Origin: Escherichia phage SUT_E520
Reading direction: 5' to 3' (one strand)
Sequence record: OQ990040
DNA: 64,000 nucleotides
Part shown: piece by piece, positions 1 through 64,000 of the stretch
Layout of the letters: each line of letters opens with the position of its first letter
Numbering within the stretch: the first letter of the stretch is position 1
Made by a program: the position numbers and the translations under genes
Notes under the pieces: generated by a model
Told to the model about the DNA's origin: nothing
Seen by the model: the letters and a program-made list of their open reading frames with translations, nothing else
The model's database searches: none

Positions 1-1
1 T

Positions 2-90
2 TGGCGGAAGAAGTGGGAATCGAACCCACAAGGCTATATTTCAAACCGACAGATTAGCAATCTGCTGCAATACCGTTATGCTATTCTTCC
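2..90 (-). tRNA. tRNA-Ser (anticodon GCU), class II with long variable arm; CCA encoded
   Basis: Reverse complement folds as 7-bp acceptor GGAAGAA/TTCTTCC, 3-bp D stem, anticodon stem-loop with GCT, long variable arm, T arm GTGGG-TTCGATT-CCCAC, discriminator G, CCA. Confidence 0.8.
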
Positions 91-105
91 GAATTTATAA
101 GATAT

Positions 106-134
106 ATTATATTAGAAATTTAGCTTCATAGCAA
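106..134 (-). promoter_or_regulatory. sigma70-type early promoter (TTGCTA-17-TATAAT) driving tRNA-Ser
   Basis: Minus strand reads TTGCTA, 17-nt spacer, TATAAT; member of the repeated promoter module. Confidence 0.6.
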
Positions 135-633
135 GAAAATTTTTCAAGTTTTCGGTAGACATCTCATCCACATCTACGGGAGAAACAAAGCCGTTTAATT
201 TTCTAGCAAATTTTTCACCCGCAGGATCGTTGTCTCCGACAGCTACCAATTTAAAAGGTAATAATTTCAGTTGCTTTAATAACGCTTTTCCTGGAGAAGA
301 ACCTAACATTGCCAGGGCTGGATAACCAGCGTTATGTAGCGCAACTGCCTTAAATACAGATTCAGCGATCAATACTACTTTTTCATCTCCATTGAGAGTT
401 TCTAGTCCCCATACACACTGGGTAGTAGAATAAGTAAAATATTTAGCTTCAAAGGGACACTTACCATGACCTTTTGGAGCAGAAGGATTATACGTCTGAT
501 AGCCTCGCAACATCCCGGAGAAGTCATACAACGGGACTGTTAGCCATCCTTCCGGACTTAACCAGCAATGATATTTATCTGTATCAAATCCTCTGGATAA
601 GAGGTGCTGTGTTAGCTCATCAACATTCATATT
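112..633 (-). CDS. Toprim-domain protein (primase/nuclease-like fold)
   Basis: ORF track 112..681; start moved to MNVDELTQ ATG, which lies downstream of the promoter and behind a GAGAGAGG RBS; conserved Glu (IAES) and DxD (GDNDPAGE) Toprim motifs. Confidence 0.55.
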   Translation of the reverse strand, partial: NMNVDELTQHLLSRGFDTDKYHCWLSPEGWLTVPLYDFSGMLRGYQTYNPSAPKGHGKCPFEAKYFTYSTTQCVWGLETLNGDEKVVLIAESVFKAVALHNAGYPALAMLGSSPGKALLKQLKLLPFKLVAVGDNDPAGEKFARKLNGFVSPVDVDEMSTENLKNFLAMKLNF

Positions 634-660
634 TGGTTCCTCTCTCAAATTTATAGATAT

Positions 661-689
661 ATTATACAGAGAATTTAGCATTCAAGCAA
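661..689 (-). promoter_or_regulatory. sigma70-type early promoter (TTGCTT-17-TATAAT) with ATAAATTTGAGAGAGG leader
   Basis: Minus strand -35/-10 hexamers at 17-nt spacing followed by the conserved leader and RBS. Confidence 0.65.
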
Positions 690-805
690 TCAAATTTTTT
701 AACTTTTTAGAGGAAAATCATAGGGCACTTAAGGGTAGCAGATAAGTGGGGAGGACCAAAATTTGTGACCCCACTAAAAATCCGGGGGCAATTTTTAAAG
801 ACCCC

Positions 806-834
806 TTGACATTTTCGCTGGGGTAGTGTAAAGT
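806..834 (+). promoter_or_regulatory. candidate sigma70 promoter (TTGACA-17-TAAAGT) for the plus-strand cassette
   Basis: Consensus -35 TTGACA, 17-nt spacer, weak -10 TAAAGT about 60 nt upstream of the 897 start. Confidence 0.4.
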
Positions 835-896
835 ATATGTTATGGATGAGTGATCAAAGAGACACACATTTTCTATATACTAGGAGGTGTCAAAAT

Positions 897-1886
897 ATGA
901 CAGAAGAAGTAGCTAAGAGTCCTGAGACCGTCGCTAGCGTTGCAGCAGAACTGCACCGTCACGAGGAATCAGATAAGAAAAAGTGGGAGAAGGTCAGAGC
1001 CTACGAAGAAAAACATCGTGAACACGATGATGAAGAAGAAGATGACGATGATGAACATTGTCATAAATATGGAAAACATAAAATGCAAGAACCAGTAAAC
1101 GTATTCACTAGTGGCTTCCCTGGCCTACTGGGTGGTTACCCAGCAAACGCAGGTGCTTTCGGTGGTGAAGGTATGGGACTATTCGGAGCTATCCTAATCG
1201 GTGCTCTATTAACCGGCGGATTCGGTGGTTTCGGTGGATTCGGTGGACGTGGTGTAGTTGGTGAAGGTACCGCAGTTGATGCAGTACTTCAGAACCAAGA
1301 TACCGCTAGTATTCTAGCAGCTATCAACACTACTCGTACAGAGGCTAACCAGGGTACTGGAGCTGTTTTAAGCGCAGTTAACAATGGTTTTAGCCAGACA
1401 ACCCAAAACCAGAGCCGTGATACTCAGTCTGTACTAACTACGATCTACGGTACAGGTGCTAATCTGTCTAATCAGATCTGCCAGGAAACTCGCAACGTTA
1501 TTCAGGGTCAGTTCGATCTTTCTCGCCAGATTGATCAATCTTTCGCAGCTAACCAGATAGCTCGTGCACAAGATAAGTTTGATTCTGCACAGATCGCTTT
1601 CCAGCAGACTTTACAAACTAATAACCAGTTTGCCGCTGTTCAGGCTCAGATGTGTGCTAACCAGAACTCTCTGGAACGTCAGATCGCTGAATGTTGCTGT
1701 GAACTTCAGACTGCGATCGCTGGTGTAACTACTGCGCGTATCCAGGATGAGTTAGACGCATGTCGCCTACGTGAAGCAATCGCTGCGGGTAGCGGTGCTA
1801 ACGGTCAGGTAATTAATCAAATCGCTTTAAGTCTTGGTGCTATCACTCAGACTCTGGCTGGTCTGCAGGCTAAACTGCCGGCTTAA
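897..1886 (+). CDS. hypothetical low-complexity protein: acidic/His-rich N-terminus, Gly-zipper hydrophobic segment, Gln/Asn/Thr-rich C-terminal region with Cys clusters
   Basis: ORF track 837..1886; ATG at 897 follows RBS TAGGAGGTG; segments HREHDDEEEDDDDEHCH, GLFGAILIGALLTGGFGGFGGFGG, ECCCELQ. Confidence 0.7.
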   Translation: MTEEVAKSPETVASVAAELHRHEESDKKKWEKVRAYEEKHREHDDEEEDDDDEHCHKYGKHKMQEPVNVFTSGFPGLLGGYPANAGAFGGEGMGLFGAILIGALLTGGFGGFGGFGGRGVVGEGTAVDAVLQNQDTASILAAINTTRTEANQGTGAVLSAVNNGFSQTTQNQSRDTQSVLTTIYGTGANLSNQICQETRNVIQGQFDLSRQIDQSFAANQIARAQDKFDSAQIAFQQTLQTNNQFAAVQAQMCANQNSLERQIAECCCELQTAIAGVTTARIQDELDACRLREAIAAGSGANGQVINQIALSLGAITQTLAGLQAKLPA

Positions 1887-1907
1887 TATTAAGGGGAGGA
1901 GCCCATT

Positions 1908-2324
1908 ATGAGTAAATATGGTTTTGTAAATAACGGACTTAATCAAAGTATGGGCTCCCAGCAGCCCATTCCGGGTCTGGATAACCCCTACTTACAACAG
2001 TTGCAACAGCGTTTAGCAGAAGCGCAACAGATGCAGCAACAACTCCAGCAAAACCCTGGAAGTGTGAGTCCTATGCAAATGATGCAGCAAATGAGCGGGC
2101 AGTCGCAAATGCCTCAACAAATGCAGCAACAGGTGCCTCAGCAGCAAGTTCAGCAACAAACCCAACAACCGCAGGTTTCTGCGGAAGGACAGGCAGTACT
2201 AGCCCTTTTCGAAGACTTCGCAAAGACAGAGGATGGGAAACAGCTTGTATCACTTATGGGTAAGTTTAATAGCTTCTGCCAAAGCCAAGTTGCAAAAGCT
2301 CAAAATGGGGGTAGTAACTCCTAA
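1908..2324 (+). CDS. hypothetical glutamine-rich protein
   Basis: ORF behind RBS AAGGGGAGGAG; long Q-rich stretches (QQLQQRLAEAQQMQQQLQQ, QQMQQQVPQQQVQQQTQQPQ). Confidence 0.7.
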   Translation: MSKYGFVNNGLNQSMGSQQPIPGLDNPYLQQLQQRLAEAQQMQQQLQQNPGSVSPMQMMQQMSGQSQMPQQMQQQVPQQQVQQQTQQPQVSAEGQAVLALFEDFAKTEDGKQLVSLMGKFNSFCQSQVAKAQNGGSNS

Positions 2325-2333
2325 GGAGGAAAT

Positions 2334-2528
2334 ATGTGTTGCAGAAAATCTGTTTCGTGCTGCCCAGTGCCTGTAGCACGTTGTTGCTCTCCAGCAATGT
2401 TTACGCAAATACCGGCGTTCAATCCCTTTGCCTTTAAGCCTACTCTTATCCTGCCCCCTAGAGTAGATTTTCAGTCAAGATTGGCCTCCCGTATGGGTGG
2501 TTGCTGTACACCGAGAGTATGGTTCTAA
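2334..2528 (+). CDS. hypothetical small cysteine-rich protein (four Cys-Cys dyads)
   Basis: 64-aa ORF behind RBS TAAGGAGGAAAT; CC dyads at residues 2-3, 9-10, 17-18, 57-58. Confidence 0.6.
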   Translation: MCCRKSVSCCPVPVARCCSPAMFTQIPAFNPFAFKPTLILPPRVDFQSRLASRMGGCCTPRVWF

Positions 2529-2540
2529 ACCAAAAACAAA

Positions 2541-2574
2541 AGCCCCTGCCGAAAGGTAAGGGGCTTTTTCTTTT
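2541..2574 (+). terminator. intrinsic terminator ending the plus-strand cassette
   Basis: GC hairpin AGCCCCT...AGGGGCT followed by TTTTTCTTTT. Confidence 0.7.
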
Positions 2575-2580
2575 GCCTTA

Positions 2581-2619
2581 AATACAGAAAAGCCCGCGCT
2601 CTCGTAGGAAACGCGGGCT
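2581..2619 (-). terminator. intrinsic terminator downstream of the SPFH gene
   Basis: Hairpin AGCCCGCG...CGCGGGCT with a T-run on the minus strand. Confidence 0.6.
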
Positions 2620-2643
2620 TGGTTCGAAGATTACGTGTAACTA

Positions 2644-3591
2644 TTACTTGTTACGCATATCCATGATCATTTGACCATCGTAGCCAGTACCTACCACAGT
2701 CTGAGGTACACCACCTTGATACTTCTGAGCACGGATCATTTCAACTTCCAGTTGTTTCCAACGAATCATTTCAGGAGTAATGGTACGTTGCAATGCGGCG
2801 TTAGCTTCAGCTTCTTTCTTAGCTGCGTACAGTTTAGCATCTGCGTCACGTTCATTAGCAATAGCTTGGTTGTTACGAGCTTCACGATCTGCTTCTGCTT
2901 GTTTAACTTTTTGCTGTGCTTCCTGTTCAACGCGAGCAAGTTCAGCTTTCGCAGCATTAACTTGCTCTTCACGAACTTTGGTATTCTGTACCTGTTCCAT
3001 GATTACTGGCGGCAAGGTAATATCCTGAAGGAATACCTGCTTAACTGTGTAACCATATGGGCGCGCATACTCTTCAACTTCCTGTTGAATTGCAGTTTGC
3101 AATTGAGCCTGAATTTTAGCATCAAATAAATCTTGTGCTTTAGGTACAGACTTACCAAACTCACGAATAGTAGACAGTAATTTTTCAGTTACATACTTGT
3201 CTAGTGCCTGATCCTGAGTACCTGCGTTAATACGGTTAATCGGTGCTTTAGAACCATCAAACTGCAACATAACAGTCAGGTCAACAGTGGATTTAAACTT
3301 ATCCTGGCTAGGAACCTGAAGTTTATCTAATTTTACAGCAATATCTTTTGTACTAAAAGTATCGAAAGATGCAAACGGGTTTACAAGATGGAAGCCCGGC
3401 AATACTGGATTAGGGTCTACTTTACCCAGGAATGTTTGGGTTTTAACCGTACCATCAGAAACAATAGTATATGAATTAAAAGCTAGGATTAAACCTGCTA
3501 AACCAACTACAGCACCAATACCCCAACGTTTAATAGTACGAATTACTTTCTGCTCAGAAGTCAGTTCTTTCATATTTTTAGTAGCAAACAT
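2644..3591 (-). CDS. SPFH/band-7 (prohibitin/HflKC-like) membrane protein
   Basis: N-terminal transmembrane segment (GIGAVVGLAGLILAF), band-7-like core, long charged coiled-coil tail (AKAELARVEQEAQQKVKQAEADREARNNQAI). Confidence 0.6.
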   Translation of the reverse strand: MFATKNMKELTSEQKVIRTIKRWGIGAVVGLAGLILAFNSYTIVSDGTVKTQTFLGKVDPNPVLPGFHLVNPFASFDTFSTKDIAVKLDKLQVPSQDKFKSTVDLTVMLQFDGSKAPINRINAGTQDQALDKYVTEKLLSTIREFGKSVPKAQDLFDAKIQAQLQTAIQQEVEEYARPYGYTVKQVFLQDITLPPVIMEQVQNTKVREEQVNAAKAELARVEQEAQQKVKQAEADREARNNQAIANERDADAKLYAAKKEAEANAALQRTITPEMIRWKQLEVEMIRAQKYQGGVPQTVVGTGYDGQMIMDMRNK

Positions 3592-3625
3592 ATATTTCCT
3601 TTGTTTTAGTTACAGTTAATAAAAT

Positions 3626-3700
3626 TGGCCGAGGTGACAGGATTCGAACCTGCATAAAGGAATTTAGAAGACTCCTGCCTCTCCCTTAGACTACACCCCG
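3626..3700 (-). tRNA. tRNA-Arg (anticodon UCU); CCA encoded
   Basis: Reverse complement folds as acceptor CGGGGTG/CACCTCG, anticodon stem GGAGT/ATTCC with loop CTTCTAA, T arm GCAGG-TTCGAAT-CCTGT, 3' GCCA. Confidence 0.75.
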
Positions 3701-4202
3701 TTTAAGTATTTTTAAGAACTCTCGTAAAAACTCTTAAAAATACAGACGATACCGGGAGAGTCATAAGTCTCACTCATTAAGTATTTCAAGACAAAATACA
3801 GTAACGTCTATTATTTTCCAGTTTAAGTCAGGGTGACTTAGTGGTTATGTCCTGCGGTATATTGAGGACTCGGTTAGGCTTGGGGTCATGACTTCCCACC
3901 TTTTGCTGCTACTCAACAGGAGTTATCGCGAATTACCTGTGCTATTGTGCACCATTAGTGACATCTCTCATGTCAGCATTTCCCACTTTGTGGATAGCTT
4001 GAAAAACTACTCCGATATGGAGAAAGAACTTCACTATCCTAGAATACCTTCTAAAGTTCTTCTTTAGCCTGGACATAGTTAAATCGTAATAAAACTATTC
4101 AGCAGACTGGTTGGTTAGTCTGGAACCAACTACCGCGTGGTTTAGGCAGTGCGCAACTAACCTCGGAAGCTTTTATGTTAAAAGCATCAGTTATCCAGTT
4201 CT

Positions 4203-4274
4203 TACCGACCGTAGGATTCGAACCTACATCTTCCACCAGTTACGGCTTGATAATACCAATTATACTAGGACGGC
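4203..4274 (-). tRNA. tRNA-like element, possibly degenerate; anticodon not resolved (CGU is one possible reading)
   Basis: Perfect T arm GTAGG-TTCGAAT-CCTAC and 6/7 acceptor pairing, but irregular D and anticodon arms and no encoded CCA. Confidence 0.35.
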
Positions 4275-4497
4275 AGTGTTACTACATAAGTGATTTCCAC
4301 ACCCCACTATTTATAAATCAGAGAAGAGTTTAGGGGAGAGGTTTCAGACGCCTCATTTTACACGTTCTAGCCACTAACCGGGATTGCCGCCCCCTGTGTA
4401 CTAGTTTTACAACTAACCCACCGACTCTATTCAATGCGCTCCGGTTGGGATTCTGCACTCAGCGTAATCGGCTCGCTGTTCCCTAATTTATGAATAT

Positions 4498-4526
4498 ATT
4501 ATACAGAATTTATAAGCATTTAGCAA
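4498..4526 (-). promoter_or_regulatory. sigma70-type early promoter (TTGCTA-17-TATAAT)
   Basis: Minus-strand hexamers at 17-nt spacing; transcribes leftward into the tRNA/noncoding region. Confidence 0.65.
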
Positions 4527-4534
4527 ATGAATTT

Positions 4535-4969
4535 TTAGAAAAATTCACTAGCAATCAAAGCAGTTGTTTTACCGTCATAACGTCCGGGAAATTCTGCCTT
4601 AATAGTTTTCATTAATAGAGCTTTGGTAATACCTGGGTTTAATTTAACCAGTTCTGCAAAATACTCACGAATCTGAACCTCAGTCAGTTGACTTGGCTGA
4701 TACTCTTGCAGCATGGAATAAAGCAGTTGCTCATAGTCTACATCAGTAGGAACTTCCATACCAACTTTAATAGCGCGTTGTTTTGCATTTTCTAGAGCCT
4801 TAATCTGAGCTTTCAGATAGGCTACGAACTCGGTTCGAGTAACAATGTCTTTATCAATACGTTGCAGATCACCAATCATGGTCTGAAGATTAAGTGCCCG
4901 TTCCTTATCACCGTGAGTACGTGCTAGACTAAGTAGTCCACGAAGGGTCATTAGAATATTTTCACCCAT
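4535..4969 (-). CDS. hypothetical protein
   Basis: 144-aa ORF; its ATG overlaps the stop of the upstream small ORF (TAATG). Confidence 0.6.
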   Translation of the reverse strand: MGENILMTLRGLLSLARTHGDKERALNLQTMIGDLQRIDKDIVTRTEFVAYLKAQIKALENAKQRAIKVGMEVPTDVDYEQLLYSMLQEYQPSQLTEVQIREYFAELVKLNPGITKALLMKTIKAEFPGRYDGKTTALIASEFF

Positions 4970-5139
4970 TATTTCATCCCCAATGCTTGGTTAAAAGATT
5001 GTTCTGTCATAACTGCTGAGACTTTGGCGAAATCAAACTTTTTAGGGTTCGTAGTTATTTCAGCAACGTTAGAAGTTTTAACAGTTTTCGTAGTACGAAT
5101 ACCGCGAGTGTTAACACCAATAATTACAACTGATTTCAT
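4969..5139 (-). CDS. hypothetical small protein (56 aa, MKSVVIIGVNTRGIRTTK...), absent from the ORF track
   Basis: ATG 8 nt after RBS GAGAGGAAG directly downstream of the 5171..5199 promoter; stop overlaps the next start. Confidence 0.5.
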   Translation of the reverse strand: MKSVVIIGVNTRGIRTTKTVKTSNVAEITTNPKKFDFAKVSAVMTEQSFNQALGMK

Positions 5140-5170
5140 ATTTCGCTTCCTCTCATTAATTTATGAAAGT

Positions 5171-5199
5171 ATTATACAGAAATTTAAGTAGCTAAGCAA
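5171..5199 (-). promoter_or_regulatory. sigma70-type early promoter (TTGCTT-17-TATAAT)
   Basis: Minus-strand hexamers at 17-nt spacing plus CATAAATTAATGAGAGG leader. Confidence 0.65.
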
Positions 5200-5207
5200 G
5201 TAAATTT

Positions 5208-5657
5208 TTAAGTTTTAGTGACAACAGGTTTATAGAATGTATGTCCCTTAATCTTAGTTGTTTTCTTAAACTTCTTTGTCCAGTAAGGTTTATCTTTACC
5301 ACTATGGAAGTATAGTGCTCCATATGTAGGATCTTGTGGTAAATCAACGTAGTATATCACTCTAGCTAAATTCTTAGCGGTTTGCCAAGCCTCATCAGTT
5401 TTATCAACTTTTGGTCTCTTAGATACCCAAGAGAACTGGTTAGACTGATATACTACTTTACAGTAGGAATCTGGGAATTTACCGGAGTTTACACGGTTTT
5501 TAGTAACATGTGCAATCGCCGTCATTCCCTTTATGCCCTCACCACGACTTTCGAAATAGATATTTTTAGCAATGCAATCTATTTCTTTTGCATCGTGCGA
5601 TGCCTGACTACTAAAGCTGAAGGTAAGGGCAGCTACTAAAAGCAAAGCTGCCTTCAT
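5208..5657 (-). CDS. secreted cell-wall hydrolase, SleB/CwlJ family, with signal peptide
   Basis: ORF track start is TTG; the ATG at MKAALLLVAALTFSFSSQA follows RBS AGGAGT; motifs NIYFESRGE, AIAHVTKNRV, VVYQSNQFSW. Confidence 0.65.
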   Translation of the reverse strand: MKAALLLVAALTFSFSSQASHDAKEIDCIAKNIYFESRGEGIKGMTAIAHVTKNRVNSGKFPDSYCKVVYQSNQFSWVSKRPKVDKTDEAWQTAKNLARVIYYVDLPQDPTYGALYFHSGKDKPYWTKKFKKTTKIKGHTFYKPVVTKT

Positions 5658-5662
5658 TCTTT

Positions 5663-5980
5663 TTACTCCTGCCAATCATATTCAACACGATTGGGATTTT
5701 CTTTATACCCTAAGTCAAGCAAATCATTACGCATATTTTGCTTAGCTACTGGGTTCGAGGTTACTAGTACCACTTTCTTTGGTCTCTGCCCAAATTCTAA
5801 GAGTAAACGAAGAATTTGATAACCTTCCATACCATCTACAGCCAAGTCATTATCCATATAAACGAAATGGCCGGTGGTATCAGTTTTATTCAGAAACTCT
5901 ACAGCGGCTTCTGGGGTTCGAATGATAATGTCCATTCCGTGAAGATTACGCACATCATCAATCAAAATATGAAAAGTCAT
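5663..5980 (-). CDS. stand-alone CheY-like response-regulator receiver domain protein
   Basis: 105 aa; ILIDD acidic pocket, FVYMDNDLAVDGMEGYQILRLL matching the phospho-Asp region, VLVTS (Thr/Ser), LGYKENP (Lys); no output domain. Confidence 0.55.
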   Translation of the reverse strand: MTFHILIDDVRNLHGMDIIIRTPEAAVEFLNKTDTTGHFVYMDNDLAVDGMEGYQILRLLLEFGQRPKKVVLVTSNPVAKQNMRNDLLDLGYKENPNRVEYDWQE

Positions 5981-6010
5981 AATAGCCTCGTTTCATCAAT
6001 TTAAAAATAT

Positions 6011-6039
6011 ATTATACAGATAACTTAGTAACTTAGTAA
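6011..6039 (-). promoter_or_regulatory. sigma70-type early promoter (TTACTA-17-TATAAT)
   Basis: Minus-strand hexamers at 17-nt spacing upstream of the receiver gene. Confidence 0.5.
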
Positions 6040-6430
6040 ATTAGCAAATACATTTTTAAATTGTGAAACTAGTAAACCGATAAACAGCCTAGAGGCGCCA
6101 CAGGCCATATCTTATGAGCCATGTACCTTTGATCTAGGGTTTGAATCATCAACGAATACTTTGCATCTTTTAGCTTTAGAAGTTTAGAAGTTTGAGTTCT
6201 TTAAACTTTTCAGCTTTCATACTTAAATGTTGATCTTTGAAGTTGTGTCGGTAATATCAACGACGCTTTGTTCTTACGTGTCAGCTTAAAAGGCTGGTGT
6301 AATAAACATAATCTCCAATAGATTATACTTTATAGTATGGTCAGCGGTCTTATTTAACCCCGTATTTCAACCGCTGCTGCGAGGTAAGATGCTTGGGCTT
6401 TCGTCTACCGATTTACTAGCTTTTAAATTA

Positions 6431-7069
6431 TTACTCTACTTCAATGAAGGTAGAGGCGTTAGACTCGGACAGAACAAAGTCAACATTTGTTGCAAAGTCC
6501 TGGTATTCCTCGTCATGCTGCTTAATCAACTTCTCCAGTTCCAGCGGATCAATCAAGAATGGAGTATTCTTGAGTTCCAGCAGGTTGAGTTGCATTTTAA
6601 CTTCATCTTCGGAAGTTTTCTTATCACGGGTAGCCATGCTATCCTGCAAACGCTCATATTTAGCATCAAACTGTGCTTTCTGCGTATTAAACTTAACCGT
6701 AGCGGCATGGAACTGCTTACGCATGTTAGCCAGCAGTTGAGCTTTAAGCTCCATAGAACGCTTAGCTTCAATTGCTTCCGCAACAGTCATTTTACGAGAA
6801 CCGATCTCAACGATTGTTTCTGCATTGCTCTTAATCAGAGCAGATTTAATACGATCACGCTGAGACATCATATCCAGCAGAGACTGGAAATCAGTCTTAA
6901 TACGAGTAGACAGATCAGCTACTTCGATTGCAGCGCCAACTACAACCTGGTTTTTATCCTTACCTTCACCAACAGCGATCAGAAGCTGCTGTTCAGTAGC
7001 TTTACGGATTTTAGCTTCCAGAGATTTGATAGTTGCTAGAGCGCGAGTTTTAGAAATACGAGTAGTCAT
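6431..7069 (-). CDS. hypothetical protein, predicted alpha-helical
   Basis: 212-aa ORF behind RBS AAGGAAACAAATA. Confidence 0.6.
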   Translation of the reverse strand: MTTRISKTRALATIKSLEAKIRKATEQQLLIAVGEGKDKNQVVVGAAIEVADLSTRIKTDFQSLLDMMSQRDRIKSALIKSNAETIVEIGSRKMTVAEAIEAKRSMELKAQLLANMRKQFHAATVKFNTQKAQFDAKYERLQDSMATRDKKTSEDEVKMQLNLLELKNTPFLIDPLELEKLIKQHDEEYQDFATNVDFVLSESNASTFIEVE

Positions 7070-7122
7070 TATTTGTTTCCTTATATGAGGTTTGAGATTT
7101 GAATTTGTTTAAAGTTGGTCTA

Positions 7123-7305
7123 TTACAGACCAATTGCCAGCAGAGTGCGCAGAACAGTATCGTTACTGTTATCAATTTTAGGATTAGCACGATTTAGCAG
7201 ATCAAAGATTTTCTGGACACCTGATTGACGTTCAGCCATACGACGGATACCCAGATTACGAGTAGCTTTCTTACCATTTTTACGAACATTTTTAGATACT
7301 GGCAT
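7123..7305 (-). CDS. hypothetical small basic protein
   Basis: 60-aa Lys/Arg-rich ORF behind RBS AAAAGGAAAACAAAT, first gene after the 7346..7374 promoter. Confidence 0.5.
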   Translation of the reverse strand: MPVSKNVRKNGKKATRNLGIRRMAERQSGVQKIFDLLNRANPKIDNSNDTVLRTLLAIGL

Positions 7306-7345
7306 ATTTGTTTTCCTTTTATTGTTTTCTCAAATTTATGAATAT

Positions 7346-7374
7346 ATTATACAGAATTTTGGAGCCGGAAGCAA
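7346..7374 (-). promoter_or_regulatory. sigma70-type early promoter (TTGCTT-17-TATAAT)
   Basis: Minus-strand hexamers at 17-nt spacing plus ATAAATTTGAGAAAAC leader. Confidence 0.65.
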
Positions 7375-7375
7375 A

Positions 7376-8077
7376 TCAAATTTTCATTTTTTCGATCATA
7401 GCTGCAACACAATAGCTTTCAACTAAGGCATCAAATGCAGGATCATGCTTAACCGGATAGATCCCATAACGAATGGTGTCCATCTTCTCCATTTTAGCTT
7501 TTGCCCAGCTAATACCTTCAGCCTCTAGATCTTTGTAACTATAATCAGCTTGCATCCAGAGATTACGAAGAGATCGAACATTGCCCAAATTCCAGAATTT
7601 CCACGGAACTACCTCTTCATTGGTTCCAGCATGGAATGTGTTTGCAGAGTAGATAGTCATATCAAACTCTGGGCCATTACCATAATACAAAGCATTTTCG
7701 CCTAGAGCCAACTCCATAATATTTTGAGCCATAGAGAAGGCAGCATAGTTTGAGCCAAATTTATTAGTGCAATGATGTTTACCATTTTGGAAGGCAATCA
7801 GTTTTGGATTACGTTCCTTCATAGCTTCCATAATGTGAATAGCAGACGGGCTATTTTTAGCTTGATCCATCCAGAATGCTAGAGTAGATGCTGTAACTTT
7901 AGCACCAGAATTAAGCTGATCTTGTACATCCAAAGTAACAAATACTAGATCAGGGTCTTTATCAATTCCATGCATAGCCACAAAAGCGAAAGAAGGCATT
8001 GCGATATGAGTAGTACCACAATCTCCTGGAGTTCCCAGAGATTCAATATCTAGCATACCAAATGGTTTTACTTTCAT
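7376..8077 (-). CDS. putative 3'-5' exonuclease (T4 DexA-like, DEDD fold)
   Basis: N-terminal MLDIESLGT resembles the DexA D-x-E motif (DFETMG); FWMDQAKNSPSA parallels the DexA WWKNQSPEA region. Confidence 0.45.
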   Translation of the reverse strand: MKVKPFGMLDIESLGTPGDCGTTHIAMPSFAFVAMHGIDKDPDLVFVTLDVQDQLNSGAKVTASTLAFWMDQAKNSPSAIHIMEAMKERNPKLIAFQNGKHHCTNKFGSNYAAFSMAQNIMELALGENALYYGNGPEFDMTIYSANTFHAGTNEEVVPWKFWNLGNVRSLRNLWMQADYSYKDLEAEGISWAKAKMEKMDTIRYGIYPVKHDPAFDALVESYCVAAMIEKMKI

Positions 8078-8105
8078 AAGTTATCCTTTATTGTGTAGAA
8101 AACTA

Positions 8106-8342
8106 TTAAAGAGCTGTCTCTTTAATAGACTCCCACTTCTTGGGGTCTTTAAAACCAGGGAGCATATCCTCACTGACATCCCAGTTCTCTTCCATAGAGA
8201 AGTCGGGCCATTCATCCCAACTACCTTCCAACTCTTCATAACAGGTATCCATTACCTCATGACTAGAAAGTCGTGTATAATCCCTAGCTGACTTATGGGT
8301 GGTAGCACGGTTAAAATCATTCTTTGCCACAAAATTACGCAT
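8106..8342 (-). CDS. hypothetical small acidic Trp-rich protein
   Basis: 78-aa ORF; C-terminal half is Asp/Glu/Trp-rich (EELEGSWDEWPDFSMEENWDVSEDM). Confidence 0.5.
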   Translation of the reverse strand: MRNFVAKNDFNRATTHKSARDYTRLSSHEVMDTCYEELEGSWDEWPDFSMEENWDVSEDMLPGFKDPKKWESIKETAL

Positions 8343-8357
8343 AGTTTCTCCAAATAA

Positions 8358-8380
8358 GAGGGGCTTTCGCCCCCTGATTT
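8358..8380. terminator. GC hairpin, intergenic terminator or attenuator
   Basis: GGGGC-TTTC-GCCCC hairpin flanked by A/T runs on both strands. Confidence 0.45.
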
Positions 8381-8383
8381 AAA

Positions 8384-8599
8384 TCACTTGCCCAGCAGTT
8401 TAAGGATATTTTCCATAATAGTTTGGGCAGATTTTTCACTCTTGTTGGTTTCAGCCAACTTTAAAGCGAGTTCTTCCTGCTGTTTCTGAATATCAGCTGC
8501 GATTTTTTGATCAGCCTCAATACGAGCTTGAAGCTCATCAGTGATAGTGGTAAAGGAAGCAACGATTTCAGTAACAGAACGTGGTTTCTTAGAGAACAT
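8384..8599 (-). CDS. hypothetical small helical protein
   Basis: 71-aa ORF behind RBS AAGGATATTTTTT. Confidence 0.5.
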   Translation of the reverse strand: MFSKKPRSVTEIVASFTTITDELQARIEADQKIAADIQKQQEELALKLAETNKSEKSAQTIMENILKLLGK

Positions 8600-8663
8600 A
8601 AAAAATATCCTTGATTAGTTAGAGAATTAGTGGATTGTAGGGGCTTCTGCCCCTATTTATCTA

Positions 8664-9179
8664 TTACTTCGCTTTACGCTTGCGAGCTGGTTTAGCAGAT
8701 TTACGAGCAGAATCACCAGTGAACTTAATGCCTACACCGTAACACAGAGCGCGAACATTATCTTTACTATACTCTACGCCAAAGATATTTGGCTTAACAG
8801 AACCAAACTGTCCACGAGTATCGCGCAATACATCTGCTGTTGGTTTACGCTTCTGGTTAACTGCCTTCTCGTAGTCTTTCATAGACATACCATTACGAGA
8901 GAACAATTCAGCCCCAGCGTTGAAACTCAAAGATACTGGGACAGATTTGTGGCCGTAATTTTCTACATACATAACCATTTTGTAGGATTTACGGGTGGCA
9001 TTTTTAGCTTTAGGCTTCTTACGAATCGGAGCCGGATTATTCAATGCTTGCGCAGCCTGAGCATCGGTAGGATGCTTACGCAGGTGACGTTCCAGACGAG
9101 CTTTGCGATTAGCCTCGGTCTGCGGGAAAGTTTTAACTGCCGGGGCTGCTTGAGTTTTTGCGTTTTTCTGCTTAGCCAT
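8664..9179 (-). CDS. hypothetical basic protein
   Basis: 171-aa Lys/Arg-rich ORF behind RBS AAAGGAAAACAAATA, first gene after the 9218..9246 promoter. Confidence 0.6.
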   Translation of the reverse strand: MAKQKNAKTQAAPAVKTFPQTEANRKARLERHLRKHPTDAQAAQALNNPAPIRKKPKAKNATRKSYKMVMYVENYGHKSVPVSLSFNAGAELFSRNGMSMKDYEKAVNQKRKPTADVLRDTRGQFGSVKPNIFGVEYSKDNVRALCYGVGIKFTGDSARKSAKPARKRKAK

Positions 9180-9217
9180 TATTTGTTTTCCTTTTTGTTT
9201 ATCAATTTATGAAGTAT

Positions 9218-9246
9218 ATTATACGAGAATTTGAAGCGTTTAGCAA
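9218..9246 (-). promoter_or_regulatory. sigma70-type early promoter (TTGCTA-17-TATAAT)
   Basis: Minus-strand hexamers at 17-nt spacing. Confidence 0.65.
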
Positions 9247-9254
9247 ATGAATTT

Positions 9255-9704
9255 TTAATTTATTAACTGTAAGCTTCTTTTAATTTCAGACCTTACTTGC
9301 ATCAAAAGGACTCCTAAAGTATTATCCCCGATGCCTCGGCAAACACCCCAATATGTATCTCCCCAGGTATTTCCTTCGATCAAAGTTGCATTTTCTGTTG
9401 CTAACAGTTTATCTCTTAAATCAGGAATTGCAAACTTTAATCGTAAAAGCTCTAGCATTACATCATCTTTTACTTTATCCCAGTCAGAGCGTAGGGTTAA
9501 TTTACGTCCTCTACGTTTAGCAACTCCTGCATTTAGGGAGCGGAGTACATGAGCTACATCATCTTTTTGGTCGGATTTCATAGCCTGAAAAGCATGTTCT
9601 ACAGTATCAGCATGCCATATCTCATTTAGATATTCGAAAGTAATTGGTGATAAATAAAAGTTAGATAAGAAACTATAAGTACCTTTAAATTCAGTAATCT
9701 TCAT
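9255..9704 (-). CDS. NADAR (YbiA-like) domain protein, candidate N-glycosidase / ADP-ribosyl hydrolase
   Basis: FLSNF, W...EHAFQA, LIEGNTWGDTYWG, GDNTLGVLLMQVR match the YbiA/NADAR pattern. Confidence 0.75.
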   Translation of the reverse strand: MKITEFKGTYSFLSNFYLSPITFEYLNEIWHADTVEHAFQAMKSDQKDDVAHVLRSLNAGVAKRRGRKLTLRSDWDKVKDDVMLELLRLKFAIPDLRDKLLATENATLIEGNTWGDTYWGVCRGIGDNTLGVLLMQVRSEIKRSLQLIN

Positions 9705-9985
9705 TTTTTACGCCCCGCATCTTTAGCCTCCTCGGCTGTATAGATATACTGATAAGCCCCTTTGGAGTAGGCTGGAGCAGTACACATTTTCTTACGCTCA
9801 ATCTCTTCTTGAGCTTTTCTTTCGCGTTCCGCTAATTCTTCGTCCAAATAAACTAAACGTTGTTCTGGAGGAGGTGGAAGACGTGTTTCTGGCTCGCCAA
9901 TATTAGCCTTTCTTATTTGACGAGGTGATTGTGCACGTTTTCTCAATGGTTTAAATCCTAATGAATTTGAGTTATAGATCCGCAT
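9701..9985 (-). CDS. hypothetical protein
   Basis: 94-aa ORF behind RBS GAGGAGGG; overlaps the NADAR start by 4 nt. Confidence 0.55.
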   Translation of the reverse strand: MRIYNSNSLGFKPLRKRAQSPRQIRKANIGEPETRLPPPPEQRLVYLDEELAERERKAQEEIERKKMCTAPAYSKGAYQYIYTAEEAKDAGRKK

Positions 9986-10012
9986 AAAGCCCTCCTCACT
10001 TTCAATACGAAT

Positions 10013-10041
10013 ATTATACTAAATTATAGGGCTTTAAGCAA
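10013..10041 (-). promoter_or_regulatory. sigma70-type early promoter (TTGCTT-17-TATAAT)
   Basis: Minus-strand hexamers at 17-nt spacing. Confidence 0.6.
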
Positions 10042-10062
10042 GAGAATTTTTTAATTTATTTA

Positions 10063-10539
10063 TCACATCTCAGCCATTTCAGCTTCAGTAATAACTGTAT
10101 TACATAAGGCGTCTACAGCCTCATTACCACTAATACCAGAATGTCCTTTAACCTTAATAAAGGTAGGGTTAGTATTATGAAAGTTGATATACTGCTGTGT
10201 TAATTTAAATGCTTCCTGCCAAAGTTCTAGATTAAGAGGAACTTCACCATCTGCTTTCTTCCAGCCTTTCCTTTGCCAAGAAAACATCCAACTTTCCATG
10301 CCATTTTTGCAATAAGCAGAGTCAGTATAGATAGCAATTGGTCTATTATCTTTTTTAACAGACCAACGTAGGGCTTCTACGATAGCTGTGAGTTCCATCT
10401 CATTATTTGTAGTTTTAGGATTATAACCAGATTTAGAACCTAAACGATCGTCGTTATCATCATAGACAATAAAACCCCAAGCACCTGGACCTGGATTAGA
10501 CTTACAAGCACCATCTGTGTAAATGTGGAAAACCGACAT
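10063..10539 (-). CDS. rnhA: ribonuclease HI
   Basis: IYTDGAC, ELTA, IYTDS, VKGHSGISGNEAVD motifs; start set at MSVFHIYTDG, giving ATGA overlap with the upstream gene. Confidence 0.8.
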   Translation of the reverse strand: MSVFHIYTDGACKSNPGPGAWGFIVYDDNDDRLGSKSGYNPKTTNNEMELTAIVEALRWSVKKDNRPIAIYTDSAYCKNGMESWMFSWQRKGWKKADGEVPLNLELWQEAFKLTQQYINFHNTNPTFIKVKGHSGISGNEAVDALCNTVITEAEMAEM

Positions 10540-10820
10540 TATACCTCCCAACTAATTTTAAGACCCATGTCTACAAAGGCGGCTTCTCGGTAGTATTGAG
10601 AGAGATGATACCCCTTATCCGATAAGGTTTTTAGTACCGATTTAGCGGCTCCTGGCATTTCTCTAGGATTATATAGCCACCTAGCGTAAGGATTATCTCG
10701 AATAATTACTTCTGTATTTCCAGACTTAGCAGCTTCTACAATCTTTTCTTCTATAAACTTTAGAAAAGCGGGTACTTCTGTTAATCCTGCAAGTTCTTGG
10801 GCTTCTTTGGCTGAAATCAT
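10539..10820 (-). CDS. hypothetical protein
   Basis: 93-aa ORF translationally coupled to its neighbours. Confidence 0.55.
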   Translation of the reverse strand: MISAKEAQELAGLTEVPAFLKFIEEKIVEAAKSGNTEVIIRDNPYARWLYNPREMPGAAKSVLKTLSDKGYHLSQYYREAAFVDMGLKISWEV

Positions 10821-11020
10821 GGCTTTTCACCTTCTGCTACACTTCTGGTTTTTGGTGGGATGGGAGGGTTAGGTTTTATAGCCGCTAATTCCCTATCTAA
10901 GAATTCCTCTATTGCTCTATCTACAAAGTAGTCATAGGGTAAATGATAATGTTCTGATAGAGTAAGAAGTTTGTGCTCTTGGCTTTCTGTTAAATAAACT
11001 TTCTTTCTAAAGAGTCCCAT
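10817..11020 (-). CDS. ribbon-helix-helix (CopG/Arc-like) DNA-binding protein
   Basis: 67 aa; KKVYLTESQEHKLLTLSEHYHLPYDYFVDRAIEEFLDRE fits a beta-strand plus two helices RHH layout. Confidence 0.5.
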   Translation of the reverse strand: MGLFRKKVYLTESQEHKLLTLSEHYHLPYDYFVDRAIEEFLDRELAAIKPNPPIPPKTRSVAEGEKP

Positions 11021-11046
11021 ATGTGTATCTCCAATCTATAAAATAT

Positions 11047-11075
11047 ATTATATTTAAATTTCACTAAATAAGCAA
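11047..11075 (-). promoter_or_regulatory. sigma70-type early promoter (TTGCTT-17-TATAAT)
   Basis: Minus-strand hexamers at 17-nt spacing. Confidence 0.6.
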
Positions 11076-11093
11076 ATGAAATTTAAATATAAT

Positions 11094-11113
11094 AGCCCCG
11101 AAGGGCTATTTAA
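11094..11113. terminator. GC hairpin terminator (AGCCC-CGAA-GGGCT)
   Basis: Short hairpin flanked by AT-rich runs between the RHH unit and thyA. Confidence 0.45.
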
Positions 11114-11114
11114 A

Positions 11115-11969
11115 TTACACAGTGAATGGATATGCAATAGCAGGATGGTGTTCGTAACCACGAACAGTAAAATCATCCTTATTTACCCAGGTCAATACAT
11201 CCTCCAGAGTTCGGATATTTGGATTGATTTCTAGAGTAGGAGGTGCAAAGGGTTCACGATCAAATTGCTTATGCTCCATCAAAACATTATACTGATCCTC
11301 ATAGATATGAAGATTGATAATCTTCTGGCGTGCAATCCCTGGTTTAAGGCCTGTAATCTGTGCCATTAATGCTAGAAGCGTATAGCACTGAACCATGTTA
11401 AATACTTGGCCTAACAGGAAGTCATTAGATCTCTGGAAAGAGTTCAGATATAATGTATCTCCCAAAATAGAGAACTGATGAGTATGCATACATGGACGTA
11501 AGCAACCCTTTGAGAACTCCCCCGGATTCCAGAAGGTTAGAATTTCCCCACGATCATCAATGCCCTTTTTCAGATTATGATAAATCTTGGCTAGTTGGTC
11601 AAACATAAGACCATCGGAATTAGTCCACTGACGTCCTTGAACACCATAGACTCGTCCCATATCATCCTCACCTTTACGGTATGGATTGTCTAGCCAAGCT
11701 AAGTTTTCATTTGCATTAGCATTCCATGTGTTAACACCAATAGCGCGGAATTGTGCTGCTGAATCATACCCACGTAGATACCCAATCATTTCCATTATTG
11801 CTTGTTTTGCAAACGCCTTACGAGTAGTAATAAGTGGGAATTCACCTGCACCTACGTTAAAAGTAAAATCTGCATCAATAATGGTGAGGCAACGAACCCC
11901 TGTTCTGGGATTCGTTACCCACTGACCTTCTGATAGAATACGTTTTCCAACTTCTATATACTGATCCAT
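11115..11969 (-). CDS. thyA: thymidylate synthase
   Basis: [10 protein letters not shown] active-site Cys motif and [13 protein letters not shown] motif; 284 aa. Confidence 0.9.
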
Positions 11970-12502
11970 TAATAAGTAACCAATTCCTGTACAAATCGCA
12001 GGCTGTTATCACTGTTTGCGCCAGTTGCGTAAACTAAACGAGTAGATTCATAGTTGTAATCTAGAATCGTATTATCCAGATATACATCTGCCTCTAGTTT
12101 TTGATTACTAAAGATTGTGGATACAAAAGCACTTTCAATATGACCATATTGATACATTTCTAGAAGAAGGTTAGCACCACCTAGAACTACTGTCTGCTGA
12201 TCTTTCAGAAATGTAGGTAAAGCATCCCCAATCTTAGAAATTGGGGTGTAAATATCATGTGTAATATCATCTGGCAGTGGACGATCAGCACGAATAAATA
12301 GGTCAGAAGCTCCAATCATACGTTCTCTAACGGCGTATGGAAGAGCTAAATAAGTACCCGCACCAATGATGATGTTATCTGGATTCAACACGTCCAGTTG
12401 AGAATAGAAAGCATCTAGTTCTTCTTTGAAGGAACCCCATGGAAGTTTACCGCGGAGGCCGAACTCCCCATTCGGCCCAACTGCATACATTGCTGTAATC
12501 AT
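11969..12502 (-). CDS. frd: dihydrofolate reductase
   Basis: [23 protein letters not shown]-terminal DHFR signature; adjacent to thyA. Confidence 0.8.
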
Positions 12503-13644
12503 AAGAAATCTCCAAATTCATTACCCAGATCTTTCAGAGTATCAGTAGAGGTCTCAGTTACCTGACCTACACGGTAGGCTGCACCAATCTGGATTTCTTG
12601 TGGAGCAGGCTGTAGAGAAGTAGTATCCAACCAGTTCATAATCCACGGAATAGGGTTTTTGGTGATTACTGGTAAATGACTAGGCCATTCTACACCGATG
12701 TGCATAAATGCATTACGTCCCACAAAATACAGATATTCTTCTAGAAGTTCTGCATTCAAGCCAATCAGACTACGACCTTTGAAAATGAAATGACCCCATT
12801 CAATTTCAGTTTTCAGAGTTTTCAGGAGCTGTGCTGGTGCTTTAGCCACTGCTTCATCTACCAGATCTTTGTCAAATTGCTGAAACATAATCTGGATGAT
12901 TGCTTTGGACATCTGAGTGTGCAGAGCTTCATCTTTAGCGATTAATTGCAGATTTTTAGCAATACCTTGCAGAATATCGTTCTCTGCTAATGCAAAGGTA
13001 CATGCAAAGGATGCGTAAAACTGCATTGCTTCCAGACCATAGATCGCAAAGTAAGCGTCTAATAGTTTAGCCTGAGTTTCACGTTTAACTTCAGGGAACT
13101 CAGTTTCTGGATATGTATTGTCGCCACGATGATCGCGTACTGCGATGAAATACTGACCTAACTGGTACAGTTCATCGAATAGTTCAACAGAATCAGCGAT
13201 GCGCGCGAATGCTTCTTGGTTTTTGGTTACAGAATCAATAAATTCTGCTGGATCAGTCAGCACATTACGAATAATATTGCTATAAGCACGACTATGCAGG
13301 TCTTCAAAATAGCTCCACTGTTTGAGCATACCTTCCAATTCTGGACGACTTACAAGCGGCATAATAGCTGCTTCAGGGGCACGACTAATAAAGGAATCAG
13401 TTTGAGTTTGCCATGCTAAGTTCAGGAGTGTAATTTCCTGAATTTCTCGTGGGAGATTAGGCCATTGTTTCTTATCTGCTTCCAGACTGATTTCAGTTTC
13501 AGTCCAAAATTGAGAGCGCTGCAGAAGTGCCAGACGTTCTAGTTCTGGATGTGCTACACGTACATAATCTGCGATACCGAGAGAATCTCCCAGGAAAAGG
13601 TCGGCGTTAGTATGATCCCAATTCAGGTTTAGTAAAGTAGTCAT
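12499..13644 (-). CDS. nrdB: ribonucleotide reductase class Ia small subunit
   Basis: Di-iron ligand motifs including KDEALHTQ; 381 aa; upstream of nrdA. Confidence 0.85.
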   Translation of the reverse strand: MTTLLNLNWDHTNADLFLGDSLGIADYVRVAHPELERLALLQRSQFWTETEISLEADKKQWPNLPREIQEITLLNLAWQTQTDSFISRAPEAAIMPLVSRPELEGMLKQWSYFEDLHSRAYSNIIRNVLTDPAEFIDSVTKNQEAFARIADSVELFDELYQLGQYFIAVRDHRGDNTYPETEFPEVKRETQAKLLDAYFAIYGLEAMQFYASFACTFALAENDILQGIAKNLQLIAKDEALHTQMSKAIIQIMFQQFDKDLVDEAVAKAPAQLLKTLKTEIEWGHFIFKGRSLIGLNAELLEEYLYFVGRNAFMHIGVEWPSHLPVITKNPIPWIMNWLDTTSLQPAPQEIQIGAAYRVGQVTETSTDTLKDLGNEFGDFL

Positions 13645-13675
13645 TGATTTTCCTCTTTCTCACTATTTCAGGAAT

Positions 13676-13704
13676 ATTATAGCAAATCTGGTAGCGATTA
13701 GCAA
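13676..13704 (-). promoter_or_regulatory. sigma70-type early promoter (TTGCTA-17-TATAAT) upstream of nrdB
   Basis: Minus-strand hexamers at 17-nt spacing. Confidence 0.6.
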
Positions 13705-13710
13705 GTAAAA

Positions 13711-14193
13711 TTATAAACTATCAAGCTCCAATAGTTTAGCATCGCGCCATTCTATAGCATCCTCTAATTCTTTGAATGTTTTAGTATGTTTTACACCTTT
13801 TCTAGCAATCTGGACTTGGTAAGATCCGCTTGCTTTTTGGTGTATATTCTTAATACCTAACTTATTGTCTTTGTGCGCTCCGACATTCTTTCCATTGTTA
13901 AATCTATCAGATGCTAATAAATTAATTGCTCTATTATCATGACGTATTCTGTTGTCATGGTCTACTTCTTTTGGAATGTATCCATGAGTGATATAGAATG
14001 CTAGGATATGTGCATAGTATTTTTTACCCCTTACTTGCATTACTATATACCCTGAGCATTTTTCTAGAGAACCTGCTTCTTTGCCAGCAAACTTAGTATT
14101 AAAGGATTTATCTTCTCTAGGTTTGTGGGTAAAGATTCCAGTTTCTGGATTATAGTCAAATAACCCAGCTATTTCTTTATATTTTTCTTCCAT
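13711..14193 (-). mobile_element. HNH homing endonuclease gene inserted between nrdA and nrdB
   Basis: 160-aa ORF with YYAHILAFYITHGYIPKEVDHDNRIRHDNRAINL HNH motif; weak RBS; free-standing between the RNR subunits. Confidence 0.7.
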
Positions 14194-14223
14194 AATCTAA
14201 AATTACAGCTATGATAGGCCTAA

Positions 14224-14247
14224 TAAAGGGGCTTTCGCCCCTTATTT
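14224..14247. terminator. GC hairpin terminator (AAGGGGC-TTTC-GCCCCTT)
   Basis: 7-bp stem flanked by T-runs on both strands. Confidence 0.55.
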
Positions 14248-14248
14248 A

Positions 14249-16582
14249 TTATAATTGACAACCACCGGATGCACATCCAGCAGCAGCTTCTTCACCTGCA
14301 CCTCCACCATTTGCAGTATTGAAGTTTGCATAGTAGAAAGTTTTCCACCCATACTTAACAGCAGTCATGAAATCACGAACTACTACTGGGCCAGGAATGA
14401 TTTCATTCTCAAACTTGGTGTAGTCATAGTACATATTCGTACTGATAGACTGACTGAAGAATTTCTGCATAGTTGCTACCCACTTGATCCACTCGATACG
14501 ATCTACATCATAAGCCAGTTTATAGCTCATTAACGTTTCCCAATCGGTTGCACCTGGAGCAATTGCAATTACTTTATTTACTGCACTACCCTTGATAGAT
14601 ACAATCTTACGAGGTGGTTCGATAGAGTTAGTAACACCTAACAGAACAGAAGAACTTTCTCCCGGCATCTGAGCAGTCAGAACAGAGTTACGCATACCAT
14701 ATTTCAGAATATCTGCACGCAGAGACTCCCAATCCATTTCTAGACCTACGGATACCAGTTCATCAACAGTTTTCTTGTACGTGTCGATTACCAGAATTCC
14801 TTTAGATGGTTTAGTACGATCAAACCACTCACATGCACCCTGTTCTTTAGCTAGGCGTACAGAGGCTTTATGCAGGAAGTAAGACAGTTTTTCAGCCTCA
14901 CGGTGAATCCAGTTACGAGCTTCAATACCTTCATAAGCCAGACCTTCTGCTGCCATTGCACCTGCTGCGTTCATCAGGCCAATACCAACATTACGACGTT
15001 TCTTAGCCGTATATTCCATAGTTGGGAACGGATAATCCTGAATTTCAATAATTGTATCAACGAATTTCAGAAGGATGTAGCAAGTTTTTTCCCACTCAGC
15101 CAGAGATTCCATGCGTCCAAGTACAACACCGCCTAAGTTACACAGAGATACTTCACCAATATCCTCCGGCTTCATTTGATCAAGTTGTTCTTTTGTTTTA
15201 TACAGTTCCGTGATATGATGGAACGGGCGTGTAGGCTGAGTAATTTCAACACAAAGGTTTGTCATACGGATCGGATCAAGGAAGTTACCGTGACGATTAG
15301 ATTCCCCGATGTGATGAGCATACATACGTCCTGTTTCCATTCGGATACGTAGCCAAGTATCTAGGATTTCTTTTGCAGAGACTTTAGGAGCTGCTGGAAC
15401 TGTTTTTCCTTCGTGGTCGATCTTTGTAAGAGATGCCACACGTTTCTCCGCTGCCACGTAGATTTCTTCAAATTTAGCCTCGTCATCACTATAAAACGCT
15501 TCATGAACTTCTGGAGCATAGAAGTATGACATTAGCGTAATATCTTCGTTTTTAAGATAACGTTTTAACAAAAGATTGTTAAAGCTCAGAGAATAGTCCA
15601 TCTTATCGATTTTATTCTCATCTGTAGCACGTTGTTGCTTAACCTGCATCAATTGAATGATTTCAGGGTCGAAGTACGTATAAGACACTGTGGCAGAACC
15701 ACCACGAGTTTGCTGAGTATTGGCCTTTACTGAGCGGTCAATGTGTCGATAATATGGCAGTTTTCCGGAATGCGGGAATGCCCCATTTCGCACCGGATCA
15801 GCAATTGATCGGCTTTCAAGATGATACCCGATTCCCGCTCTGGCTGCGACCATTTTGAAGACGATGTGCTCGGCGGTGTCGATTGAATCCAACGTGTCAG
15901 TGGAATCCACGAGGCAGCAACTAGCAAATCCACGGTCACTAGAGCGCAGACCAACCAGTGGCGGCGTAGGAATGTTGATTTTGTGGAGTGACATTGCGTT
16001 GTAGAGGTCGATTGCATCTAGAATTGTCCAGTTAGGTTGAGATAACATCGCCATTGCCATACCCATGTAGGCAAACTGCGGAGTTTCATAGATTTCACCA
16101 GTGGCTATGTTACGACGGGAATACTTATCAAAGAACTGTTTCAGCCCACCACTAGTAAAAAGACGGTCACGATCATGGTCGATAACCTGATTCAGAGCTT
16201 CAAATTGCTCATCGGTAATCCATGCACTCATGTCTTCCCATGCACCTACGCTAACCATATGGTCATGGAAGAAGCGCAGAGAAGGTGGTTCGAAGGAATC
16301 ATAGAGGCGTTTACGCATTTGCGCAAGACGTAATTCCTTTGCTGGCACATCATATGCTGGATTATCTTTGATAAGACTTTCAGCAGCTTTAATTAATGCA
16401 TCCATCAGAGTGTCGGAATCTACAACCCCTTTAGGCAGAGTTTTTTGAGCAGCCATAGTAATGGCTGACCAACTTACATCAACTGTTTTGCAACCATACT
16501 CCGCCCAACCATTGAGTTTTTCAGGAGCAAAGTCTTCTACAGTACCGTCACGTTTAATTACTTTTTCAATGCGATGGCTCAT
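14249..16582 (-). CDS. nrdA: ribonucleotide reductase class Ia large subunit
   Basis: ORF track 14249..16687; start moved to MSHRIEKVIKRDGTVEDF (ATP-cone) behind RBS AAAAGGAAAG, downstream of the terminator. Confidence 0.9.
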   Translation of the reverse strand: MSHRIEKVIKRDGTVEDFAPEKLNGWAEYGCKTVDVSWSAITMAAQKTLPKGVVDSDTLMDALIKAAESLIKDNPAYDVPAKELRLAQMRKRLYDSFEPPSLRFFHDHMVSVGAWEDMSAWITDEQFEALNQVIDHDRDRLFTSGGLKQFFDKYSRRNIATGEIYETPQFAYMGMAMAMLSQPNWTILDAIDLYNAMSLHKINIPTPPLVGLRSSDRGFASCCLVDSTDTLDSIDTAEHIVFKMVAARAGIGYHLESRSIADPVRNGAFPHSGKLPYYRHIDRSVKANTQQTRGGSATVSYTYFDPEIIQLMQVKQQRATDENKIDKMDYSLSFNNLLLKRYLKNEDITLMSYFYAPEVHEAFYSDDEAKFEEIYVAAEKRVASLTKIDHEGKTVPAAPKVSAKEILDTWLRIRMETGRMYAHHIGESNRHGNFLDPIRMTNLCVEITQPTRPFHHITELYKTKEQLDQMKPEDIGEVSLCNLGGVVLGRMESLAEWEKTCYILLKFVDTIIEIQDYPFPTMEYTAKKRRNVGIGLMNAAGAMAAEGLAYEGIEARNWIHREAEKLSYFLHKASVRLAKEQGACEWFDRTKPSKGILVIDTYKKTVDELVSVGLEMDWESLRADILKYGMRNSVLTAQMPGESSSVLLGVTNSIEPPRKIVSIKGSAVNKVIAIAPGATDWETLMSYKLAYDVDRIEWIKWVATMQKFFSQSISTNMYYDYTKFENEIIPGPVVVRDFMTAVKYGWKTFYYANFNTANGGGAGEEAAAGCASGGCQL

Positions 16583-16661
16583 TTGGCTTTCCTTTTTATA
16601 GTTATCAGGATTTAAGGAATATTCTACTTTATTATCGGTCATTAGGCAAATAAAATTTTCT

Positions 16662-16697
16662 GATAGAAAAGGCCCGAGTATTTTCATACCCAGGCCC
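16662..16697 (-). terminator. intrinsic terminator between phoH unit and nrdA
   Basis: Minus-strand hairpin GGCCUGGG...CUCGGGCC with wobbles, followed by UUUUCUAUC. Confidence 0.55.
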
Positions 16698-16724
16698 TGT
16701 ATATTACCAGTCTAGCTTTTTAGC

Positions 16725-16946
16725 TTATTCAATTACTTTAGCTCTAGCTACTTCTTTTAATAGAATATCTATGGAGGTGCTCAGCTCGTTATAATTGAAT
16801 GGTTTATTTGGATTTGAGGTTACAATTTTCCACGCTAGGGTTGTCTTAGGACTTTCTTCCCCTTCCTTACGTGTAATCATATTAGCAGCACTCAGTGAAG
16901 TACGATGTATTTTAGTTTTACGGCTCAGATGAACGACGTTTCCCAT
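16725..16946 (-). CDS. hypothetical protein
   Basis: ORF track 16725..17015; start trimmed to MGNVVHLS directly after the phoH stop. Confidence 0.4.
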   Translation of the reverse strand: MGNVVHLSRKTKIHRTSLSAANMITRKEGEESPKTTLAWKIVTSNPNKPFNYNELSTSIDILLKEVARAKVIE

Positions 16947-16947
16947 A

Positions 16948-17700
16948 TTACACCTTCCCCATGTCTTTAAAAATATCATAGAATGCTTTAGACTCAACAG
17001 AACGAACGTTATCAATCAATTCGATCATTGAGAATGGGGCATTTTCGTATTTTTCATAGACTTCCATAAGGAGTGCTAGACCTGAGTCACCTTTAATGTC
17101 TTTCTGAGCTATATCTCCGCAGATAATTAAACGGCAGTCTTGTCCTACACGAGTTAGGAGACAAATCATTGCCTCAACGGAAATATTCTGAGCTTCATCG
17201 ACAATTACATAGGAGTTGTTGAAAGTTCTGCCACGAGCATGTTCGACAGCCAAAAATTTAATTTTCTGACGTTCGACATATCCTTTATACGCATGATCGC
17301 CGATGGCCCATTTCATACCATCAGCTATTGGCTCCAACCAAGGCTCTAGCTTTTCCGCTAGATCACCAGGAAGCATACCAAGAGACTTACCTAGAGGTTC
17401 ATTAGGACGTACGAGAATCACTTGCTCAATATCTGAGTGAATGTCTGCGAGTTCCTGAGCTGCAAGAACGGACGGAATAAAGGTTTTACCAGTACCTGGC
17501 TCACCGATACCCACAGTCACTGTGTTGTTCTTGATCATATTGATATATGATTTTTGCTCGCGGTTTTTACCTACTAGGGATTTAGCAACTGGGTTAGCGT
17601 AATCATTAGAAAAATCAGCCTGAATTACGTTATTCTCATATTTGTTGCCACGCTTTCTTGAACCATTACGGTTCTCTCTTTTTTGACGTGCTTTTCCCAT
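16948..17700 (-). CDS. phoH: PhoH-like ATPase
   Basis: Walker A GIGEPGTGKTF and Walker B VIVDEAQN; start at MGKARQ behind RBS AGGAGT. Confidence 0.8.
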   Translation of the reverse strand: MGKARQKRENRNGSRKRGNKYENNVIQADFSNDYANPVAKSLVGKNREQKSYINMIKNNTVTVGIGEPGTGKTFIPSVLAAQELADIHSDIEQVILVRPNEPLGKSLGMLPGDLAEKLEPWLEPIADGMKWAIGDHAYKGYVERQKIKFLAVEHARGRTFNNSYVIVDEAQNISVEAMICLLTRVGQDCRLIICGDIAQKDIKGDSGLALLMEVYEKYENAPFSMIELIDNVRSVESKAFYDIFKDMGKV

Positions 17701-17773
17701 AAATAACACTCCTATAGTGTACTTCGCTAACAGAGGATCAACAAAAAGATCTTGTTTATCAACTTACAAATAT

Positions 17774-17802
17774 ATTATACCAATATATACAGTAAAAAGC
17801 AA
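17774..17802 (-). promoter_or_regulatory. sigma70-type early promoter (TTGCTT-17-TATAAT) for the phoH unit
   Basis: Minus-strand hexamers at 17-nt spacing. Confidence 0.6.
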
Positions 17803-17994
17803 CTACAATTTTAAATAAGCCTATGATATTGCATTTAAATAAAAAATTTGCTTGCTTTTAACGTGAGATGTGTGATACTAGATAATCATTTTATATCGCG
17901 TGCACGAGTGTGTGATTATACAATTTTTAATAGAGATTGGCAAATAAAATTTTTTGACTCAGATCATGTTACAGAACTTTATAGTAAAATATTG

Positions 17995-18023
17995 TTGACA
18001 TCCGCCCTCGAATGAGTTATAAT
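17995..18023 (+). promoter_or_regulatory. consensus sigma70 promoter (TTGACA-17-TATAAT) for nrdD
   Basis: Perfect -35 and -10 hexamers at 17-nt spacing, about 30 nt upstream of the nrdD start. Confidence 0.8.
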
Positions 18024-18052
18024 AGTAGTCTTAGTTAGAGAAGGAGAGTATA

Positions 18053-19927
18053 ATGAATCGCAATGAAGAACTAAAGTATAAAGAAATGCAGGCGTTAATT
18101 AGAAACTGCAAAGAGATTATCGAAGGGTCAGCAGATGAAGAGCTGCTGTTTAATAATGCTAATAAACCCTCAGAACGTTTCCCTACACAAAGGGATATGC
18201 TTGCAGGTGAATTGAGTAAGTATCTGATTCTAGAAGAAATGCCAATTCAGATTCGAAATGCTCATATGATTGGGGATATTCATTTCCATGATGCTGATTA
18301 TGCTGCATTAGGCATGACTAACTGTTGTCTGGTAGCTTTGGAAGATATGTTGAAGAATGGTATGAAGGTTGGTAATGCTGAAATTAGCACTCCAAACTCT
18401 ATCACTACTGCGGCGGCTATTACTGCTCAGATTATCACTCAGGTTAGCTCCCATCAGTATGGTGGTACTTCTGTAGACCGCCTTGATGAAGTATTAGCCC
18501 CTTATGTTCGTAAATCATATGACAAAAATCATGCGTTTGCAAAACGTTGGACTAAGGATGAAGCCAAAGCATCCGTAATGGCTACGGAGATGACTGAAAA
18601 GGAAGTCTATGACGCTTGTCAGGGTTTAGAATATGAAATCAATACCATGTTCAACTCTAACGGTCAGAGTCCATTTATTACCTTTGGTTTTGGTCTAGGA
18701 ACTTCTTGGGAAGCACGTCTAGTACAGAAAGCAATACTGAAAGTACGCATGGATGGTTTAGGTATCAATAAACGTACAGCTATCTTCCCGAAACTGGTAT
18801 TTGTACTTCGTGATGGTGTTAACATGAAACCAGGAGATGTTAATTATGACATCAAGAAGTTAGCTATGAAATGTACTGCTGAACGTATGTATCCAGATTA
18901 TATCAGCTATGACAAAGTTGTAGAAGTTACTGGAGACTATAAAGTTTCTATGGGCTGTCGTTCATTCCTAGCTGCTACAGAAGATGGTGAAACTGCCGGT
19001 CGTAATAACTTAGGTGTTGTTTCTGTAAACTTGCCTAGAATTGCTATCGAAGCTGAAGGAAATATTGACCTATTTTTTGATTTGCTTGAACTGCGTGTGG
19101 ATACAGCGTTAAAAGCATTGGAGTGGAGAGTTGATCGCTTAAAATACATCCAAGCTAAAGCTGCACCCATCCTCTATATGTCAGGAGCCTTTGGGTTACG
19201 CTTGGAGCCTGATGAATATGTATTCGATCATTTCTATAATCGTGCTTCTGTATCTCTAGGGTATATTGGCTGCCATGAAATGCTACAGTTCATGTTTGGC
19301 AAAGATATAGACACAATGTCCGAGACCTGCATCAAGTTTGTTCAGCGTGTATTGCAGTACATGCGGGATAGAGTCGATCAGAAGAAGGAAGAAACTAAGT
19401 TAGGTTATAGCCTGTATGCTACACCATCAGAATCCCTATGTGATCGCTTTTGTCGTCTAGACCGTGAATATTTCCCGGAACATGAAGATATTCTGTCCAA
19501 AGGATACTACACTAACTCTCACCACCTTGATGTGGAACGTAAAGTTGCTCCTAACGTGAAATTTGATTATGAATCTAACTTTACTCCGATTGCTTCTGGT
19601 GGGTGTATTTCCTACGTAGAATTACCGGATATGAAACGATTCCCAGATGCACTGGAATGGGTTATTAATTATGCTGCTAGTAAGGTTCATTACTTCGGTA
19701 TTAATACTCCAGTGGATTCTTGCGGTAAATGTGGATTCTTAGGTGAAACAATAGCATCCGAAGATGGATTTAAGTGCCCTATCTGTGGTAATCATGACCC
19801 CGAAACTCTTGAAGTAACTCGTCGAGTTTGTGGGTATCTTGGAAATCCGGGTGCTCGTCCATTTAACCCCGGCAAACAGCACGAGGTGATGGGCAGAGTG
19901 AAACATCAGGATATTCGAGCTAAATAA
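18053..19927 (+). CDS. nrdD: anaerobic (class III) ribonucleoside-triphosphate reductase
   Basis: 624 aa; C-terminal Cys cluster and glycyl-radical motif TRRVCGYLG; RBS AGAAGGAGAG. Confidence 0.85.
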   Translation: MNRNEELKYKEMQALIRNCKEIIEGSADEELLFNNANKPSERFPTQRDMLAGELSKYLILEEMPIQIRNAHMIGDIHFHDADYAALGMTNCCLVALEDMLKNGMKVGNAEISTPNSITTAAAITAQIITQVSSHQYGGTSVDRLDEVLAPYVRKSYDKNHAFAKRWTKDEAKASVMATEMTEKEVYDACQGLEYEINTMFNSNGQSPFITFGFGLGTSWEARLVQKAILKVRMDGLGINKRTAIFPKLVFVLRDGVNMKPGDVNYDIKKLAMKCTAERMYPDYISYDKVVEVTGDYKVSMGCRSFLAATEDGETAGRNNLGVVSVNLPRIAIEAEGNIDLFFDLLELRVDTALKALEWRVDRLKYIQAKAAPILYMSGAFGLRLEPDEYVFDHFYNRASVSLGYIGCHEMLQFMFGKDIDTMSETCIKFVQRVLQYMRDRVDQKKEETKLGYSLYATPSESLCDRFCRLDREYFPEHEDILSKGYYTNSHHLDVERKVAPNVKFDYESNFTPIASGGCISYVELPDMKRFPDALEWVINYAASKVHYFGINTPVDSCGKCGFLGETIASEDGFKCPICGNHDPETLEVTRRVCGYLGNPGARPFNPGKQHEVMGRVKHQDIRAK

Positions 19928-19933
19928 GCTAAT

Positions 19934-19966
19934 CAGCCGGGTTGCTAGTCGACCTGGCTTTTATTT
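19934..19966 (+). terminator. intrinsic terminator after nrdD
   Basis: Hairpin AGCCGGG...CCTGGCT followed by TTTTATTTTATTT. Confidence 0.65.
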
Positions 19967-19969
19967 TAT

Positions 19970-19998
19970 TTGCTTTCAGCCAAAAATTTATATATAAT
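19970..19998 (+). promoter_or_regulatory. sigma70-type early promoter (TTGCTT-17-TATAAT) with ATAAATTTGAGAGGAG leader
   Basis: Hexamers at 17-nt spacing followed by the conserved leader and RBS. Confidence 0.7.
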
Positions 19999-20026
19999 AG
20001 ATTTATAAATTTGAGAGGAGAAAGGT

Positions 20027-20407
20027 ATGGAATTAAAGCCCTATATAGTTGAGTCTACATGTGGTGGTTTCCATCTTGGCGTAGACGATCTTAGAGAAGC
20101 TATTTTTGCATCTACTGGAGATTATTCCCATCTAGAGGGTATTGGATATTCATCAATTATTGGTGATTGGGTAGAAACAAATCTAGATGTATCACCATAT
20201 AACTCAGATTGCTTGTTTGACGAGGATGAGGATGAAATAAAGTATGATATTGAATTTGTTTATAATAGAGTATTAAAAGTATACCAACGTAATCCCGAGG
20301 GATACGAAGATATTACTAAAGGTATTAAACAGTATCTTAAAGATGTATACTATAATTTTTCTGATGAAGACCTAGAAACAGTTGCAGTGGAGTTTAATAA
20401 TGGCTAA
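20027..20407 (+). CDS. hypothetical acidic protein
   Basis: 126-aa ORF directly after the leader RBS. Confidence 0.6.
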   Translation: MELKPYIVESTCGGFHLGVDDLREAIFASTGDYSHLEGIGYSSIIGDWVETNLDVSPYNSDCLFDEDEDEIKYDIEFVYNRVLKVYQRNPEGYEDITKGIKQYLKDVYYNFSDEDLETVAVEFNNG

Positions 20408-20606
20408 GAATGTAAAACATCTTAAATATCGCTTAATTTACAATGGACGTATGGAAACAGAAGACCTGGCCCAATTAGCTATTAATTCTAACGAGGTTAC
20501 AGTGCGTGCGCTGGCAATTGAAAAGTTGCGTGCCTCTTATGAAAATCGTGTTATGGAACTAGAGGAGAAACTTTATGGCATTCTCGAAGCCGATGCTACC
20601 AGATAA
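20400..20606 (+). CDS. hypothetical protein
   Basis: ORF track 20382..20606; ATG at MAKNVKHL overlaps the upstream stop. Confidence 0.45.
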   Translation: MAKNVKHLKYRLIYNGRMETEDLAQLAINSNEVTVRALAIEKLRASYENRVMELEEKLYGILEADATR

Positions 20607-20796
20607 GGGTTTAAACGCCGCTTTGGAAAACGCATTAATGCAGCACTGGGAAACTGGCTATAAGGATGGTGTTGAATCCTGCGCTACTATGCTAGAAGTT
20701 ATTGCTAATACCTTAATGGAGAAAGGCAATAAAGAATTAGCTGAGCTATTAGACAGTATTGGGCAAAACTTCAGAGAACAGGTGAAAAATGCGTAG
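20575..20796 (+). CDS. hypothetical protein
   Basis: 73-aa ORF behind RBS GAGGAG. Confidence 0.5.
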   Translation: MAFSKPMLPDKGLNAALENALMQHWETGYKDGVESCATMLEVIANTLMEKGNKELAELLDSIGQNFREQVKNA

Positions 20797-21604
20797 ATTA
20801 ATTGTTATTAGCGGTGCAGGTTTGAGTGTTGAAAGTGGTGTACGAGCTTTTCGTACTGATACTGCTAGTGGTAAAGCATTGTGGGATGATTATGATCTAG
20901 AAGAAGTATGTAATATTCATGCCTTTCGTGGTAATTTTTATCATAAAACCCATATGTTTTACAACAAGCGTCGTGAAGAGCTAAAAACTGTTGAACCCAA
21001 TCTTGCGCATTTGCGTATCGGTGAATGGTATAAACAATATCCAGGTCAAGTAGTAAACTTGACTACCAACGTTGATGACCTTATTGAGCGTTCTGGCGTT
21101 CCACATAATGACATTCTACACATTCATGGATATTTAAAAGAGGTTGTTGTAGCTGATAGCTACAATAGTAGCAATAAACGGATTATTGATGTAGGATACA
21201 ATTCTATTGATCCAGATGATTATAAATGGGTTAAACCTAATGTAATCTTCTTTGGAGAGCATGCTCCAGCATATGCGGAGATGTACAATGTTTTTGATGG
21301 TATTACCAGTCAAGATATGATCATTGTGGTTGGTTGCTCTAACCAAGTAATTAACTTCTACTGGGAATTATTTCCTGTTCTTAATTTGACTGCTGCCAAG
21401 CTAATGGTTGTTAACTACTATGATAGTGCCCTAGCGGCGGAACCGAGCTATCAAGGTATGACTCGTAGTGAGATGTACCAGCTGGAAGAACGCGGTATCC
21501 CTTACTGGGGTAAAGGTGCGGTAGATGCTTTCAGTGATCCTGATTTTATTGCTCGTGTAGAAGCTCATTTAGGGGGTAGACCTTATGTGTCAGGAAATAA
21601 GTAA
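20789..21604 (+). CDS. Sir2-like (sirtuin-family) NAD-binding protein without Zn-ribbon
   Basis: GAGLSVESGVRAFR, TTNVDDLIERSG and catalytic-His HIHGY motifs; no CxxC pairs in the expected region. Confidence 0.65.
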   Translation: MRRLIVISGAGLSVESGVRAFRTDTASGKALWDDYDLEEVCNIHAFRGNFYHKTHMFYNKRREELKTVEPNLAHLRIGEWYKQYPGQVVNLTTNVDDLIERSGVPHNDILHIHGYLKEVVVADSYNSSNKRIIDVGYNSIDPDDYKWVKPNVIFFGEHAPAYAEMYNVFDGITSQDMIIVVGCSNQVINFYWELFPVLNLTAAKLMVVNYYDSALAAEPSYQGMTRSEMYQLEERGIPYWGKGAVDAFSDPDFIARVEAHLGGRPYVSGNK

Positions 21605-22097
21605 TACTCCAATTATTTTTCTAGACATTGATGGGGTGCTCAATTCGAGCATCTCCCACTATCATGCACCTGATGATGAAAAGATTTTCTTTGGAAGTGA
21701 TTGGGTTTTCAAACCGCTTCTCAAGGCTTTTCAGGACTTTATTCGTCCTTCTCCAATAATGATTGTTGGAGTATCATCTTGGTTCTCTGTCAGAAATGAG
21801 ATGGAGAACGTTCAGATTATGACCGGATTAGGCCTTATCGATCGTTTTCTTGGTACAACGGATTTTACTGGTGGTGGATTATCTAGGGGTAATTCTGTTC
21901 TTCGCTTCGTTGAAAAGCATAAGCTCAAACATTGGTGTGTGCTTGATGATGCGGGTGCTATGATGTATCAGTATCCAACGGTTATAGTCAACGGTAGGAC
22001 TGGTATAAATCTTCAAGATTTAAAAGCTGTTAGCTATATGCTAGAATTTAGCCCAGATCTTGAAATGTGTAAATCCTTACAACAATTTAAGGTGTAA
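21585..22097 (+). CDS. HAD-superfamily phosphatase (possible 5'-deoxyribonucleotidase)
   Basis: HAD motif I IIFLDIDGVLN near the N-terminus; overlaps the Sir2-like stop. Confidence 0.45.
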   Translation: MCQEISNTPIIFLDIDGVLNSSISHYHAPDDEKIFFGSDWVFKPLLKAFQDFIRPSPIMIVGVSSWFSVRNEMENVQIMTGLGLIDRFLGTTDFTGGGLSRGNSVLRFVEKHKLKHWCVLDDAGAMMYQYPTVIVNGRTGINLQDLKAVSYMLEFSPDLEMCKSLQQFKV

Positions 22098-22099
22098 AT

Positions 22100-22528
22100 A
22101 TGTTCAATAATGTATTCTCTAAAGAAGCTAACCCAATTTTGGTTAACTTTTGGCGTACTCTTCCAGCTAGCCTGTATAATGAGGCTATTAACTCTTTGAA
22201 AATATGGTGTGAGAATAACGAAATCTACTTTGCTTTTAAAGATGATATTGATGAAGCCCCCTGTATTGGTTTAATTGTTCAGGTAGAGGAGGGTCTTGAA
22301 GAGATTGTCGGCTGGAAAGAGTTAGATGAAATGGGCTTAGTTTTTGCGTTAAACTATAAGCTGTTTATGCCTGCTAAGCATCGCCTCGTTGTTAACTATA
22401 AAACTAGTGAATCTCCTGGTTTTCAAGTTAATGAACGTTACGGTTGGTCTTACTCACCAGAAGAAGTGAATGATGGTATCCAAAAACTTCGCCGTTTCGG
22501 GTATATGATCCCAGGTTTAACTGCTTAA
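22100..22528 (+). CDS. hypothetical protein, paralog A of a tandem pair
   Basis: 142-aa ORF behind RBS AAGGTG; shares PCIG and ELDEMGLVFALN with the next ORF. Confidence 0.6.
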   Translation: MFNNVFSKEANPILVNFWRTLPASLYNEAINSLKIWCENNEIYFAFKDDIDEAPCIGLIVQVEEGLEEIVGWKELDEMGLVFALNYKLFMPAKHRLVVNYKTSESPGFQVNERYGWSYSPEEVNDGIQKLRRFGYMIPGLTA

Positions 22529-22537
22529 GGAGGCAGA

Positions 22538-22927
22538 ATGGAACAAGTATATTGGCGTCAGATTGACCCTAGTTTGGTGAAACGTGCGGAGAAGCTGCTA
22601 CAACGTTGGTTGGGGGTAAGACAAGCCTCCTTCACTTTTCCTGAGCAGCAAATAGATGATCCATGCATTGGCGTTTTCCTGTCTGGATACGCCAGGGAAT
22701 GGGAACTGGATTGGAATGAGTTGTCTGCTATGGGTTTAATTGTTGCCCTAAATTTCTCTTTGTTCCATCCACGTGGTTTTGCCATATGTCGTGTGCCGGA
22801 TGATGGTTGTTCGCCCCATCTTTTACAGGTGGAAAATGATATTTGGGAGTACACTCCAGATATTCTCAAAGAAGCTAAAGAACAATTAAACCGTGTTGGG
22901 ATATATGTTCCGGGATTAAATGACTAA
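22538..22927 (+). CDS. hypothetical protein, paralog B of a tandem pair
   Basis: 129-aa ORF behind RBS TAAGGAGG; shares PCIG, ELSAMGLIVALN and C-terminal VPGLND with the previous ORF. Confidence 0.6.
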   Translation: MEQVYWRQIDPSLVKRAEKLLQRWLGVRQASFTFPEQQIDDPCIGVFLSGYAREWELDWNELSAMGLIVALNFSLFHPRGFAICRVPDDGCSPHLLQVENDIWEYTPDILKEAKEQLNRVGIYVPGLND

Positions 22928-22953
22928 TGATTTTTATTAGCTGAACTCTGATT

Positions 22954-22980
22954 ACCGAGTCATTTTGGCTCGGTTTTATC
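22954..22980 (+). terminator. intrinsic terminator
   Basis: Hairpin ACCGAG...CTCGGT followed by TTTTAT. Confidence 0.6.
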
Positions 22981-23011
22981 CGTACTCAAGACCAATGATA
23001 GCACCATCCGG

Positions 23012-23040
23012 AAAATTTTACTTGCAGGATGCTCAAAATC
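23012..23040 (+). promoter_or_regulatory. sigma70-type promoter (TTGCAG-17-TATAAT) with ATTGAATTGAGAG leader and no adjacent ORF
   Basis: Hexamers at 17-nt spacing; next plausible start codon is about 500 nt downstream. Confidence 0.55.
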
Positions 23041-23549
23041 TTGATATAATATTTATATTGAATTGAGAGATATTAGTAAAAATTGATTTTGCTAATTTTT
23101 CTTGTTTACAATCCGCGATACGGAACAGTTAGGCTGCCCAATTAAGGGTTGTTTTAACTGTTACGTGTTAGTTTTTAAACAAATAGTTAATAGAATACTT
23201 AGCGATCTGCGTCCCGTAGGAACCCTGGTAAGGCCTCGAAGCAACCTAGATAGAGGTGGTTGTGAAGTGAGACGGGAGGAGTGAAAAACTCCGAGACGTG
23301 ATTCTGTAAGTTATATTGCATCTAGTATGAGCTAGTACATGAAGCATTAGGTGAGCAAATCTGGCTTAGCGGCCATCCTCAAGGATTTGTGCGGTATAGC
23401 AAAGCAGCAGCGCAGCGTGAAAGTGGAAGTTGCCACCCCACTTCAGTATTTGCGATTAATTTGTTGAGAAATTGACAGTAACAGTTGTTCTATTCTTTCT
23501 GAATAGTCCTAAAGAAAACTTATTTCATTTCCAACACAGGAGTATTGTT

Positions 23550-26339
23550 GTGTTCTCAATCCTACAAGGTCATGCAGGATTTCATCGCGATTTAGCCACA
23601 GGCAATTGGCGAGAAGTTAAAGCAGAAGACTATCTTTTTGCTAAAAGATTTTCCTCAAAGCATCCTGAAGGTAAACCAGCTTCAATGCCCTTCAAGTTTG
23701 ATGTAATTGATGAAGTTGATCCTCAAACCCTAGTAGAAATGCTTCCTCTTATGAGACGTTTAACGTCTGACCCTCATATCGTTGCGGTACGAGGTCGATG
23801 TCTTACACCTAAAAATAATGTGCGACGTAAGAAGGGCAACTTTAATGTATCTAACCCAAGTCATATAATTGCAATGGACGTGGATGGTATTGTAGATACA
23901 GGTGGTTGCAACAAGTTTGATCTTGTTGGCATGGCTCGACATATTATTAGAATGTTAAATAGTATTAGTGAGGATATGTTTCCTCTTGATGCAGGGTTTA
24001 TCGCTCATGCATCGTCTTCGGCTGGGCTAAAACCAGGTATCCGAATGCACTTAATACTAGAATCTAATGTTAAAGTAACTCAGGGTCAAATCAAATTCTT
24101 ATTTACATCTATCAACGAAAGTAGTAGACAAAAGTATGGCTTTGATATTGCCGACTTAGCTTATTACTCTTCCGTACAGCTCCACTATTTTGCAGATCCG
24201 TTATTTACCGATGGTATAGTAGATCCGTTTAAAGCGGAGGGTGCTTCACGTCTGGTATTTGTTAAGGGTTCTAAAGTAAATTTACCCAATAATCTGGTTG
24301 ACTATGAAACAACTAGAGGTGAGTTTAAGGAGGAGTTTTACTCTTTACTCGATCAAATTAAAGGTAAAAAAGCTGCCTCTGATAAAGTAGAGGAAACTAT
24401 CAGCGAACTAGAAGAAGCTGAGGATGGAGTGTATCTACGTATCATACCTAAACTCTATCACAGAGCCTTAGAGGATGGTGTTGATTTTGCATGGCTAGAA
24501 AAAGAAATCCGTCCAGCCTTATCAGAATATATTGCAACTAAAGATAACAGTCGCAATATTCAAGATTACTTTAATAACGGTCGTAAACAGGCTCTGAAAG
24601 CATTTGTTAATAATTCTAAACGTGATATACCTGATGTTTTAAAGGGTATTCCACTTAAAAAGCTAGAAACTAATTCTCTAGAAACTGATAACTTCTTGAA
24701 ATTAAATACTGTACCACCAGAAGGTTATATGACTTTTGTAAAAGCAAGTCTAGGTACAGGTAAAACTACAGCGGTTGTGCGTTGGTTAGATTCAGGAGTT
24801 ATTAAAGGTAATTTCTTAGCAATTACCAATACTAGAGCACTGGTATCTTCAAATGCCAAGAAATTTAGTGCAGGACAATATGATAAGTCTGTAGATATGC
24901 TTAATTTTAAGCGGGGTGCTATTGACCGTATGTCCACAACTATTCACTCTTTGCATAAATTCAAGAGTTTTATTGGTCAAATTGATGCAATCTTTATCGA
25001 TGAATGTGATGCAGTAATGAATGACCTATTATTCGCCCCGGTTGTTAAACAACGTCGCGAGTGTATTCAGGTTCTTCGGGATATTCTTGCAACTGCAAAA
25101 ATCATTATATTATCTGATGGGGATATTAGTGCAGAAACAATTGAAGCATATGGTTCTTTGATTGAGTTTGATAAACCAGTAGCATTTTATAACCATCACC
25201 GTAAAATGCTATCAAAAGCTCATGCTTATGAGTTCCCGGATGAATCCAGTATTTGGGTTGCACTTCAGACTTCTCTAGAGATGGGTGAGAAATCTATCCT
25301 AGTATCTGACTGTGGGCCGGATGAACTGAATGAGAAGGGTATGGCATTGCGTCGTAATACGGGTGCGTTAGTTAAGGAAATCCACTCAAATTCTACATCC
25401 GATGTAGATATTCGACGTATTCTGGATTACACAACTAATGAGCTAATTGATCAACAAATTGATTGCTTATTATGTAGTCCATCCGTAACAAGTGGTGTTG
25501 ACTTCAACTATTTTGATAACGTATTCGTTATTACTAGAACCAGCAACCAAGCGCCAAACATGCGTTTCCAAGCAATCAGGCGCGACCGTGGCGCTCAGAA
25601 CATTTATTATTTTATTGATAAATCTACGAGTGGATTCTCCGCAGGTTCTGAGCAATATAACATTGACGAAGGTTGGCTGGAGTTAGCACAACAATTATAC
25701 GCACGTCGTAGAGAGCTGGAATCTAGGAATTATACTAGTACTTTACGTTATTACTTGCTTGATCAGGGTGCAACTATTGATATTTTCAGTGAAAGCTGGG
25801 GAACTATCGAAGGTGCTGGGAAGGAATATACGGAAGAGCGAATCAAAGCTATTTTATATTCAACTCCTGATTATTGTGCTCCACGTCATGCTGATGCGTA
25901 TGAAGCTAAACTACTTCTTGTTCGCTACTATCATCTTGAGTCTATTAAAGATGTAACAGTTGAGCATGTTGAACAATATATCAAGGATAAACCTAATGAT
26001 CGAGCGGCATTCTTCCATAAAATGCACGAGATGTTCTGGGAAGATATTAAGAAGTGTTCAAATGTCACTATCAAACCATTCATAGAAGCTCTGAAAGGTA
26101 AGAAGAAAGATTTCTTCCTTAAAACAGGTCAGAGTGCTAACCCAAAATATGCCAGAATGTATCTTGGTATGATGGGTATTGGTAAGGATATGAACACTGA
26201 AAATATTGTAGACTGGTACAGAACCTATTGTAAAATCGAGTGTATGCCAATCCCCTATAAGTTTATGACTGATGAGGAGAAACATATGCATGATGAAGCA
26301 ATGGCAGAGCTAGGTGCTAGAAATGACAGTGAAGAATAA
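23550..26339 (+). CDS. large replication-associated protein: N-terminal AEP/PrimPol-like domain plus P-loop NTPase (helicase-like)
   Basis: ORF track 23472..26339; GTG start at 23550 behind RBS CAGGAG; DxD (IIAMDVDG), sxH-like (GIRMHLIL), Walker A ASLGTGKTT, Walker B IFIDECD. Confidence 0.6.
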   Translation: MFSILQGHAGFHRDLATGNWREVKAEDYLFAKRFSSKHPEGKPASMPFKFDVIDEVDPQTLVEMLPLMRRLTSDPHIVAVRGRCLTPKNNVRRKKGNFNVSNPSHIIAMDVDGIVDTGGCNKFDLVGMARHIIRMLNSISEDMFPLDAGFIAHASSSAGLKPGIRMHLILESNVKVTQGQIKFLFTSINESSRQKYGFDIADLAYYSSVQLHYFADPLFTDGIVDPFKAEGASRLVFVKGSKVNLPNNLVDYETTRGEFKEEFYSLLDQIKGKKAASDKVEETISELEEAEDGVYLRIIPKLYHRALEDGVDFAWLEKEIRPALSEYIATKDNSRNIQDYFNNGRKQALKAFVNNSKRDIPDVLKGIPLKKLETNSLETDNFLKLNTVPPEGYMTFVKASLGTGKTTAVVRWLDSGVIKGNFLAITNTRALVSSNAKKFSAGQYDKSVDMLNFKRGAIDRMSTTIHSLHKFKSFIGQIDAIFIDECDAVMNDLLFAPVVKQRRECIQVLRDILATAKIIILSDGDISAETIEAYGSLIEFDKPVAFYNHHRKMLSKAHAYEFPDESSIWVALQTSLEMGEKSILVSDCGPDELNEKGMALRRNTGALVKEIHSNSTSDVDIRRILDYTTNELIDQQIDCLLCSPSVTSGVDFNYFDNVFVITRTSNQAPNMRFQAIRRDRGAQNIYYFIDKSTSGFSAGSEQYNIDEGWLELAQQLYARRRELESRNYTSTLRYYLLDQGATIDIFSESWGTIEGAGKEYTEERIKAILYSTPDYCAPRHADAYEAKLLLVRYYHLESIKDVTVEHVEQYIKDKPNDRAAFFHKMHEMFWEDIKKCSNVTIKPFIEALKGKKKDFFLKTGQSANPKYARMYLGMMGIGKDMNTENIVDWYRTYCKIECMPIPYKFMTDEEKHMHDEAMAELGARNDSEE

Positions 26340-26556
26340 AAAATGGGAAACAAGGAAGTTTCCAGTAAAAGAACGTAAAGTTCCTGTTTACGACACTTCG
26401 GAAAAGCTATGTAGGGTGGTACCGCATAGATTAGCTGGCATCCCTAACATATCCGAGTGGTTACTTAAACAACGGAAAACAAACGTGTCTCTTCGTATCG
26501 GCTTTGAATTAGATAAAGTCTATGCTGAACTTGCTTCTTTACTCAAGGAATCGTAA
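26323..26556 (+). CDS. hypothetical protein
   Basis: ORF track 26314..26556; ATG at MTVKNKKWE overlaps the end of the large gene. Confidence 0.45.
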   Translation: MTVKNKKWETRKFPVKERKVPVYDTSEKLCRVVPHRLAGIPNISEWLLKQRKTNVSLRIGFELDKVYAELASLLKES

Positions 26557-26564
26557 AAATTTAT

Positions 26565-26593
26565 TTGCATAGTGCAAAAAATTTCTGTATAAT
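26565..26593 (+). promoter_or_regulatory. sigma70-type early promoter (TTGCAT-17-TATAAT) with ATAAATTTGAGAGAGGAG leader
   Basis: Hexamers at 17-nt spacing followed by the conserved leader and RBS. Confidence 0.65.
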
Positions 26594-26624
26594 AGATTCA
26601 TAAATTTGAGAGAGGAGTTTAAAT

Positions 26625-27329
26625 ATGGCTGGTTCTCGTAGAAAGAAACATATCCATGAAATCCCGGATGAAGTCTTTAAAAAGGTTATAGAGCATCTGG
26701 AGAACGGTGGTACCAAGAAAGCAGCATGTGAAATGCTCGGCGTATCATCCAATCCAACTATGGAAAGGATGATTGAAGAATGGCAAGACCGCCAGATTCA
26801 AGTGGCTGAAATGAAGAAAAAGAAACGTGGCACACTCATTGAAGGCATTGAGTTAGCTAACGTTATTGAACAGTATTTGTCTGGTGATTCTTTTGAAGAA
26901 ATTGCCGATCGTAATTACCGCTCTGTAGCAATGGTTAAATCTGTTCTGGAACGATATGGTGCTCTGCTTCGTTTGAATGATATTGTAGATCCATTGAATC
27001 CTCCAATTATTCCTGATGATGCTGTAGCAGAAGAATTTGCAGTTGGTGAGCTTGTTTGGGTTCCTGGATACCAGTGTATCGGTGAAATCAAAAAAGCAAT
27101 GGATAACCCTGTTGGTTGTTACCGTGTATGGCTTCTATCAGAAGGCAAACAACAGAACGTTCATTATATGAATTACGAGCTGGCTTCTGTTAAACATCTG
27201 GAAAAGTTAGGGGTAGACGTAAAATCTCTAGGATATAAGTGGACTCGTGAAGAAATTATTACGTTGATTAACGAAGCTGTTAAGGCTGCCCTGAAACTTG
27301 ATAAAGAAAAAGGAAAACGCCGTGAGTAA
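26625..27329 (+). CDS. hypothetical protein with N-terminal helix-turn-helix
   Basis: 234 aa; GGTKKAACEMLGVSSNPTMERM resembles an HTH. Confidence 0.55.
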   Translation: MAGSRRKKHIHEIPDEVFKKVIEHLENGGTKKAACEMLGVSSNPTMERMIEEWQDRQIQVAEMKKKKRGTLIEGIELANVIEQYLSGDSFEEIADRNYRSVAMVKSVLERYGALLRLNDIVDPLNPPIIPDDAVAEEFAVGELVWVPGYQCIGEIKKAMDNPVGCYRVWLLSEGKQQNVHYMNYELASVKHLEKLGVDVKSLGYKWTREEIITLINEAVKAALKLDKEKGKRRE

Positions 27330-27573
27330 GCTAACAGATTTGCTTAAAGATGGGGAAGTAAAAACTCTATATCGTAGAAGCTGGGATAATGACAATAATG
27401 GCTTAGTGTTACTAACTTTAGACGCTGACTCAGATGTAGTTACCCAACATACCTGGGTAGCTGGTAATTATCCCTATAGTGAGGTTGTTACGTTAACAGT
27501 ATGCGAAGCTATTGCTGACGATTGGGAGATTGCCAGCATTGATGATATGCTTGCTGTTGGCCTGGTGGAGTAA
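27320..27573 (+). CDS. hypothetical protein
   Basis: ORF track 27298..27573 (TTG); GTG at 27320 behind AAGGAAAACGCC chosen; start uncertain. Confidence 0.4.
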
Positions 27574-27590
27574 CTACAGAAAAATTTCAG

Positions 27591-27619
27591 TTGCTTAATC
27601 CTATAATTCTTGATATAAT
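27591..27619 (+). promoter_or_regulatory. sigma70-type early promoter (TTGCTT-17-TATAAT)
   Basis: Hexamers at 17-nt spacing upstream of the 27677 gene. Confidence 0.65.
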
Positions 27620-27676
27620 ATTCTCATAGTTTGAAAGAACTATTCTGTTTAATTCTTAATTAAGGAAATATAAAAT

Positions 27677-28087
27677 ATGACTACTCCAACTCAGTGGACT
27701 GATGAACTGTTCGAAAAAATGTCTTCCGAATACGTTGCTCGTATGGAGCAATTCCCAGAGGATGAACGTCCGGGTGTTAGCATGGAAATTGTTAGCGAAA
27801 TTGCTCAGGAAAATGGTGTAACTCCGAACGGTTTTCGTATGAAGTTGACCAAAGCAGGTGTATATATCAAGAAAGCTGCTGGCTCTGCTTCTAAATCTAG
27901 TGCATCTACTGGAGAAAAAGCTTCTGGTGGTTCTCGCACTTCCAAAGCCCAAGCTCATGCCGATCTTCGTTCAGCATTCTCTGATGCTGGCCTAGCACCA
28001 GATTTTCTGGATGATGCAATTATCGACAAACTGACCGGTAAAGCGGCTGCTCATCTGGCAGAAGCAATCCGAGCTATCACTAAGTAA
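27677..28087 (+). CDS. hypothetical protein
   Basis: 136-aa ORF behind RBS TTAAGGAAAT; preferred over the overlapping minus ORF 27656..27958. Confidence 0.6.
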   Translation: MTTPTQWTDELFEKMSSEYVARMEQFPEDERPGVSMEIVSEIAQENGVTPNGFRMKLTKAGVYIKKAAGSASKSSASTGEKASGGSRTSKAQAHADLRSAFSDAGLAPDFLDDAIIDKLTGKAAAHLAEAIRAITK

Positions 28088-28123
28088 TTTTTAGATAAAT
28101 CCACCAACAAAAGGAACACAGTT

Positions 28124-28420
28124 ATGACCAAAGCTGAAATTATCGCACAATGTGAAAAATTTGGTGAGTTTTATCTTCATTACGAGAAACTTCGTCAGAA
28201 AGGAACCACGTACCTTCAGGGTACGATGGAATTTGATCCAGCCCAAGATAAATATCTGGCTGAGCGTATTAAACGTGAACGTATTCGTAAAGCGAAAGAT
28301 GATGAGATCCTTGTCTTCTCTCGTACTAATGATAGCTTCCGTTTTATTCCTGTCGAGAAAGTCCGTCGTGTGACTAGCCTCCAATCAGAGTTAGATCGTG
28401 CTTCTCCAGTAGGCCGATAA
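28124..28420 (+). CDS. hypothetical protein
   Basis: 98-aa ORF behind RBS AAAAGGAACA, followed by a terminator. Confidence 0.6.
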   Translation: MTKAEIIAQCEKFGEFYLHYEKLRQKGTTYLQGTMEFDPAQDKYLAERIKRERIRKAKDDEILVFSRTNDSFRFIPVEKVRRVTSLQSELDRASPVGR

Positions 28421-28430
28421 GAAACCAATT

Positions 28431-28452
28431 AGCCCCTATATGGGGCTTTTTG
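28431..28452 (+). terminator. intrinsic terminator
   Basis: Hairpin AGCCCC-TATAT-GGGGCT followed by TTTTTG. Confidence 0.65.
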
Positions 28453-28470
28453 TGTATTTGGGATATGTAA

Positions 28471-28779
28471 ATGAGCGAACAGGTAAATCAAAACTATGAA
28501 GGACACGTTGATGACCAGTCCATCATACTTTGGGAGAAGGAGGGGGAACAAGTAAGATTAACAGTATCTGAATTTCGTGGGAATCTATACATGGGTATTC
28601 GTTACTGGCTTCTTGATATTAATGATGAATGGTTTCCAACGAAATCTGGCTTCTCTTTTCCTTACACCCTAGAAACAACATCACAGCTTTTCTATGCGTT
28701 TACACAGATTCTTAGCGAATCTGAGGTTTTACATGAAGTACAGAAACGAGCTGAAGAACTCAAAGCCAAGAATGCCTAG
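28471..28779 (+). CDS. PC4-like ssDNA-binding protein
   Basis: 102 aa; LTVSEFRGNLYMGIRYWLLDINDEWFPTKSGFSFP parallels the PC4 C-terminal domain pattern; a PC4 homologue is described for phage T5. Confidence 0.6.
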   Translation: MSEQVNQNYEGHVDDQSIILWEKEGEQVRLTVSEFRGNLYMGIRYWLLDINDEWFPTKSGFSFPYTLETTSQLFYAFTQILSESEVLHEVQKRAEELKAKNA

Positions 28780-28796
28780 TTCTTGGCTTTTTCTTT
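28765..28796 (+). terminator. intrinsic terminator overlapping the PC4-like stop codon
   Basis: 8-bp hairpin GCCAAGAA...TTCTTGGC followed by TTTTTCTTT. Confidence 0.7.
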
Positions 28797-28806
28797 ATAA
28801 ATGTAT

Positions 28807-28835
28807 TTGCTTTCAACTCAGTTTTGTTATATAAT
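28807..28835 (+). promoter_or_regulatory. sigma70-type early promoter (TTGCTT-17-TATAAT)
   Basis: Hexamers at 17-nt spacing with TAAATTAATGAGAGGG leader. Confidence 0.65.
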
Positions 28836-28865
28836 ATTTATATAAATTAATGAGAGGGTTGCAAA

Positions 28866-29138
28866 GTGAAAAAGATAAGTATAAGTACACTTAAACCTTT
28901 CCCGTACATCGGACAGCCTCTTATACTTATGTGGGAGGGGAAGATTAATGGAGAAAAGTATACTAAAACTAGAAGTGGGTATAAGCTGATTTCACTTCAT
29001 TACGAAAAAGAAGTATTAGTAGCTGAAATATACTCTCCGTTGTCAGATAGGCTAGTAAAAACTACATATTTGCATCTTTGCAAAAATTATACATGGCACG
29101 GATCCACTAGACAACCCACATACTATGAGGCAGAATAA
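28866..29138 (+). CDS. hypothetical protein immediately upstream of the ligase
   Basis: 90-aa ORF with GTG start behind RBS GAGAGGG; stop abuts the ligase start. Confidence 0.45.
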   Translation: MKKISISTLKPFPYIGQPLILMWEGKINGEKYTKTRSGYKLISLHYEKEVLVAEIYSPLSDRLVKTTYLHLCKNYTWHGSTRQPTYYEAE

Positions 29139-30110
29139 ATGACCAATGTAAAAGACTTTATTAAACGTTGCCAAGAAGCATATTATCAAGGTATGTCTTT
29201 AATCTCTGATGAAGAGTATGATTGCCTGGTAAAACGCTTTCCGTTAGAAGAAGAGATCGGACCTAAGGGCGATATTCCACATCTGTATCGTATGTATTCT
29301 TTACAGAAAGTTTATTATAATCGTGGAGATAAACCTCCGTTTAACCCGTTAGGTCAAGTAGAAACTGATAAGTTAGATGGTTGTGCAATTTCTCTGTTAT
29401 ATATTAATGGCGAATTTGTTCAAGCACTAACTCGTGGTAATGGTATTCTAGGGAATGATGTCACAAGCAACGTAAGATTGCTGAATATCCCTAAAAAGAT
29501 TTCCCAAAAAGTACCTACTCAAATCACTGGTGAAGTTCTAATTACAAAAGAAGTAGAAAATAAACGTAACTTTGCCTCTGGTGCTATTAACCTCAAAGAT
29601 AGTGATGATTTTGTACAACGTATCGGAGAAGGTGGTTTAATCTTCGTTGCATATGGTATCCAGTGTTCTGCTGAATCTGTAGGTATTACAGAAGCATATT
29701 TAAAAGATATGCTTTGGCTGGAGAATGAGAACTTCTTAACAGTTGTTAATGTGCGTTCCTTCTTTAAATGGATTCCGACGGATGGTAAAGTTGTTCGTAT
29801 TAATGACAACAACAAATTCTTCCGTGAAGGCTGGACTAATAAATTCCCTCGTGGAGCATTCGCTATTAAAGAGGATGAAGAAGGCGAGGTTACAACTCTT
29901 ACTAAAGTTGAATGGCAGGTAGGGGCTTCTGGTAAAGTAACTCCAGTTGGTTATTTCGAACCGGTAATTATTGATGATGCTACAATTGTTAAAGCGACTC
30001 TTAATAACGTTGATTATATTAACTCTCTTGATCTAGAGATCGGTTGCCAGATTCGAGTGATTCGTGCTGGTGGTGTAATCCCGTGCATAGTAGAGCGAGT
30101 ATACGAGTAA
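29139..30110 (+). CDS. ligA: NAD-dependent DNA ligase, N-terminal part (adenylation and OB domains)
   Basis: Catalytic lysine motif ETDKLDGCAISLLY and TRGNG; ends before the Zn-finger/HhH/BRCT region. Confidence 0.8.
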   Translation: MTNVKDFIKRCQEAYYQGMSLISDEEYDCLVKRFPLEEEIGPKGDIPHLYRMYSLQKVYYNRGDKPPFNPLGQVETDKLDGCAISLLYINGEFVQALTRGNGILGNDVTSNVRLLNIPKKISQKVPTQITGEVLITKEVENKRNFASGAINLKDSDDFVQRIGEGGLIFVAYGIQCSAESVGITEAYLKDMLWLENENFLTVVNVRSFFKWIPTDGKVVRINDNNKFFREGWTNKFPRGAFAIKEDEEGEVTTLTKVEWQVGASGKVTPVGYFEPVIIDDATIVKATLNNVDYINSLDLEIGCQIRVIRAGGVIPCIVERVYE

Positions 30111-30253
30111 TACATAACCCTTTGCTACCCATCTACCATATCGGAATTATAAAGTGGTTATTGACATTTTCGCCGCTTAGGTATATACTAGTATCATTCA
30201 GTTGAGGGATAGAAAGTTATGGCGAGGGTAAGCAAAGTTAGTTAAAATTGTAG

Positions 30254-30282
30254 TTGCTAAATGCTTAAATACTTGCTATAAT
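30254..30282 (+). promoter_or_regulatory. sigma70-type promoter (TTGCTA-17-TATAAT) between the two ligase halves
   Basis: Hexamers at 17-nt spacing; a second TTGACA-17-TATACT candidate lies near 30162. Confidence 0.6.
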
Positions 30283-30309
30283 ATTTATATAAATTGATAA
30301 GGAAGAAAT

Positions 30310-31083
30310 TTGATGAAAATCGAAATTCCAACACAATGTCCCTCTTGTGGTTCTAAGCTAGATCTTGTCAACGGACAATTATTTTGTCGGAATAAGTCCA
30401 ACTGTCCAGCGCAATCAAGTAAGTTAATTGAGAACTTCTGTACAAAAATGAAGTTAAAGGGTTTTGGTCCAAAAACTATTGAGAAGCTGGAGCTGACGAA
30501 GATTTCAGAACTATTTTACCTAACCGAAGAAGATTTGGTTAGAGCCGTGGGTAGCAAGGTTGCCGCTAAGTTAATTAGCGAATTAAATACTAAAGTTCGC
30601 GGAGACATTGACTTTGGTTCAGTTCTCGGTTCTTTAGGAATCCCTCTAATTGGAGAGGTTGCAGCAAAGAAATTATCCCAAAATTGCACTAGCTTCCACG
30701 ATGTGAAGGCTGACGGCAAGGCTGGAGAAAATTATAAAGCCTGGCTAAATTCCCCACAAGGCAAGGATGTTATCGAATTACCGTGGAAATTCTCAACTGG
30801 TGCTAAAGCTAAAACCGTCGTTACTGATGATTTAGTTGCCCAGCCAAATGGAATCGCGGTATGTATTACCGGATCTTTGCAAGACTTTGCAAATCGAACG
30901 GATGCAACAAACTATTTAGAAGGTCTAGGATATACGGTTAAGAAATCTGTTACCAAAGACGTCAAATACCTAATCTGTGAGGATGAATCGAAGCGTTCTT
31001 CCTCATCTTATAAGAAAGCCGAAACGAATGGGATAGAAATCCTGTCGATTAAAGAACTATTGGAGAAAAATAATAATGTCTAA
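30310..31083 (+). CDS. ligB: NAD-dependent DNA ligase, C-terminal part (Zn-finger, HhH, BRCT)
   Basis: Cys4 motif CPSCGS...CRNKSNCPAQ, HhH-like GFGPKTIEKL and GIPLIGEVAAKKL, BRCT-like C-terminus. Confidence 0.75.
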   Translation: MMKIEIPTQCPSCGSKLDLVNGQLFCRNKSNCPAQSSKLIENFCTKMKLKGFGPKTIEKLELTKISELFYLTEEDLVRAVGSKVAAKLISELNTKVRGDIDFGSVLGSLGIPLIGEVAAKKLSQNCTSFHDVKADGKAGENYKAWLNSPQGKDVIELPWKFSTGAKAKTVVTDDLVAQPNGIAVCITGSLQDFANRTDATNYLEGLGYTVKKSVTKDVKYLICEDESKRSSSSYKKAETNGIEILSIKELLEKNNNV

Positions 31084-31843
31084 ACTGAACTGGAACGTAG
31101 AAGGTGTAACCGAGTCTCTGAAAGCAAAAGCCACTGCTCTGGGTGTTTCTGTAATCTCTCAAGAACAAGTAGCCGCTATCGCCGCTGAACTGGCTGCTGA
31201 AACTGGCAAAGATGTTACCGCTCGCTCTGTTGGCTCTAAACTGCGTAAAGAAGGTTTTGAAGTACAGAAAGCTAACGAAGTACAGAAATCCCCGTGGACT
31301 CCTGAGCAGGAAGCTGAACTGGTTGATTTCCTGAACGCTCATGCTGGTCAGTATACCTATGCTGAAATCGCTGCTGCTGTAGCTGGTGGTCAGTTCGGTG
31401 CTAAGCAGGTACAGGGTAAGATTCTGAGCCTGGAAATGACCGCTTCTGTTAAACCAACTGAAAAAGCTGCTGCTGTTCGTTCCTTTACTCCGGATGAAGA
31501 AACTGATTTTGTTAATCAGGTTGTTGCTGGTGCTACTATTGAAGCTATCGCTGCTCACTTCGGTCGCAATATTAAGCAGATCCGTGGTAAAGCTCTGAGT
31601 CTGCTTCGTGAAGGTCGTATCGCTGCTATGCCGGTACAGGAAACCTCAAGTGCTAAAACTCGTGAAGATCTGTTAGAAGGTCTGGATCTGGTTAACATGA
31701 CTGTTGCTGAGATCGCTGAGAAAACTGGTAAATCTGAGCGCGGTGTTAAATCTATGCTGTCTCGTCGTGGTCTGGTTGCTAAGGACTATGATGGTGCCGC
31801 TAAGCGTGCTAAACTGGATGCAAAAGCTGCGGCTGCTGAATAA
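31076..31843 (+). CDS. hypothetical Ala-rich protein with three internal HTH-like repeats
   Basis: 255 aa; repeats YAEIAAAVAGGQFGAKQVQGKILSL, IEAIAAHFGRNIKQIRGKALSL, VAEIAEKTGKSERGVKSMLSRRG; E. coli-optimal codons. Confidence 0.6.
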   Translation: MSKLNWNVEGVTESLKAKATALGVSVISQEQVAAIAAELAAETGKDVTARSVGSKLRKEGFEVQKANEVQKSPWTPEQEAELVDFLNAHAGQYTYAEIAAAVAGGQFGAKQVQGKILSLEMTASVKPTEKAAAVRSFTPDEETDFVNQVVAGATIEAIAAHFGRNIKQIRGKALSLLREGRIAAMPVQETSSAKTREDLLEGLDLVNMTVAEIAEKTGKSERGVKSMLSRRGLVAKDYDGAAKRAKLDAKAAAAE

Positions 31844-31858
31844 TCTGGTAAATTAAAC

Positions 31859-31893
31859 CTAAGGGGAGGGGGCTATGCTCCTTCCCCTTTTTG
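31859..31893 (+). terminator. intrinsic terminator
   Basis: Hairpin AAGGGGAGGG...CCTTCCCCTT followed by TTTTTG. Confidence 0.65.
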
Positions 31894-31925
31894 CATTTAG
31901 AAGGCACGAAAGCGTGCAAAGGAGA

Positions 31926-33398
31926 ATGACCTTGTTTAACGTGCAAGCTGTAGTGTTGAAGATGCTTCTAGCTTCCGAACAGAAGCAAATAGCATTGGAA
32001 ACATTCTCAAAACTGCATAAAGATCATTTTAATGACGCTTTCTCCTCAATTTACCAAGCCGTCCAGAATTATTATAAAAAATATAACACAATGCCGTCCA
32101 TTGACGCACTTATGCTTGAAGCTAATAGGAACGCCCGCCTTTCTCAAGCCCTAGTCGTCTTAGCTAACACTCAAATTCCAGAAGTGAGCATGGAACAGGC
32201 ACTTGAAGTCCTAGAGGCCGAGTATACACAGGATTTATTCCTGAAGCTTCTAGAAACAGACGTGCTTCAAGATTTAACAATGCTGGATCAGGGAGAAATT
32301 CTCAACCGAGTTGCCTCCCTTCACTTAAAATTAGAAGAGAAAGTAACGAATACTGGAAAAGTATTCAACGCAGATAACATGCGTATTTTCCAGAGAGAAG
32401 AAGATACCAAACTGAACTTAATCGCTCTTGGTATTTGTAATGAGTTCGATGCTCAAATTGGTTTAGCTCGCACAGAAACGTTACTGCTTGGTGGTTGGCG
32501 TGGTACTGGTAAATCCATTATCTGTTCAAACATACAGGTTCAGCAATATTTGAATGGAGATATTGCTCCATACTTCTCAATTGAGATGAAAGAACATGAA
32601 GTATTTAGACGTAATCTAGCCATGTTAGCCGGGGTATCAGCACTAGCAATGCGTAATAATACTCTAGAAGGTGCAGCTCTATTGAGATTAGCCAGAACTA
32701 GAGCTAGAATGTTCAACGGGGGTGAAGAGCTTTTCGATAACTTCGTTAAACAGTATACAATGGCTAAGATGAGTGATTTCTACGATATGGAGAGTAAGCT
32801 AATAGAGGGGTATGAACTACATACTCCTATGATTATCGTTTATGACCCTGAACTGTCCATTACAACAGTTGACGTAGAATTAAATAAATTAGTTGCTAGA
32901 TATGGTGATAAAGTTACAGTAGCTTTACTGGACTATATTAACCAAACCCGACTTCCAGATTCTAAAACCATTGATATGTATGACTGGAAGGAACAGATGG
33001 TTGTTAGCTCGTCTTTCAAATCCATCTGCCAGAAACATAACGTGGCTGGCGTAGCTCCCTACCAGATCGATCAAGATGGTAGAACACGTATGTCAAAGGG
33101 GATTCTTGATTCCGCAGACATGGCTGCTAATCTTAATGCTGCTAAAGCTGATAATGGTCAAGGTGCTATTATGTTTGACTTTGTTAAGACTCGTTCTTCT
33201 GATAGCGTGAAGTTTATGCCTAAAATGAATTGGGAAACTCTGCGAATGGATAATACTACCAACCTAGCAATGGAAGATATATCTCAAATGGAAGCTGAGT
33301 TCGTTATCCCTATTGAGAAGGATAAGCCGGCTCAACCTAAACGTGCTAAGAAAGACAAAACTGAAAATTCAACAGGTGAACAGGCCAGCGATATATGA
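31926..33398 (+). CDS. replicative DNA helicase (DnaB-like, RecA fold)
   Basis: ORF track 31875..33398 runs through the terminator; start placed near MTLFNVQ; Walker A LLLGGWRGTGKS. Confidence 0.55.
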   Translation: MTLFNVQAVVLKMLLASEQKQIALETFSKLHKDHFNDAFSSIYQAVQNYYKKYNTMPSIDALMLEANRNARLSQALVVLANTQIPEVSMEQALEVLEAEYTQDLFLKLLETDVLQDLTMLDQGEILNRVASLHLKLEEKVTNTGKVFNADNMRIFQREEDTKLNLIALGICNEFDAQIGLARTETLLLGGWRGTGKSIICSNIQVQQYLNGDIAPYFSIEMKEHEVFRRNLAMLAGVSALAMRNNTLEGAALLRLARTRARMFNGGEELFDNFVKQYTMAKMSDFYDMESKLIEGYELHTPMIIVYDPELSITTVDVELNKLVARYGDKVTVALLDYINQTRLPDSKTIDMYDWKEQMVVSSSFKSICQKHNVAGVAPYQIDQDGRTRMSKGILDSADMAANLNAAKADNGQGAIMFDFVKTRSSDSVKFMPKMNWETLRMDNTTNLAMEDISQMEAEFVIPIEKDKPAQPKRAKKDKTENSTGEQASDI

Positions 33399-34285
33399 GT
33401 AGAATAACAGAACTACTTGATCTGAAAGGCATTGAATATAAAGACACAGGTGGGGACATCCTCATCTGTTGTCTCAATCCAGATCATGACGATAAACACC
33501 CAAGTTTGCGTATTGATCCTGAAACAGGTATTATGCACTGCTTGAGTTGTGGCTTCGGTAAAGGTATACCGAGCATTTACCATTATTTTAATGAGACTCA
33601 GTACCGACAGTCTCCAAGACTATCGCAGGTACGTAAAAAGATTTCAGAGATTAGGAATGGATCTACAAATCTTGCAATTCCTGAATCTGCTTACCTTTTC
33701 GAAGGTGATTTCCGAGGTATAAGTTCTAAGACCTTGAAGAAATACTTTGCTTTCCAACACCAAGCAGACTGGGAAGGCAGAATTGTATTCCCAATCACAG
33801 ATGCTGTTGGACGCAATATCCTATTTTTGGGTCGTTCTATAAACAGTTCTGCCCCTCCTAAATACTTAGTAAAACCAAAACAAGTTTCACCACCGATTTT
33901 CCCTGTACGATATAATACTCCAGTTCTTATTCTAGTTGAAGGTATCTTTGATATGCTGAACCTAGAGGATAATGGTATAGACTATGCTTCTTGCTGCTTT
34001 GGTACACATCAGTTTACTTCAGATAACATTGCAGATAAGTTTAGCCCTTATATTATTGCTGGTGTAAAAGTTGTTGTTATCTTACTAGATAATGATGCTT
34101 CTGGTAATAAAGCTGCACAAGCGTTGGCCAAGCTAATTCGTACAAAAACGCGTTTAACACCTGTAGTGGCTAACTTTCTTCTACCCGAAGGTAAAGACCC
34201 TGGTGACTTAAATAAAGAAGAAATTGATATGTTAGCAAAACGTATTGAAATTTTAGTTGCTGAATCGCTTAAAGATTTGGTATAA
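33395..34285 (+). CDS. DNA primase (CHC2 zinc finger plus Toprim)
   Basis: Zn-finger CCLNPDHDDKHPS...HCLSCGFGKG; Toprim VEGIFD and LDNDASG; ATGA overlap with the helicase. Confidence 0.7.
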   Translation: MSRITELLDLKGIEYKDTGGDILICCLNPDHDDKHPSLRIDPETGIMHCLSCGFGKGIPSIYHYFNETQYRQSPRLSQVRKKISEIRNGSTNLAIPESAYLFEGDFRGISSKTLKKYFAFQHQADWEGRIVFPITDAVGRNILFLGRSINSSAPPKYLVKPKQVSPPIFPVRYNTPVLILVEGIFDMLNLEDNGIDYASCCFGTHQFTSDNIADKFSPYIIAGVKVVVILLDNDASGNKAAQALAKLIRTKTRLTPVVANFLLPEGKDPGDLNKEEIDMLAKRIEILVAESLKDLV

Positions 34286-34286
34286 T
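34257..34286 (+). promoter_or_regulatory. sigma70-type promoter (TTGCTG-18-TATAAT) at the end of the primase gene
   Basis: Hexamers at 18-nt spacing followed by an inverted repeat TGGTAAGT...ACTTACCA and RBS AGAGGAG. Confidence 0.5.
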
Positions 34287-34347
34287 ATATTGGTAAGTTA
34301 GAGAAGAAACACTGAAGTTATACTTACTTACCAAGAGGAGATTAAAT

Positions 34348-36784
34348 TTGAAAATCGCAGTAGTTGATAAAGCTCTAAATAACACTCGTTACGATAAACA
34401 TTTCCAGCTATACGGCGAGGAAGTTGATGTATTTCATATGTGTAACGAGAAGTTATCTGGTCGTTTGCTTAAAAAGCACATTACTATTGGAACACCAGAA
34501 AATCCATTTGATCCGAATGATTACGATTTTGTTATACTAGTAGGTGCTGAACCTTTCCTGTATTTCGCAGGTAAGAAAGGCATTGGTGACTATACTGGTA
34601 AACGTGTAGAATATAATGGATATGCTAACTGGATTGCAAGTATCAGCCCAGCCCAGTTACACTTTAAGCCTGAAATGAAACCAGTTTTCGATGCAACAGT
34701 AGAGAATATCCACGATATTATCAATGGTCGTGAAAAGATTGCAAAAGCTGGTGATTACCGTCCTATTACTGACCCTGATGAGGCGGAAGAATATATCAAG
34801 ATGGTGTATAATATGGTTATCGGACCTGTCGCATTCGACTCCGAAACCTCAGCACTATACTGTCGAGATGGTTATCTGCTTGGTGTTTCTATATCTCACC
34901 AAGAGTATCAGGGTGTATATATCGATTCTGATTGTCTCACAGAGGTTGCAGTATATTATCTCCAGAAAATTCTGGATAGTGAAAACCACACTATTGTTTT
35001 TCACAACTTGAAGTTTGATATGCACTTTTATAAGTACCATCTGGGACTTACTTTTGATAAAGCACATAAAGAACGCAGGCTCCATGATACAATGTTGCAG
35101 CATTATGTTCTAGATGAGCGTCGTGGTACTCATGGCTTGAAATCTCTAGCAATGAAGTATACCGATATGGGTGACTATGACTTTGAACTAGATAAGTTCA
35201 AAGATGATTACTGCAAAGCACATAAAATCAAGAAAGAAGATTTCACCTATGATTTAATTCCGTTTGATATTATGTGGCCTTACGCTGCAAAAGATACCGA
35301 TGCCACCATACGCTTGCACAACTTCTTCTTACCAAAAATTGAGAAGAATGAAAAACTTTGCAGTCTGTATTATGATGTTCTAATGCCTGGTTGTGTATTT
35401 CTCCAGCGTGTTGAGGATCGTGGTGTACCAATTTCTATTGATCGCTTGAAAGAAGCTCAGTATCAGTTAACTCATAATCTGAATAAAGCTCGTGAGAAAC
35501 TATATACTTATCCAGAAGTCGTTCAGCTAGAAAAAGATCAGAATGAAGCGTTTAATCCAAACTCTGTTAAGCAGCTACGTGTTCTTCTGTTTGATTATGT
35601 TGGCTTAACTCCAACAGGTAAATTGACGGATACTGGAGCAGACTCTACAGATGCAGAAGCTCTGAACGAACTGNNNNNNNNNNNNNNNNNNNNNNNNNNN
35701 NNNNNNNNNNNNNNNNNNNNNNNNNNNNNNNNNNNNNNNNNNNNNNNNNNNNNNNNNNNNNNNNNNNNNNNNNGGGTATCGTGTAATCGCATGGGACTTA
35801 ACAACTGCGGAAGTTTATTATGCTGCTGTTCTATCTGGGGATAGAAATATGCAACAGGTATTTATCAATATGAGAAATGAACCTGATAAATACCCGGACT
35901 TCCACTCTAACATCGCACACATGGTATTTAAACTCCAATGCGAGCCTCGTGATGTTAAAAAGTTATTCCCAGCTCTGCGTCAGGCTGCTAAGGCAATTAC
36001 CTTCGGTATTTTGTATGGTTCTGGCCCAGCTAAAGTAGCTCATTCTGTTAACGAAGCTCTTCTGGAACAGGCTGCTAAGACAGGAGAACCGTTTGTTGAA
36101 TGTACTGTTGCGGATGCGAAGGACTATATCGAAACTTACTTCGGTCAGTTCCCACAGCTTAAGCGTTGGATTGATAAGTGCCACGATCAGATTAAGAATC
36201 ATGGATTTATCTATAGTCACTTTGGTCGTAAGCGTCGTCTGCACAATATCCACTCCGAAGACCGTGGTGTTCAGGGTGAAGAAATTCGTTCTGGATTTAA
36301 CGCAATCATTCAGTCTGCTTCCTCTGATAGCCTCCTTTTAGGTGCTGTAGATGCAGATAATGAGATCATTTCTCTTGGCCTAGAACAAGAGATGAAGATT
36401 GTTATGCTGGTTCATGACTCCGTGGTTGCTATTGTTCGTGAGGATTTGATCGACCAATACAATGAAATCCTGATTCGTAATATTCAGAAAGACCGTGGTA
36501 TCAGTATTCCTGGCTGTCCGATTGGTATTGATTCAGATTCTGAAGCTGGAGGTTCTCGTGACTATTCTTGTGGTAAGATGAAGAAACAGCACCCATCAAT
36601 CGCTTGTATTGATGATGATGAATATACTCGTTATGTCAAGAGTGTATTACTTGATGCAGAGTTCGAGTATAAGAAACTAGCTGCAATGGATAAAGAGCAT
36701 CCAGATCATAGCAAATACAAGGATGATAAGTTTATTGCTGTATGTAAAGATTTGGATAACGTAAGAAGGATTCTCGGTGCTTGA
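34348..36784 (+). CDS. DNA polymerase, family A, interrupted by the unresolved gap 35674..35773
   Basis: N-terminal part MKIAVVDKAL (TTG start) with 3'-5' exonuclease region, then after the N-run YRVIAWDLTTAEVYYAAVLSGD (motif A-like); frame shifts across the gap. Confidence 0.8.
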
Positions 36785-37274
36785 TTTCAAATTGCCCGTC
36801 TATACGTTACGGGCGTTTGTATCAATTGAGCAAGAAGGTGATTATTCCGTAATTACAACAAGATATAATAAATATGTGCTAGATAACAGGAAGTTGCCTG
36901 GCACGTTTTCTCAACGTAGGCTCATTCTATTTGAGAAACGGAAAGAATTACCGTACAAGCTCTATCCTATTAGAGGTAGAATATCAATGTTGTCCCAATT
37001 AGTTGGGTCAAAGCGTAGCCAATTTATAGATTCTGATGGAAATCTTATTAATTGGAAGAAAACTACGTTCTATGATGTTGTTACCTCTAAAGTTTTGAAT
37101 TCAGCTAGAATTTATAACGGAAAATACCAATGCTATGTAGCTAAAGTTCCATACCCATTTGTATTATCCTATGTTCCAGCTTATATAAGCTATATTCTGG
37201 TAAATAATAGCCCTGTTATTTATCAAGTCCATCAAGAGGAGCCTGAAATTCCTAGACTTAGAATAAAATTATGA
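36777..37274 (+). CDS. hypothetical protein
   Basis: 165-aa ORF with GTG start overlapping the polymerase stop. Confidence 0.45.
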   Translation: MLDFKLPVYTLRAFVSIEQEGDYSVITTRYNKYVLDNRKLPGTFSQRRLILFEKRKELPYKLYPIRGRISMLSQLVGSKRSQFIDSDGNLINWKKTTFYDVVTSKVLNSARIYNGKYQCYVAKVPYPFVLSYVPAYISYILVNNSPVIYQVHQEEPEIPRLRIKL

Positions 37275-38623
37275 AGGTTGTTATATCTAATAAAGCCTAT
37301 TTCAAGCCCGATGATGAACTTTGGGATTATTGTAGTAAGCAAACCACTTATCACATAGAGACAATGACTAGTAAATACCCTATTATGTATAAGAATAGTG
37401 GTGTTGTTGCTAAAGAGATTAAGTGGATTCCTATCACGCGTCTGGATTTATTAGATGCTAAAGGAGTAAAATACGAATTAGTAGATAAACGTACATTAGC
37501 TCCGGTAGATATACCAAAACCTAAGTTCAAGCTGCGTGAAGAAGACCAGCTCCCAATATATGAAGAGTGCGATGATACCTGTATTATTAATGGTAAGCCT
37601 GGGTTTGGTAAAACTATCCTAGCCCTTGCACTTGCGTATAAATTTGGCCAGAAAACTTTGGTAATCTGTACGAATACATCCATTCGTGAAATGTGGGCAG
37701 CAGAAGTTCGTAAATGGTTTGGGTTTGAACCGGGCATTATAGGTTCTGGGAAATACAATATTGATCCACCAATTGTAGTCAGTAATATTCAAACAGTGAA
37801 TAAACATGCGAATAATCTTTCTAAAGTATTCGGTACTGTTATAGTTGATGAAGTTCACCATTGTGTGGCTACAACTTTCACCAACTTCCTAGAAATATCA
37901 TGTGCTCGCTATAAGATTGGACTATCTGGAACATTAAAACGGAAAGATGGTCTACAAGTTATGTTCAAAGATTTCTTTGGATATAAGATCTTTAGCCCAC
38001 CGGTTAATAATACTGTTGCACCTACAATCCATAGGTACTCCGTGCCTGTTGAGTTATCAGGAAACCAAAACGTACCATGGGCATTACGTGCTAATGATGT
38101 GTATAACCATCCTGAATATCGAGAGACTATTATAAACTTAGCACACTTATACGTGAATATGGGGCATAAAGTACTCATTGTAAGTGACAGAACAGAGTTA
38201 ATCCAAACAGTACTAGAAGCTCTCGCACAGCGTGGTGTTACAACATATGAAATTATAGGGGCAACCCACTTGGATGACCGATTAAAAATTCAGGAAAATA
38301 TAGCAAAAGGTGGGCCTTGTGTACTTGCAGCAGCTCAAAGTATCTTCTCTGAAGGTATTTCCCTTAATGAGCTATCTTGTTTAATAATGGGGAGTCTCAT
38401 TAATAATGAATCTCTCATTGAACAGCTTGCAGGACGTGTTCAACGTATTGTCGATGGTAAACTCGACCCTATTGTTGTAGATCTAATTATGAAAGGTGGC
38501 ACTGGACTAAGACAGGCTTCTGGACGTATGGCAGTATATCGTAACAACGGGTGGAAAACTATTACCATGACTCCTGAGAAAGCAGTTCAATTAGCTAAAA
38601 TTGCATTTGGCAACAGCTCATAA
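37271..38623 (+). CDS. SF2 DNA helicase (DExH box)
   Basis: Walker A GKPGFGKT and DEVHH box; C-terminal helicase domain. Confidence 0.7.
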   Translation: MKVVISNKAYFKPDDELWDYCSKQTTYHIETMTSKYPIMYKNSGVVAKEIKWIPITRLDLLDAKGVKYELVDKRTLAPVDIPKPKFKLREEDQLPIYEECDDTCIINGKPGFGKTILALALAYKFGQKTLVICTNTSIREMWAAEVRKWFGFEPGIIGSGKYNIDPPIVVSNIQTVNKHANNLSKVFGTVIVDEVHHCVATTFTNFLEISCARYKIGLSGTLKRKDGLQVMFKDFFGYKIFSPPVNNTVAPTIHRYSVPVELSGNQNVPWALRANDVYNHPEYRETIINLAHLYVNMGHKVLIVSDRTELIQTVLEALAQRGVTTYEIIGATHLDDRLKIQENIAKGGPCVLAAAQSIFSEGISLNELSCLIMGSLINNESLIEQLAGRVQRIVDGKLDPIVVDLIMKGGTGLRQASGRMAVYRNNGWKTITMTPEKAVQLAKIAFGNSS

Positions 38624-38705
38624 ATGATGTATAATATATACATAAATTTGAGAGAGAAAGTTTCGGATTGATAAGAAAGTCCGAAGCAGAAAAATAAAAA
38701 TTTTA

Positions 38706-38735
38706 GTTGCTAAATTCTCTCGAAATCTAGTATAA
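38706..38735 (+). promoter_or_regulatory. sigma70-type promoter (TTGCTA-18-TATAAT) with ATAAATTCGAGGAG leader
   Basis: Hexamers at 18-nt spacing; an upstream TTGGCA-17-TATAAT candidate lies at 38607..38635. Confidence 0.6.
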
Positions 38736-38843
38736 TATATACATAAATTCGAGGAGAAAACAAAAATTAAATTCTTCGATTATGAAAAGCTATACTTACT
38801 AGCTAGAGGAAATTCCGACCTAATTATCAAGCTATTCAAAAGA

Positions 38844-39128
38844 ATGCTTACAGAGCCTGATGCTCATCAATTATTGGTCGGTTCCTCATTCATTTTGAAT
38901 GAATCAACAATAGTTGATAATCCAAATAAATTGTCTAATAGACAACTGGCAGAATATCTAGGAATTTTAAGTCTACGAAATTATGCCGAATACAAGTTTA
39001 CAAACGATCCTAGTTTGGACATACAATATGTTCCAGTATGGATACCACGTTTAGTAATCGACACTAACCCACTAATCGCAATTAACAAATCGAAATTAAT
39101 CTTTAAAGAGGAAATAAAATATGGCTAA
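38844..39128 (+). CDS. hypothetical protein, start uncertain
   Basis: Frame is open from 38730 with an in-frame ATT at 38766; first ATG at 38844 has no RBS; stop overlaps the next ATG. Confidence 0.35.
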   Translation: MLTEPDAHQLLVGSSFILNESTIVDNPNKLSNRQLAEYLGILSLRNYAEYKFTNDPSLDIQYVPVWIPRLVIDTNPLIAINKSKLIFKEEIKYG

Positions 39129-39887
39129 GTCTTGGGGCGAAACTACTGGCGGTTCTAACGATAAAATCGAATTCCTGAAGTTCAACAACGGTATCACTCG
39201 TGTTCGTATCGTTTCTGGTGTTCTTCCACGTTATGTCTATTGGCTGACTAATAAAGAGGGTAACGTAGCTCCTTTCGAATGTCTCCGTTTTAACCGTGAC
39301 AAAGAGAGCTTTGTTCGTGGTAAAGCTGATCCGGTTCATGAGATGGGCTTCTTCGAGAAAGAGCTGGATAAAGATGGTAATCGTGTTCCGCTGAAACCGA
39401 AGAAAAACTATATCGCTTTTGTTATCGACCGTTCTGATAACAAACTGAAAGTAATGGAAGTCAAGGCTACTATTCTGAAAGGCATCCAGTCTATCATGAA
39501 GCAGCTGAGCCTGGCAACTCCGTTTGATATTGATATTTCTATCGAGAAAAAAGGTAAAGGTTTCGATACTGAGTATGATGTACAGCAGATTGCTGCTATG
39601 CAGTTCCAGATTAAGCTGCAAGATCCTAACAGTGCAGAATCTAAGCAATATGCTGCAGATGTAGATCTGATCGGTGAAGCTATGTGTGATGAAGATGGCG
39701 ACATCATTAAGTTCGAAAAAGTTCCTTCTCTGGAACAAACCTATCCGGTTCCTACCTATGAAGAGCAGAAAGAAGCAATTCTAGCCTTCATGGAAGGTCG
39801 TGAGAATAAAGATGATGATGCCAAATCTGGTAATAGCAATGCAGGCTCCCAGAAAGGTATTGACACAGAAGCTGCAAGCGATCTGGA
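39121..39887 (+). CDS. putative ssDNA-binding protein (OB fold, acidic C-terminal region); 3' end lost in gap
   Basis: Strong RBS AAAGAGGAAAT; MAKSWGE...KIEFLKFNNGITRVRIVSG; Asp/Glu-rich region before the N-run; E. coli-optimal codons. Confidence 0.4.
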
Positions 39888-39987
39888 NNNNNNNNNNNNN
39901 NNNNNNNNNNNNNNNNNNNNNNNNNNNNNNNNNNNNNNNNNNNNNNNNNNNNNNNNNNNNNNNNNNNNNNNNNNNNNNNNNNNNNNN

Positions 39988-40905
39988 GAATGGCAGAAGC
40001 GTCGCTTCCTGATGCTAGGAGAACGGTTAAATGATATATTCCATAATCATAACTGTGATCTTCATATTGCTGGTGGTGATATACTTGATGTTGCCGACCC
40101 GTCGTCAGAAGAAATAGAACTGCTTGAACAGTTCATGTCAAGACTTGACCATCCAGGCAAAATCTTTACTGGAAATCATGAAATGTTAACGAAAACCATT
40201 TCATGTCTATATCATTATGCAGGAGTTATTAATAAAGTAACGAGTGGTAAGTGGGAAGTAATTACCAAACCATATCGTTCCCCTGAATTTGATATTGTTC
40301 CATATGACGAAATCCATAAATCTAAGTGGAAACCATCTGAATCAAAACTATGTTTCACGCATGTTCGTGGTGAAATCCCTCCACATGTAAAACCAGAAAT
40401 TGATCTAACTAAGTACAACTGTTATGATACTGTAATTGCTGGCGATTTACATTCTTATACTAATAGCCAGACTATCGGATCTACTAGACTCCTCTACCCA
40501 GGGTCTCCATTAACTACATCGTTCCATAGAGAACGCACAAAAGGTACAAATGGTTGCTTTATCGTTGATACCGACACATTAAAAGTAGAATGGATTGAAC
40601 TCGGTGATTTACCACAACTGATTCGTAAAACAATCGGAGCTGGTGAAGAGATGGAACCTAGTGATTATGATCGTGTAGTCTATGAAGTTACTGGTGACGT
40701 TGTTCAATTAAAGTCTATCAAAGACTCTGATTTATTAGATAAGAAGATTAACCATCGAGTTACTAAAGACGCTAAGTTAAATCTTGTTGATCTTGATATG
40801 TTAGGCGAACTTGAACTTTACTTCCGTGAAGTTGAGAAGCTATCTCAAGGCGACATTGATAGAATCTTGGCTAGAGCTGCGAAATATGTCAAAGATTACA
40901 ATTAA
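39988..40905 (+). CDS. SbcD/Mre11-like nuclease (calcineurin-type phosphoesterase); 5' end lost in gap
   Basis: Motifs GGDILD, GNHEM, GDLH; the ORF track fuses it to the upstream gene through the N-run. Confidence 0.65.
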   Translation, partial: EWQKRRFLMLGERLNDIFHNHNCDLHIAGGDILDVADPSSEEIELLEQFMSRLDHPGKIFTGNHEMLTKTISCLYHYAGVINKVTSGKWEVITKPYRSPEFDIVPYDEIHKSKWKPSESKLCFTHVRGEIPPHVKPEIDLTKYNCYDTVIAGDLHSYTNSQTIGSTRLLYPGSPLTTSFHRERTKGTNGCFIVDTDTLKVEWIELGDLPQLIRKTIGAGEEMEPSDYDRVVYEVTGDVVQLKSIKDSDLLDKKINHRVTKDAKLNLVDLDMLGELELYFREVEKLSQGDIDRILARAAKYVKDYN

Positions 40906-43255
40906 GACACTAAAATTTAGTAACGTTATGTCTTACGGTAAGGACATCGTAATTCATCTCGATAAGAATCCCGTTACTCAACTAATCGGGGGCAATGGGC
41001 TAGGGAAATCTACAATTGCTACTGTTATTGAAGAACTATTCTATAATAAGAACTCACGCGGTATTAAGAANNNNNNNNNNNNNNNNNNNNNNNNNNNNNN
41101 NNNNNNNNNNNNNNNNNNNNNNNNNNNNNNNNNNNNNNNNNNNNNNNNNNNNNNNNNNNNNNNNNNNNNNAATGGGCTAGGGAAATCTACAATTGCTACT
41201 GTTATTGAAGAACTATTCTATAATAAGAACTCACGCGGTATTAAGAAAGATGCTCTGTTCTCTTGGTCTTCTCCGAAAAAAGAATACGATATGCACGCTT
41301 ATTTCTCGAAAGATGAGGATGAGTATGAACTGCATAAAGTAGTTAAGTCAACTGCTAAAGTAACTCTTATTAAGAATGGGGAAGATATTAGTGGACACAC
41401 GGCAACCCAAACATACAAGATGATTGAAGAAATTATGGGTGGTGACTTCCAAACATTCACCAAACTGATTTATCAATCGGTGGGCTCCAATCTAGACTTT
41501 CTAAAAGCAACGGATGCAACACGTAAGGCTTTTCTTGTTAACTTGTTCAATCAAGAACAGTATAAAGAAATGTCAGAAACTATTAAGGCTGACCGTAAAG
41601 AAATAGCAAATACCTTAAACAATTTGCAAGGCCAAATGGCTGTAATTACGAAAATCCTTAATGGAAAGAATAATCTAGGAACTCTACAGGAACCTGTAGA
41701 AGTACCGGAGTTTGATGAAGAACCATTAGCACAAGAACTTACTGAATCGAAAATTAAGGCGGCATTAGCCAAGTCTCAAGAGGCTAATATTACTAAATTG
41801 CGTAATTTGGACAAAGCTGTACAAGTTGCCGAACAATCTTTCGAACCTTTCAAAAATTTACCCGCGCCCACCGACCAAAACGAAGAGATCTCAAGTGTTA
41901 CGCGTGACCTAACGATTGTGACCTCACGTGCTGGTGAAGTTAAGAAACGTTATCAGAAGTTCAAGCAAGAGGCTTCAAATACTGAATGTCCTACTTGTGG
42001 TACTCATCTGGANNNNNNNNNNNNNNNNNNNNNNNNNNNNNNNNNNNNNNNNNNNNNNNNNNNNNNNNNNNNNNNNNNNNNNNNNNNNNNNNNNNNNNNN
42101 NNNNNNNNNNNNGAAGTTAAGAAACGTTATCAGAAGTTCAAGCAAGAGGCTTCAAATACTGAATGTCCTACTTGTGGTACTCATCTGGATACAACTGCCG
42201 CTCAAAAAGCAATGGATATGGCTAGAACAGAATATGATCCTCTGTTCAAAGAGAAGCAATCTCTTGAAGCTAAGCTAGAACAGTTGAGGAAAGAACAACT
42301 TGAGTACGTTGCGTATATTAGAGCAAAGGATGCCTTGGATAAAGCAGTGGTAGCTAGGGACGAGTTCAAAAATTCAATGAGTGATGCTTCTTTTGAAGAA
42401 CTCAATGTGCAAATCCTACAGGTGCAAATCCGACAATTAGAACAGGAAATCGCTGATGGNNNNNNNNNNNNNNNNNNNNNNNNNNNNNNNNNNNNNNNNN
42501 NNNNNNNNNNNNNNNNNNNNNNNNNNNNNNNNNNNNNNNNNNNNNNNNNNNNNNNNNNNGATGCTTCTTTTGAAGAACTCAATGTGCAAATCCTACAGGT
42601 GCAAATCCGACAATTAGAACAGGAAATCGCTGATGGACGTTCTAAGGTTGCAATTGCCAAAGAGCATAATGCAAATGTCGAATTAGCCAATGCAAAATAT
42701 AAAGCGAAACTAGAACAGATTGAGAAAGCTGAAGCAGAAATGTCCGAGATTACTTCCAAATTAAATGAAGTATCAGAAGCTGTTGCTGATCTCGATATTC
42801 TGATTGCTGCATTGAAGAATTTAGTAGGATATAAACTAGAGCATAGTGTGAAAGTATTTGAAGAACTAATTAATAAATACCTTTCTATTATGACTGGCGG
42901 TAAATTCGCACTTGGATTTGAACTTGATGAAACAAAATTACAAGTAGTAATCTTCAATGATGGAAATCGTACCAGTATGGAGAACTGCTCTACTGGTCAA
43001 CAGAGTCGAATTAACCTAGCAACCCTGTTAGCTATTCGGATGCTGTTAACATCTATTAGTAAAGTTAATATTAATCTTCTATTCCTTGATGAAGTAATTA
43101 GCTTTATTGATACGAAAGGACTTGACACTCTTGTTGAATTATTAAACGAGGAAGAAAGTCTAAATTCTATCATTGTTTCTCATGGGCATACGCATCCACT
43201 AGCTCATAAGATTACTGTCAAAAAAGATGCAGAAGGATTTTCCTACTTAGAATAA
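40886..43255 (+). CDS. SbcC/Rad50-like ATPase; contains three duplication/N-run artefacts
   Basis: Start MSKITIKTLKF overlaps the SbcD stop; Walker A GGNGLGKST, long coiled coil, C-terminal LLFLDEVISFIDTKG; real length about 612 aa after removing three 177-nt insertions. Confidence 0.7.
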   Translation: MSKITIKTLKFSNVMSYGKDIVIHLDKNPVTQLIGGNGLGKSTIATVIEELFYNKNSRGIKXXXXXXXXXXXXXXXXXXXXXXXXXXXXXXXXXXNGLGKSTIATVIEELFYNKNSRGIKKDALFSWSSPKKEYDMHAYFSKDEDEYELHKVVKSTAKVTLIKNGEDISGHTATQTYKMIEEIMGGDFQTFTKLIYQSVGSNLDFLKATDATRKAFLVNLFNQEQYKEMSETIKADRKEIANTLNNLQGQMAVITKILNGKNNLGTLQEPVEVPEFDEEPLAQELTESKIKAALAKSQEANITKLRNLDKAVQVAEQSFEPFKNLPAPTDQNEEISSVTRDLTIVTSRAGEVKKRYQKFKQEASNTECPTCGTHLXXXXXXXXXXXXXXXXXXXXXXXXXXXXXXXXXXEVKKRYQKFKQEASNTECPTCGTHLDTTAAQKAMDMARTEYDPLFKEKQSLEAKLEQLRKEQLEYVAYIRAKDALDKAVVARDEFKNSMSDASFEELNVQILQVQIRQLEQEIADXXXXXXXXXXXXXXXXXXXXXXXXXXXXXXXXXXDASFEELNVQILQVQIRQLEQEIADGRSKVAIAKEHNANVELANAKYKAKLEQIEKAEAEMSEITSKLNEVSEAVADLDILIAALKNLVGYKLEHSVKVFEELINKYLSIMTGGKFALGFELDETKLQVVIFNDGNRTSMENCSTGQQSRINLATLLAIRMLLTSISKVNINLLFLDEVISFIDTKGLDTLVELLNEEESLNSIIVSHGHTHPLAHKITVKKDAEGFSYLE

Positions 43256-43258
43256 AAC

Positions 43259-43918
43259 ATGGCTGTAGATAGTAGAGAGAAAGGTAAACGTGGTGAATAT
43301 CAGGTAAGAGATATTCTACGTGAGCGTACAGGTCTTGAGTGGGAACGTGTTCCTGGCTCTGGTGCTTTTGGCCAGAGCCACGGACTGAAAGGTGACATCT
43401 ANNNNNNNNNNNNNNNNNNNNNNNNNNNNNNNNNNNNNNNNNNNNNNNNNNNNNNNNNNNNNNNNNNNNNNNNNNNNNNNNNNNNNNNNNNNNNNNNNNN
43501 NCGTACAGGTCTTGAGTGGGAACGTGTTCCTGGCTCTGGTGCTTTTGGCCAGAGCCACGGACTGAAAGGTGACATCTACCTTCCACCACAAAGCGGACAC
43601 ATTAGTAAATACTGCTTCGAAGTTAAGTGGTATAAAGATGATAATATATCAAGTAATTTATTTAATGTTGGTGAATCCACTCTAGAGAAGTGGTGGCAGC
43701 AGTGCTCACGTGAAGGTGAGCAGATGAACTCCAAACCTGCATTAATATTCAAAAAAGACAGAGGACAGTGGTTAATAGCTTTGGATAGCTCAGACCCAAT
43801 GGTTGACAACTTAATGAGTCGTACCCATATGGTGTTAAATAAGAAAGACATGGAAATCGTAATTGGTTTATTTGAACCGTGGCTACATCATGCATCTGTT
43901 GAGGACTTAATTAAATAA
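43259..43918 (+). CDS. hypothetical protein (possible nuclease fold); contains one duplication/N-run artefact
   Basis: Real length about 160 aa; GKRGEYQVRDIL...GDIY...EVKW pattern is only suggestive. Confidence 0.45.
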   Translation: MAVDSREKGKRGEYQVRDILRERTGLEWERVPGSGAFGQSHGLKGDIXXXXXXXXXXXXXXXXXXXXXXXXXXXXXXXXXXRTGLEWERVPGSGAFGQSHGLKGDIYLPPQSGHISKYCFEVKWYKDDNISSNLFNVGESTLEKWWQQCSREGEQMNSKPALIFKKDRGQWLIALDSSDPMVDNLMSRTHMVLNKKDMEIVIGLFEPWLHHASVEDLIK

Positions 43919-44970
43919 TGAGTAAATCCTGGGGAAAATTTATTGAAGAAGAGGAAGCTGAAATGGCTTCCCGTCGTAACCTAATGATTGTCGATGGAAC
44001 TAACTTAGGCTTTCGCTTCAAACATAACAACAGTAAAAAACCATTTGCCTCAAGTTATGTTTCCACTATTCAGTCTCTAGCAAAATCTTATTCTGCTAGA
44101 ACTACAATAGTTTTAGGAGATAAGGGGAAGTCTGCATTCCGCTTAGAGCATTTACCTGAGTATAAGGGTAATCGAGATGAGAAATACTCTCAGCGTACGG
44201 AAGAGGAGAAAGCGTTAGATGAGCAGTTCTTCGAGTATTTGAAAGATGCTTTCGAGTTATGTGAAACTACATTCCCAACTTTCACTATTCGGGGTGTAGA
44301 AGCAGATGATATGGCNNNNNNNNNNNNNNNNNNNNNNNNNNNNNNNNNNNNNNNNNNNNNNNNNNNNNNNNNNNNNNNNNNNNNNNNNNNNNNNNNNNNN
44401 NNNNNNNNNNNNNNNTTGAAAGATGCTTTCGAGTTATGTGAAACTACATTCCCAACTTTCACTATTCGGGGTGTAGAAGCAGATGATATGGCAGCTTATA
44501 TTGTTAAACTGATCGGGCATCTATATGATCACGTTTGGCTGATTTCTACTGATGGTGACTGGGATACTTTATTAACTGATAAAGTATCTCGCTTCTCTTT
44601 CACAACACGTCGTGAATACCATCTTCGTGATATGTATGAGCATCATAATGTTGACGATGTAGAGCAGTTTATCTCCCTGAAAGCAATTATGGGTGATTTA
44701 GGGGATAATATCCGAGGTGTTGAAGGTATTGGGGCAAAGCGCGGGTATAATATTATTCGTGAATTTGGTAACGTTCTGGATATTATTGATCAGCTTCCAC
44801 TGCCTGGAAAACAGAAATATATACAGAATTTAAATGCTTCGGAAGAATTGCTTTATCGAAACCTAATTCTGGTTGATTTACCTACCTACTGTGTGGATGC
44901 TATTGCTGCTGTAGGTCAAGATGTATTAGATAAATTTACAAAAGATATTTTGGAGATTGCAGAACAATGA
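43918..44970 (+). CDS. flap endonuclease / 5'-3' exonuclease; contains one duplication/N-run artefact
   Basis: MSKSWGKFIEEEEAEMASRRNLMIVDGTNLGFRF N-terminus and H3TH region GDLGDNIRGVEGIGAKRG; about 291 aa after removing the 177-nt artefact. Confidence 0.85.
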   Translation: MSKSWGKFIEEEEAEMASRRNLMIVDGTNLGFRFKHNNSKKPFASSYVSTIQSLAKSYSARTTIVLGDKGKSAFRLEHLPEYKGNRDEKYSQRTEEEKALDEQFFEYLKDAFELCETTFPTFTIRGVEADDMXXXXXXXXXXXXXXXXXXXXXXXXXXXXXXXXXXLKDAFELCETTFPTFTIRGVEADDMAAYIVKLIGHLYDHVWLISTDGDWDTLLTDKVSRFSFTTRREYHLRDMYEHHNVDDVEQFISLKAIMGDLGDNIRGVEGIGAKRGYNIIREFGNVLDIIDQLPLPGKQKYIQNLNASEELLYRNLILVDLPTYCVDAIAAVGQDVLDKFTKDILEIAEQ

Positions 44971-45413
44971 TTAAAATTAAATTAACTCATCCAGATTGTA
45001 TGCCTAAGATTGGTTCCGAAGATGCCGCAGGTATGGATCTGCGAGCATTCTTTGGTACTAATCCTGCCGCAGACTTACGCGCTATTGCACCAGGCAAATC
45101 TCTTATGATTGACACCGGTGTCGCGGTAGAAATTCCGCGAGGTTGGTTCGGTTTGGTAGTTCCTCGTAGTTCTTTAGGTAAACGCCATTTGATGATTGCA
45201 AATACCGCAGGAGTGATTGACTCAGACTATCGTGGAACTATTAAGATGAATCTGTTTAACTACGGTTCTGAAATTCAAACTCTGGAGAATTTTGAAAGAC
45301 TTTGTCAGCTAGTAGTAGTACCACACTACTCAACTCATAATTTTGAAATCGTTGACGAACTAGGGGAGACTGATCGTGGGGAAGGTGGATTTGGAAGTTC
45401 AGGAAGCAAATAA
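44967..45413 (+). CDS. dut: dUTPase
   Basis: Motifs AAGMDL, PRSS, GVIDSDYRG; 148 aa. Confidence 0.85.
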   Translation: MIKIKLTHPDCMPKIGSEDAAGMDLRAFFGTNPAADLRAIAPGKSLMIDTGVAVEIPRGWFGLVVPRSSLGKRHLMIANTAGVIDSDYRGTIKMNLFNYGSEIQTLENFERLCQLVVVPHYSTHNFEIVDELGETDRGEGGFGSSGSK

Positions 45414-45429
45414 TTTTACTGATCCTAAT

Positions 45430-45639
45430 ATGATAGGTATTGATACTAATATGTTAACTTATCAGATTAAAACTGCTGAACCAGAAACGTTTGTGCTAAA
45501 AACAGATAAAGAAGGTAATGTTACTTTCTGGGACCCTGAAGGTTTTGTAGAGCTTTGTACTAATACGGATAATGAGCATTTAAAACTACTATTAGCTATT
45601 TATAATCTTGGTATTATAGAAGGTTGTAGAAGCAAGTAA
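45430..45639 (+). CDS. hypothetical protein
   Basis: ORF track 45376..45639 (GTG); first ATG is MIGIDTNM; start uncertain. Confidence 0.35.
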   Translation: MIGIDTNMLTYQIKTAEPETFVLKTDKEGNVTFWDPEGFVELCTNTDNEHLKLLLAIYNLGIIEGCRSK

Positions 45640-45642
45640 TAG

Positions 45643-45680
45643 AAAAACCCCGGTGGATTTTGTCCACCGGGGTTTCTTTG
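45643..45680. terminator. bidirectional intrinsic terminator between the early plus block and the late minus block
   Basis: 9-bp hairpin CCCCGGTGG...CCACCGGGG flanked by an A-run upstream and a T-run downstream. Confidence 0.75.
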
Positions 45681-45695
45681 TACTATGTATATGTA

Positions 45696-48464
45696 CTATG
45701 AGTTATCTGGCTTAATAAGCTCGCTAACAAGTTTCTTCAGTTCGGTTAATTCTTGCTCAAGTTTGTTAACTTTATCAGCTTGATAACGAAATGCGCAAGC
45801 TAGATCTGCCATAATGACGTTGTTATCAAGTGCTAATGTGTCATCTGCTTTGTCAACAACAATTTGGCGGTCTACATATTCTTCACCGTCATCGTTAACA
45901 CCTATAACATCTGCAAAAATATCTCCACCAGGAATTAATTTTACATATTCCGGGTCTATTTTTAGAAGGTCTTGGGCTATTAAGCCAAATCGCTGTATGT
46001 TGCTTCCATTGTATTTAAACATTGTCGGAAGCCACTGCATAACGCGATCATAGCTTTCTTTTCCATCTGTATAGATTATATCGTGCTTTAAATCTCTGTC
46101 AGAGTTAGCGGCCTTTTGAAAAATGAAGTTTCCATTTGATGACCATGTGGTTATATCGTTTGAGGCTGGTTGAAACTGGAAGTTACAGAAAAAATTACCA
46201 TCACCACGAAGTCTTAACGAGCAAAAAGGCCAAGCATTATTTCCCTGTGGGATAAGACCCCAAGTTGCACGAATTGGATAACCACCAGTTGATTGTGTAC
46301 CCCATGAAAGGCCAGGCGCCCATCCACCATCATTGTTAGGAATAATCTCGCCCCAAACAAGAGCATTACCCCAATAGTTAGGATCATCCCAGCCCATTTG
46401 TTGGGTTTTGCCAGTGTATTGAGCAGAATGAGTTCTGCCGTCAGGGTAAAACTTGTGCATATAGGACTGTATCCCTGCTTGATACAATTCTATTCCAAAA
46501 GATTCAACGTGTGTGTCGCCTCTTCTGATTAAACCAGCGATAGCGTAATCGTCATACCAGTTGTAACGACTTACACCAGTCCATGTGTTTATTGGTGGAT
46601 TCATGATTGAGAATAGTTGTGACGCATTGCGTTCATTCCCGTCTGCATAAATACCAGCCCCAGGAGCTAAGGAAATACTTTTCGCTCCCGAAAAAGTACC
46701 ATTTTCATTAAACTGATAATACTGTGCTAACCCATTATGAAATACGCCTATTGTATGCTTTCCTACGCCTACTTGAGTCTCAAAATACGACTGAGAAGAA
46801 CCAATATCTTCGCCTTGGGTATTCTTTAGTTTTGAATGGTATATACCTGCGTTTGCAGTAACTGCATTTTCCGTTTCATTTTCAACATTAAGACTAAGGA
46901 ACTTTGGCGCATGTTTCTCACCAAGCCCTATATTATTTCTGATACCATTCGCATCCTTAGCACCTGTACCACCAAATTGAATACCTAGTGGTAGCCATTG
47001 ATCGGTGGTAGCATCATAAACGCCCCAATGATCCCCGTCAGCTGGAATGGTTAGATACTTGTTTTTATTTGGAGAATATAAAACTGTTTCTACAGAATTC
47101 TGAAACAGCCTATCAACTCCTAAATTATATCTAGCACCTTCAGGAGTATCTGCTCCTGTACCCCCAGCCGCAGTTGATAATGGAAGAGTTTCCCATGAAA
47201 TTCCGTCACCTGTTGCATTTCTCTGAAGTACAATAAGACCATCATCTCTAATAACAAATCTATATAATCTATTATGTGAATATAAAAAAGTATGAACCCC
47301 ATCTTGCACAAGTGAGTCTATAAGGAGTGTCTGACGAGAAGCATTGATATCCAACAGATCTGAAAGATTATTTTCTTTTAATAACGATTTACTAATGATA
47401 CCTTCAGCTTTTCCAGCAGCCACTTCCGCGCGCCCAGCGTCTGTAGATGCGCTTTGTGCGCTACCAGCAGCATTGCTAGCTTGTTGTCCTGCTTCGATAG
47501 CGCTATTGCTTGCTTGTGCAGCGGAAGCAGCAGCAGCATCTTTTAGCGTGGTAGTTTCGGACACAGCAGCGTCCTTAATTCCCTGTGTGTCTATTTTTAG
47601 CTGCTCAACGTCTGATTTTAAAGCTACTGTCTCTGCTACTGCAGTATCCTTAATACCTTGTGTATCTATTTTTAGCTGTTCAACATCTGATTTTAAGCCT
47701 TGAATAGTAGTTACTGATTGGCTAGCTGAGGCTGCGGAATGGGCTGCATTGGTTTCACTAGTTTTTGCATTGGTTTCACTAGTTTTTGCATTGGTTTCAC
47801 TAGCTTTTGCATTAGTTTCCGAGGTTTTTGCAGCGGATGCTGATGCGGCGGCTTGTGCAGAGAATATTTCTGCCCCATCTCTATAGCCTTTAGAATCCGA
47901 AGCAGAAGCAGCAGCATTAGTTTCACTAGCCTTTGCCTTATCTTCACTAGTCTTTGCTGCAATAGCAGAAGCAGCAGCATTAGTTTCACTAGCCTTTGCC
48001 TTATCTTCGCTAGCCTTTGCATTAGTCTCACTAGTTTTTGCGTTAGTCTCACTAGTTTTTGCATTAGTTTCACTAGCCTTTGCCTTATCTTCGCTAGTTT
48101 TAGCATTAGTCTCAGATATTTTAGCTGCAGCTGCTGATTCCTCCGATTTAGTAGCTGATGCAGCAGATTGAGTAGCAGATGTAGCGGACTGAGTGGCAGA
48201 GGCTTCAGAAGCTCCAGCAGAAATAGCAGCTTCCTGTTCAGAGTTCTTAGCATTAAGCTCCGAAGTTTTAGCCGCTATCTCAGAATCTTTTGCAGCTGCA
48301 GCAGACTTAGCTGCAGCCTCAATAGAAGATACTAACTCACTTGCAGTAATAGAGCTAATAGAATTACCTAGAGTTACTGTATATCTAGGAAACTTACTAG
48401 CAGTAGCTTTAGTATCATCAATATTTAATATTTGTTGTACAATAATTTTAGTAGTTACTGCCAT
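45696..48464 (-). CDS. L-shaped tail fibre protein (pb1-like) with C-terminal intramolecular chaperone (peptidase S74-like)
   Basis: 922 aa; Ala/Ser/Thr-rich repeats (KTSETNA units), C-terminal block SDRDLKHDIIYTDGKESYDRVMQWLPTMFKYNGSNIQRFGLIAQDLLKIDPEYV. Confidence 0.7.
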   Translation of the reverse strand: MAVTTKIIVQQILNIDDTKATASKFPRYTVTLGNSISSITASELVSSIEAAAKSAAAAKDSEIAAKTSELNAKNSEQEAAISAGASEASATQSATSATQSAASATKSEESAAAAKISETNAKTSEDKAKASETNAKTSETNAKTSETNAKASEDKAKASETNAAASAIAAKTSEDKAKASETNAAASASDSKGYRDGAEIFSAQAAASASAAKTSETNAKASETNAKTSETNAKTSETNAAHSAASASQSVTTIQGLKSDVEQLKIDTQGIKDTAVAETVALKSDVEQLKIDTQGIKDAAVSETTTLKDAAAASAAQASNSAIEAGQQASNAAGSAQSASTDAGRAEVAAGKAEGIISKSLLKENNLSDLLDINASRQTLLIDSLVQDGVHTFLYSHNRLYRFVIRDDGLIVLQRNATGDGISWETLPLSTAAGGTGADTPEGARYNLGVDRLFQNSVETVLYSPNKNKYLTIPADGDHWGVYDATTDQWLPLGIQFGGTGAKDANGIRNNIGLGEKHAPKFLSLNVENETENAVTANAGIYHSKLKNTQGEDIGSSQSYFETQVGVGKHTIGVFHNGLAQYYQFNENGTFSGAKSISLAPGAGIYADGNERNASQLFSIMNPPINTWTGVSRYNWYDDYAIAGLIRRGDTHVESFGIELYQAGIQSYMHKFYPDGRTHSAQYTGKTQQMGWDDPNYWGNALVWGEIIPNNDGGWAPGLSWGTQSTGGYPIRATWGLIPQGNNAWPFCSLRLRGDGNFFCNFQFQPASNDITTWSSNGNFIFQKAANSDRDLKHDIIYTDGKESYDRVMQWLPTMFKYNGSNIQRFGLIAQDLLKIDPEYVKLIPGGDIFADVIGVNDDGEEYVDRQIVVDKADDTLALDNNVIMADLACAFRYQADKVNKLEQELTELKKLVSELIKPDNS
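47745..48125. repeat. tandem 21-bp repeats (plus a roughly 63-bp direct duplication near 47560..47700) within the tail-fibre gene
   Basis: Units like GCATTGGTTTCACTAGTTTTT repeated with variants, encoding KTSETNA-type heptads. Confidence 0.7.
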
Positions 48465-48886
48465 TATTTAGTTACCCCATCACTGATAAATACTTTACCC
48501 TCCATTATACGAAAGGAGCTAATTGCAGATCCTATAACATCTCTAGTCATAATTATATCATAGTATCCTGCGAATCGCTGACGAGGGTTATATTTATCTC
48601 TATCTTTAGATGCTCTAGCCCCTATATTTTCCACAGATTCTACTGGCAAACTTATAGCTACAGCCCCTTGAGCAGCATCAATAATATTAGTAGTAAAGGA
48701 TGCTAATATCTCCGCATTCTCATCTAGGCTATTTTTTATAGTACCCCTTAGAGAATACCCGGTTAAGTTAACGGGGGTATTTGTAGGTGGATAAGTACTA
48801 TCATCAACATCTAAGAACTGCATCATTAAACCATATGGTACTTTCTCATCTATTACTAAATCTATAACTCTATTTTCAGTACTCAT
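48464..48886 (-). CDS. putative tail collar protein (T5 p132-like)
   Basis: 140-aa ORF between the fibre and baseplate genes; size and position match T5 p132. Confidence 0.45.
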
Positions 48887-48889
48887 TAT

Positions 48890-51469
48890 TTACCTTATAT
48901 GGATGTACCCGTTTTGCAGGTCTATCTTCATTCTGTAATAGGCTTCCGGNNNNNNNNNNNNNNNNNNNNNNNNNNNNNNNNNNNNNNNNNNNNNNNNNNN
49001 NNNNNNNNNNNNNNNNNNNNNNNNNNNNNNNNNNNNNNNNNNNNNNNNNACCATTGCTGGGTTAACCCAACCGGAACCATTCCATTGACGAGTAAATGCA
49101 GATTGCGGAGCATTACTATTAAACTCTGTCAATACATCATATCTAACTGGAGGACTACCAAAGTTATTCTGGAAGAAGGCATTAGCCTGCCCATCATCCC
49201 AACCACCAAGACCAGGAATACCTAAGGAATACATTCCAGGACCACGTTGTCCATCATGTCCTATAGTACCTTCAGTACCACTCCACTGAACTACATCAGA
49301 CCAGCTAGTACCTGCAAGTAGCTTATTAGTAACTGGGTCAAGTGTACCCGTAGTCGCATAGATATTTTGTGTCATATCTGTACGATTAGGTGGAGTTTTT
49401 GACCAACCAGGAGGCGGATAATCTTGTTCTAGTGGCTTTGCTGGAAGTGCAGTTGATATCTTATAAACAAATACTGTTTGCTTGCCCTGTATACCTGTTT
49501 GGATATCTACATCGCCATTTGGTGTTCCAATTACTACTCCACTAGAAATACGTAGTACATCACCATCATAACGAATCCACTGTGTGGCATTACCAATGTC
49601 TAACTTAGCTTTGGCAGAGGTATTATCCATGCCCATCCAAATACCGGAGTTATTATCCCCCCAAGATTTACCTTGAGTGTAAATTGCTGGATTATCCTTA
49701 CCGGATAAGTTAGTCATGATAAAATTCGCAGCATTAATATCTCTAGTAATTACTTTACCATCAACGTTAACAACACGGTTTATAGGATCAAAAGAAATAG
49801 GTGCTTTTCCCTCTTCATCTAGCAGACCAATGTTAATAGCACCAGTAGCTGCATCGATTAAGAATGTCTGTCTCCAGATTTCTCCATCTTTCATGCTGCC
49901 CTTAATAAAGGCATAGTTAACATCAATACCAGTCTCATTGACAAAGCTGTTATCTAGAGGAGTATCTTCATTCAATATAAATGTTACAGGAGCTGATTCT
50001 GTTATATCTTGTTTATTTGGTCCCCAGGCAATTGATGATACCTTAAAGGTATGTTCAACTTTCCATGGGAATGATATAATTGTTGCAGCTCTGGCAGCAC
50101 CAACGTTTATCTTTTGNNNNNNNNNNNNNNNNNNNNNNNNNNNNNNNNNNNNNNNNNNNNNNNNNNNNNNNNNNNNNNNNNNNNNNNNNNNNNNNNNNNN
50201 NNNNNNNNNNNNNNNNACCTTAAAGGTATGTTCAACTTTCCATGGGAATGATATAATTGTTGCAGCTCTGGCAGCACCAACGTTTATCTTTTGAGCTTTA
50301 GCCCAGCCAGTCTTAGCGTATTCTTCAGAATTTATATATGTAACCAAGAACTCACGAACATTAGCACCACCACCGCGTTCCCAATCCCACTCAATTCTAA
50401 CATCATATCGTTCTTTACCATCAGCAATTCGTGCAGCTTTAAAAACAATATTGATAGGTGCAGTAGGAGGAACAAAATTATAAGCTACTGTTAAAATATT
50501 AGGGAATTCATAGTACCCAGAAGAATCAACTGTAACACCATCAGGCATAGTTACTTGACCAGATATTCTGATCTTATAATCTCCGATAGGAACTCCACCA
50601 AATTTAATAGTAGNNNNNNNNNNNNNNNNNNNNNNNNNNNNNNNNNNNNNNNNNNNNNNNNNNNNNNNNNNNNNNNNNNNNNNNNNNNNNNNNNNNNNNN
50701 NNNNNNNNNNNNNACCATCAGGCATAGTTACTTGACCAGATATTCTGATCTTATAATCTCCGATAGGAACTCCACCAAATTTAATAGTAGAACCTAAAGC
50801 CCCAATGTAATACTTAGTCCAAGGACTGTCTTCAGTAGCTGTACTTTTTAACTCAATAGTACAGTAGCTTGCTTCACCAGTTGTTTCTACGACAACTATC
50901 GGTGCACCTACCCCAACATCCACAGGTTCTGATTCAGATCTTGCTGCAACAATTATTGGCTTCTCTTTTGTCCTAAAGTTAGTCTCATTAGAGAGATTGA
51001 TACCAATCTTAGCCTCTAGCAGTTCAGAATCAATAATAGAGTCGTAGAAAGCCCCTTGAATCTCGTAAGAGGTTGAAGGGGTCAGGTTATTAATCATTAT
51101 GAAGAAAGTATCTATACCAGTATAATCACGTCTATCTATACTTTCTCCTGTCTTTAACCAAAAAGATCTACCAATAANNNNNNNNNNNNNNNNNNNNNNN
51201 NNNNNNNNNNNNNNNNNNNNNNNNNNNNNNNNNNNNNNNNNNNNNNNNNNNNNNNNNNNNNNNNNNNNNNNNNNNNNGAAGAAAGTATCTATACCAGTAT
51301 AATCACGTCTATCTATACTTTCTCCTGTCTTTAACCAAAAAGATCTACCAATAACGTCATAGTCAGTATATATAGAGTGCTGGACATATGCCATTGTATA
51401 TCCAGTCATTATACTATTTAAGACCATTTTGGCTGGTGCATTATTCGAAATCATTAAATGGATGCCCAC
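48890..51469 (-). CDS. tail tip / central fibre protein (T5 pb4-like); contains one unresolved gap and three duplication artefacts
   Basis: Large beta-rich ORF; real length roughly 650-690 aa once artefacts are removed; position matches pb4. Confidence 0.5.
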   Translation of the reverse strand: MGIHLMISNNAPAKMVLNSIMTGYTMAYVQHSIYTDYDVIGRSFWLKTGESIDRRDYTGIDTFFXXXXXXXXXXXXXXXXXXXXXXXXXXXXXXXXXXIGRSFWLKTGESIDRRDYTGIDTFFIMINNLTPSTSYEIQGAFYDSIIDSELLEAKIGINLSNETNFRTKEKPIIVAARSESEPVDVGVGAPIVVVETTGEASYCTIELKSTATEDSPWTKYYIGALGSTIKFGGVPIGDYKIRISGQVTMPDGXXXXXXXXXXXXXXXXXXXXXXXXXXXXXXXXXXTIKFGGVPIGDYKIRISGQVTMPDGVTVDSSGYYEFPNILTVAYNFVPPTAPINIVFKAARIADGKERYDVRIEWDWERGGGANVREFLVTYINSEEYAKTGWAKAQKINVGAARAATIISFPWKVEHTFKXXXXXXXXXXXXXXXXXXXXXXXXXXXXXXXXXXQKINVGAARAATIISFPWKVEHTFKVSSIAWGPNKQDITESAPVTFILNEDTPLDNSFVNETGIDVNYAFIKGSMKDGEIWRQTFLIDAATGAINIGLLDEEGKAPISFDPINRVVNVDGKVITRDINAANFIMTNLSGKDNPAIYTQGKSWGDNNSGIWMGMDNTSAKAKLDIGNATQWIRYDGDVLRISSGVVIGTPNGDVDIQTGIQGKQTVFVYKISTALPAKPLEQDYPPPGWSKTPPNRTDMTQNIYATTGTLDPVTNKLLAGTSWSDVVQWSGTEGTIGHDGQRGPGMYSLGIPGLGGWDDGQANAFFQNNFGSPPVRYDVLTEFNSNAPQSAFTRQWNGSGWVNPAMXXXXXXXXXXXXXXXXXXXXXXXXXXXXXXXXXXPEAYYRMKIDLQNGYIHIR

Positions 51470-54303
51470 TCCACAGACTGTTCTCCATCATCTCCTTCTG
51501 CTCTAATACGAAAATATAGTTTTCTATTTATTCCTAGAGCATCACTGTTATGAAGAGCAAAATCTGCCTTATTATACATTAATAAATAGTCATAAGTATA
51601 CTGATTTTCAATACGTACACTTCTTAGCATTCTATTCTGGGAGTCATAGATTTCCAGAGTATAGAATATACTTTCTATTATATCTTCTTCTGGTATCCTA
51701 TCCCAAGCTAGTTTTACATCTGGGCCTACAAATTCAGTTACATCCCCAGAAGCCGTATTAGTTACCCTAAAATTAGATACTACACTTAGGTTTTTAGCAG
51801 AGTTAAGTTCTATAGATAAGGTTACTGGAGAACTTCTTCTACCATTTATATCCACAGCCCTTATTTCAAATATCGCTAAGCCTGCAGGCTCTCCAATTAT
51901 CTCTTGGATCATGCGTTCATTGGGATTTGTTTCTAGTTGCTGCACAATATAAGGCTCAGCATGCCCGGAATGCACGATAGAGTAATAAACTACGTTATTA
52001 GTTAAGCTTGGAAGCCAAGATAACTCACCATTTTTTCCTATAGAACCAACTAAACCACCGGGTGTAGGAGTATATTTAAAATCTCTAGGAGGAAGAACGT
52101 TGTTACTAATATCTGGTATATCATTACCACTATTATCTACTTGATCAGAGTTGATAAATACATCTTCCCCATACTCCTGTAGAGTAACATTTATCTTTCC
52201 TTCTCTAGAGTTTTCGACTTCATCTACTAAAAAGTACTTCTTATCCCATCCGTAACGGTCGTATGTAAATGCAATAGCATCGTTAGGCTCAATACCAATG
52301 AATTGATATGGTAAAGAAAATGAGAGGGTTCTAGAATACCTAGATTTCTTAAGTTCTCTGTCTGCAAAACTTCTAGCAGTATAGTAGTTAGTTATATTTG
52401 CAAAAGATAATTGTAATTTTTTATCTAAATTTTTATCCTGCTCTTTATATTTAGAGTTATAAAAGGTAATAGAGTTAGTTTTCCAGCTAAGAGCTGGGTC
52501 TACTATGGATGCTTGAACTGAGTTGAATTTATTTCTACCAGTAGTATCTGATAGCTCTAAATCACCATAAGTATCCAGAAAATTAATCTCTAATGGAGTA
52601 TTAGAATATTTTTCTACAGTAATCCTATATTGACCAGATAAGTTGTTAATAGCCCCACCGTAGGATTCTAGTAAACCTTGCACATTTTTAAATACTGATT
52701 CAGATGTATCTAGAATAGTATTCATTTGTACTATTTGTCTATTTTCTGCTAATGGATCAGTCCACCCAACATATCTCCAGTATGGCTGCCAGGATACTTG
52801 GTAAGATTCATCTATAATATCTAAGATAGCAGCTTCTTGTACCAATTGTTGTAGGGGGAACTGATCAATAGCAATGTTTGCACCATACCTATCTGAAGTT
52901 AAGTAGTCAAGTGTTTGCCAAATACCATTTAAACTAGTACTATTAGCAGTTACTCTACCATCAGGATGATAGATTTTTATCTTCTTACCCTGAATCTCAG
53001 CACTAACTTCTGGAATCTCAGTTCTATTTTCATTAATAGTAAAGCGTACTACCGCGTATGCAGTATCTAATAATTTATATCTAGTATCCCAGTACTCAGG
53101 CCCATTACCGTTCATATTTTGGAGATAGAACCCACGTTCCTTCGCTATATTTACTAATACTTCAGAAGCCGTTTGATCAGCTTTTCCATGATAAGTCCAA
53201 ATCCTTATATCACCATTACCATCATTATATTTATATTCCTGACCGTGCACAGAAGGACTACTAGAAGATATTCCTGATGCTATTCTTTGCATGGTGTCTC
53301 CTGCTACTTTTTTAACACCGAAACAGGTTCTAGCAGAGCTATCATTAGAGTCCATACAAATCATAGGGTTATCCCCAAAGGAAAAGTCAAGAAAACCGTC
53401 TATCTCTCCTTCAGCAAAAGCGTATACTACGTAAACTATATTAGGATTGTGTAATTCCGTATCCGCAAAAATAGGTATTCCCGGTATTTTCTGTACACCA
53501 TAAACTACTGGTATATACTTAGCAGCAAGGTTAAAATCTATATCTACTTCTTTAGTAACAGTCTCATAATACTTTTTAAGACTATAACTTCTAGATAGTC
53601 CAAATAGCTTTTTCTTAGACTTTAGCTTGTATCTTTCTTCCTGTACCTGATACTTTGCTAGAATAGAGATACTTTTATTGGCATGAAAGAACCCATAATC
53701 TTCCTGGTATTCAAGTCTTTTAGCCCCGTTAGATGGAACTAATTGTCCTGCTACAACCTCAAGCCCTCTATGAGAAGCATCATCAGTAAACCTACCGTTA
53801 ACCCTATCAAAATCATAGAATTGGTTAGAACAATTCCAAGTAATTGTAGAGGTTCCAACCCCAGAAGTACTAATGTTGTCCTTAATACCTCCACCAGTAA
53901 TTCTCCCTCTAAAGTATAATAAAGGGCCATTTGTGTCTGGGTCTACAGGTAAAATAGAACCATCCTCTGTAATAATTGCTTGGTGGATTGATACTAGTCT
54001 ATCTAAAAAGGATACACCATTCTGCACTAATTTCAGTACTTCATCCTGTGCTGTACCTGTAATAGTAAAAGATAGGCTGCCAATAGATAAATCTCTATTT
54101 TGTTTATGTGTGCTAATAGACTTAACTTTACCGGCCTGGTACAAAATACCATTATATAGTACATCTCTAAAATAGTCAGTTAAGTAAATAAAAGCAGTAC
54201 TAGTACCTGTAGAGCCGGGTAATTCTAGAGAAATTAGACTAGCAGTTTTTATTCTGCTATTATTTTTTAAGTAGTTTCTAGCACTATCTAATATTTTTTT
54301 CAT
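51454..54303 (-). CDS. baseplate hub protein (T5 pb3-like)
   Basis: 949-aa ORF downstream of the distal tail protein gene, as in T5. Confidence 0.6.
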   Translation of the reverse strand: MKKILDSARNYLKNNSRIKTASLISLELPGSTGTSTAFIYLTDYFRDVLYNGILYQAGKVKSISTHKQNRDLSIGSLSFTITGTAQDEVLKLVQNGVSFLDRLVSIHQAIITEDGSILPVDPDTNGPLLYFRGRITGGGIKDNISTSGVGTSTITWNCSNQFYDFDRVNGRFTDDASHRGLEVVAGQLVPSNGAKRLEYQEDYGFFHANKSISILAKYQVQEERYKLKSKKKLFGLSRSYSLKKYYETVTKEVDIDFNLAAKYIPVVYGVQKIPGIPIFADTELHNPNIVYVVYAFAEGEIDGFLDFSFGDNPMICMDSNDSSARTCFGVKKVAGDTMQRIASGISSSSPSVHGQEYKYNDGNGDIRIWTYHGKADQTASEVLVNIAKERGFYLQNMNGNGPEYWDTRYKLLDTAYAVVRFTINENRTEIPEVSAEIQGKKIKIYHPDGRVTANSTSLNGIWQTLDYLTSDRYGANIAIDQFPLQQLVQEAAILDIIDESYQVSWQPYWRYVGWTDPLAENRQIVQMNTILDTSESVFKNVQGLLESYGGAINNLSGQYRITVEKYSNTPLEINFLDTYGDLELSDTTGRNKFNSVQASIVDPALSWKTNSITFYNSKYKEQDKNLDKKLQLSFANITNYYTARSFADRELKKSRYSRTLSFSLPYQFIGIEPNDAIAFTYDRYGWDKKYFLVDEVENSREGKINVTLQEYGEDVFINSDQVDNSGNDIPDISNNVLPPRDFKYTPTPGGLVGSIGKNGELSWLPSLTNNVVYYSIVHSGHAEPYIVQQLETNPNERMIQEIIGEPAGLAIFEIRAVDINGRRSSPVTLSIELNSAKNLSVVSNFRVTNTASGDVTEFVGPDVKLAWDRIPEEDIIESIFYTLEIYDSQNRMLRSVRIENQYTYDYLLMYNKADFALHNSDALGINRKLYFRIRAEGDDGEQSVEWASI

Positions 54304-54914
54304 AGACTTTCCCGTAAATTTAGTGAGATGTTGGAGTATGTTCCGTTATTATTTAGTGTAGATCCAAAAGCATCACCATTCATGAGTTTTGTTCTAAATA
54401 GGATTCCATTAAATACTGGCTTCTCCGCTCCAGTAGTAGTTATAAATAAATCAGGGTATAAGTTTATAGACCATGTATTACCTGATTTGTTAAATGATGT
54501 TATTTTATATACTTTTGGGTGGTTAGACAGCTTAAATAGATCCCCCGGTTTTGGGGTACCTGTAAGAAACCCTTTTGTATCCATAGTTATATTAGAACCC
54601 TTCTGTCCAGCAGGTATATTTACTAGACTAGTATTACCTCTAACTCTAAAAGCTTCGTATTGGGGTAATATAACATCTATATAACCACCAGTCCTTTTGT
54701 ATTCTAGAATAAAAGCATCTAGAACACTATATTCATCTGGAAATAATTCTGGATAAGAAATATTTATACCCCAGTATTGAGCAGATACCTTAACTTCGTT
54801 AACTTTACCATTTGGTAACTCATCACGAATTACTGGGTCATTATCAATCAGGTTAACACTTTCGAATCCTAAGCCTGAAAGTTCTGGATTCGTGTATGGG
54901 TCTGGTAATCTCAT
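54300..54914 (-). CDS. distal tail protein (T5 pb9-like)
   Basis: 204-aa ORF immediately downstream of the tape measure gene. Confidence 0.55.
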   Translation of the reverse strand: MRLPDPYTNPELSGLGFESVNLIDNDPVIRDELPNGKVNEVKVSAQYWGINISYPELFPDEYSVLDAFILEYKRTGGYIDVILPQYEAFRVRGNTSLVNIPAGQKGSNITMDTKGFLTGTPKPGDLFKLSNHPKVYKITSFNKSGNTWSINLYPDLFITTTGAEKPVFNGILFRTKLMNGDAFGSTLNNNGTYSNISLNLRESL

Positions 54915-54983
54915 AGTTAATTTCTCCTCTTTAATAACAATATTATAATAGTATTAGAAAATTTTATCAAGAAATTTTTATTT

Positions 54984-55016
54984 TTCCATAAAGAAAAGGA
55001 GGACTCAAAGTCCTCC
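54984..55016 (-). terminator. intrinsic terminator after the tape measure gene
   Basis: 7-bp hairpin GGAGGAC...GTCCTCC with a T-run on the minus strand. Confidence 0.6.
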
Positions 55017-55023
55017 TCCAGTT

Positions 55024-58000
55024 TTAAGAATTTCCTAATGTTTTCAGACTAGCACCGTTCTCATTCAGAGCTAATTCTACTGCGTCTCTTAGAGCACTAC
55101 TATTACTAGAAGCAAACTCTCTAAAACTTGCAGCATCCATAGCACTAATATTCAAGATGATAGGTCTTCCTGAAGTTGAGTTAGATGAAGTTTTTAGCTC
55201 ATCATTAGGTGTAGCTTTCATAGGAATCATAGGGGTAACTACTTCTGTACCATGCTCACCCATTTGATAGCTAACCCCAGGGTACATATTACCACCCTCA
55301 GCACGAGGAACGAAAGAGTTAGCGCTACCTATACCTTGATCGCCACGAATATAAGACAGTTCACCTGCATTAGCAGACATGGACACATCTATATTCTTCT
55401 GACGTTCTCCTAAGGTTAGGTAACTAGTTGTATCCGCTCCAGAATCTGCAATACTTGACATACCAGATGCAGAAGATGCTTGAGCAAGAGCTAAGGCACC
55501 TGCCAAACCTGCCGCCACCATCAAAGGAATAGAGAACGGGTACGGTACAGCTGTCGCCGCTTGCATTACAGCTACTGCAGTTTGGATGATGATCTGCTTC
55601 TTAGCTGCGTCTTGTTGAATCTTCAACTTTTCAGCTTCTAGTTTCTTCAACTTAGCTTTAGATGCTTCTGATTTACCATCACGTTTCTGCTCTGCTGCAA
55701 TAGCCTGATCAATTGCACTAACCTGTTGACTAGTACTATATTGAATCATAGAGGCCACAGTCTGCATACCTGCTGCGATCGTGGAAGTAGTGTCTAAAGA
55801 CCCCATAGAGAACTGAATCATAGCATTGGTTAAATTACCCATGCTTTGAGCTACAGCAGTTGCTTCGGAATTTAACTCAGATAGTTTAGAAATTGCCTGA
55901 TCATAAGAAGCCATTCTATTTCCCATATCAGCAAAATCTTTATCTTCTCCAGATAGTCCAGTTGTAGGAGTGTACACAGCACCTAAAGAAGATCCAACAG
56001 AAGCTTGCATCTCCGCATTTCTCTGTGCCCTTAAACCTGCTAGTTGTGCCCTAGTTTCAGCTATCTTTTTATTATATTCCGCTTGTGCCGCAGCATTACC
56101 TAATGTTTTCTGCTTTAAGTCTTCATATAATTTTAGCTGTTCCTGTAAGCGCTCCGCATTTCCCATTAATGGTTTAGCAGTAAATTGTCTTTGCTGTTCT
56201 TCCTCTCTACCAGCAGCCATTGAAGCAATCTGATCTTGGCGGAATTTCCAGATTTCACGTTCAATTTGGGCTTGAGCACGTCTAGACTGTTCCGCCTCTT
56301 TCTGTTTATCAGCTTGTTTTGTATACCATTCGTACTTCTCTTTTTCAATGGTCAATTCAAGATTTAACTGTGCTAAACGATACTGAGTATCTGTCATAGT
56401 ACGGTTATTTAAGAGAGCTATCTCACGGTCTACACCCAGAATTTTATCTGTATAATCCTTAACTTTCTTCTGAGCTTCCATACCCTGATTGGTAAGCTTA
56501 AGTTTCTCCAGCTGAATTTTTTCAATCTCTTTCTCAACAGCTTTATTTCCCTGATTAGTTTGAAGTACACGGCGTAAAGCAGCCTCTTGCTCTTCTAACT
56601 GTTGGAGTTCTAAACGCCTACCGGCTTCCTGTGCTTTTTCTTTATCTTTAGTTTGGTTGTATACGTCAGCTATCTTCTGTTGAACTGCTAACTGGTTCTT
56701 AGTCTCATTACCGGTTAGTTTAACGTACTCAGATAAGGCCTGAGACGCAGTTTTCATTTCAGACAGAGTATTATAGCCTAGGTTAAGGTTTTTAACATAC
56801 TCGTCTGCACTTTTACCAGTACCTTGAGATAGTGATTCTATATTTTTTATAGCATCTGCTAAAGTAGCACTAGTCTTAGCAGCAGTATCTGTATTCTGAG
56901 CAACGTTCTGTATATCATTAGCTAAGTCACTAGCAGTTTTCTTAGTCTGATTATATGCCTTTTGTTGTTCAGTTAGTCCTTTTAATACAGTAGAGTTAAA
57001 ATCGTATACAGCATCAGGATCAGTAGTATCTCTCTGTAGATTAATCTGTTTCTGAAACTCTGGATTAGCTTTTGCAGCAGCAGCTCCAGCAGCCTGATAA
57101 GCTGATTTCCAAGCATTGAGGTTCTCTGTAGAATCCTCTACTTCCTTACCGAGTCTAGTTACTTGTAGACCCATAGCTGCGGTTTCTTCTACAAACTTTT
57201 TATTAGCTTCGGAAGCACCCGCGGCTGCAATACCAACAGGAATACCTTCACCAACTTGACGTATAGCTAGTTTTGTATAGAAATCTGCTTGTTCCATTCG
57301 TTTATCGAACTCAGATTTTAGCTTATTACGCTTATCAAGAGATTCCTTATACATATCTAGAGCTTTATTATAGCCTTCTTCAGAAGCAGCTAAACTTAAA
57401 GCAACAGCACCAACGTTGGTAGGGTCTATCTGTCTATTAGTTTTTTCTTGAGCTCTAGCTGCCTCAGCAGATATAGAAGCCTGAGATGTATAAAATACTG
57501 TGTTGATAGCATCAATTACTGGCCCTAAATACTTAGCAGCAGCTTGTTGTATTTTTCTTAGTGCAGCATCTGCATTAGCAGCAAATTGCTCCCATGGAGT
57601 TGCACGTAGTACTTCATCTAGATAGCCAAACCGTTTAGTAGATTCAGCAATTACTGCATTAGCATATGCTTGTTGCTTCTGGAAAGTGGTAAGACTATTA
57701 ACATTATATGTTATACCTGTGTTTGCAGCATTTAACTGTTTAACATAATCAGCGTATGCGTCATTAAGACGGATAGTGACACCAAGTTCATCCAGAAGTT
57801 CGATTTCTTGTTTAGATACGCCCTTAATTACACGGTTAAGTGCATCAGTCATATCAACGCCAAGAACAGCAGCCGCACGACGAGCTACTAAACCAAATTT
57901 ATTAAGTTGTTCAGCATCAAATCCATAAGCAGATGCTGAAGATGCCTGTCTCATTGCTTCCTCAAAAGAAATAGCATATCCAGCAGCTTCTTGTAGTGAT

Positions 58001-58704
58001 CTAGCAAGGGTCTGAACAGGAGTACCTGTCTGAGTACCTACTATAACACCAAATTTTTCTAGACGATTTAGCTGATCACCTAGTTTAAGTTGTTCAAATG
58101 CTGATTGCAAAACGAAGATGTTGGAAGCAAGAGCTGCGTACATAATAGGTAGACTACCACCGATCTTAGCCATTGCCGCAAAATCACGAGTTGCACCACG
58201 TGCTGAACCAGAGGTATTACCAATAGCTCTAGAAGCTCTACCAGCGGCACCAGCAGTGTCGTTAAAACCTCTAGCTGTACCACCTAATGCTCTATTAGTA
58301 TCGTATAATCTATCCTGGACTTTTTCTGTTGCAGCTGCAACATCATTACCCATTGTTTTAACAGATCTAGAAACTCCATCAAATCCAATTTCTAGTTTAT
58401 CTGTTACTTCAATAAGTTGGATAGCCAGGTAATCTAGCTTATCACCAATACCATCAATGGATTTAGTAATACCAGCCATACCCCTACTAGCTTGCATTTT
58501 AGTAAGACTTTTCGCTGCTCTGTCTGCTGCCCTCTCAATGGAATAAAGAGTTCTGGGCATTTTACCTAACTGCTCATTTGTCAGTTCGGAAGCAGCAGCA
58601 GCATTTTCCAACGCATCAGATACGTTTTCAATAGACTTTGCAGTACGAGTTGCCCCCTTCTGTTTAACGTCTATTAGTAATTCTCGTATTAGCTTATCAG
58701 TCAT
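55024..58704 (-). CDS. tail tape measure protein (T5 pb2-like)
   Basis: 1226-aa ORF with long coiled-coil regions and hydrophobic Gly/Ala-rich segments. Confidence 0.8.
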   Translation of the reverse strand: MTDKLIRELLIDVKQKGATRTAKSIENVSDALENAAAASELTNEQLGKMPRTLYSIERAADRAAKSLTKMQASRGMAGITKSIDGIGDKLDYLAIQLIEVTDKLEIGFDGVSRSVKTMGNDVAAATEKVQDRLYDTNRALGGTARGFNDTAGAAGRASRAIGNTSGSARGATRDFAAMAKIGGSLPIMYAALASNIFVLQSAFEQLKLGDQLNRLEKFGVIVGTQTGTPVQTLARSLQEAAGYAISFEEAMRQASSASAYGFDAEQLNKFGLVARRAAAVLGVDMTDALNRVIKGVSKQEIELLDELGVTIRLNDAYADYVKQLNAANTGITYNVNSLTTFQKQQAYANAVIAESTKRFGYLDEVLRATPWEQFAANADAALRKIQQAAAKYLGPVIDAINTVFYTSQASISAEAARAQEKTNRQIDPTNVGAVALSLAASEEGYNKALDMYKESLDKRNKLKSEFDKRMEQADFYTKLAIRQVGEGIPVGIAAAGASEANKKFVEETAAMGLQVTRLGKEVEDSTENLNAWKSAYQAAGAAAAKANPEFQKQINLQRDTTDPDAVYDFNSTVLKGLTEQQKAYNQTKKTASDLANDIQNVAQNTDTAAKTSATLADAIKNIESLSQGTGKSADEYVKNLNLGYNTLSEMKTASQALSEYVKLTGNETKNQLAVQQKIADVYNQTKDKEKAQEAGRRLELQQLEEQEAALRRVLQTNQGNKAVEKEIEKIQLEKLKLTNQGMEAQKKVKDYTDKILGVDREIALLNNRTMTDTQYRLAQLNLELTIEKEKYEWYTKQADKQKEAEQSRRAQAQIEREIWKFRQDQIASMAAGREEEQQRQFTAKPLMGNAERLQEQLKLYEDLKQKTLGNAAAQAEYNKKIAETRAQLAGLRAQRNAEMQASVGSSLGAVYTPTTGLSGEDKDFADMGNRMASYDQAISKLSELNSEATAVAQSMGNLTNAMIQFSMGSLDTTSTIAAGMQTVASMIQYSTSQQVSAIDQAIAAEQKRDGKSEASKAKLKKLEAEKLKIQQDAAKKQIIIQTAVAVMQAATAVPYPFSIPLMVAAGLAGALALAQASSASGMSSIADSGADTTSYLTLGERQKNIDVSMSANAGELSYIRGDQGIGSANSFVPRAEGGNMYPGVSYQMGEHGTEVVTPMIPMKATPNDELKTSSNSTSGRPIILNISAMDAASFREFASSNSSALRDAVELALNENGASLKTLGNS

Positions 58705-58715
58705 GTTTTATTTTT

Positions 58716-58752
58716 CCCAATAAAAAAGGCTCTGGGCAAATCACCCAGAGCC
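58716..58752 (-). terminator. intrinsic terminator with conserved CCCAATAAAAAAGG flank
   Basis: Hairpin GGCTCTGGG...CCCAGAGCC with T-run on the minus strand; same flank as the element at 63736. Confidence 0.6.
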
Positions 58753-58787
58753 AAGCCTCATCGTGGAACGCCCATTGGAGGAAACTT

Positions 58788-59156
58788 TTACCGTGCACGA
58801 GATCTAGCATGTGGCTTAACGTTAGGAATCCTTCCGTTTTGCGGTTTATGCTGCTCAGCACGCTTACGTGCAGCATCTACAGCTTTAGCATCAAATATAT
58901 TGATAATGTGTAGAACGAATTCTTTTTCTATAGGATCAGTAATCCCATAAATATCAAATAAAACACCTAATGCAGCCTTATCCTTACCTATAAAAATAGG
59001 GAAGTCACCCGGTATGAAACAGTCAATTAGACTGTTATAAATATTCATACTAATAGATACAATAGGTGGAAAATCTTCGAGTTCAACGGGCATAGCCTTA
59101 GGATCAGGCTCTATACCCATTGACTCGCAAAGTATTAAATATTGTTGTTTAGTCAT
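58788..59156 (-). CDS. hypothetical tail-region protein (possible assembly chaperone)
   Basis: 122-aa ORF between the tube/collar genes and the tape measure gene. Confidence 0.4.
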   Translation of the reverse strand: MTKQQYLILCESMGIEPDPKAMPVELEDFPPIVSISMNIYNSLIDCFIPGDFPIFIGKDKAALGVLFDIYGITDPIEKEFVLHIINIFDAKAVDAARKRAEQHKPQNGRIPNVKPHARSRAR

Positions 59157-59217
59157 TTTAGATGCTGAGCTTTTAATACATTTGTCTGCAAAATCAGCAA
59201 CAGCATCTAGGAGTTCT

Positions 59218-59622
59218 TTACGCTTTTGGGCTACGAAAAGTGTCTAAGTGGAACACTGTTTGGTTGATCCAAGAATCAAACGCAGCAGAGTTCTGCATAA
59301 GCATTACAGCATTATCGCGGCTAAAAGGAACTTCAGTAGCGGGATCAGCATCTGTTTCAATCAGCATCAGTTTTTCAACGTCACCTACAGTCAAACCAGT
59401 CCAACCTTTAATAGCTGCGTCAACAAATGCTTCAATGAACTTATCATCATCCTGCACTTGTATCAGTGTACCATTAACCCATTCGTCACGTTTAGCAGAA
59501 GAAATAACACGTTTAGAGGTAGCGCGAGACATATAGTTAAGTTCTAGTTTAAAGTTTGGCATACCTGGGTAGGAAAGAGTAATAGTACGAGTATCAAGAG
59601 TAATATCTTTTAAATTAATCAT
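59218..59622 (-). CDS. hypothetical tail-region protein (possible assembly chaperone)
   Basis: 134-aa ORF; 4-nt overlap with the upstream gene. Confidence 0.4.
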   Translation of the reverse strand: MINLKDITLDTRTITLSYPGMPNFKLELNYMSRATSKRVISSAKRDEWVNGTLIQVQDDDKFIEAFVDAAIKGWTGLTVGDVEKLMLIETDADPATEVPFSRDNAVMLMQNSAAFDSWINQTVFHLDTFRSPKA

Positions 59623-60518
59623 TTTTTAATTTCTCCAAAGAAATCTATTCTCACTGGGTCTGAAGAAGCAGTAGGTATAATATCCCACTCAACTCTATAC
59701 ACATCTGAGAAATCTAGGCGTTTTGTAATACGTGCTGAAGGAAAATCTATAGAAATATTATTATTTCTTATATTTAAAGGTACATCTACCTCTGGTTCGA
59801 CATTGTAAACCATATCTCCTGCAAAACGTTTTAAGTAATATAGAGAAATAGTTGCCGAAGCATTCATTTCATTTACATAAGCTCTTTTATTATTATAGAT
59901 TTTATTTATATCAAAAACACTCTTATCTTCTCTCCAAGAGCACTGCTGCTGGAAAGATAAAGAGGCAGAGATAAGACCTGGTAAGACGCTACCATTAGTA
60001 GAAGCTATTACTGGGCTATAAGACATTACTTCACCCTGTATAATAGAACCTGCTTCTCTATATGTAGATACTTCGGAAAATTTCCCCGATTCAATACCAA
60101 CATTAAGAATTGGTATGTTCTTATCTAAAGAAAAATCTACCGTAGATACATAACAGTTTTCAAAATATACACAGTTATTATCTTTATTTACTATATAGAT
60201 ATTGAACATAATAGGTTCAATATTATTACTATATAGTGGGAGTAAGAAAGTATTACCTTTTCTATCAAAACCTAACCATTCAAAGAAGTTAGCCTCAGTA
60301 AGAGTATTACTGAAATTTACTGCTAGAGAGATAGAAGAGGGGGTTTGAGCATTTATAATAGAGTCTGCATAGTTAGTTCTACGATGAACAGTCCTACGAA
60401 GAGTCTTGAATTCCTCGTAGGAAGTCTGTATATCATAGTTTGATAGGGCATCAAAATGAAATGCCCTACCATCATACTCAACTATAACTTTTGACTCTCT
60501 CATTAGAGAGTAGTACAT
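59619..60518 (-). CDS. tail collar / baseplate ring protein (T5 p140-like)
   Basis: 299-aa ORF directly downstream of the tail tube gene. Confidence 0.45.
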   Translation of the reverse strand: MYYSLMRESKVIVEYDGRAFHFDALSNYDIQTSYEEFKTLRRTVHRRTNYADSIINAQTPSSISLAVNFSNTLTEANFFEWLGFDRKGNTFLLPLYSNNIEPIMFNIYIVNKDNNCVYFENCYVSTVDFSLDKNIPILNVGIESGKFSEVSTYREAGSIIQGEVMSYSPVIASTNGSVLPGLISASLSFQQQCSWREDKSVFDINKIYNNKRAYVNEMNASATISLYYLKRFAGDMVYNVEPEVDVPLNIRNNNISIDFPSARITKRLDFSDVYRVEWDIIPTASSDPVRIDFFGEIKK

Positions 60519-60522
60519 TTAA

Positions 60523-61929
60523 TTAGCCACCAGCAGTAACTGTAATGCTCTTAGTACCTTCTACACCAGAACCGTCTTTAGCTACAGCTTTGACAGTAAC
60601 AGAACCTGTCTTAGTAGTGTCCGCAGTTAATAAACCAGATTCTGGATCAATTGTAGCTGCATCACCACTAGAAATAGACCAAGTTACAGCACTATTAGTA
60701 GCATCTGGCGGAGTTACTTCAACAGACATCTGTAGAGTATTACTGTTCTGTACTGAAGTAGCATTACCAACAGATTTAACTGTGATTGATTCAACTAGTT
60801 TTGGTGGAGTTTTAGCTCCATCTCCTGTAGCAATCAGATTAGCCACAGTGGTTTTAGTATACTTGTTAGAGAAACCAAGATAACCTTCATCACCAGTATC
60901 CAAATCTGTAGGGATAGCTTTAAACTCTACTGAAGTACCAAGTACATCATCAGTCTCAATAGTAGGAATGTTAACGTGAGCCTGTTTAGCAACCAGCACA
61001 GCTGCCGGACGTTCATCATCGTATTCACCACCAAGGATAAGTGCGATTTCAAACTTGTTAACTACCTTCAAGGTTTTGATAAGATCTTTGTACAGTTCCA
61101 TAGAACCAAGAGATTTATCATTTAGATAGGCAGTTAGTGAACCAGTTAATTCAAATGCACCAGTAAATGAACCGATCGGAATATTTACACGGGACATAAT
61201 ATTCGGGGTTAGGTACGTGATGTTGTTATTAATGGTGAAAGTACCACCAGTAATAGGGATATCATATGCCTTATCAGAATCCATATCCTTAATTTTCAGG
61301 ATAGTCAGTTTGTTCTTAATATAAGAACTCTGAATAGTCATATAAGTTTCATCATCAATACCTACAGTATCAGGATCAAATGGTTGCTCATCCAAAGGAA
61401 TAAGCTGGTTACCATTACCTGACCAAGTTACACGACCAATATCCTCAATATCAACGTTAACTTCTGCCTGGTTGATCTGGCAAGAGTCGATGTAACTCCA
61501 TGCTTTGTCAGTCAGGATGTAGATATGCAGCATTGCCAGTTCGTGGTACGCGTTATCTTTAAAGTTAACCATAAAATTGGTTTCGTTATTATGTGCTCCT
61601 GTGTCACCTTCTAGGTTAAGAGCTTTACCACTAGAAAGAGCGTGCCATAACATATAGTCAGGAACAATCTGTTTGTTAGTAGTTTTATCTTTATACGGAA
61701 GGATATAAGTAGAGAAACTCCACTCAGCCGCGTTTAAAGAGTCATTAAAACGTTTAGAACCACGAGTTGGACGCGGACCAGCTTCATTAACAGTAATATC
61801 TGTTGAGTTACTGTCCTGACCCCAAGAAATATCATCCTGAACTAGAATCTCTTGCGTGTTGGTCTTATTATGACCAGTCTTAACCGTAGACACGAAGATT
61901 CGAGTATTACGTAATAGTTGTAAAGACAT
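60523..61929 (-). CDS. major tail tube protein (T5 pb6-like) with C-terminal Ig-like domain
   Basis: 468 aa; C-terminal Ig-like segment KSVGNATSVQNSNTLQMSVEVTPPDATNSAVTWSISSGDAATIDP. Confidence 0.7.
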   Translation of the reverse strand: MSLQLLRNTRIFVSTVKTGHNKTNTQEILVQDDISWGQDSNSTDITVNEAGPRPTRGSKRFNDSLNAAEWSFSTYILPYKDKTTNKQIVPDYMLWHALSSGKALNLEGDTGAHNNETNFMVNFKDNAYHELAMLHIYILTDKAWSYIDSCQINQAEVNVDIEDIGRVTWSGNGNQLIPLDEQPFDPDTVGIDDETYMTIQSSYIKNKLTILKIKDMDSDKAYDIPITGGTFTINNNITYLTPNIMSRVNIPIGSFTGAFELTGSLTAYLNDKSLGSMELYKDLIKTLKVVNKFEIALILGGEYDDERPAAVLVAKQAHVNIPTIETDDVLGTSVEFKAIPTDLDTGDEGYLGFSNKYTKTTVANLIATGDGAKTPPKLVESITVKSVGNATSVQNSNTLQMSVEVTPPDATNSAVTWSISSGDAATIDPESGLLTADTTKTGSVTVKAVAKDGSGVEGTKSITVTAGG

Positions 61930-61955
61930 TTAATTATTTTCTCCTAATCTGTAAC

Positions 61956-62441
61956 TTATCTGCGAAGTGACCTACGTGGAGGCTGATACCTCACTGTTAC
62001 ATTTATTTCTGCTAAACCATATGGGGCCAGTAGACCCTCATCTGTACTAACTGATGTAATGATCATATCAGTTGCCTCACATGGGAAGGTCGATCCATTA
62101 GGTTTACTAACAGTATATTCTAAATTTCCACCTGTGTCAATAACGGTTTTTATATCCGCTACGAGTTTTTCAAGTTGCTCTTGAATGTCTGTTTTCTCTT
62201 TATCGTACACCAGGATTGGAAGTTCTAAAAACATCCACTGTTGGCCTGAAGGAAGATACTGCCCAGTTTCAGTTCCGATATGAACTGCCACATAAGGAAA
62301 CTCTCGTATTTCCTCAAATTTATAAGTTTGACGAGAAACGTTTCCATATAGGTTATTAAAATATTCGTCAGGTTGAGAACCGTCCAACTGTTTAGATATA
62401 CGGTCAACCAGAGCTTGTGCAATACTTGTTCTATGATCCAT
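61956..62441 (-). CDS. tail terminator protein (T5 p142-like)
   Basis: 161-aa ORF immediately upstream of the tail tube gene. Confidence 0.5.
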   Translation of the reverse strand: MDHRTSIAQALVDRISKQLDGSQPDEYFNNLYGNVSRQTYKFEEIREFPYVAVHIGTETGQYLPSGQQWMFLELPILVYDKEKTDIQEQLEKLVADIKTVIDTGGNLEYTVSKPNGSTFPCEATDMIITSVSTDEGLLAPYGLAEINVTVRYQPPRRSLRR

Positions 62442-62444
62442 TTA

Positions 62445-63212
62445 TTAGGTTCCTTGATTAACCTTGATTTTATATCTAGAGTGAATCAGGTCTCTTGCAG
62501 CTTTTGCTATAGCCTCACCAATAAGTTTTTGTGGGTTTCTAGCACCTGGGTAGGGTCGTAAAGATAATCTTCTATATGTAGATACTGCTGGATTAAATAC
62601 AGAATATGGACGTACCATATAATTATACGTCACGTTTAGTTCGGGGGCACCTTTACTAGTCTCTGCATCCCTAAGCATAACATCTTTAATTTTTAGAGAA
62701 TTTGCAAATCTACCAGTTCTAAACTTTAATGGCGCTCCTGCCTTTTTCATATCTTTTATCAAATATTCCTTAGCAACTATTTCAAGAATAGTACGCATAT
62801 TACTATTTGATACAAAACGACCGGAAGCACCTGTTACTGCACCAGAATAACCATCTTCCACATCTCTAGGATCACCGAAGTTTACCTGTACTCTACCTGT
62901 AGAACGTTTTTTACCTACAGCAGATTTTTTACCAGCGGTTGCTTGTATTAAGTTCTCTAGAGCACCTAAATCTCCCGAAAGATCTAAACTAGAGGATACC
63001 GCTTTTAGTATAGAGGCTGTTCTAACATCAAGAAGATCTTGTGATACGGGTTTTGAAAACTTAAAAGATACTTGAGCAACAGTACCATCTCTGGTAGGAT
63101 CTTTTAACCCTGTCTCAACAGAGTACACAACAGTATTCTTATTATTTTCAGATCGTCCTGCAGTATCTAGCTGCTCTTTAATAATTTGTTTAGCTAGATC
63201 GGAAAGAGACAT
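62445..63212 (-). CDS. tail completion / head-tail joining protein
   Basis: 255-aa ORF in the head-tail junction position. Confidence 0.4.
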   Translation of the reverse strand: MSLSDLAKQIIKEQLDTAGRSENNKNTVVYSVETGLKDPTRDGTVAQVSFKFSKPVSQDLLDVRTASILKAVSSSLDLSGDLGALENLIQATAGKKSAVGKKRSTGRVQVNFGDPRDVEDGYSGAVTGASGRFVSNSNMRTILEIVAKEYLIKDMKKAGAPLKFRTGRFANSLKIKDVMLRDAETSKGAPELNVTYNYMVRPYSVFNPAVSTYRRLSLRPYPGARNPQKLIGEAIAKAARDLIHSRYKIKVNQGT

Positions 63213-63724
63213 TATACTCTCCTGTATACTTCAATAATAGTACGAATATGCTCTGGAATACCAGACTTAGTGCTATTGAAGGTTACTGTTTCACCACCAA
63301 TTGTTTTAGCTTGGCGATAATCTTGTTTATGCCAATGATCTACTAGCATACACGCTGCTAACTTAAGATCTTCAGGCACTGGGTTAAATCCACCTTGTGT
63401 ATACGCTACGTCCATATAACCTTCTGGAGGATTAAATTTGAGAAGGATAATACCGTCAGAGTATAGTTTATACTGCTCTGGGTCAATCTCATTATCATTA
63501 ATCGTCACTTTAGTTACGGAGGTAGCAGATGGTGAACTCAGAAAATATTTCCTACGTGTAGGTTTTGTATTGATTAACTGGTCTACCGCATCAGCATCAT
63601 CCATGCCTAGAAGGCTCGTAATCAGCGCATTGGCAGCAGTAATCATCATTTCTACACCGGATTCTAGTTCAGGTCGCTTTAAGCTACCATATAATCTATA
63701 ATCTTCGGCTGTAATGATTTGCAT
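63212..63724 (-). CDS. head-tail connector / head completion protein
   Basis: 170-aa ORF with ATGA-type overlap to the downstream gene. Confidence 0.4.
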   Translation of the reverse strand: MQIITAEDYRLYGSLKRPELESGVEMMITAANALITSLLGMDDADAVDQLINTKPTRRKYFLSSPSATSVTKVTINDNEIDPEQYKLYSDGIILLKFNPPEGYMDVAYTQGGFNPVPEDLKLAACMLVDHWHKQDYRQAKTIGGETVTFNSTKSGIPEHIRTIIEVYRRV

Positions 63725-63735
63725 TTATTTTTCCC

Positions 63736-63762
63736 CAATAAAAAAGGAGAGCCGAAGCTCTC
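63736..63762 (-). terminator. intrinsic terminator with conserved CCCCAATAAAAAAGG flank
   Basis: Hairpin GGAGAGC-CGAA-GCTCTCC with T6 on the minus strand. Confidence 0.65.
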
Positions 63763-63785
63763 CTTATCGGCTGAAAAGCCTGTAT

Positions 63786-64000
63786 TAAGATGCAGCGTAA
63801 GCACCAGATACAACGCCGTTATTAAAGTAACGTTGCAGGTTAACACGCTGAGTAACGTAGTACGCATCACGCTGTTTACCAGCTTGGCGCTCACGTTCAA
63901 CAGTAACAGCACGCTGACGCGGCATTACGAAGTTATCTTTATAAACAATAACTGCGAACTCTGCAGAGTTAGCTTTAGCCGGGAAGAACTCAGAAACTAC
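63786..64000 (-). CDS. 3' end of a structural gene (partial; continues beyond window)
   Basis: Open minus-strand frame ending ...NNGVVSGAYAAS stop, with E. coli-optimal codons, followed by a terminator. Confidence 0.5.

Follow-up and report, generated by a model that had tools for sequence, protein, structure and literature searches.

A sirtuin without zinc cysteines and a HAD_SAK_2 phosphatase encoded side by side in the early operon of a T5-like phage

What do a Sir2-like protein and a HAD-family phosphatase, encoded by overlapping genes, do for a T5-like phage, and do they do it together? The window analyzed here comprises 64,000 nucleotides of Escherichia phage SUT_E520 (record OQ990040), a Tequintavirus; by megablast it is 100% identical to Escherichia phages SUT_E1520 and SUT_E420 and matches 426 T5-like records. 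All features given below with coordinates lie on its + strand. The Sir2-like (sirtuin) gene, at positions 20789 to 21604, encodes 271 residues, belongs to PHROG 2162 and is a homolog of T5 cobB (T5.102). The HAD_SAK_2 phosphatase gene, at 21585 to 22097, encodes 170 residues and is a homolog of the T5 'Aeh1ORF302c-like' gene (T5.105). Three small ORFs of the same operon lie upstream, from 20027 to 20796 (20027-20407, which is T5 ORF094-like, 20382-20606 and 20575-20796); they fall into PHROGs 11748, 5236 and 5827, whose function is unassigned in PHROG. Two DUF7415 paralogs (Pfam PF24187), at 22100-22528 and 22538-22927, occupy the end of the operon (22100 to 22927), so that the sirtuin has small ORFs, the HAD gene and DUF7415 genes as neighbors. 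The upstream boundary is a terminator-like hairpin after nrdD (19935 to 19959), where the T5 annotation also has a terminator. In that annotation, cobB and the 'Aeh1ORF302c-like protein' are found between the early promoter T5P31 and a terminator; T5P31 was not recovered in a promoter scan of the window. The sirtuin and HAD genes are almost certainly two accessory genes of the early operon of this T5-like phage, which also carries at least 22 tRNA genes.

By sequence criteria, both ORFs are genuine genes rather than chance ORFs, because their Pfam scores are well over the cut-offs and homologs occur in many phage records, about 1000 phage genome records for the sirtuin and about 500 for the HAD. 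The sirtuin scores 86 bits (cut-off 24) against Pfam SIR2 (PF02146), its sole Pfam match at E ≤ 1, over profile positions 1 to 178 of 180. E. coli CobB (PDB 1s5p) is matched with E=4e-17 by the single sequence and E=4e-31 by a profile. CobB is also the top Foldseek match of the AlphaFold2 model (pLDDT 91.3), with TM-scores of 0.72 (query) and 0.85 (target). The nearest sequence and fold matches are all protein deacylases, namely CobB, Sir2Af1, SIRT5 and Sir2Tm, and sequence and model comparisons make it nearly certain that the protein belongs to a phage-rich clade nearest to the CobB/SIRT5 (class III) deacylases.

The NAD-binding motifs and catalytic-type histidine reported by the first-pass annotation of this DNA were recovered in the family alignments. 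The NAD-binding loop GAGLSVESGVRAFR comprises residues 9-22 (20813 to 20854); its G9, A10, G11, S13, S16, G17, F21 and R22 are invariant among 62 close homologs and nearly so in 141 representatives of the family, which has roughly 2800 members. TTNVDDL (residues 92-98, 21062 to 21082) is a variant of TQNID with Q replaced by T. Its N94 and D96 are invariant; at position 93, 86 of the 141 representatives have Q and 43 have T. His113 (codon 21125 to 21127) aligns with the histidine of the CobB HG motif and is found in 141 of 141 representatives. The FGE loop is kept as well. YNKR (residues 58-61, 20960 to 20971) aligns with CobB YNAR and corresponds to the class III YxxR motif, whose Y is found in 134 of the 141 representatives and whose R in 106. 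In class III sirtuins this motif binds acidic acyl groups.

The same annotation described the protein as zinc-ribbon-less, which is right for the cysteines and wrong for the module. The only cysteines are C41 and C183, CxxC is absent, and there is no cysteine in residues 115-148 (21131 to 21232), a 34-residue insert in the small domain whose counterpart in the alignment with E. coli CobB is the Cys4 zinc module. The insert carries a conserved DVGY motif, and AlphaFold2 predicts three β-strands in the region (114-122, 131-134 and 147-152) with pLDDT >90. The zinc module, of about 34 residues and predicted to be folded, is thus retained, whereas its cysteine ligands are gone. CxxC was found in 0 of 120 close homologs; in the wider set of 141 representatives it is missing from 51 and present twice in 68, so that cysteine loss recurs across the aligned family. 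Cys-less modules retain their length and the DVGY motif, and Cys4 and Cys-less members have identical catalytic motifs.

From the missing CxxC cysteines it had been suggested that the protein may act as an NADase or ADP-ribosyltransferase rather than as a deacetylase. The canonical PF02146 match, the CobB-like relatives, the YxxR motif and the motifs common to Cys4 and Cys-less members all argue against this step. A defense-type SIR2 NADase was ruled out: there is neither a SIR2_2 nor a PADLOC match (PADLOC searched at E ≤ 0.01), and no defense SIR2 appears among the top 50 fold matches. Defense SIR2 NADases (ThsA, DSR1/2, SIR2-HerA, SIR2-APAZ/pAgo) have the broad Sir2 superfamily and NAD+ use in common with the phage sirtuin. 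The latter, in contrast, is a single-domain protein of 271 residues encoded by a lytic phage, with no sensor or partner such as SLOG, HerA, pAgo/APAZ or a large C-terminal domain. An ADP-ribosyltransferase of the SirTM type was also ruled out, as none of the seven ORFs of the operon contains a Macro domain.

Differences from CobB appear at the peptide-binding surface. In a profile alignment, V187-I188-N189 (21347 to 21355) replaces the V-Y-P stretch of CobB, which follows GTS and pairs with the substrate peptide in CobB-type sirtuins (PMC5107563). Within the close clade, V187 does not vary and I188 hardly does; position 189 is proline in just 56 of the 141 representatives. Together with the change from TQNID to TTNVD, the alignments indicate almost certainly that the peptide-binding surface is partly altered. 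The NCBIfam CobB deacylase models score far below their cut-offs, NF040867 with 88.7 bits against 320 and NF001753 with 99 against 243.

The second protein matches Pfam HAD_SAK_2 (PF18143) with 71.9 bits (cut-off 27.5) over profile positions 1 to 138 of 139. Pfam describes HAD_SAK_2 as a "Swiss Army Knife RNA repair" family defined by RNA-repair proteins, a definition that originates with Burroughs and Aravind 2016, as cited in PMC9503650. Motif I is DIDGV with D14 and D16 (21624 to 21638), part of a stretch from F12 to N20 (F12-L13-D14-I15-D16-G17-V18-L19-N20) that is invariant in 28 homologs with identities down to 27%. Motif II is S64-S65 in VGVSSWF (21774 to 21779), also invariant. Motif IV is D121-D122 (21945 to 21950), with D121 invariant and D122 conserved in at least 90%. 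R101 is invariant and is a candidate for the basic residue of motif III. The AlphaFold2 model is confident and contains the HAD Rossmannoid fold. The protein is, to judge from these motifs, almost certainly a small phosphomonoesterase of HAD_SAK_2 with all catalytic motifs. Its cap appears minimal in the model, a feature that usually goes with large substrates; the fold search did not discriminate between substrate classes, and no sequence-level match was found in the PDB. The phosphatase domain of T4 Pnkp and the small-cap HADs MDP-1 and Scp1/Fcp1 are 10-17% identical to the phage protein, which, unlike Pnkp, has no fused kinase or ligase. Identity with the T5 5'-deoxynucleotidase was ruled out, as a separate gene elsewhere in the genome has that annotation.

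The sirtuin stop codon (TAA, 21602-21604) does overlap the HAD-family phosphatase gene, as first reported, and the overlap measures 20 nt (21585 to 21604). The HAD start is the first ATG after an in-frame TAG and lies 8 nt past a Shine-Dalgarno-like AGGGGGT (21571 to 21577, read from the sequence). In T5, the two genes are separated by a 322-nt spacer that holds two ORFs of 60-61 residues. DNA alignment with T5 and Seafire places the junction of a deletion of about 330 nt, relative to T5, at 21593 to 21596, ambiguous within GGAA. The alignment identifies the overlap as secondary: the deletion took out two mini-genes that T5 retains and, almost certainly, left the HAD gene with a start codon that had belonged to the first mini-gene, an ORF already in overlap with the sirtuin gene. 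Spacers of -20, 155-159, 279, 322 and 459 nt were found among 23 Tequintavirus viral contigs, the -20 arrangement in 4 of them; the spacer is a hot spot of insertions and deletions. That translational coupling is a conserved design was ruled out by the T5 spacer with its two ORFs and by the varied spacer classes. The first-pass annotation had taken the overlap to suggest a coupled NAD or nucleotide-processing module. It is true that in this phage both genes belong to a single operon with coupled translation, and a role that is linked to NAD and differs from ordinary deacetylation is plausible. The overlap, however, is the product of a lineage-specific deletion, and the HAD belongs to the RNA-repair-associated HAD_SAK_2 and to no recognized nucleotide or NAD phosphatase family.

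How often the two genes go together bears on whether they form a unit. The sirtuin and HAD neighborhood was present in 23 of 23 Tequintavirus contigs, with both ORFs intact, and in 5 further T5-like contigs. A sirtuin was found within 8 kb in 0 of 60 non-T5 HAD loci. Of 59 sirtuin loci, 30 lack a HAD within 6 kb. The adjacency is almost confined to one phage family, the T5-like phages. Klebsiella-type T5-likes keep the sirtuin and lack the HAD. Phage DT57C, which has lost both genes, is a ready natural double mutant: sirtuin residues 171-216 are fused in frame to HAD residues 130-170, and neither active site is left. The DUF7415 genes are kept in DT57C and in the HAD-less Klebsiella-type phages. 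In Pantoea phage AAS21 the gene order is HAD, ORF094 homolog, sirtuin, and an unrelated 86-kb contig (L148) has sirtuin and HAD inside an array of 11 tRNA genes. A tRNA gene lies within 3 kb of 1 of 59 sirtuin loci and 5 of 65 non-T5 HAD loci, counts that have no baseline and are anecdotal. Obligate partnership was ruled out, as each gene occurs without the other elsewhere.

A function has been predicted for this gene pair. Iyer et al. 2022 (PMC9503650) described the same pair in Tequintavirus SP15 and proposed NAD+-dependent RNA repair. The pair would clean broken RNA ends, probably of tRNA, the damage coming from host nucleases whose cuts produce 2',3'-cyclic phosphate ends. In this reaction, the sirtuin would spend NAD+ in attacking an anionic, non-peptide group, for which the published candidate, modeled on KptA/Tpt1, is the 2'-phosphate of an RNA (PMC9503650). 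The chemistry of Tpt1 consists of the attack of an oxygen nucleophile on C1'' of NAD+, with release of nicotinamide and departure of the phosphate attached to ADP-ribose (PMC11417386). The products of the sirtuin reaction would be nicotinamide and an ADP-ribose phosphate. The task of the HAD would be to remove a phosphate, either from an RNA terminus or from the by-product ADP-ribose phosphate. Rejoining and CCA re-addition would be left to host enzymes, because the phage has genes for neither RNA ligase nor polynucleotide kinase (none in the whole genome by tblastn, E ≤ 1). That the pair performs NAD+-dependent RNA-end repair by this mechanism is our tentative reading, to which we give somewhat less than an even chance.

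Gene neighborhoods provide support. In sequence comparisons, the phage sirtuin shares a clade with sirtuins that adjoin RNA ligase, kinase and cREC genes. Among them, the Vequintavirinae sirtuins (Bas58, Mydo), 56-62% identical, directly adjoin genes for an RNA ligase, a polynucleotide kinase and a phosphoesterase. A set of 31 viral-contig sirtuin loci (30 without a nearby HAD, plus contig L148) has 149 distinct neighbors within 2.6 kb, among them 10 T4-type RNA ligases, 10 AAA_33 kinases and 6 cREC domains, which process cyclic phosphates. The recurrence of such neighbors supports the published prediction. Neighbors of distant HAD loci include RNA ligases, CCA-adding-type nucleotidyltransferases and an exoribonuclease. 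The recurring sirtuin-HAD link in AAS21 and L148, the tRNA genes of the phage and the definition of the HAD family were also counted for RNA repair.

Several points were counted against it. An RNA-repair pathway would be incomplete in this phage, because the ligase and the kinase are missing. The inference from neighboring genes is weak, because phage auxiliary-gene islands mix many functions. The closest solved relatives of the sirtuin are all protein-lysine deacylases, whose FGE loop and YxxR motif it keeps. Both proteins are acidic, with a pI of about 5.5 each, unlike typical RNA-binding enzymes. The adjacency is nearly a one-family trait, sirtuins occur without the HAD, and a HAD homolog is coupled to NAD-salvage-type genes in three phages. 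In the literature we found no biochemical or genetic test of the T5 genes (T5.102, T5.105, T5p100, T5p103) or of the predicted function.

A broader proposal, which we consider unlikely, is that sirtuins of the phage clade act on nucleic acid, as NAD+-dependent RNA 2'-phosphotransferases or as removers of another block on tRNA, that the HAD clears the resulting phosphate ends or ADP-ribose phosphate, and that T5-like phages thus undo, alongside their own tRNA genes, the damage that host defense nucleases do to tRNA. KptA/Tpt1, whose fold is unrelated to that of sirtuins, would be a functional analog in the sense that the phage sirtuin may work like it. If true, this would be the first demonstration of a sirtuin acting on RNA, and the enzyme would be an analog of Tpt1/KptA with an independent fold. 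Were the sirtuin to remove RNA 2'-phosphates or otherwise repair tRNA, nucleic acids would join the targets of sirtuin chemistry, and the tRNA-based counter-defense of T5-like phages would gain a repair function.

The strongest competitor of RNA repair is an ordinary deacylase. The sirtuin would strip acetyl, succinyl or malonyl groups from host or phage lysines as CobB and SIRT5 do, reprogramming early metabolism, with the HAD as an independent operon mate. This is possible, if on balance rather unlikely. The phage protein has in common with E. coli CobB and human SIRT5 the NAD loop (GAG...FR), N94 and D96, the catalytic His113, the FGE loop, YxxR and a small domain of about equal size; together with Sir2Af1 and Sir2Tm, these enzymes are its top sequence and fold matches. 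The independence of sirtuin and HAD in most lineages, and the origin of their overlap in a deletion accident, also fit a deacylase. A Cys-less phage sirtuin of the KVP40 type was moreover modeled as a working deacetylase in 2016 (PMC5107563). The absent zinc cysteines set the protein apart from CobB and SIRT5. Against a deacylase stand the NCBIfam scores far under the cut-offs, V-I-N for V-Y-P with proline in a minority of representatives, and the Q to T change in TQNID. The recurrent neighbors of the clade, finally, are RNA ligase, kinase and cREC genes, with none for protein modification or metabolism.

The rival nearest to the idea of the first-pass annotation is a small-molecule NAD/ADP-ribose module, in which the sirtuin would convert NAD+ or a derivative and the HAD would dephosphorylate phospho-ADP-ribose or a nucleotide, countering host NAD+-based immunity or recycling its products. 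We judge it improbable. It draws support from Serratia phages ChuuTotoro and Kashira and Acinetobacter phage ABPH49, in which a HAD_SAK_2 homolog (about 40% identical) overlaps a Prs-like gene by 4 nt, followed by a NAPRTase-like gene; five further HAD loci have Prs-like or NAPRTase-like genes no more than 8 kb away. NARP1 operons with an accessory phosphatase offer a precedent, although there it is a Macro domain acting on ADPR-1''-phosphate (10.64898/2026.01.28.702374). The link between HAD and NARP1-like genes, however, was found in just three records of one lineage, and no Prs-like (Adps) or NAPRTase-like (Namat) gene was found in the whole genome of the present phage (tblastn, E ≤ 1). The sirtuin is not of the NADase type, with no SIR2_2 or PADLOC match, and the minimal HAD cap seen in the model usually means large substrates. 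An NAD+ drain would be harmful to the phage itself; the DNA ligase of T5 is NAD+-dependent. The occurrence of the HAD family in NARP1-like operons of a few phages is a lead toward another type of phosphatase that may assist NAD+ reconstitution.

That the genes are decaying, non-functional remnants, on their way out as zinc cysteine loss, the DT57C fusion without both active sites and the indel-prone spacer might suggest, is highly improbable and was ruled out by the conservation pattern: catalytic residues are invariant across hundreds of phages with homolog identities down to 27-35%, neither ORF is disrupted in any of the 23 Tequintavirus contigs examined, both AlphaFold2 models are confident, and Cys-less modules hold their length and DVGY motif.

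The gene pair and its functional prediction have been known since 2022. The SP15 sirtuin and 'Swiss-army-knife-like' HAD (Iyer, Burroughs, Anantharaman & Aravind 2022, Viruses 14:1977, section 3.7.3) are of the same genus, gene families and neighborhood, and the window, with no essential difference, is another instance of the SP15 locus. Annotation of the sirtuin gene goes back to the T5 genome records, according to the citation of Wang et al. 2005 in PMC5107563. Skliros et al. 2016 (PMC5107563) already noted the missing zinc ligands of the KVP40-type sirtuin and listed T5 as having a homolog. As a sequence finding, the pair therefore adds little, and its interest rests on the predicted function only, for a sirtuin clade present in about 1000 sequenced phages. 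Beyond the SP15 description, the present analysis adds the deletion origin of the overlap, the recurrent cysteine loss, the separability of the genes and the NARP1-like context of the HAD. The Cys-less Sir2/CobB protein of KVP40-like vibriophages is about 39% identical to the phage sirtuin over residues 3-209; unlike the latter, it has no informative neighbors. Vibriophages related to KVP40 do carry a HAD_SAK_2 gene, about 70 kb from the sirtuin. In phage annotations, the HAD gene is itself often mislabeled 'Sir2', via PHROG 18062.

The Sir2-like gene (the sirtuin; window 20789-21604, plus strand, 271 aa) and the HAD phosphatase gene (21585-22097, plus strand, 170 aa) lie in a 1.7-kb region that is 100% identical in Escherichia phages SUT_E1520 and SUT_E420 and is matched by 426 T5-like records, all Demerecviridae of the genus Tequintavirus. 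In phage T5, whose genome records already annotate the sirtuin, the pair is labelled cobB ('putative transferase', Sir2 domain; T5.102) and 'Aeh1ORF302c-like protein'. The T5 operon runs from the putative early promoter T5P31 through ORF094, ORF095, cobB, the HAD gene and two more ORFs to a terminator, and is flanked by nrdD on one side and a replication-origin-binding protein gene on the other. The layout in the window is the same, with a terminator-like hairpin (19935-19959), small ORFs (20027-20796), the sirtuin and HAD genes and, at the end of the operon, two tandem DUF7415 paralogues (22100-22528 and 22538-22927). One record labels these paralogues 'tail tube protein', which is implausible given the early operon.

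The sirtuin carries the motifs GAGLSVESGVRAFR and TTNVDDL and the HG histidine H113, and its only cysteines are C41 and C183, with no CxxC motif. The first-pass annotation had thus correctly read NAD-binding motifs, a catalytic-type histidine and missing zinc-ribbon cysteines. The protein passes the Pfam SIR2 threshold across the full domain (86 bits), and this canonical family (PF02146) is its only Pfam match. By sequence, its nearest solved relative is E. coli CobB (4e-17 for the single sequence, 4e-31 for a 62-sequence profile), followed by Sir2Af1/2, SIRT5 and Sir2Tm. A Foldseek search with an AlphaFold2 model (pLDDT 91.3, pTM 0.89) retrieved the same proteins, with TM-scores to CobB of 0.72 (query length) and 0.85 (target length). 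Alignment with CobB also revealed the FGE loop and the class III YxxR motif (Y58-N-K-R61, YNAR in CobB). Given the single Pfam family, the CobB-type sequence and fold matches and these two elements, the sirtuin is by descent a CobB/SIRT5-like enzyme. A NADase-type SIR2 identity was rejected, since neither the defence-type SIR2_2 family nor any PADLOC defence model matches the protein and no defence SIR2 is found among the top 50 Foldseek matches. The sirtuin is not a CobB equivalog: with NCBIfam CobB models it reaches 89-99 bits, far short of the 243-320 cut-offs, and two usually conserved substrate-side elements are altered, TQNID to TTNVD and, after GTS, the V-Y-P of CobB to V-I-N. In the alignment with sirtuins, a check that the first-pass annotation had proposed, the YxxR of the CobB/SIRT5 type is kept, the zinc cysteines are missing, and the TQNID glutamine and VYP are altered.

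Exhaustive searching of 1.84 billion representatives with HMMER yielded 2820 sirtuin relatives at E<=1e-3. Among the 141 aligned from the best 150 of these, the zinc-module stretch from HG to KP lacks CxxC in 51; elsewhere the motif occurs twice (68), once (21) or three times (1). Every one of the closest relatives is cysteine-less (CxxC in 0 of 120 homologues with at least 50% identity). With or without cysteines, the module keeps to about 30-40 aa in the 141 relatives and retains an (I/V)GY motif, and the AlphaFold2 model predicts three β strands in the cysteine-less module with pLDDT above 90. Judging by these counts, the constant length and motif and the predicted strands, the zinc ligands have been lost repeatedly while the module itself persists. 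That phage sirtuins of the KVP40 type lack the zinc ligands had already been reported from in silico work in 2016, in a paper that lists T5 as a homologue carrier (PMC5107563). Cysteine loss alone is uninformative on altered chemistry, and the suggestion that it marks a NADase or ADP-ribosyltransferase is not supported for a protein of CobB/SIRT5-like descent in whose family such loss recurs with the module kept.

The HAD protein passes the Pfam threshold of HAD_SAK_2, the 'Swiss Army Knife RNA repair' HAD family, over the full domain (71.9 bits). Across 28 homologues, with identity down to 27%, there is little or no variation in motif I (F-L-D14-I-D16-G-V-L-N), motif II (V-G-V-S64-S65-W-F), R101 and D121-D122. 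No PDB relative was found at the sequence level; the modelled fold confirms an active-looking small HAD and does not reveal the substrate. The reported succession of a Sir2-like and a HAD gene is confirmed, and both look functional.

The HAD reading frame opens right after an in-frame TAG and starts at its first ATG (21585), 8 nt past AGGGGGT; its first 20 nt also belong to the sirtuin gene. T5 has a 322-nt spacer between the genes, which holds two ORFs of 60-61 aa (3653-3838 and 3829-4011 of the T5 contig) that share a ...[ST]WCYR motif (ESGTWCYR, ADGSWCYR). The first of these already overlaps the sirtuin gene, and its start ATG (MCQE...) is the HAD start ATG in the window. In the DNA alignment with T5, about 330 nt are cleanly deleted from the window, with the imperfect repeats GGAAGTAAGAAAT and GGAAATAAGTAAT on either side of the lost segment, and the mini-ORFs are missing at about 21593-21596. 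The product has MCQEISN at the HAD N-terminus (MEISN in T5) and SGNK at the sirtuin C-terminus (SGSKK in T5). The overlap is thus secondary, given the T5 spacer and the clean deletion. The gene distance in 23 Tequintavirus viral contigs is -20 nt in 4, 155-159 nt in 13, 279 nt in 2, 322 nt in 3 and 459 nt in 1, spacer classes in which mini-gene copy number differs between T5-like phages.

Both genes occur in the same order in all Tequintavirus and Epseptimavirus contigs examined. Between these genera, the HAD proteins are about 90% identical and the sirtuins only about 52% (tblastn), which suggests that sirtuin alleles were swapped by recombination inside an otherwise conserved operon. Pantoea phage AAS21, a distant family member, has the order HAD, ORF094 homologue, sirtuin. 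The ORF094-like protein (window 20027-20407; 126 aa, pI 4.1, very acidic) is the sole other operon member to keep company with the pair in this rearranged locus. Three Klebsiella-type T5-like contigs (L143, L145 and L146; 106-123 kb) carry nrdD, the sirtuin, DUF7415 genes and the origin-binding protein gene and lack HAD, so the association of HAD with the sirtuin is not fixed even inside the Demerecviridae. In phage DT57C ('defective sir2', 3480-3752 of its contig), sirtuin residues 171-216 are fused in frame to HAD residues 130-170. Both active sites are gone, so the pair is dispensable for the growth of DT57C, a natural mutant without either enzyme. DUF7415 genes are retained by T5-like phages lacking HAD or both enzymes, and in two contigs of Aeromonas T4-like phages HAD has a DUF7415 relative about 1.8 kb away.

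Outside the family, no sirtuin was found within 8 kb of a HAD relative in 60 viral-contig loci, and 30 of 59 sirtuin loci had no HAD within 6 kb. Among Aeromonas phage records, 36 carry HAD; for the sirtuin, Aeromonas falls short of the 7 records required for a place among the matches listed by organism. KVP40-like vibriophages carry both genes about 70 kb apart. An independent case is the 86-kb contig L148, in which a cysteine-less sirtuin (6001-6708) and a HAD_SAK_2 gene (9075-9602), 2.4 kb apart, are interspersed in an array of 11 tRNA genes (4535-12556). Of the coupled NAD or nucleotide module proposed by the first-pass annotation, the overlap is real, but it is a deletion product and the genes are separable.

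We surveyed the neighbours of 31 viral-contig sirtuin loci (the 30 without HAD nearby and L148). Among 149 distinct neighbours, the top Pfam families were ATP-dependent DNA ligase (14), T4-type RNA ligase (10), AAA_33 kinase (10) and the cyclic-phosphate-processing domain cREC (6). Vequintavirinae sirtuins, 56-62% identical to that of the window, share operons with an RNA ligase gene and have polynucleotide kinase and phosphoesterase genes on the flanks (Bas58, Mydo). This survey independently reproduces the neighbourhoods of Iyer et al. [quoted passage not shown] SP15 is a Tequintavirus; the exact pair and the RNA-repair hypothesis were thus published in 2022.

The analysis establishes what the genes are, their intact catalytic motifs and confidently modelled folds, their operon, the deletion, their distribution and their gene contexts; their function is inferred. 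RNA-end repair by the two enzymes, the published proposal, is the reading we tentatively favour. The sirtuin would act with NAD+ at damaged RNA ends, on a group that is anionic but not a peptide, and the HAD would clear a phosphate at the RNA terminus or the by-product, an ADP-ribose phosphate. A ligand of anionic character, be it a phosphate or an acidic acyl group, would suit the conserved YxxR. The phage carries at least 22 tRNA genes, but tblastn detected neither an RNA ligase nor a polynucleotide kinase in it, so sealing or CCA re-addition would fall to host enzymes. Several points count against RNA repair: both proteins are acidic (pI about 5.5), the genes can occur apart, and in phage accessory-gene islands neighbours are a weak guide to function. 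The closest known relatives of the sirtuin, moreover, are protein deacylases, which argues for a serious if rather unlikely rival, an ordinary CobB-like protein deacylase beside an unrelated neighbour. A small-molecule NAD or ADP-ribose role is improbable: it draws some support from the NARP1-like context of HAD elsewhere and little from this phage, from which NARP genes are absent.

That context comes from the non-T5 HAD loci, whose 149 neighbours are more mixed: DNA polymerase A (8), T4 Rnl1-type RNA ligases (2), other RNA ligases (2), CCA-adding-type nucleotidyltransferases (2), exoribonucleases (2) and Prs-like/NAPRTase-like pairs (2). The two pairs are from Serratia phage ChuuTotoro (5001-8217 of its contig) and Acinetobacter phage ABPH49 (5001-8222). 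In both, and at the DNA level in Serratia phage Kashira, HAD overlaps the Prs-like gene by 4 nt, with the NAPRTase-like gene next. The accessory phosphatase described for NARP1 operons is no HAD but a Macro domain, and the main NARP1 texts examined make no mention of a HAD. HAD_SAK_2 in this position may represent a second type of accessory phosphatase in phage NAD+ reconstitution.

No experimental test of the sirtuin-HAD pair was found in the literature. PHROG 18062 (92 aa, 'Sir2 NAD-dependent deacetylase') is matched by a short sirtuin piece and by HAD over its C-terminal half, the two parts that are joined in the DT57C fusion, and is presumably the reason why HAD is labelled a second 'Sir2' in many annotated phage genomes.

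Follow-up and report, generated by a model that had tools for sequence, protein, structure and literature searches.

The D2 locus of phage SUT_E520

The window analysed here is a stretch of 64,000 nt from the T5-like Escherichia phage SUT_E520 (record OQ990040). The leader region studied in it matches 537 phage records. Genes for DUF7415 proteins lie upstream, and the helicase gene D2, followed by a gene for another helicase, lies downstream (Table 1). A published study describes the T5 orthologue of D2 as a bipolar helicase (PMC3632103). A homologue search with the N-terminal domain of D2 returned two fragments only. The intrinsic terminator ahead of the promoter is kept in relatives and is annotated at the homologous site in T5 (AY543070) and in phage Lindwurm. 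The T5 GenBank record marks the promoter as well as the terminator at the homologous sites, and it carries no annotation over the next 470 nt.

Table 1. Features of the D2 locus and of its leader RNA (positions in the window)
Feature	Position	Strand	Composition and basis
Intrinsic terminator	22955-22977	+	CCGAGTCA-TTT-TGGCTCGG, then TTTT; closes the upstream transcription unit; read from the sequence
T5 early-type sigma-70 promoter	23010-23056	+	A/T-rich upstream stretch, -35, 17-nt spacer, extended -10
-35 TTGCAG	23022-23027	+	promoter hexamer, identical in all sequence types
Extended -10 TGaTATAAT	23042-23050	+	TG 23042-23043, TATAAT 23045-23050; hexamer identical in all types
P1, 5'-terminal 16-bp hairpin	23065-23103	+	GAGAGAUAUUAGUAAAA / UUUUGCUAAUUUUUCUU; buries the Shine-Dalgarno-like GAGAG
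Conserved block GAUACGGAACAGUUAGGCUGCCC	23117-23139	+	includes the small hairpin CAG-UNNGG-CUG
Core structured domain, 332 nt	23155-23487	+	multi-helix, P3-P9, closed by P2
P2 closing helix, about 30-32 bp	23155-23188 with 23454-23487	+	MFE folds, duplex tests, covariation
P3	5' strand 23202-23211 with 23411-23418	+	GCG-AU-CUGCG with CGCAG-CGU; encloses P4-P8
P4 subdomain	23212-23277	+	UCCCGU (23212-17) with ACGGGA (23272-77), inner hairpins; RNAalifold on type A
P5 hairpin	23278-23292	+	GGAGU-GAAAA-ACUCC (GGAGTGAAAAACTCC); RNAalifold on type A
P7 outer stem	23355-62 with 23383-90	+	GCAAAUCU with GGAUUUGU; P7 spans 23355-23390
P7 inner hairpin	23363-23374	+	GGCU-UAGC-GGCC; invariant
P9 hairpin	23421-23443	+	AAGUGG, loop AAGUUGCCACC, CCACUU
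P10 hairpin	23490-23506	+	CUAUUC-UUUCU-GAAUAG; between domain and ribosome-binding site; MFE folds
Shine-Dalgarno/start-codon hairpin	23533-23554	+	AACACAG (23533-39) with UUGUGUU (23548-54); MFE fold
D2, 'replication origin binding protein' helicase, 929 aa	23550-26339	+	Pfam Herpes_ori_bp, PHROG 3712, NCBIfam CyRepA1

The first-pass annotation of this DNA reported a TTGCAG-17-TATAAT promoter followed by a GAGAG leader motif. Both are confirmed: the two hexamers are separated by 17 nt, and TTGAGAG lies at 23063-23069. A simple promoter scan missed this promoter because TTGCAG matches only 3/6 positions of TTGACA. Judged by its sequence, with a -35 of the form TTGC(T/A), the 17-nt spacer, TATAAT, an A/T-rich upstream stretch and the downstream TTGAGAG, it belongs to the T5 early class. 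Six other promoters of the PN25 type in the window share with it the -35 TTGC, the 17-nt spacer, TATAAT, the A/T-rich upstream stretch and a ATAAATTTGAGAG-like downstream element. All six carry the GAGAG motif too, and the window contains 7 copies of the composite TATAAT-N(5-25)-TGAGAG where 0.44 would be expected.

At promoters 19993 and 26588, the ones checked, an ATG follows GAGAG within about 10-12 nt, hence GAGAG probably serves as the Shine-Dalgarno sequence there. The D2-leader promoter is unlike these two, as P1 ties up its GAGAG in base pairs and the next 480 nt are free of genes. Since the other promoters checked have an ATG close by, the 493-nt leader is exceptional for SUT_E520. 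D2 is the only gene which this promoter serves, the next promoter being 26588. With ORFs of at least 80 aa masked and the tRNA cluster set aside, 22928-23471 ranks among the longest parts of the window that have no ORF.

The leader carries no conserved reading frame

In agreement with the first-pass annotation, the approximately 493 nt between the promoter and the GTG of D2 contain no convincing ORF: a conserved ORF was looked for across the sequence types of relatives and was not found. The large gene does begin with GTG at 23550, preceded by AGGAG at 23538-23542. The 60-codon frame mentioned earlier is also present (23102-23284), with a TTG start and without a Shine-Dalgarno sequence. This frame, the 'hypothetical proteins' that several database records annotate within the stretch and an optional 89-nt insertion between TTTTTCTT repeats in 51 phages speak for an unannotated small protein gene or else for a decaying gene, intron or mobile-element remnant without RNA function. 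We consider both readings very improbable. In T5 only 21 aa of the 60-aa frame are left, and 28-32 aa elsewhere; the frames differ between types, and all of them lack a Shine-Dalgarno sequence. The chance ORFs that run through the block at 23117-23139 do not keep to one frame from type to type, therefore the conservation of the block is not coding. Substitutions track base-pairing and not codon positions, the length and architecture of the stretch are clearly constrained, and Rfam yields no intron or ribozyme match even at E <=10.

Architecture of the leader RNA

Rather than a spacer or a classical origin, the stretch is a large structured RNA. Its parts are listed in Table 1. The local hairpins of the first-pass annotation are present, for example P5, and they turn out not to be isolated elements, being parts of one large domain. 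The AT-rich blocks are there as well, as is every element it named.

In the MFE folds of all 9 divergent types, a hairpin of 16-21 bp occupies the P1 position, with a different sequence in each; shuffle tests give z = -3.3 to -5.7 (Fisher p = 3e-14). The block downstream of P1 is kept in sequence in types A, B, C, E, F and L040, and L058 carries the compensatory form CGG...CCG. The core domain is 319-353 nt long in every type. A P2-like closing helix of 19-34 bp over 318-352 nt is found in the MFE folds of 8/9 type representatives, in unrelated sequences; for the ninth, the Klebsiella type, it appears in the fold of a variant and not in that of the representative. Duplex tests of P2 reach z = -7.9 (Fisher p = 1e-12), and 19/30 of its pairs are changed on both sides (alignment A3 counts), as in UAACUG/CAGUUA to UAACUA/UAGUUA.

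Inside the domain, P3 shows the compensatory changes CUGCG/CGCAG to CUACA/UGUAG, CUGUG/CACAG and CCAUA/UAUGG; its helices, numbers 4-6 of the pair count, are 88-97% paired. Helix 7, in the P4/P5 part, is 95% paired, with 4/5 pairs changed on both sides. Within type A, P4 varies from CCCGU/ACGGG to CCCAU/AUGGG and P5 from GGAGU/ACUCC to AGAGU/ACUCU. P7 combines an inner hairpin whose CUUAGCGG is invariant in 38/38 distinct sequences with an outer stem whose sequence differs in each of the 9 types. All outer pairs (8/8) are changed on both sides, with 93% of cells paired in the covariance-model alignment, and alignment-free shuffle tests of P7 give Fisher p = 9e-6. P9 changes within type A from AAGUGG/CCACUU to AAGGGG/CCCCUU; in the covariance-model alignment 6/6 of its pairs are changed on both sides, and its loop motif GUUGCCA is common to several types.

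Between the domain and the ribosome-binding site, P10 is kept in sequence in types A, B, C and F. The last hairpin holds both the AGGAG and the GTG of D2. In the Klebsiella type, CAC...GUG is replaced by CAU...AUG with one compensatory change.

UGCUAA near P1 and GGCUGC in the conserved block are candidate pseudoknot partners of the invariant loop. Both partners are invariant, hence covariation cannot support either. A switch in which the block (23120-31) pairs with the 5' arm of P2 (23155-66) was rejected: this pairing is lost when P2 varies, and only P2 is compensated.

Conservation and covariation

We distinguish nine sequence types, from phages of E. coli, Salmonella, Klebsiella, Yersinia, Pectobacterium, Proteus and Providencia; a metagenome scan added few new types. 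The architecture is the same in all nine, and the sequences have diverged almost to random. The order of P1, long closing helix, UUAGCGG hairpin and 3' hairpin is constant in the MFE folds of the 9 representatives. The leader measures 480-505 nt in 6/9 types despite near-complete sequence turnover. It reaches 600-773 nt in Yersinia phiR2-01 (optional insert), in Providencia PR1-like and Proteus PM135-like phages and in some insert-bearing phages of types A and B.

RNAalifold run on the very divergent 38-sequence MAFFT alignment itself gives an empty structure, and the type A RNAalifold structure was projected onto this alignment before pairs were counted. By this count 79.7% of cells are paired against 37-47% in slid controls, a lead which is partly built in as the structure derives from type A. 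The covariation score is 0.31, with controls at 0.08-0.12. Pairs changed on both sides amount to 73/102, whereas shuffles give 53 +/- 3 and none of 500 reaches 73. The alignment-free shuffle tests and the covariance-model alignment do not entirely share the type A bias. In the latter, 87% of cells are paired against 40-48% in controls, and 16/18 pairs are changed on both sides. The covariance analysis across related phages, which the first-pass annotation had proposed as a check, thus finds pairing above controls in both alignments. The 555 G-U cells against 112 A-C cells indicate that it is the + strand that folds. Compensatory substitutions above controls on one strand are what a conserved structured RNA is expected to show. 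Of the three earlier options, a structured leader, a small RNA and a replication origin, the first is borne out by architecture and covariation kept across at least nine divergent types.

This pattern also bears on the third option, that the stretch is a replication origin or encodes a primer RNA, the structured transcript of the early promoter forming an RNA-DNA hybrid or recruiting D2 beside its own gene. The location invites such a reading: the stretch lies immediately upstream of the only gene for an initiator of the origin-binding type, roughly halfway along the T5 genome (at 59.5 kb out of 121.75 kb), and a strong promoter precedes about 490 nt of structured RNA which is untranslated, keeps its length and is similar in size to the ColE1 primer. 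Multiple internal T5 origins were reported by electron microscopy, as cited in PMC3632103. At the DNA level the origin finds no support. The search for iterons and DnaA boxes, also proposed earlier, gave none in the stretch, and no repeated protein-binding motifs are present; the direct repeats of at least 9 nt come down to one chance pair with no repeat family, the k-mer count shows none of 9 nt or more recurring, and a lone 1-mismatch match to the DnaA box lies at about 23592, inside D2. The conservation follows the pairing of one RNA strand and not the sequence of duplex DNA, and there is hardly any restraint on the interior sequence, contrary to what would be expected of an initiator's DNA site. 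The T5 strand bias published in the recombitron study indicates dominant unidirectional replication from one genome end and speaks against a dominant central origin. We therefore regard the origin or primer RNA as unlikely.

Relation to known RNA families

The leader RNA is a previously uncatalogued family, absent from Rfam. The covariance models of Rfam 15, which cover riboswitches, ribozymes, group I/II introns, RNase P, tmRNA, 6S, Y RNA, GOLLD, ROOL and OLE among others, detect tRNAs only when run over the window at or near the gathering scores, and the GOLLD and ROOL models give no match to the leader. At E <=10 the interval 22850-23650 yields three chance-level matches of 13-14 bits only, and the search gives no match over 8 related loci or over the corresponding Aeromonas region. 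ARAGORN finds nothing in the leader region. The literature searches turned up no paper describing the leader and no specific result on a T5 transcriptome or an origin map; a bulk list of 10,000 candidate viral structured RNAs could include the region.

Several specific assignments were considered and rejected. A riboswitch or transcription attenuator does not fit, as there is no intrinsic terminator between the domain and D2 and no conserved alternative pairing. A retron msr-msd was considered for the flanking inverted repeats and the UUAGCG string. There is no reverse transcriptase among the neighbours of the leader, the invariant G residues are paired inside P7 instead of providing an unpaired branching G, and UUAGCGAU at 23199-23206 is not kept in type B. 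A group I intron is not supported, with no Rfam match.

Linkage to D2 and exchange of the core

In all loci and annotated records examined, drawn from the 537 matching records, D2 follows directly on the RNA. In the loci examined the RNA is present in one copy per genome window, never duplicated or relocated. Where homing endonucleases have inserted, the insertions lie ahead of the promoter, and none separates the RNA from D2. From the domain to D2, the promoter scan and folding reveal neither a terminator nor a further promoter.

Phages exchange the inner part of the domain with one another. With flanks 86-98% identical, interiors show 64% identity, where random expectation is 59%. In proteins, conserved flanks and fold with an exchanged interior usually mark loci of specificity or conflict. 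A simple leader with a housekeeping role would not usually show such exchange, which gives a hint of a function in specificity or in an arms race.

In Aeromonas T5-like phages the equivalent upstream region is ORF-free and about 1.3-1.6 kb long. At its end, about 80 nt ahead of the helicase gene, stands a conserved hairpin that resembles a terminator, and the region contains 84 compensatory pairs between two phages. This layout would fit an independent RNA, whose proposed homology to the T5 domain is based only on UUAGCGG hairpins and position. A covariance model of P7-P9 does not detect the Aeromonas, Vibrio or Proteus (L042) loci. Vibrio T5-like phages have a D2 orthologue without the leader RNA.

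Proposed function of the leader

We suggest, with a probability of about one half, that the RNA is the 5' leader of the D2 mRNA and acts in cis in the post-transcriptional control or processing of this mRNA. Its function is probably the control of the initiator gene D2.

In the first step, host RNA polymerase would start at the T5 early promoter, at a position which we take to be about 23057 by analogy with T5 promoters. The first 47 nt would fold as P1, thus hiding the GAGAG that is probably used for translation at other such promoters. After the conserved block, the 332-nt domain closed by P2 would present the invariant UAGC-loop hairpin.

In the second step, P2 may be cut. RNase III leaders have a duplex of at least about 20 bp (two helical turns), and with 19-34 bp in the predicted folds P2 would be a substrate by size; we infer cleavage from helix length alone. 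With its 5' part cut off, the D2 mRNA would be short and capped by a hairpin.

In the third step, translation would begin at the real Shine-Dalgarno sequence and GTG, about 60 nt past the domain and enclosed in the small hairpin, with the leader setting D2 expression in cis. The invariant loop on its fast-evolving scaffold is a putative docking site for a protein. Candidate partners are D2 itself, which would give initiator feedback, another phage or host factor, or an RNA.

Some observations count against cis control. The 330-nt domain with its invariant loop is far more elaborate than the known translational operators of phage replication genes. The exchange of the interior, the Aeromonas terminator-like hairpin and the Vibrio D2 without the RNA count in the same direction.

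A serious rival, though a tentative one, is that the core is a stable non-coding RNA acting in trans, excised at P2 as rRNAs are from their precursors, or separately terminated in some phages. Its place beside D2 would then only secure early co-expression. It might belong to the replication or packaging machinery, serve as sponge or decoy for a host factor or a defence system, or form a self-assembling RNA particle. The long closing helix, which joins the 5' and 3' ends of a compact 332-nt domain in every type, agrees with such an RNA, as do the invariant loop on a hypervariable scaffold, the cassette-like swapping of the interior between near-identical phages and the Aeromonas region with its hairpin and compensatory pairs. 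The small RNA of the first-pass annotation survives here in part: the closing helix could allow excision, but about 330 nt make the RNA large rather than small. The invariable position next to D2 in single copy argues against action in trans, and so does the lack of a terminator after the domain in T5-like enterobacterial phages. The window contains 5 copies of CUUAGCGG or its complement where 2.4 would be expected, and the complementarity to targets is not above chance. The covariance model detects no homology of the Aeromonas RNA to the T5 domain.

It is conceivable, and we put it forward as speculation, that the 332-nt domain is a new class of large phage non-coding RNA, released at P2 and acting with the initiator or against a host factor or defence. 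The interior would then be a specificity cassette, and the Aeromonas region of about 1.3 kb a giant relative. We infer that cis control is the most likely function, ahead of a trans-acting RNA, with an origin or primer RNA less likely.

T5 is a classical model phage, and the leader may bear on the start of its replication and on the control of the initiator helicase D2. The RNA is well delimited, is kept in phages whose hosts belong to at least six enterobacterial genera, and adds to the known families a large one supported by covariation and missing from Rfam. Its evolution is unusual, with flanks and fold conserved and the interior exchanged between phages. P2, the invariant UAGC hairpin and the natural alternative core "alleles" offer handles for mutation.

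Comparison with known systems

The lambda N leader and the T7 early mRNA sites are processed by RNase III; they are single hairpins of about 20-30 bp, in leaders of roughly <=200 nt. The D2 leader has in common with them an early promoter, an untranslated structured leader and a long imperfect duplex before the ribosome-binding site. The proposed outcome would also be common, namely a trimmed mRNA with altered translation or stability, cleavage being proposed for D2. However, unlike in lambda N and T7, the duplex of the D2 leader closes a 332-nt multi-helix domain with an invariant loop.

ColE1 RNA II and the transcription-activated origins of T4 and T7 use promoter-driven structured primer transcripts. 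The D2 leader resembles ColE1 RNA II as a promoter-driven untranslated RNA of about 500 nt beside replication functions; RNA II requires its secondary structure. It differs from RNA II in that no hybrid-forming G/C-rich segments, iterons or origin are found at the D2 leader.

The T4 gene 32 pseudoknot is a translational operator of a replication gene, as cited in PMC10690425. With the operators of gene 32, gene 43 and regA the D2 leader shares a structured 5' UTR of a replication protein, which makes the logic of autoregulation plausible. However, the T4 operators span tens of nt beside the ribosome-binding site, whereas the D2 leader is about 490 nt long and its loop lies about 180 nt before the start codon.

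Among phage-borne structured RNAs, the pRNA of phi29 offers a further comparison. GOLLD and ROOL are described as large phage-associated structured RNAs in a preprint (bioRxiv 10.1101/2024.12.08.627333). Like these three, the D2-leader RNA is phage-borne, large and ornate, and keeps its structure while its sequence evolves fast. Unlike them, it is not free-standing near tRNAs or a genome end, being part of an mRNA leader tied to one gene.

Locus organization

The region matches 537 records of T5-like phages (Demerecviridae), whose hosts are Escherichia, Salmonella, Klebsiella and others, and is 100% identical in Escherichia phage SUT_E1520. The 929-aa protein encoded downstream matches Pfam Herpes_ori_bp, PHROG 3712 and NCBIfam CyRepA1 and is the D2 "replication origin binding protein" helicase, the T5 orthologue of which has been characterised previously (PMC3632103). 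Just upstream of the leader two tandem paralogous genes (22100-22528 and 22538-22927) each encode a DUF7415 protein (PHROG 2502, unknown function).

The first-pass annotation described a promoter with GAGAG followed by about 500 nt without a convincing ORF up to the GTG. Terminator, promoter, motif and the 493-nt gap are all read in the sequence, and this observation is confirmed, since the window sequence, seven promoter modules and the blank T5 annotation agree. The window has 7 copies of the composite TATAAT-N(5-25)-TGAGAG versus 0.44 expected. At 19993 and 26588, the promoters checked, an ATG comes within ~10-12 nt past GAGAG, which is thus probably the Shine-Dalgarno sequence there. In the T5 GenBank record the homologous terminator and promoter are annotated, and the next 470 nt are blank. 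The 493-nt leader is exceptional for SUT_E520. Transcription presumably starts from the promoter at 23022-50, because the site fits the T5 early promoter class and the T5 record labels its homologue a promoter.

Six more promoters carry the same TATAAT...ATAAATTTGAGAG module (642, 5150, 19993, 26588, 28830 and 38630); over the module stretch, that at 26588 is identical to the classical T5 PN25-type sequence. Elsewhere in the window, Rfam finds a third tRNA-like sequence (4203-4274, minus strand, 35.5 bits), which is absent from the ARAGORN output. Other 340-590 nt stretches lack an ORF of at least 80 aa (8078-8663, 5981-6388 and 17710-18052) and may contain small genes or other non-coding elements.

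Common architecture of the leader RNA

Regions upstream of D2 orthologues were gathered from IMG/VR, metagenomes and GenBank phages, giving 45 distinct leaders of at least nine sequence types: A (this window), B (T5 itself), C (Klebsiella phage Sugarland-like), D (Providencia phage PR1-like), E (Pectobacterium phage My1), F (Yersinia phage phiR2-01), and three without a letter (the loci L040 and L058, and Proteus phage PM135-like). Six of the nine types have leaders of 480-505 nt, counted from the -10 element to the start codon; those of phiR2-01, the PR1-like and PM135-like types and some type A/B phages with an optional insert measure 600-773 nt. For the most part the sequences cannot be aligned. 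MFE folds computed separately for nine representatives nevertheless give one common layout, shown in the table for the window.

Features of the D2 leader and its surroundings in the window
Feature	Position	Description	Basis
Upstream gene	ends 22927	129 aa, DUF7415	
Intrinsic terminator	22955-22977	CCGAGTCA-TTT-TGGCTCGG, then TTTT	read from sequence
Promoter	23022-27; 23042-50	-35 TTGCAG; 17-nt spacer; extended -10 TGaTATAAT	read from sequence
TTGAGAG motif	23063-69		read from sequence
P1	23065-81 with 23087-103	extreme 5' hairpin, 16-21 bp among types; GAGAG is its 5' arm	MFE folds
Conserved block	23117-39	GAUACGGAACAGUNNGGCUGCCC	
P2	23155-88 with 23454-87	long closing helix, 19-34 bp among types; spans 318-352 nt	MFE folds
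UAGC hairpin	23363-74	GCU-UAGC-GGC inside the multi-helix core within P2; invariant in 38/38 distinct sequences	
P9	23421-43	3' hairpin	
P10	23490-506	hairpin 3' of the domain	
Start-codon hairpin		small, 3' of the domain; start codon pairs with CAC just upstream of Shine-Dalgarno	
Shine-Dalgarno	23538-42	AGGAG; gene-free from TTGAGAG to here	
D2 start	23550	GTG of the 929-aa protein	

P2 differs wholly in sequence from type to type, though its outermost 9 bp are common to A, B and F; it is missing from the MFE fold of the Klebsiella representative and present in a variant of that type. The outer stem of the UAGC hairpin (P7) has another sequence in every type. In all types the distance from the invariant motif to the end of P2 is 204-224 nt on the 5' side and 112-128 nt on the 3' side. 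In the P5 hairpin GGAGU-GAAAA-ACUCC (23278-23292), loop and closing pair are the same as in lambda nutR boxB; several types have an A-rich loop here, which reads GAAAA in types A and L058.

Evidence for the fold

The structured leader proposed in the first-pass annotation stands, with the same fold in nine types and covariation above controls; the suggested covariance check across related phages reveals compensated base pairs. In alignment-free tests, with windows anchored only on the invariant motif and 500 dinucleotide shuffles per type, P1 gives z from -3.3 to -5.7 (Fisher p 3e-14), the P7 outer stem Fisher p 9e-6, and the P2 duplex z from -1.2 to -7.9 (Fisher p 1e-12), types A, B and F being not fully independent for P2 because of the shared 9 bp.

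In a MAFFT alignment of 38 sequences, which are related and of which type A alone supplied the predicted structure, paired cells reach 79.7% versus 37-47% with the partners slid, both sides change in 73 of 102 pairs (53.4 +/- 3.4 shuffled, reached by 0/500; 41-51 slid), and the covariation score is 0.310 versus 0.08-0.12 slid. A covariance model of P7-P9 (93 positions) finds exactly one match in the 64-kb window and one per enterobacterial locus, and matches the held-out Providencia type weakly at the correct position. In the alignment built with this model, which favours its own model, 87.4% of cells are paired versus 40-48% in controls, and both sides change in 16 of 18 pairs, including 8/8 of the P7 outer stem. 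Within type A, compensation is seen as CUGCG/CGCAG to CUACA/UGUAG, CCCGU/ACGGG to CCCAU/AUGGG, GGAGU/ACUCC to AGAGU/ACUCU, AAGUGG/CCACUU to AAGGGG/CCCCUU and, in P2, UAACUG/CAGUUA to UAACUA/UAGUUA. Since three different approaches agree, a chance result is very unlikely. G-U cells exceed A-C cells 555 to 112, thus the folding strand is plus, the sense of D2 mRNA. The element, a structured leader or non-coding RNA of a phage, has a promoter-proximal, strand-specific, conserved fold that is always attached to D2 in the loci examined.

Coding or remnant explanations are highly improbable. The 60-codon frame, already judged unconvincing, is cut down to 21 aa in T5 and 28-32 aa elsewhere and lacks a Shine-Dalgarno sequence, and the conserved block falls in differing reading frames among types. 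No conserved ORF was found in relatives, where frames and lengths differ among types. An attenuator is also rejected: the sole alternative pairing found (23120-31 with 23155-66), a competitor of P2, is lost when P2 varies, whereas P2 is compensated. No terminator was found between the domain and D2.

Exchange of the core and distant relatives

Between the window and T5, identity is 98% over the 5' 98 nt of the leader, 90% over its 3' part and 86% over D2, and 64% in the domain interior (shuffled expectation 59%). The window interior is nearer to the much more distant L040 and L058 (69-72%), and P4, P5 followed by GAGAAGUGA, and the P9 loop GUUGCCA are common to the window, My1 and Klebsiella types. 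With near-random divergence between conserved flanks and closer similarity to distant phages, the interior behaves as an exchangeable cassette, and this pattern implies recombinational exchange of the core across lineages. The window-type core occurs in ~163 of the 537 records.

An optional 89-nt hairpin-forming module, with TTTTTCTT direct repeats on either side, is present once per genome in 51 of ~537 records, between P1 and the conserved block (~23095 in window terms; loci L010, L023, L032 and L035), and accompanies different core types. In the records examined, HNH homing-endonuclease genes that have inserted into this intergenic region are located after the terminator and before a replacement promoter, never between the RNA and D2. 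Such inserts with their own promoter (L064:443-895 of Salmonella phage S132, L065, and upstream of L007/L013/L021/L026) replace the upstream half of the D2-leader promoter, therefore the leader begins ...ATAAATGAGAGAC.

The RNA is absent from Vibrio T5-like phages and one more distant metagenomic relative. In two Aeromonas T5-like phages (L061:957-2546 of vB_AdhS_TS3; L049:1-1808), ~1.3-1.6 kb free of ORFs separates the helicase gene from the divergently transcribed nrdD. The two sequences share 61% identity, RNAalifold proposes 308 pairs (84 compensatory), and UUAGCGG hairpins occur two or three times; at the end, ~80 nt before the start codon of the helicase gene, stands a conserved hairpin that resembles a terminator. 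From this modelled folding the region may be a giant structured RNA. The P7-P9 model has no match there, thus homology to the T5 domain is a lead only.

Proposed mechanism

The best-supported mechanism, with a probability of about one half, is control of D2 expression in cis by the leader. P1 would neutralise the inherited Shine-Dalgarno-like GAGAG and cap the 5' end. The P2 duplex, almost uninterrupted over ~30 bp, has the size of an RNase III substrate; its cleavage by this enzyme would detach the 5' part and yield a D2 mRNA that begins with P10, ~60 nt upstream of the GTG. The UAGC hairpin, invariant while its scaffold varies, looks like a putative specific binding site. By analogy with the autoregulation of T4 genes 32 and 43, the partner might be D2 itself. 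Translation might be kept low by the small Shine-Dalgarno/start-codon hairpin, which shows one compensatory change (CAC/GUG to CAU/AUG).

The main rival, a possible but less probable one, is that the excised ~300-nt domain is itself the product and acts in trans; the closed domain ends, the cassette-like core exchange and the terminator in the Aeromonas region speak for it. An origin or primer RNA is considerably less likely still. The transcript size and the adjoining initiator gene would suit it; however, DNA-level motifs are lacking, the interior sequence varies freely, and the published T5 strand bias indicates replication mainly from one genome end. The idea of an origin with iterons or DnaA-box-like repeats was not borne out: the stretch has no iterons, DnaA boxes or recurring k-mers of at least 9 nt, and a classical origin is rejected.

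Comparison with known RNAs

Searched against Rfam, the region gives no match at the gathering threshold and none beyond chance with E values of up to 10, nor do eight related loci or the Aeromonas region give any; a known RNA family is therefore rejected, and the D2 leader RNA belongs to no catalogued family. A literature search found no description of it, and the main text of a survey that lists candidate viral structured RNAs in bulk mentions neither T5 nor D2 (PMC10690425). That it represents a new class of functional phage RNA is a tentative proposal. It recalls the large phage RNAs GOLLD and ROOL, whose function is unknown, and the phi29 pRNA, which evolves fast, and qualifies as none of these; unlike them, it is part of an mRNA leader. 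In its proposed working the D2 leader comes closest to the long lambda and T7 leaders that RNase III processes and to the translational operators of T4 replication genes, compared with both of which it is several times larger and more elaborate.

Follow-up and report, generated by a model that had tools for sequence, protein, structure and literature searches.

The stretch of Escherichia phage SUT_E520 DNA analysed here (OQ990040; 64,000 nucleotides, hereafter the window) contains a long open reading frame whose product had been predicted to join an N-terminus resembling archaeo-eukaryotic primases (AEP/PrimPol) to a central P-loop NTPase. Separate genes for a DnaG-type primase and a DnaB-like helicase are located further downstream. 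This raises the question of what the large protein does in a phage with a conventional primase of its own. The genes concerned are:

23550..26339, + strand: D2 or 'replication origin binding protein' gene, 929 aa, GTG start (CDS in phages SUT_E1520 and Lindwurm; PHROG 3712)
23538..23542, + strand: ribosome-binding site AGGAG, 7 nt 5' of the GTG (seen in the sequence; a ribosome-binding site is annotated there in phage Lindwurm)
31875..33398, + strand: separate gene for a DnaB-like (SF4) helicase (Pfam DnaB_C, E 7.8e-9; CDS bounds from SUT_E1520)
33395..34285, + strand: separate gene for a DnaG-type primase (Pfam: CHC2 zinc finger (Zn_ribbon_DnaG), DNAG_N and Toprim)

Over positions 23400-26400, the sequence agrees fully with that of Escherichia phage SUT_E1520 (100% identity), and many Tequintavirus genomes match it at 97-98%, so that the window can be assigned to a T5-like phage (Demerecviridae). 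At the DNA level, matches to this region were obtained in 506 phage records. The window also holds eleven runs of exactly 100 N and is thus a scaffolded draft. A frameshift in the DNA polymerase gene is only apparent and is caused by a 100-N scaffold gap, not by biology.

The reading frame of the large gene is open from 23472 to 26339. The GTG at 23550, given as the start in the original prediction, is also the start of the deposited CDSs of SUT_E1520 and phage Lindwurm. It agrees with the position of the AGGAG motif and with the matching start (VFSILQG) from which T5 D2 was cloned (Wong et al. 2013, PMC3632103). The CHC2/Toprim primase had been placed correctly at 33395..34285, as the Pfam matches confirm. 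For the DnaB-like helicase, predicted at 31926..33398, the family assignment holds, while the annotated start is at 31875. A search of the 620-nt spacer 5' of the large gene for origin-like features yielded no significant repeats and no Rfam match; the spacer contains one unremarkable promoter-like site.

By sequence, the product of the gene is an orthologue of the D2 protein of phage T5. It shares 92% identity with T5 D2 (AAU05245) across 926 aa and matches PHROG 3712 ("replication origin binding") collinearly over the full length (E = 0, positions 1-927 of 927). Genomic position and GTG start are common to both genes, and the Walker A/B motifs, motifs V/VI and K405 are identical in both proteins. 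The protein is therefore not new, its helicase activity having been characterised in 2013. T5 D2, for which a His-MBP construct exists, was purified and studied in vitro by Wong, Sayers and Sanders (NAR 2013, PMC3632103), who found an ATP-dependent SF2 helicase that unwinds DNA with both polarities and binds ssDNA as a low oligomer. Helicase activity depends on K405, the K405E exchange inactivates the protein, and D2 amber mutants of T5 perform no net DNA synthesis (PMC3632103). The ATPase, bipolar helicase and ssDNA-binding data should be transferable to the SUT_E520 protein. The features described by Wong et al. are a PF02399 region at aa 392-532, two coiled coils and a predicted HTH at aa 308-329, with no mention of a primase or AEP domain within the first 390 residues (PMC3632103).

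Naming of the protein is not uniform. The CDS annotation in about 500 T5-like phage records reads "putative replication origin binding protein", a label which stems from a weak analogy to UL9. Some GenBank records use "DNA primase C", and in many others the name 'D2 protein' sits on a neighbouring 234-aa ORF instead.

The domains and motifs of D2, as delimited by sequence comparison and modelling, are as follows:

23550..24293, + strand: N-terminal AEP/PrimPol-like domain, aa 1-248
23877-23885, + strand: putative motif I of the N-terminal domain, DxD, D110/D112
24012-24050, + strand: putative motif II of the N-terminal domain, S155-H167
24153-24155, + strand: putative motif III of the N-terminal domain, D202
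24249-24251, + strand: putative motif IV of the N-terminal domain, R234
24294..24332, + strand: flexible linker, aa 249-261, the only internal segment with a pLDDT below 50 in the full-length model
24333..24617, + strand: four-helix domain, aa 262-356, containing the 'HTH 308-329' predicted by Wong et al.
24720..25649, + strand: SF2 helicase core with two RecA-like domains, aa 391-700
24753-24770, + strand: Walker A, GTGKTT, aa 402-407 (from the translation)
24990-25010, + strand: Walker B, IFIDECD, aa 481-487 (from the translation)
25650..26336, + strand: all-helical C-terminal domain, aa 701-929, a candidate DNA- or partner-binding domain

Both Walker motifs were thus found in the centre of the protein, as originally predicted, and of the two helicase superfamilies considered for this region, SF2 is retained and SF3 is not. 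Pfam detects only Herpes_ori_bp (PF02399) on D2 (aa 394-533, 29.2 bits), above the gathering cut-off of 20, and SF2 motifs I, II, V and VI are present, which is in line with a helicase of the UL9 type. Among PDB sequences, D2 yields significant matches only to HSV UL9 chains (aa 388-552), and the similarity ends at aa ~552. The NCBIfam model for CyRepA1 (NF042913) covers aa 393-722 with an E value of 4.7e-35 and 121.6 bits. This score is below the equivalog cut-off of 200 bits, indicating that D2 is a relative of CyRepA1 and not an equivalog; nor does D2 have the N-terminal DUF3854/Toprim domain of CyRepA1, its N-terminus being AEP-like. No match to D5, VapE or DUF5906 was obtained for D2, so that an SF3 reading was rejected. 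Judged from the Herpes_ori_bp, UL9 and CyRepA1 matches, the P-loop region is a UL9/CyRepA-type SF2 helicase and not SF3. The four-helix domain occupies the position taken by PriCT/helix-bundle domains in other primase-helicases. Weak profile matches to GapR/UPF0335 (E about 0.1) in the segment aa 276-347 were put down to helical or coiled-coil noise.

The N-terminal domain is conserved in 905 phage records and is hardly accessible to standard sequence searches. Pfam gave no match even at E 10, and NCBIfam gave none for aa 1-390. PDB sequences searched with the single protein gave no match to the N-terminus, and a 32-sequence domain profile found nothing there below E = 1. A comparison by hhalign with an alignment of S-2L PrimPol, which was shallow (4 sequences found), resulted in a probability of 0.7%; its sole match pairs motif II of D2 with motif II of S-2L PrimPol and is not significant. 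None of these searches linked the N-terminus significantly, by sequence profile, to any curated AEP family or any AEP of solved structure, and a search for homologous proteins with the D2 N-terminus returned fragments only. Among PHROGs, only phrog_16950 ("DNA primase") links to the domain, being matched by 24/32 N-terminal domain sequences.

When 1.84 billion representative proteins were searched exhaustively with HMMER, 81 relatives of the N-terminal domain were identified. Of these, about 35 are D2-like and 900-1050 aa long; the remaining relatives range from 200 to 1200 aa and have only aa ~30-260 of D2 in common. The remote homologues carry PriCT_2, VapE-like, DUF5906, Pox_D5/D5_N or P4-type primase C-terminal regions behind the shared domain, and it is only in these homologues that D5, VapE and DUF5906 domains occur. 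The regions found behind the shared domain are the classic partners of AEP primase domains in the primase-helicases of mobile elements.

The DxD (IIAMDVDG, aa 105-112) and sxH-like (GIRMHLIL, aa 163-170) motifs on which the AEP proposal was based are present in the translation, the latter within SSSAGLKPGIRMHLIL at aa 155-170. D110, D112, S155, H167 and D202 are invariant in 29/29 representatives of the D2 family clustered at 50% identity or less, on par with the Walker A/B motifs. The same residues are retained in cultured Aeromonas and Vibrio phages, whose N-terminal domains are only 24-31% identical. In view of this invariance at such low identity, the motifs are more than a chance occurrence. 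Across the wider set of 78 domain sequences, D202 is invariant (78/78) and R234 is conserved to about 92%. The conserved positions of this set are R81, R93, D110, D112, S155, S157, G159, H167, D202, Q210, Y213, P217, D225, P226 and R234.

An AlphaFold model of aa 1-390 of D2, based on a 68-sequence alignment, reached a pLDDT of 93.9. It displays the alpha/beta modules and the RRM-like sheet of the AEP catalytic fold. Motif I (D110-V-D112) is located on the strand formed by residues 104-114. Motif II consists of SSSAG followed by RMH167 in strand 164-176, motif III is the conserved D202, and R234 stands at the start of strand 235-238. The order and strand setting of AEP motifs I-III and of the 'Rh' motif IV were described by Kazlauskas et al. 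(2018, PMC5862659), and D2 matches this arrangement for all four motifs. R234-L235 takes the position of the 'Rh' motif at strand 235-238, and together with the retained H167 this corresponds to the pattern of PrimPol-PV1 and All3500-like enzymes.

Comparison of the model with the PDB by Foldseek resulted in AEP enzymes at all of ranks 1-44. The best match was LigD PolDom (E 1.6e-3, probability 0.99), and the AEPs found also include ASFV PrimPol, S-2L PrimPol, RepB', Prim-PolC, NHEJ polymerase, human PrimPol and VACV D5. The fold scores behind the AEP assignment are modest. The structural comparison, originally suggested for residues 1-300 and carried out on aa 1-390, detected AEP similarity, and the predicted AEP/PrimPol-like N-terminus is supported by the Foldseek ranking, the invariant motifs, the fusion partners and phrog_16950. 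Based on model and motifs, aa 1-248 of D2 very probably constitute an AEP/PrimPol-type primase domain.

With an AEP domain in D2 and a separate DnaG, T5-like phages appear to have two primases of unrelated types. The DnaG-type primase was found in 952 phage records and D2 in 905. The counts per genus (DnaG-type primase/D2) are nearly equal, with 357/357 for Vibrio, 270/269 for Salmonella, 129/129 for Escherichia, 82/81 for Klebsiella, 10/10 for Proteus and 7/7 for Aeromonas, indicating that the pairing is family-wide. Across about 900 Demerecviridae genomes, D2 is accompanied by both the DnaG-type primase and the DnaB-like helicase. According to an earlier survey, AEP and DnaG homologues are alternatives in dsDNA viruses, phage RM378 being the sole exception (Kazlauskas 2016). 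It is a reasonable inference that D2 serves as a second priming or initiation system.

We consider it likely that the gene encodes the T5-family D2 protein as a single-chain primase-helicase which starts phage DNA replication. In such a protein, aa 1-248 would form the catalytic AEP domain, its active site being intact (DxD, SxH, D and the 'Rh' arginine), connected by the flexible linker of aa 249-261 to a helical bundle (aa 262-356) in the PriCT/helix-bundle accessory position. The UL9/CyRepA-type SF2 helicase would follow at aa 391-700 and a family-specific helical C-terminal domain at aa 701-929. The helicase and the C-terminal part would load at an origin or another entry structure and open it, and the AEP domain would synthesise an initial primer on the single strand thereby exposed. 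This primer would be elongated by the T5 DNA polymerase, and the DnaB-like helicase and the DnaG-type primase would afterwards drive the fork and prime the lagging strand. The primase activity of D2 is a prediction, and we infer both its origin specificity and the split of labour with DnaG. It is not obvious why a phage already holding a conventional DnaG should need a second primase, which is a point against the primase-helicase model, as are the missing sequence-level link to curated AEP families and the absence of notable repeats from the 620-nt spacer. In T5, multiple internal origins have been seen by electron microscopy. A more far-reaching version, which we regard as doubtful, takes the T5-like system as one with two primases in which D2 is a phage fusion of the herpesvirus UL9 and UL52 functions. 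Origin opening and synthesis of the first primer, possibly from dNTPs, would then fall to D2, leaving DnaG with the lagging strand only.

Several known systems resemble D2 in part. HSV-1 UL9 (PDB 9hgi/9hgj; PF02399) is only 16% identical to D2 and, unlike D2, lacks an AEP domain, since herpesviruses have their AEP primase, UL52, as a protein distinct from UL9. Unwinding proceeds in both directions with D2 and only 3'-5' with UL9 (PMC3632103). Origin binding through the C-terminal domain is a feature of UL9 that is putative for D2. The All3500-like AEP family of the PrimPol-PV1 supergroup includes members in which, as in D2, the AEP stands N-terminal to a fused SF2 helicase of the UL9-like kind (PMC5862659). 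The likeness to this family is one of motifs and architecture, their motif II histidine and 'Rh' motif IV arginine corresponding to H167 and R234-L235 of D2. T5 and its relatives are absent from the main text of that study (Kazlauskas et al., JMB 2018, PMC5862659). The same combination of AEP and SF2 is found in gp68 of phage PAU (Kazlauskas 2016). CyRepA1 (Slr7037, cyanobacterial plasmids) and RepA of N15/PY54 are single-chain initiators with the layout of D2, comprising a primase, a helical linker and an SF2 helicase, but their primase domain is of the Toprim/DUF3854 or DnaG type, whereas that of D2 is AEP-like. In pRN1 ORF904, poxvirus D5 and ASFV PrimPol, an AEP, a helical accessory domain and a helicase are combined in one chain as in D2, and AEP domains of this group are among the structural matches to D2. 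Their helicases, however, are SF3 hexamers, whereas that of D2 is an SF2 enzyme acting as a low oligomer.

Other functions are conceivable for the same domains. An active AEP domain might serve not origin initiation but PrimPol-like repriming and fork restart, or recombination-dependent replication, with the bipolar helicase remodelling stalled or nicked forks and the AEP repriming downstream. The presence of repair enzymes among the structural matches (LigD PolDom, Prim-PolC, human PrimPol) would fit such a role, as would the structure-driven bipolar activity of low-oligomer D2 on short substrates (PMC3632103), the lack of origin-like repeats in the 620-nt spacer beside the gene and the existence of a dedicated DnaG/DnaB pair for normal fork priming. 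We nevertheless consider it unlikely: the absence of any net DNA in D2 amber mutants is better explained by initiation or an essential replisome role than by a back-up function, the nearest relatives of the helicase (UL9, CyRepA1) are initiators, and remote homologues of the N-terminal domain occur in primase-helicase replication proteins of mobile elements.

A role of the AEP/RRM-like fold as a DNA-binding or origin-recognition module, with all priming left to the DnaG-type enzyme, has precedents in Rep, E1 and large T antigen, whose origin-binding domains are related. AAV Rep68 appears at Foldseek rank 45, among the weaker matches, D2 is annotated as origin-binding, and its primase activity is putative. 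The family-invariant residues, however, coincide exactly with those that bind metal and nucleotide in AEP motifs I-III and are kept at the low domain identity given above, and the motif IV arginine is conserved nearly throughout. The HUH motif is absent from the N-terminal domain of D2, and its relatives are fused to PriCT_2, a companion of catalytic AEPs, which makes a purely DNA-binding role quite improbable. Finally, the AEP likeness could be an artefact, with a distinct fold in this domain and weak matches that stem from the generic alpha/beta sandwich of a computed model. This we regard as the least probable explanation: the alpha/beta matches are uniformly AEPs in two independent programs, motif order, strand placement and invariance are all AEP-like, and the fusion partners and the PHROG label 'DNA primase' provide independent support.

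Taken together, the D2 protein, its helicase activity and, from bacterial mobile elements, the architecture of an AEP followed by a UL9-like SF2 helicase are already known. Within the library searched, no paper was found linking T5 or Demerecviridae to AEP or PrimPol. What appears to be new is the assignment of an AEP domain to the T5 D2 family and, as its consequence, the presence of two primase types per phage. T5 is a classic model phage, and D2, which is essential for its DNA synthesis, has so far been regarded as just an unusual bipolar helicase. With an AEP domain at its N-terminus, the label of an origin-binding protein would turn into a concrete mechanism, in which one protein opens the DNA and makes the primer in the manner of plasmid Rep primase-helicases. 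On this basis about 900 GenBank records could gain an improved annotation. Bacterial-type and archaeo-eukaryotic-type primases would occur together in a large and well-sampled phage family, a combination found in one dsDNA virus only in the 2016 survey. If the two-primase reading is true, the rule that AEP and DnaG are alternatives in dsDNA viruses would be overturned for a whole family of about 900 genomes, and D2 would connect, as a living link, the replication-initiation modules of tailed phages with those of herpesviruses, the two groups belonging to Duplodnaviria.

In the window, a spacer that spans roughly 620 nt and has no coding function (22928-23549) precedes the D2 gene, whose product is annotated in T5-like phages as a putative replication origin binding protein. 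This spacer was searched for significant repeats, terminators and Rfam matches, none of which were found; in T5, a putative promoter is annotated in the equivalent region. In the related phages Lindwurm, My1 and VAC35, the replication cluster is adjoined on its upstream side by a gene annotated as Sir2-like or NAD-dependent deacetylase, whose counterpart was placed in the window by correspondence with positions 390-1205 of L002, the locus apparently from phage Lindwurm:

~20789-21604, + strand, putative Sir2-like / NAD-dependent deacetylase gene

Directly 3' of D2, T5 and Lindwurm carry a gene for an HNH homing endonuclease (L012, apparently the T5 locus, 3781-4281; L002, 6153-6611), whereas the window features only an 80-aa ORF at this position (26314-26556). 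Based on this difference, the HNH gene looks like a variable mobile insertion.

A stand-alone homologue of the AEP-like (archaeo-eukaryotic primase-like) domain of D2, the 279-aa protein P0088, was observed on the 536-kb metagenome contig L010 (region 2713-5513). The protein encoded directly after it measures 653 aa and contains a Walker A motif, and a terminase small-subunit gene is located near the pair. Similarity between the 653-aa protein and the D2 helicase was not detectable. The two proteins may represent the module of primase and NTPase in split form, carried by a very large phage.

Further downstream in the window, one ORF yielded matches to BRCT and helix-hairpin-helix domains, which is consistent with a putative subunit B of a split NAD-dependent DNA ligase, as known in T5:

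30310-31083, + strand, 257-aa ORF

The family-A DNA polymerase gene appears as two ORFs (34348-35844 and 35849-36784). A frameshift was rejected as the cause, since the break is the first of 11 scaffold gaps in the window, each of exactly 100 N:

35674-35773, 39888-39987, 41071-41170, 42013-42112, 42460-42559, 43402-43501, first six gaps
44316-44415, 48950-49049, 50117-50216, 50614-50713, 51178-51277, last five gaps

The name of the 234-aa HTH protein encoded at 26625-27329 (+ strand) conflicts between records. It is called 'D2 protein' in many GenBank records of T5-like phages and D3 in the T5 record AY692264, in which D2 is the 928-aa helicase, in agreement with Wong et al. (2013). Given these conflicting labels, literature and annotation can readily be mixed up.
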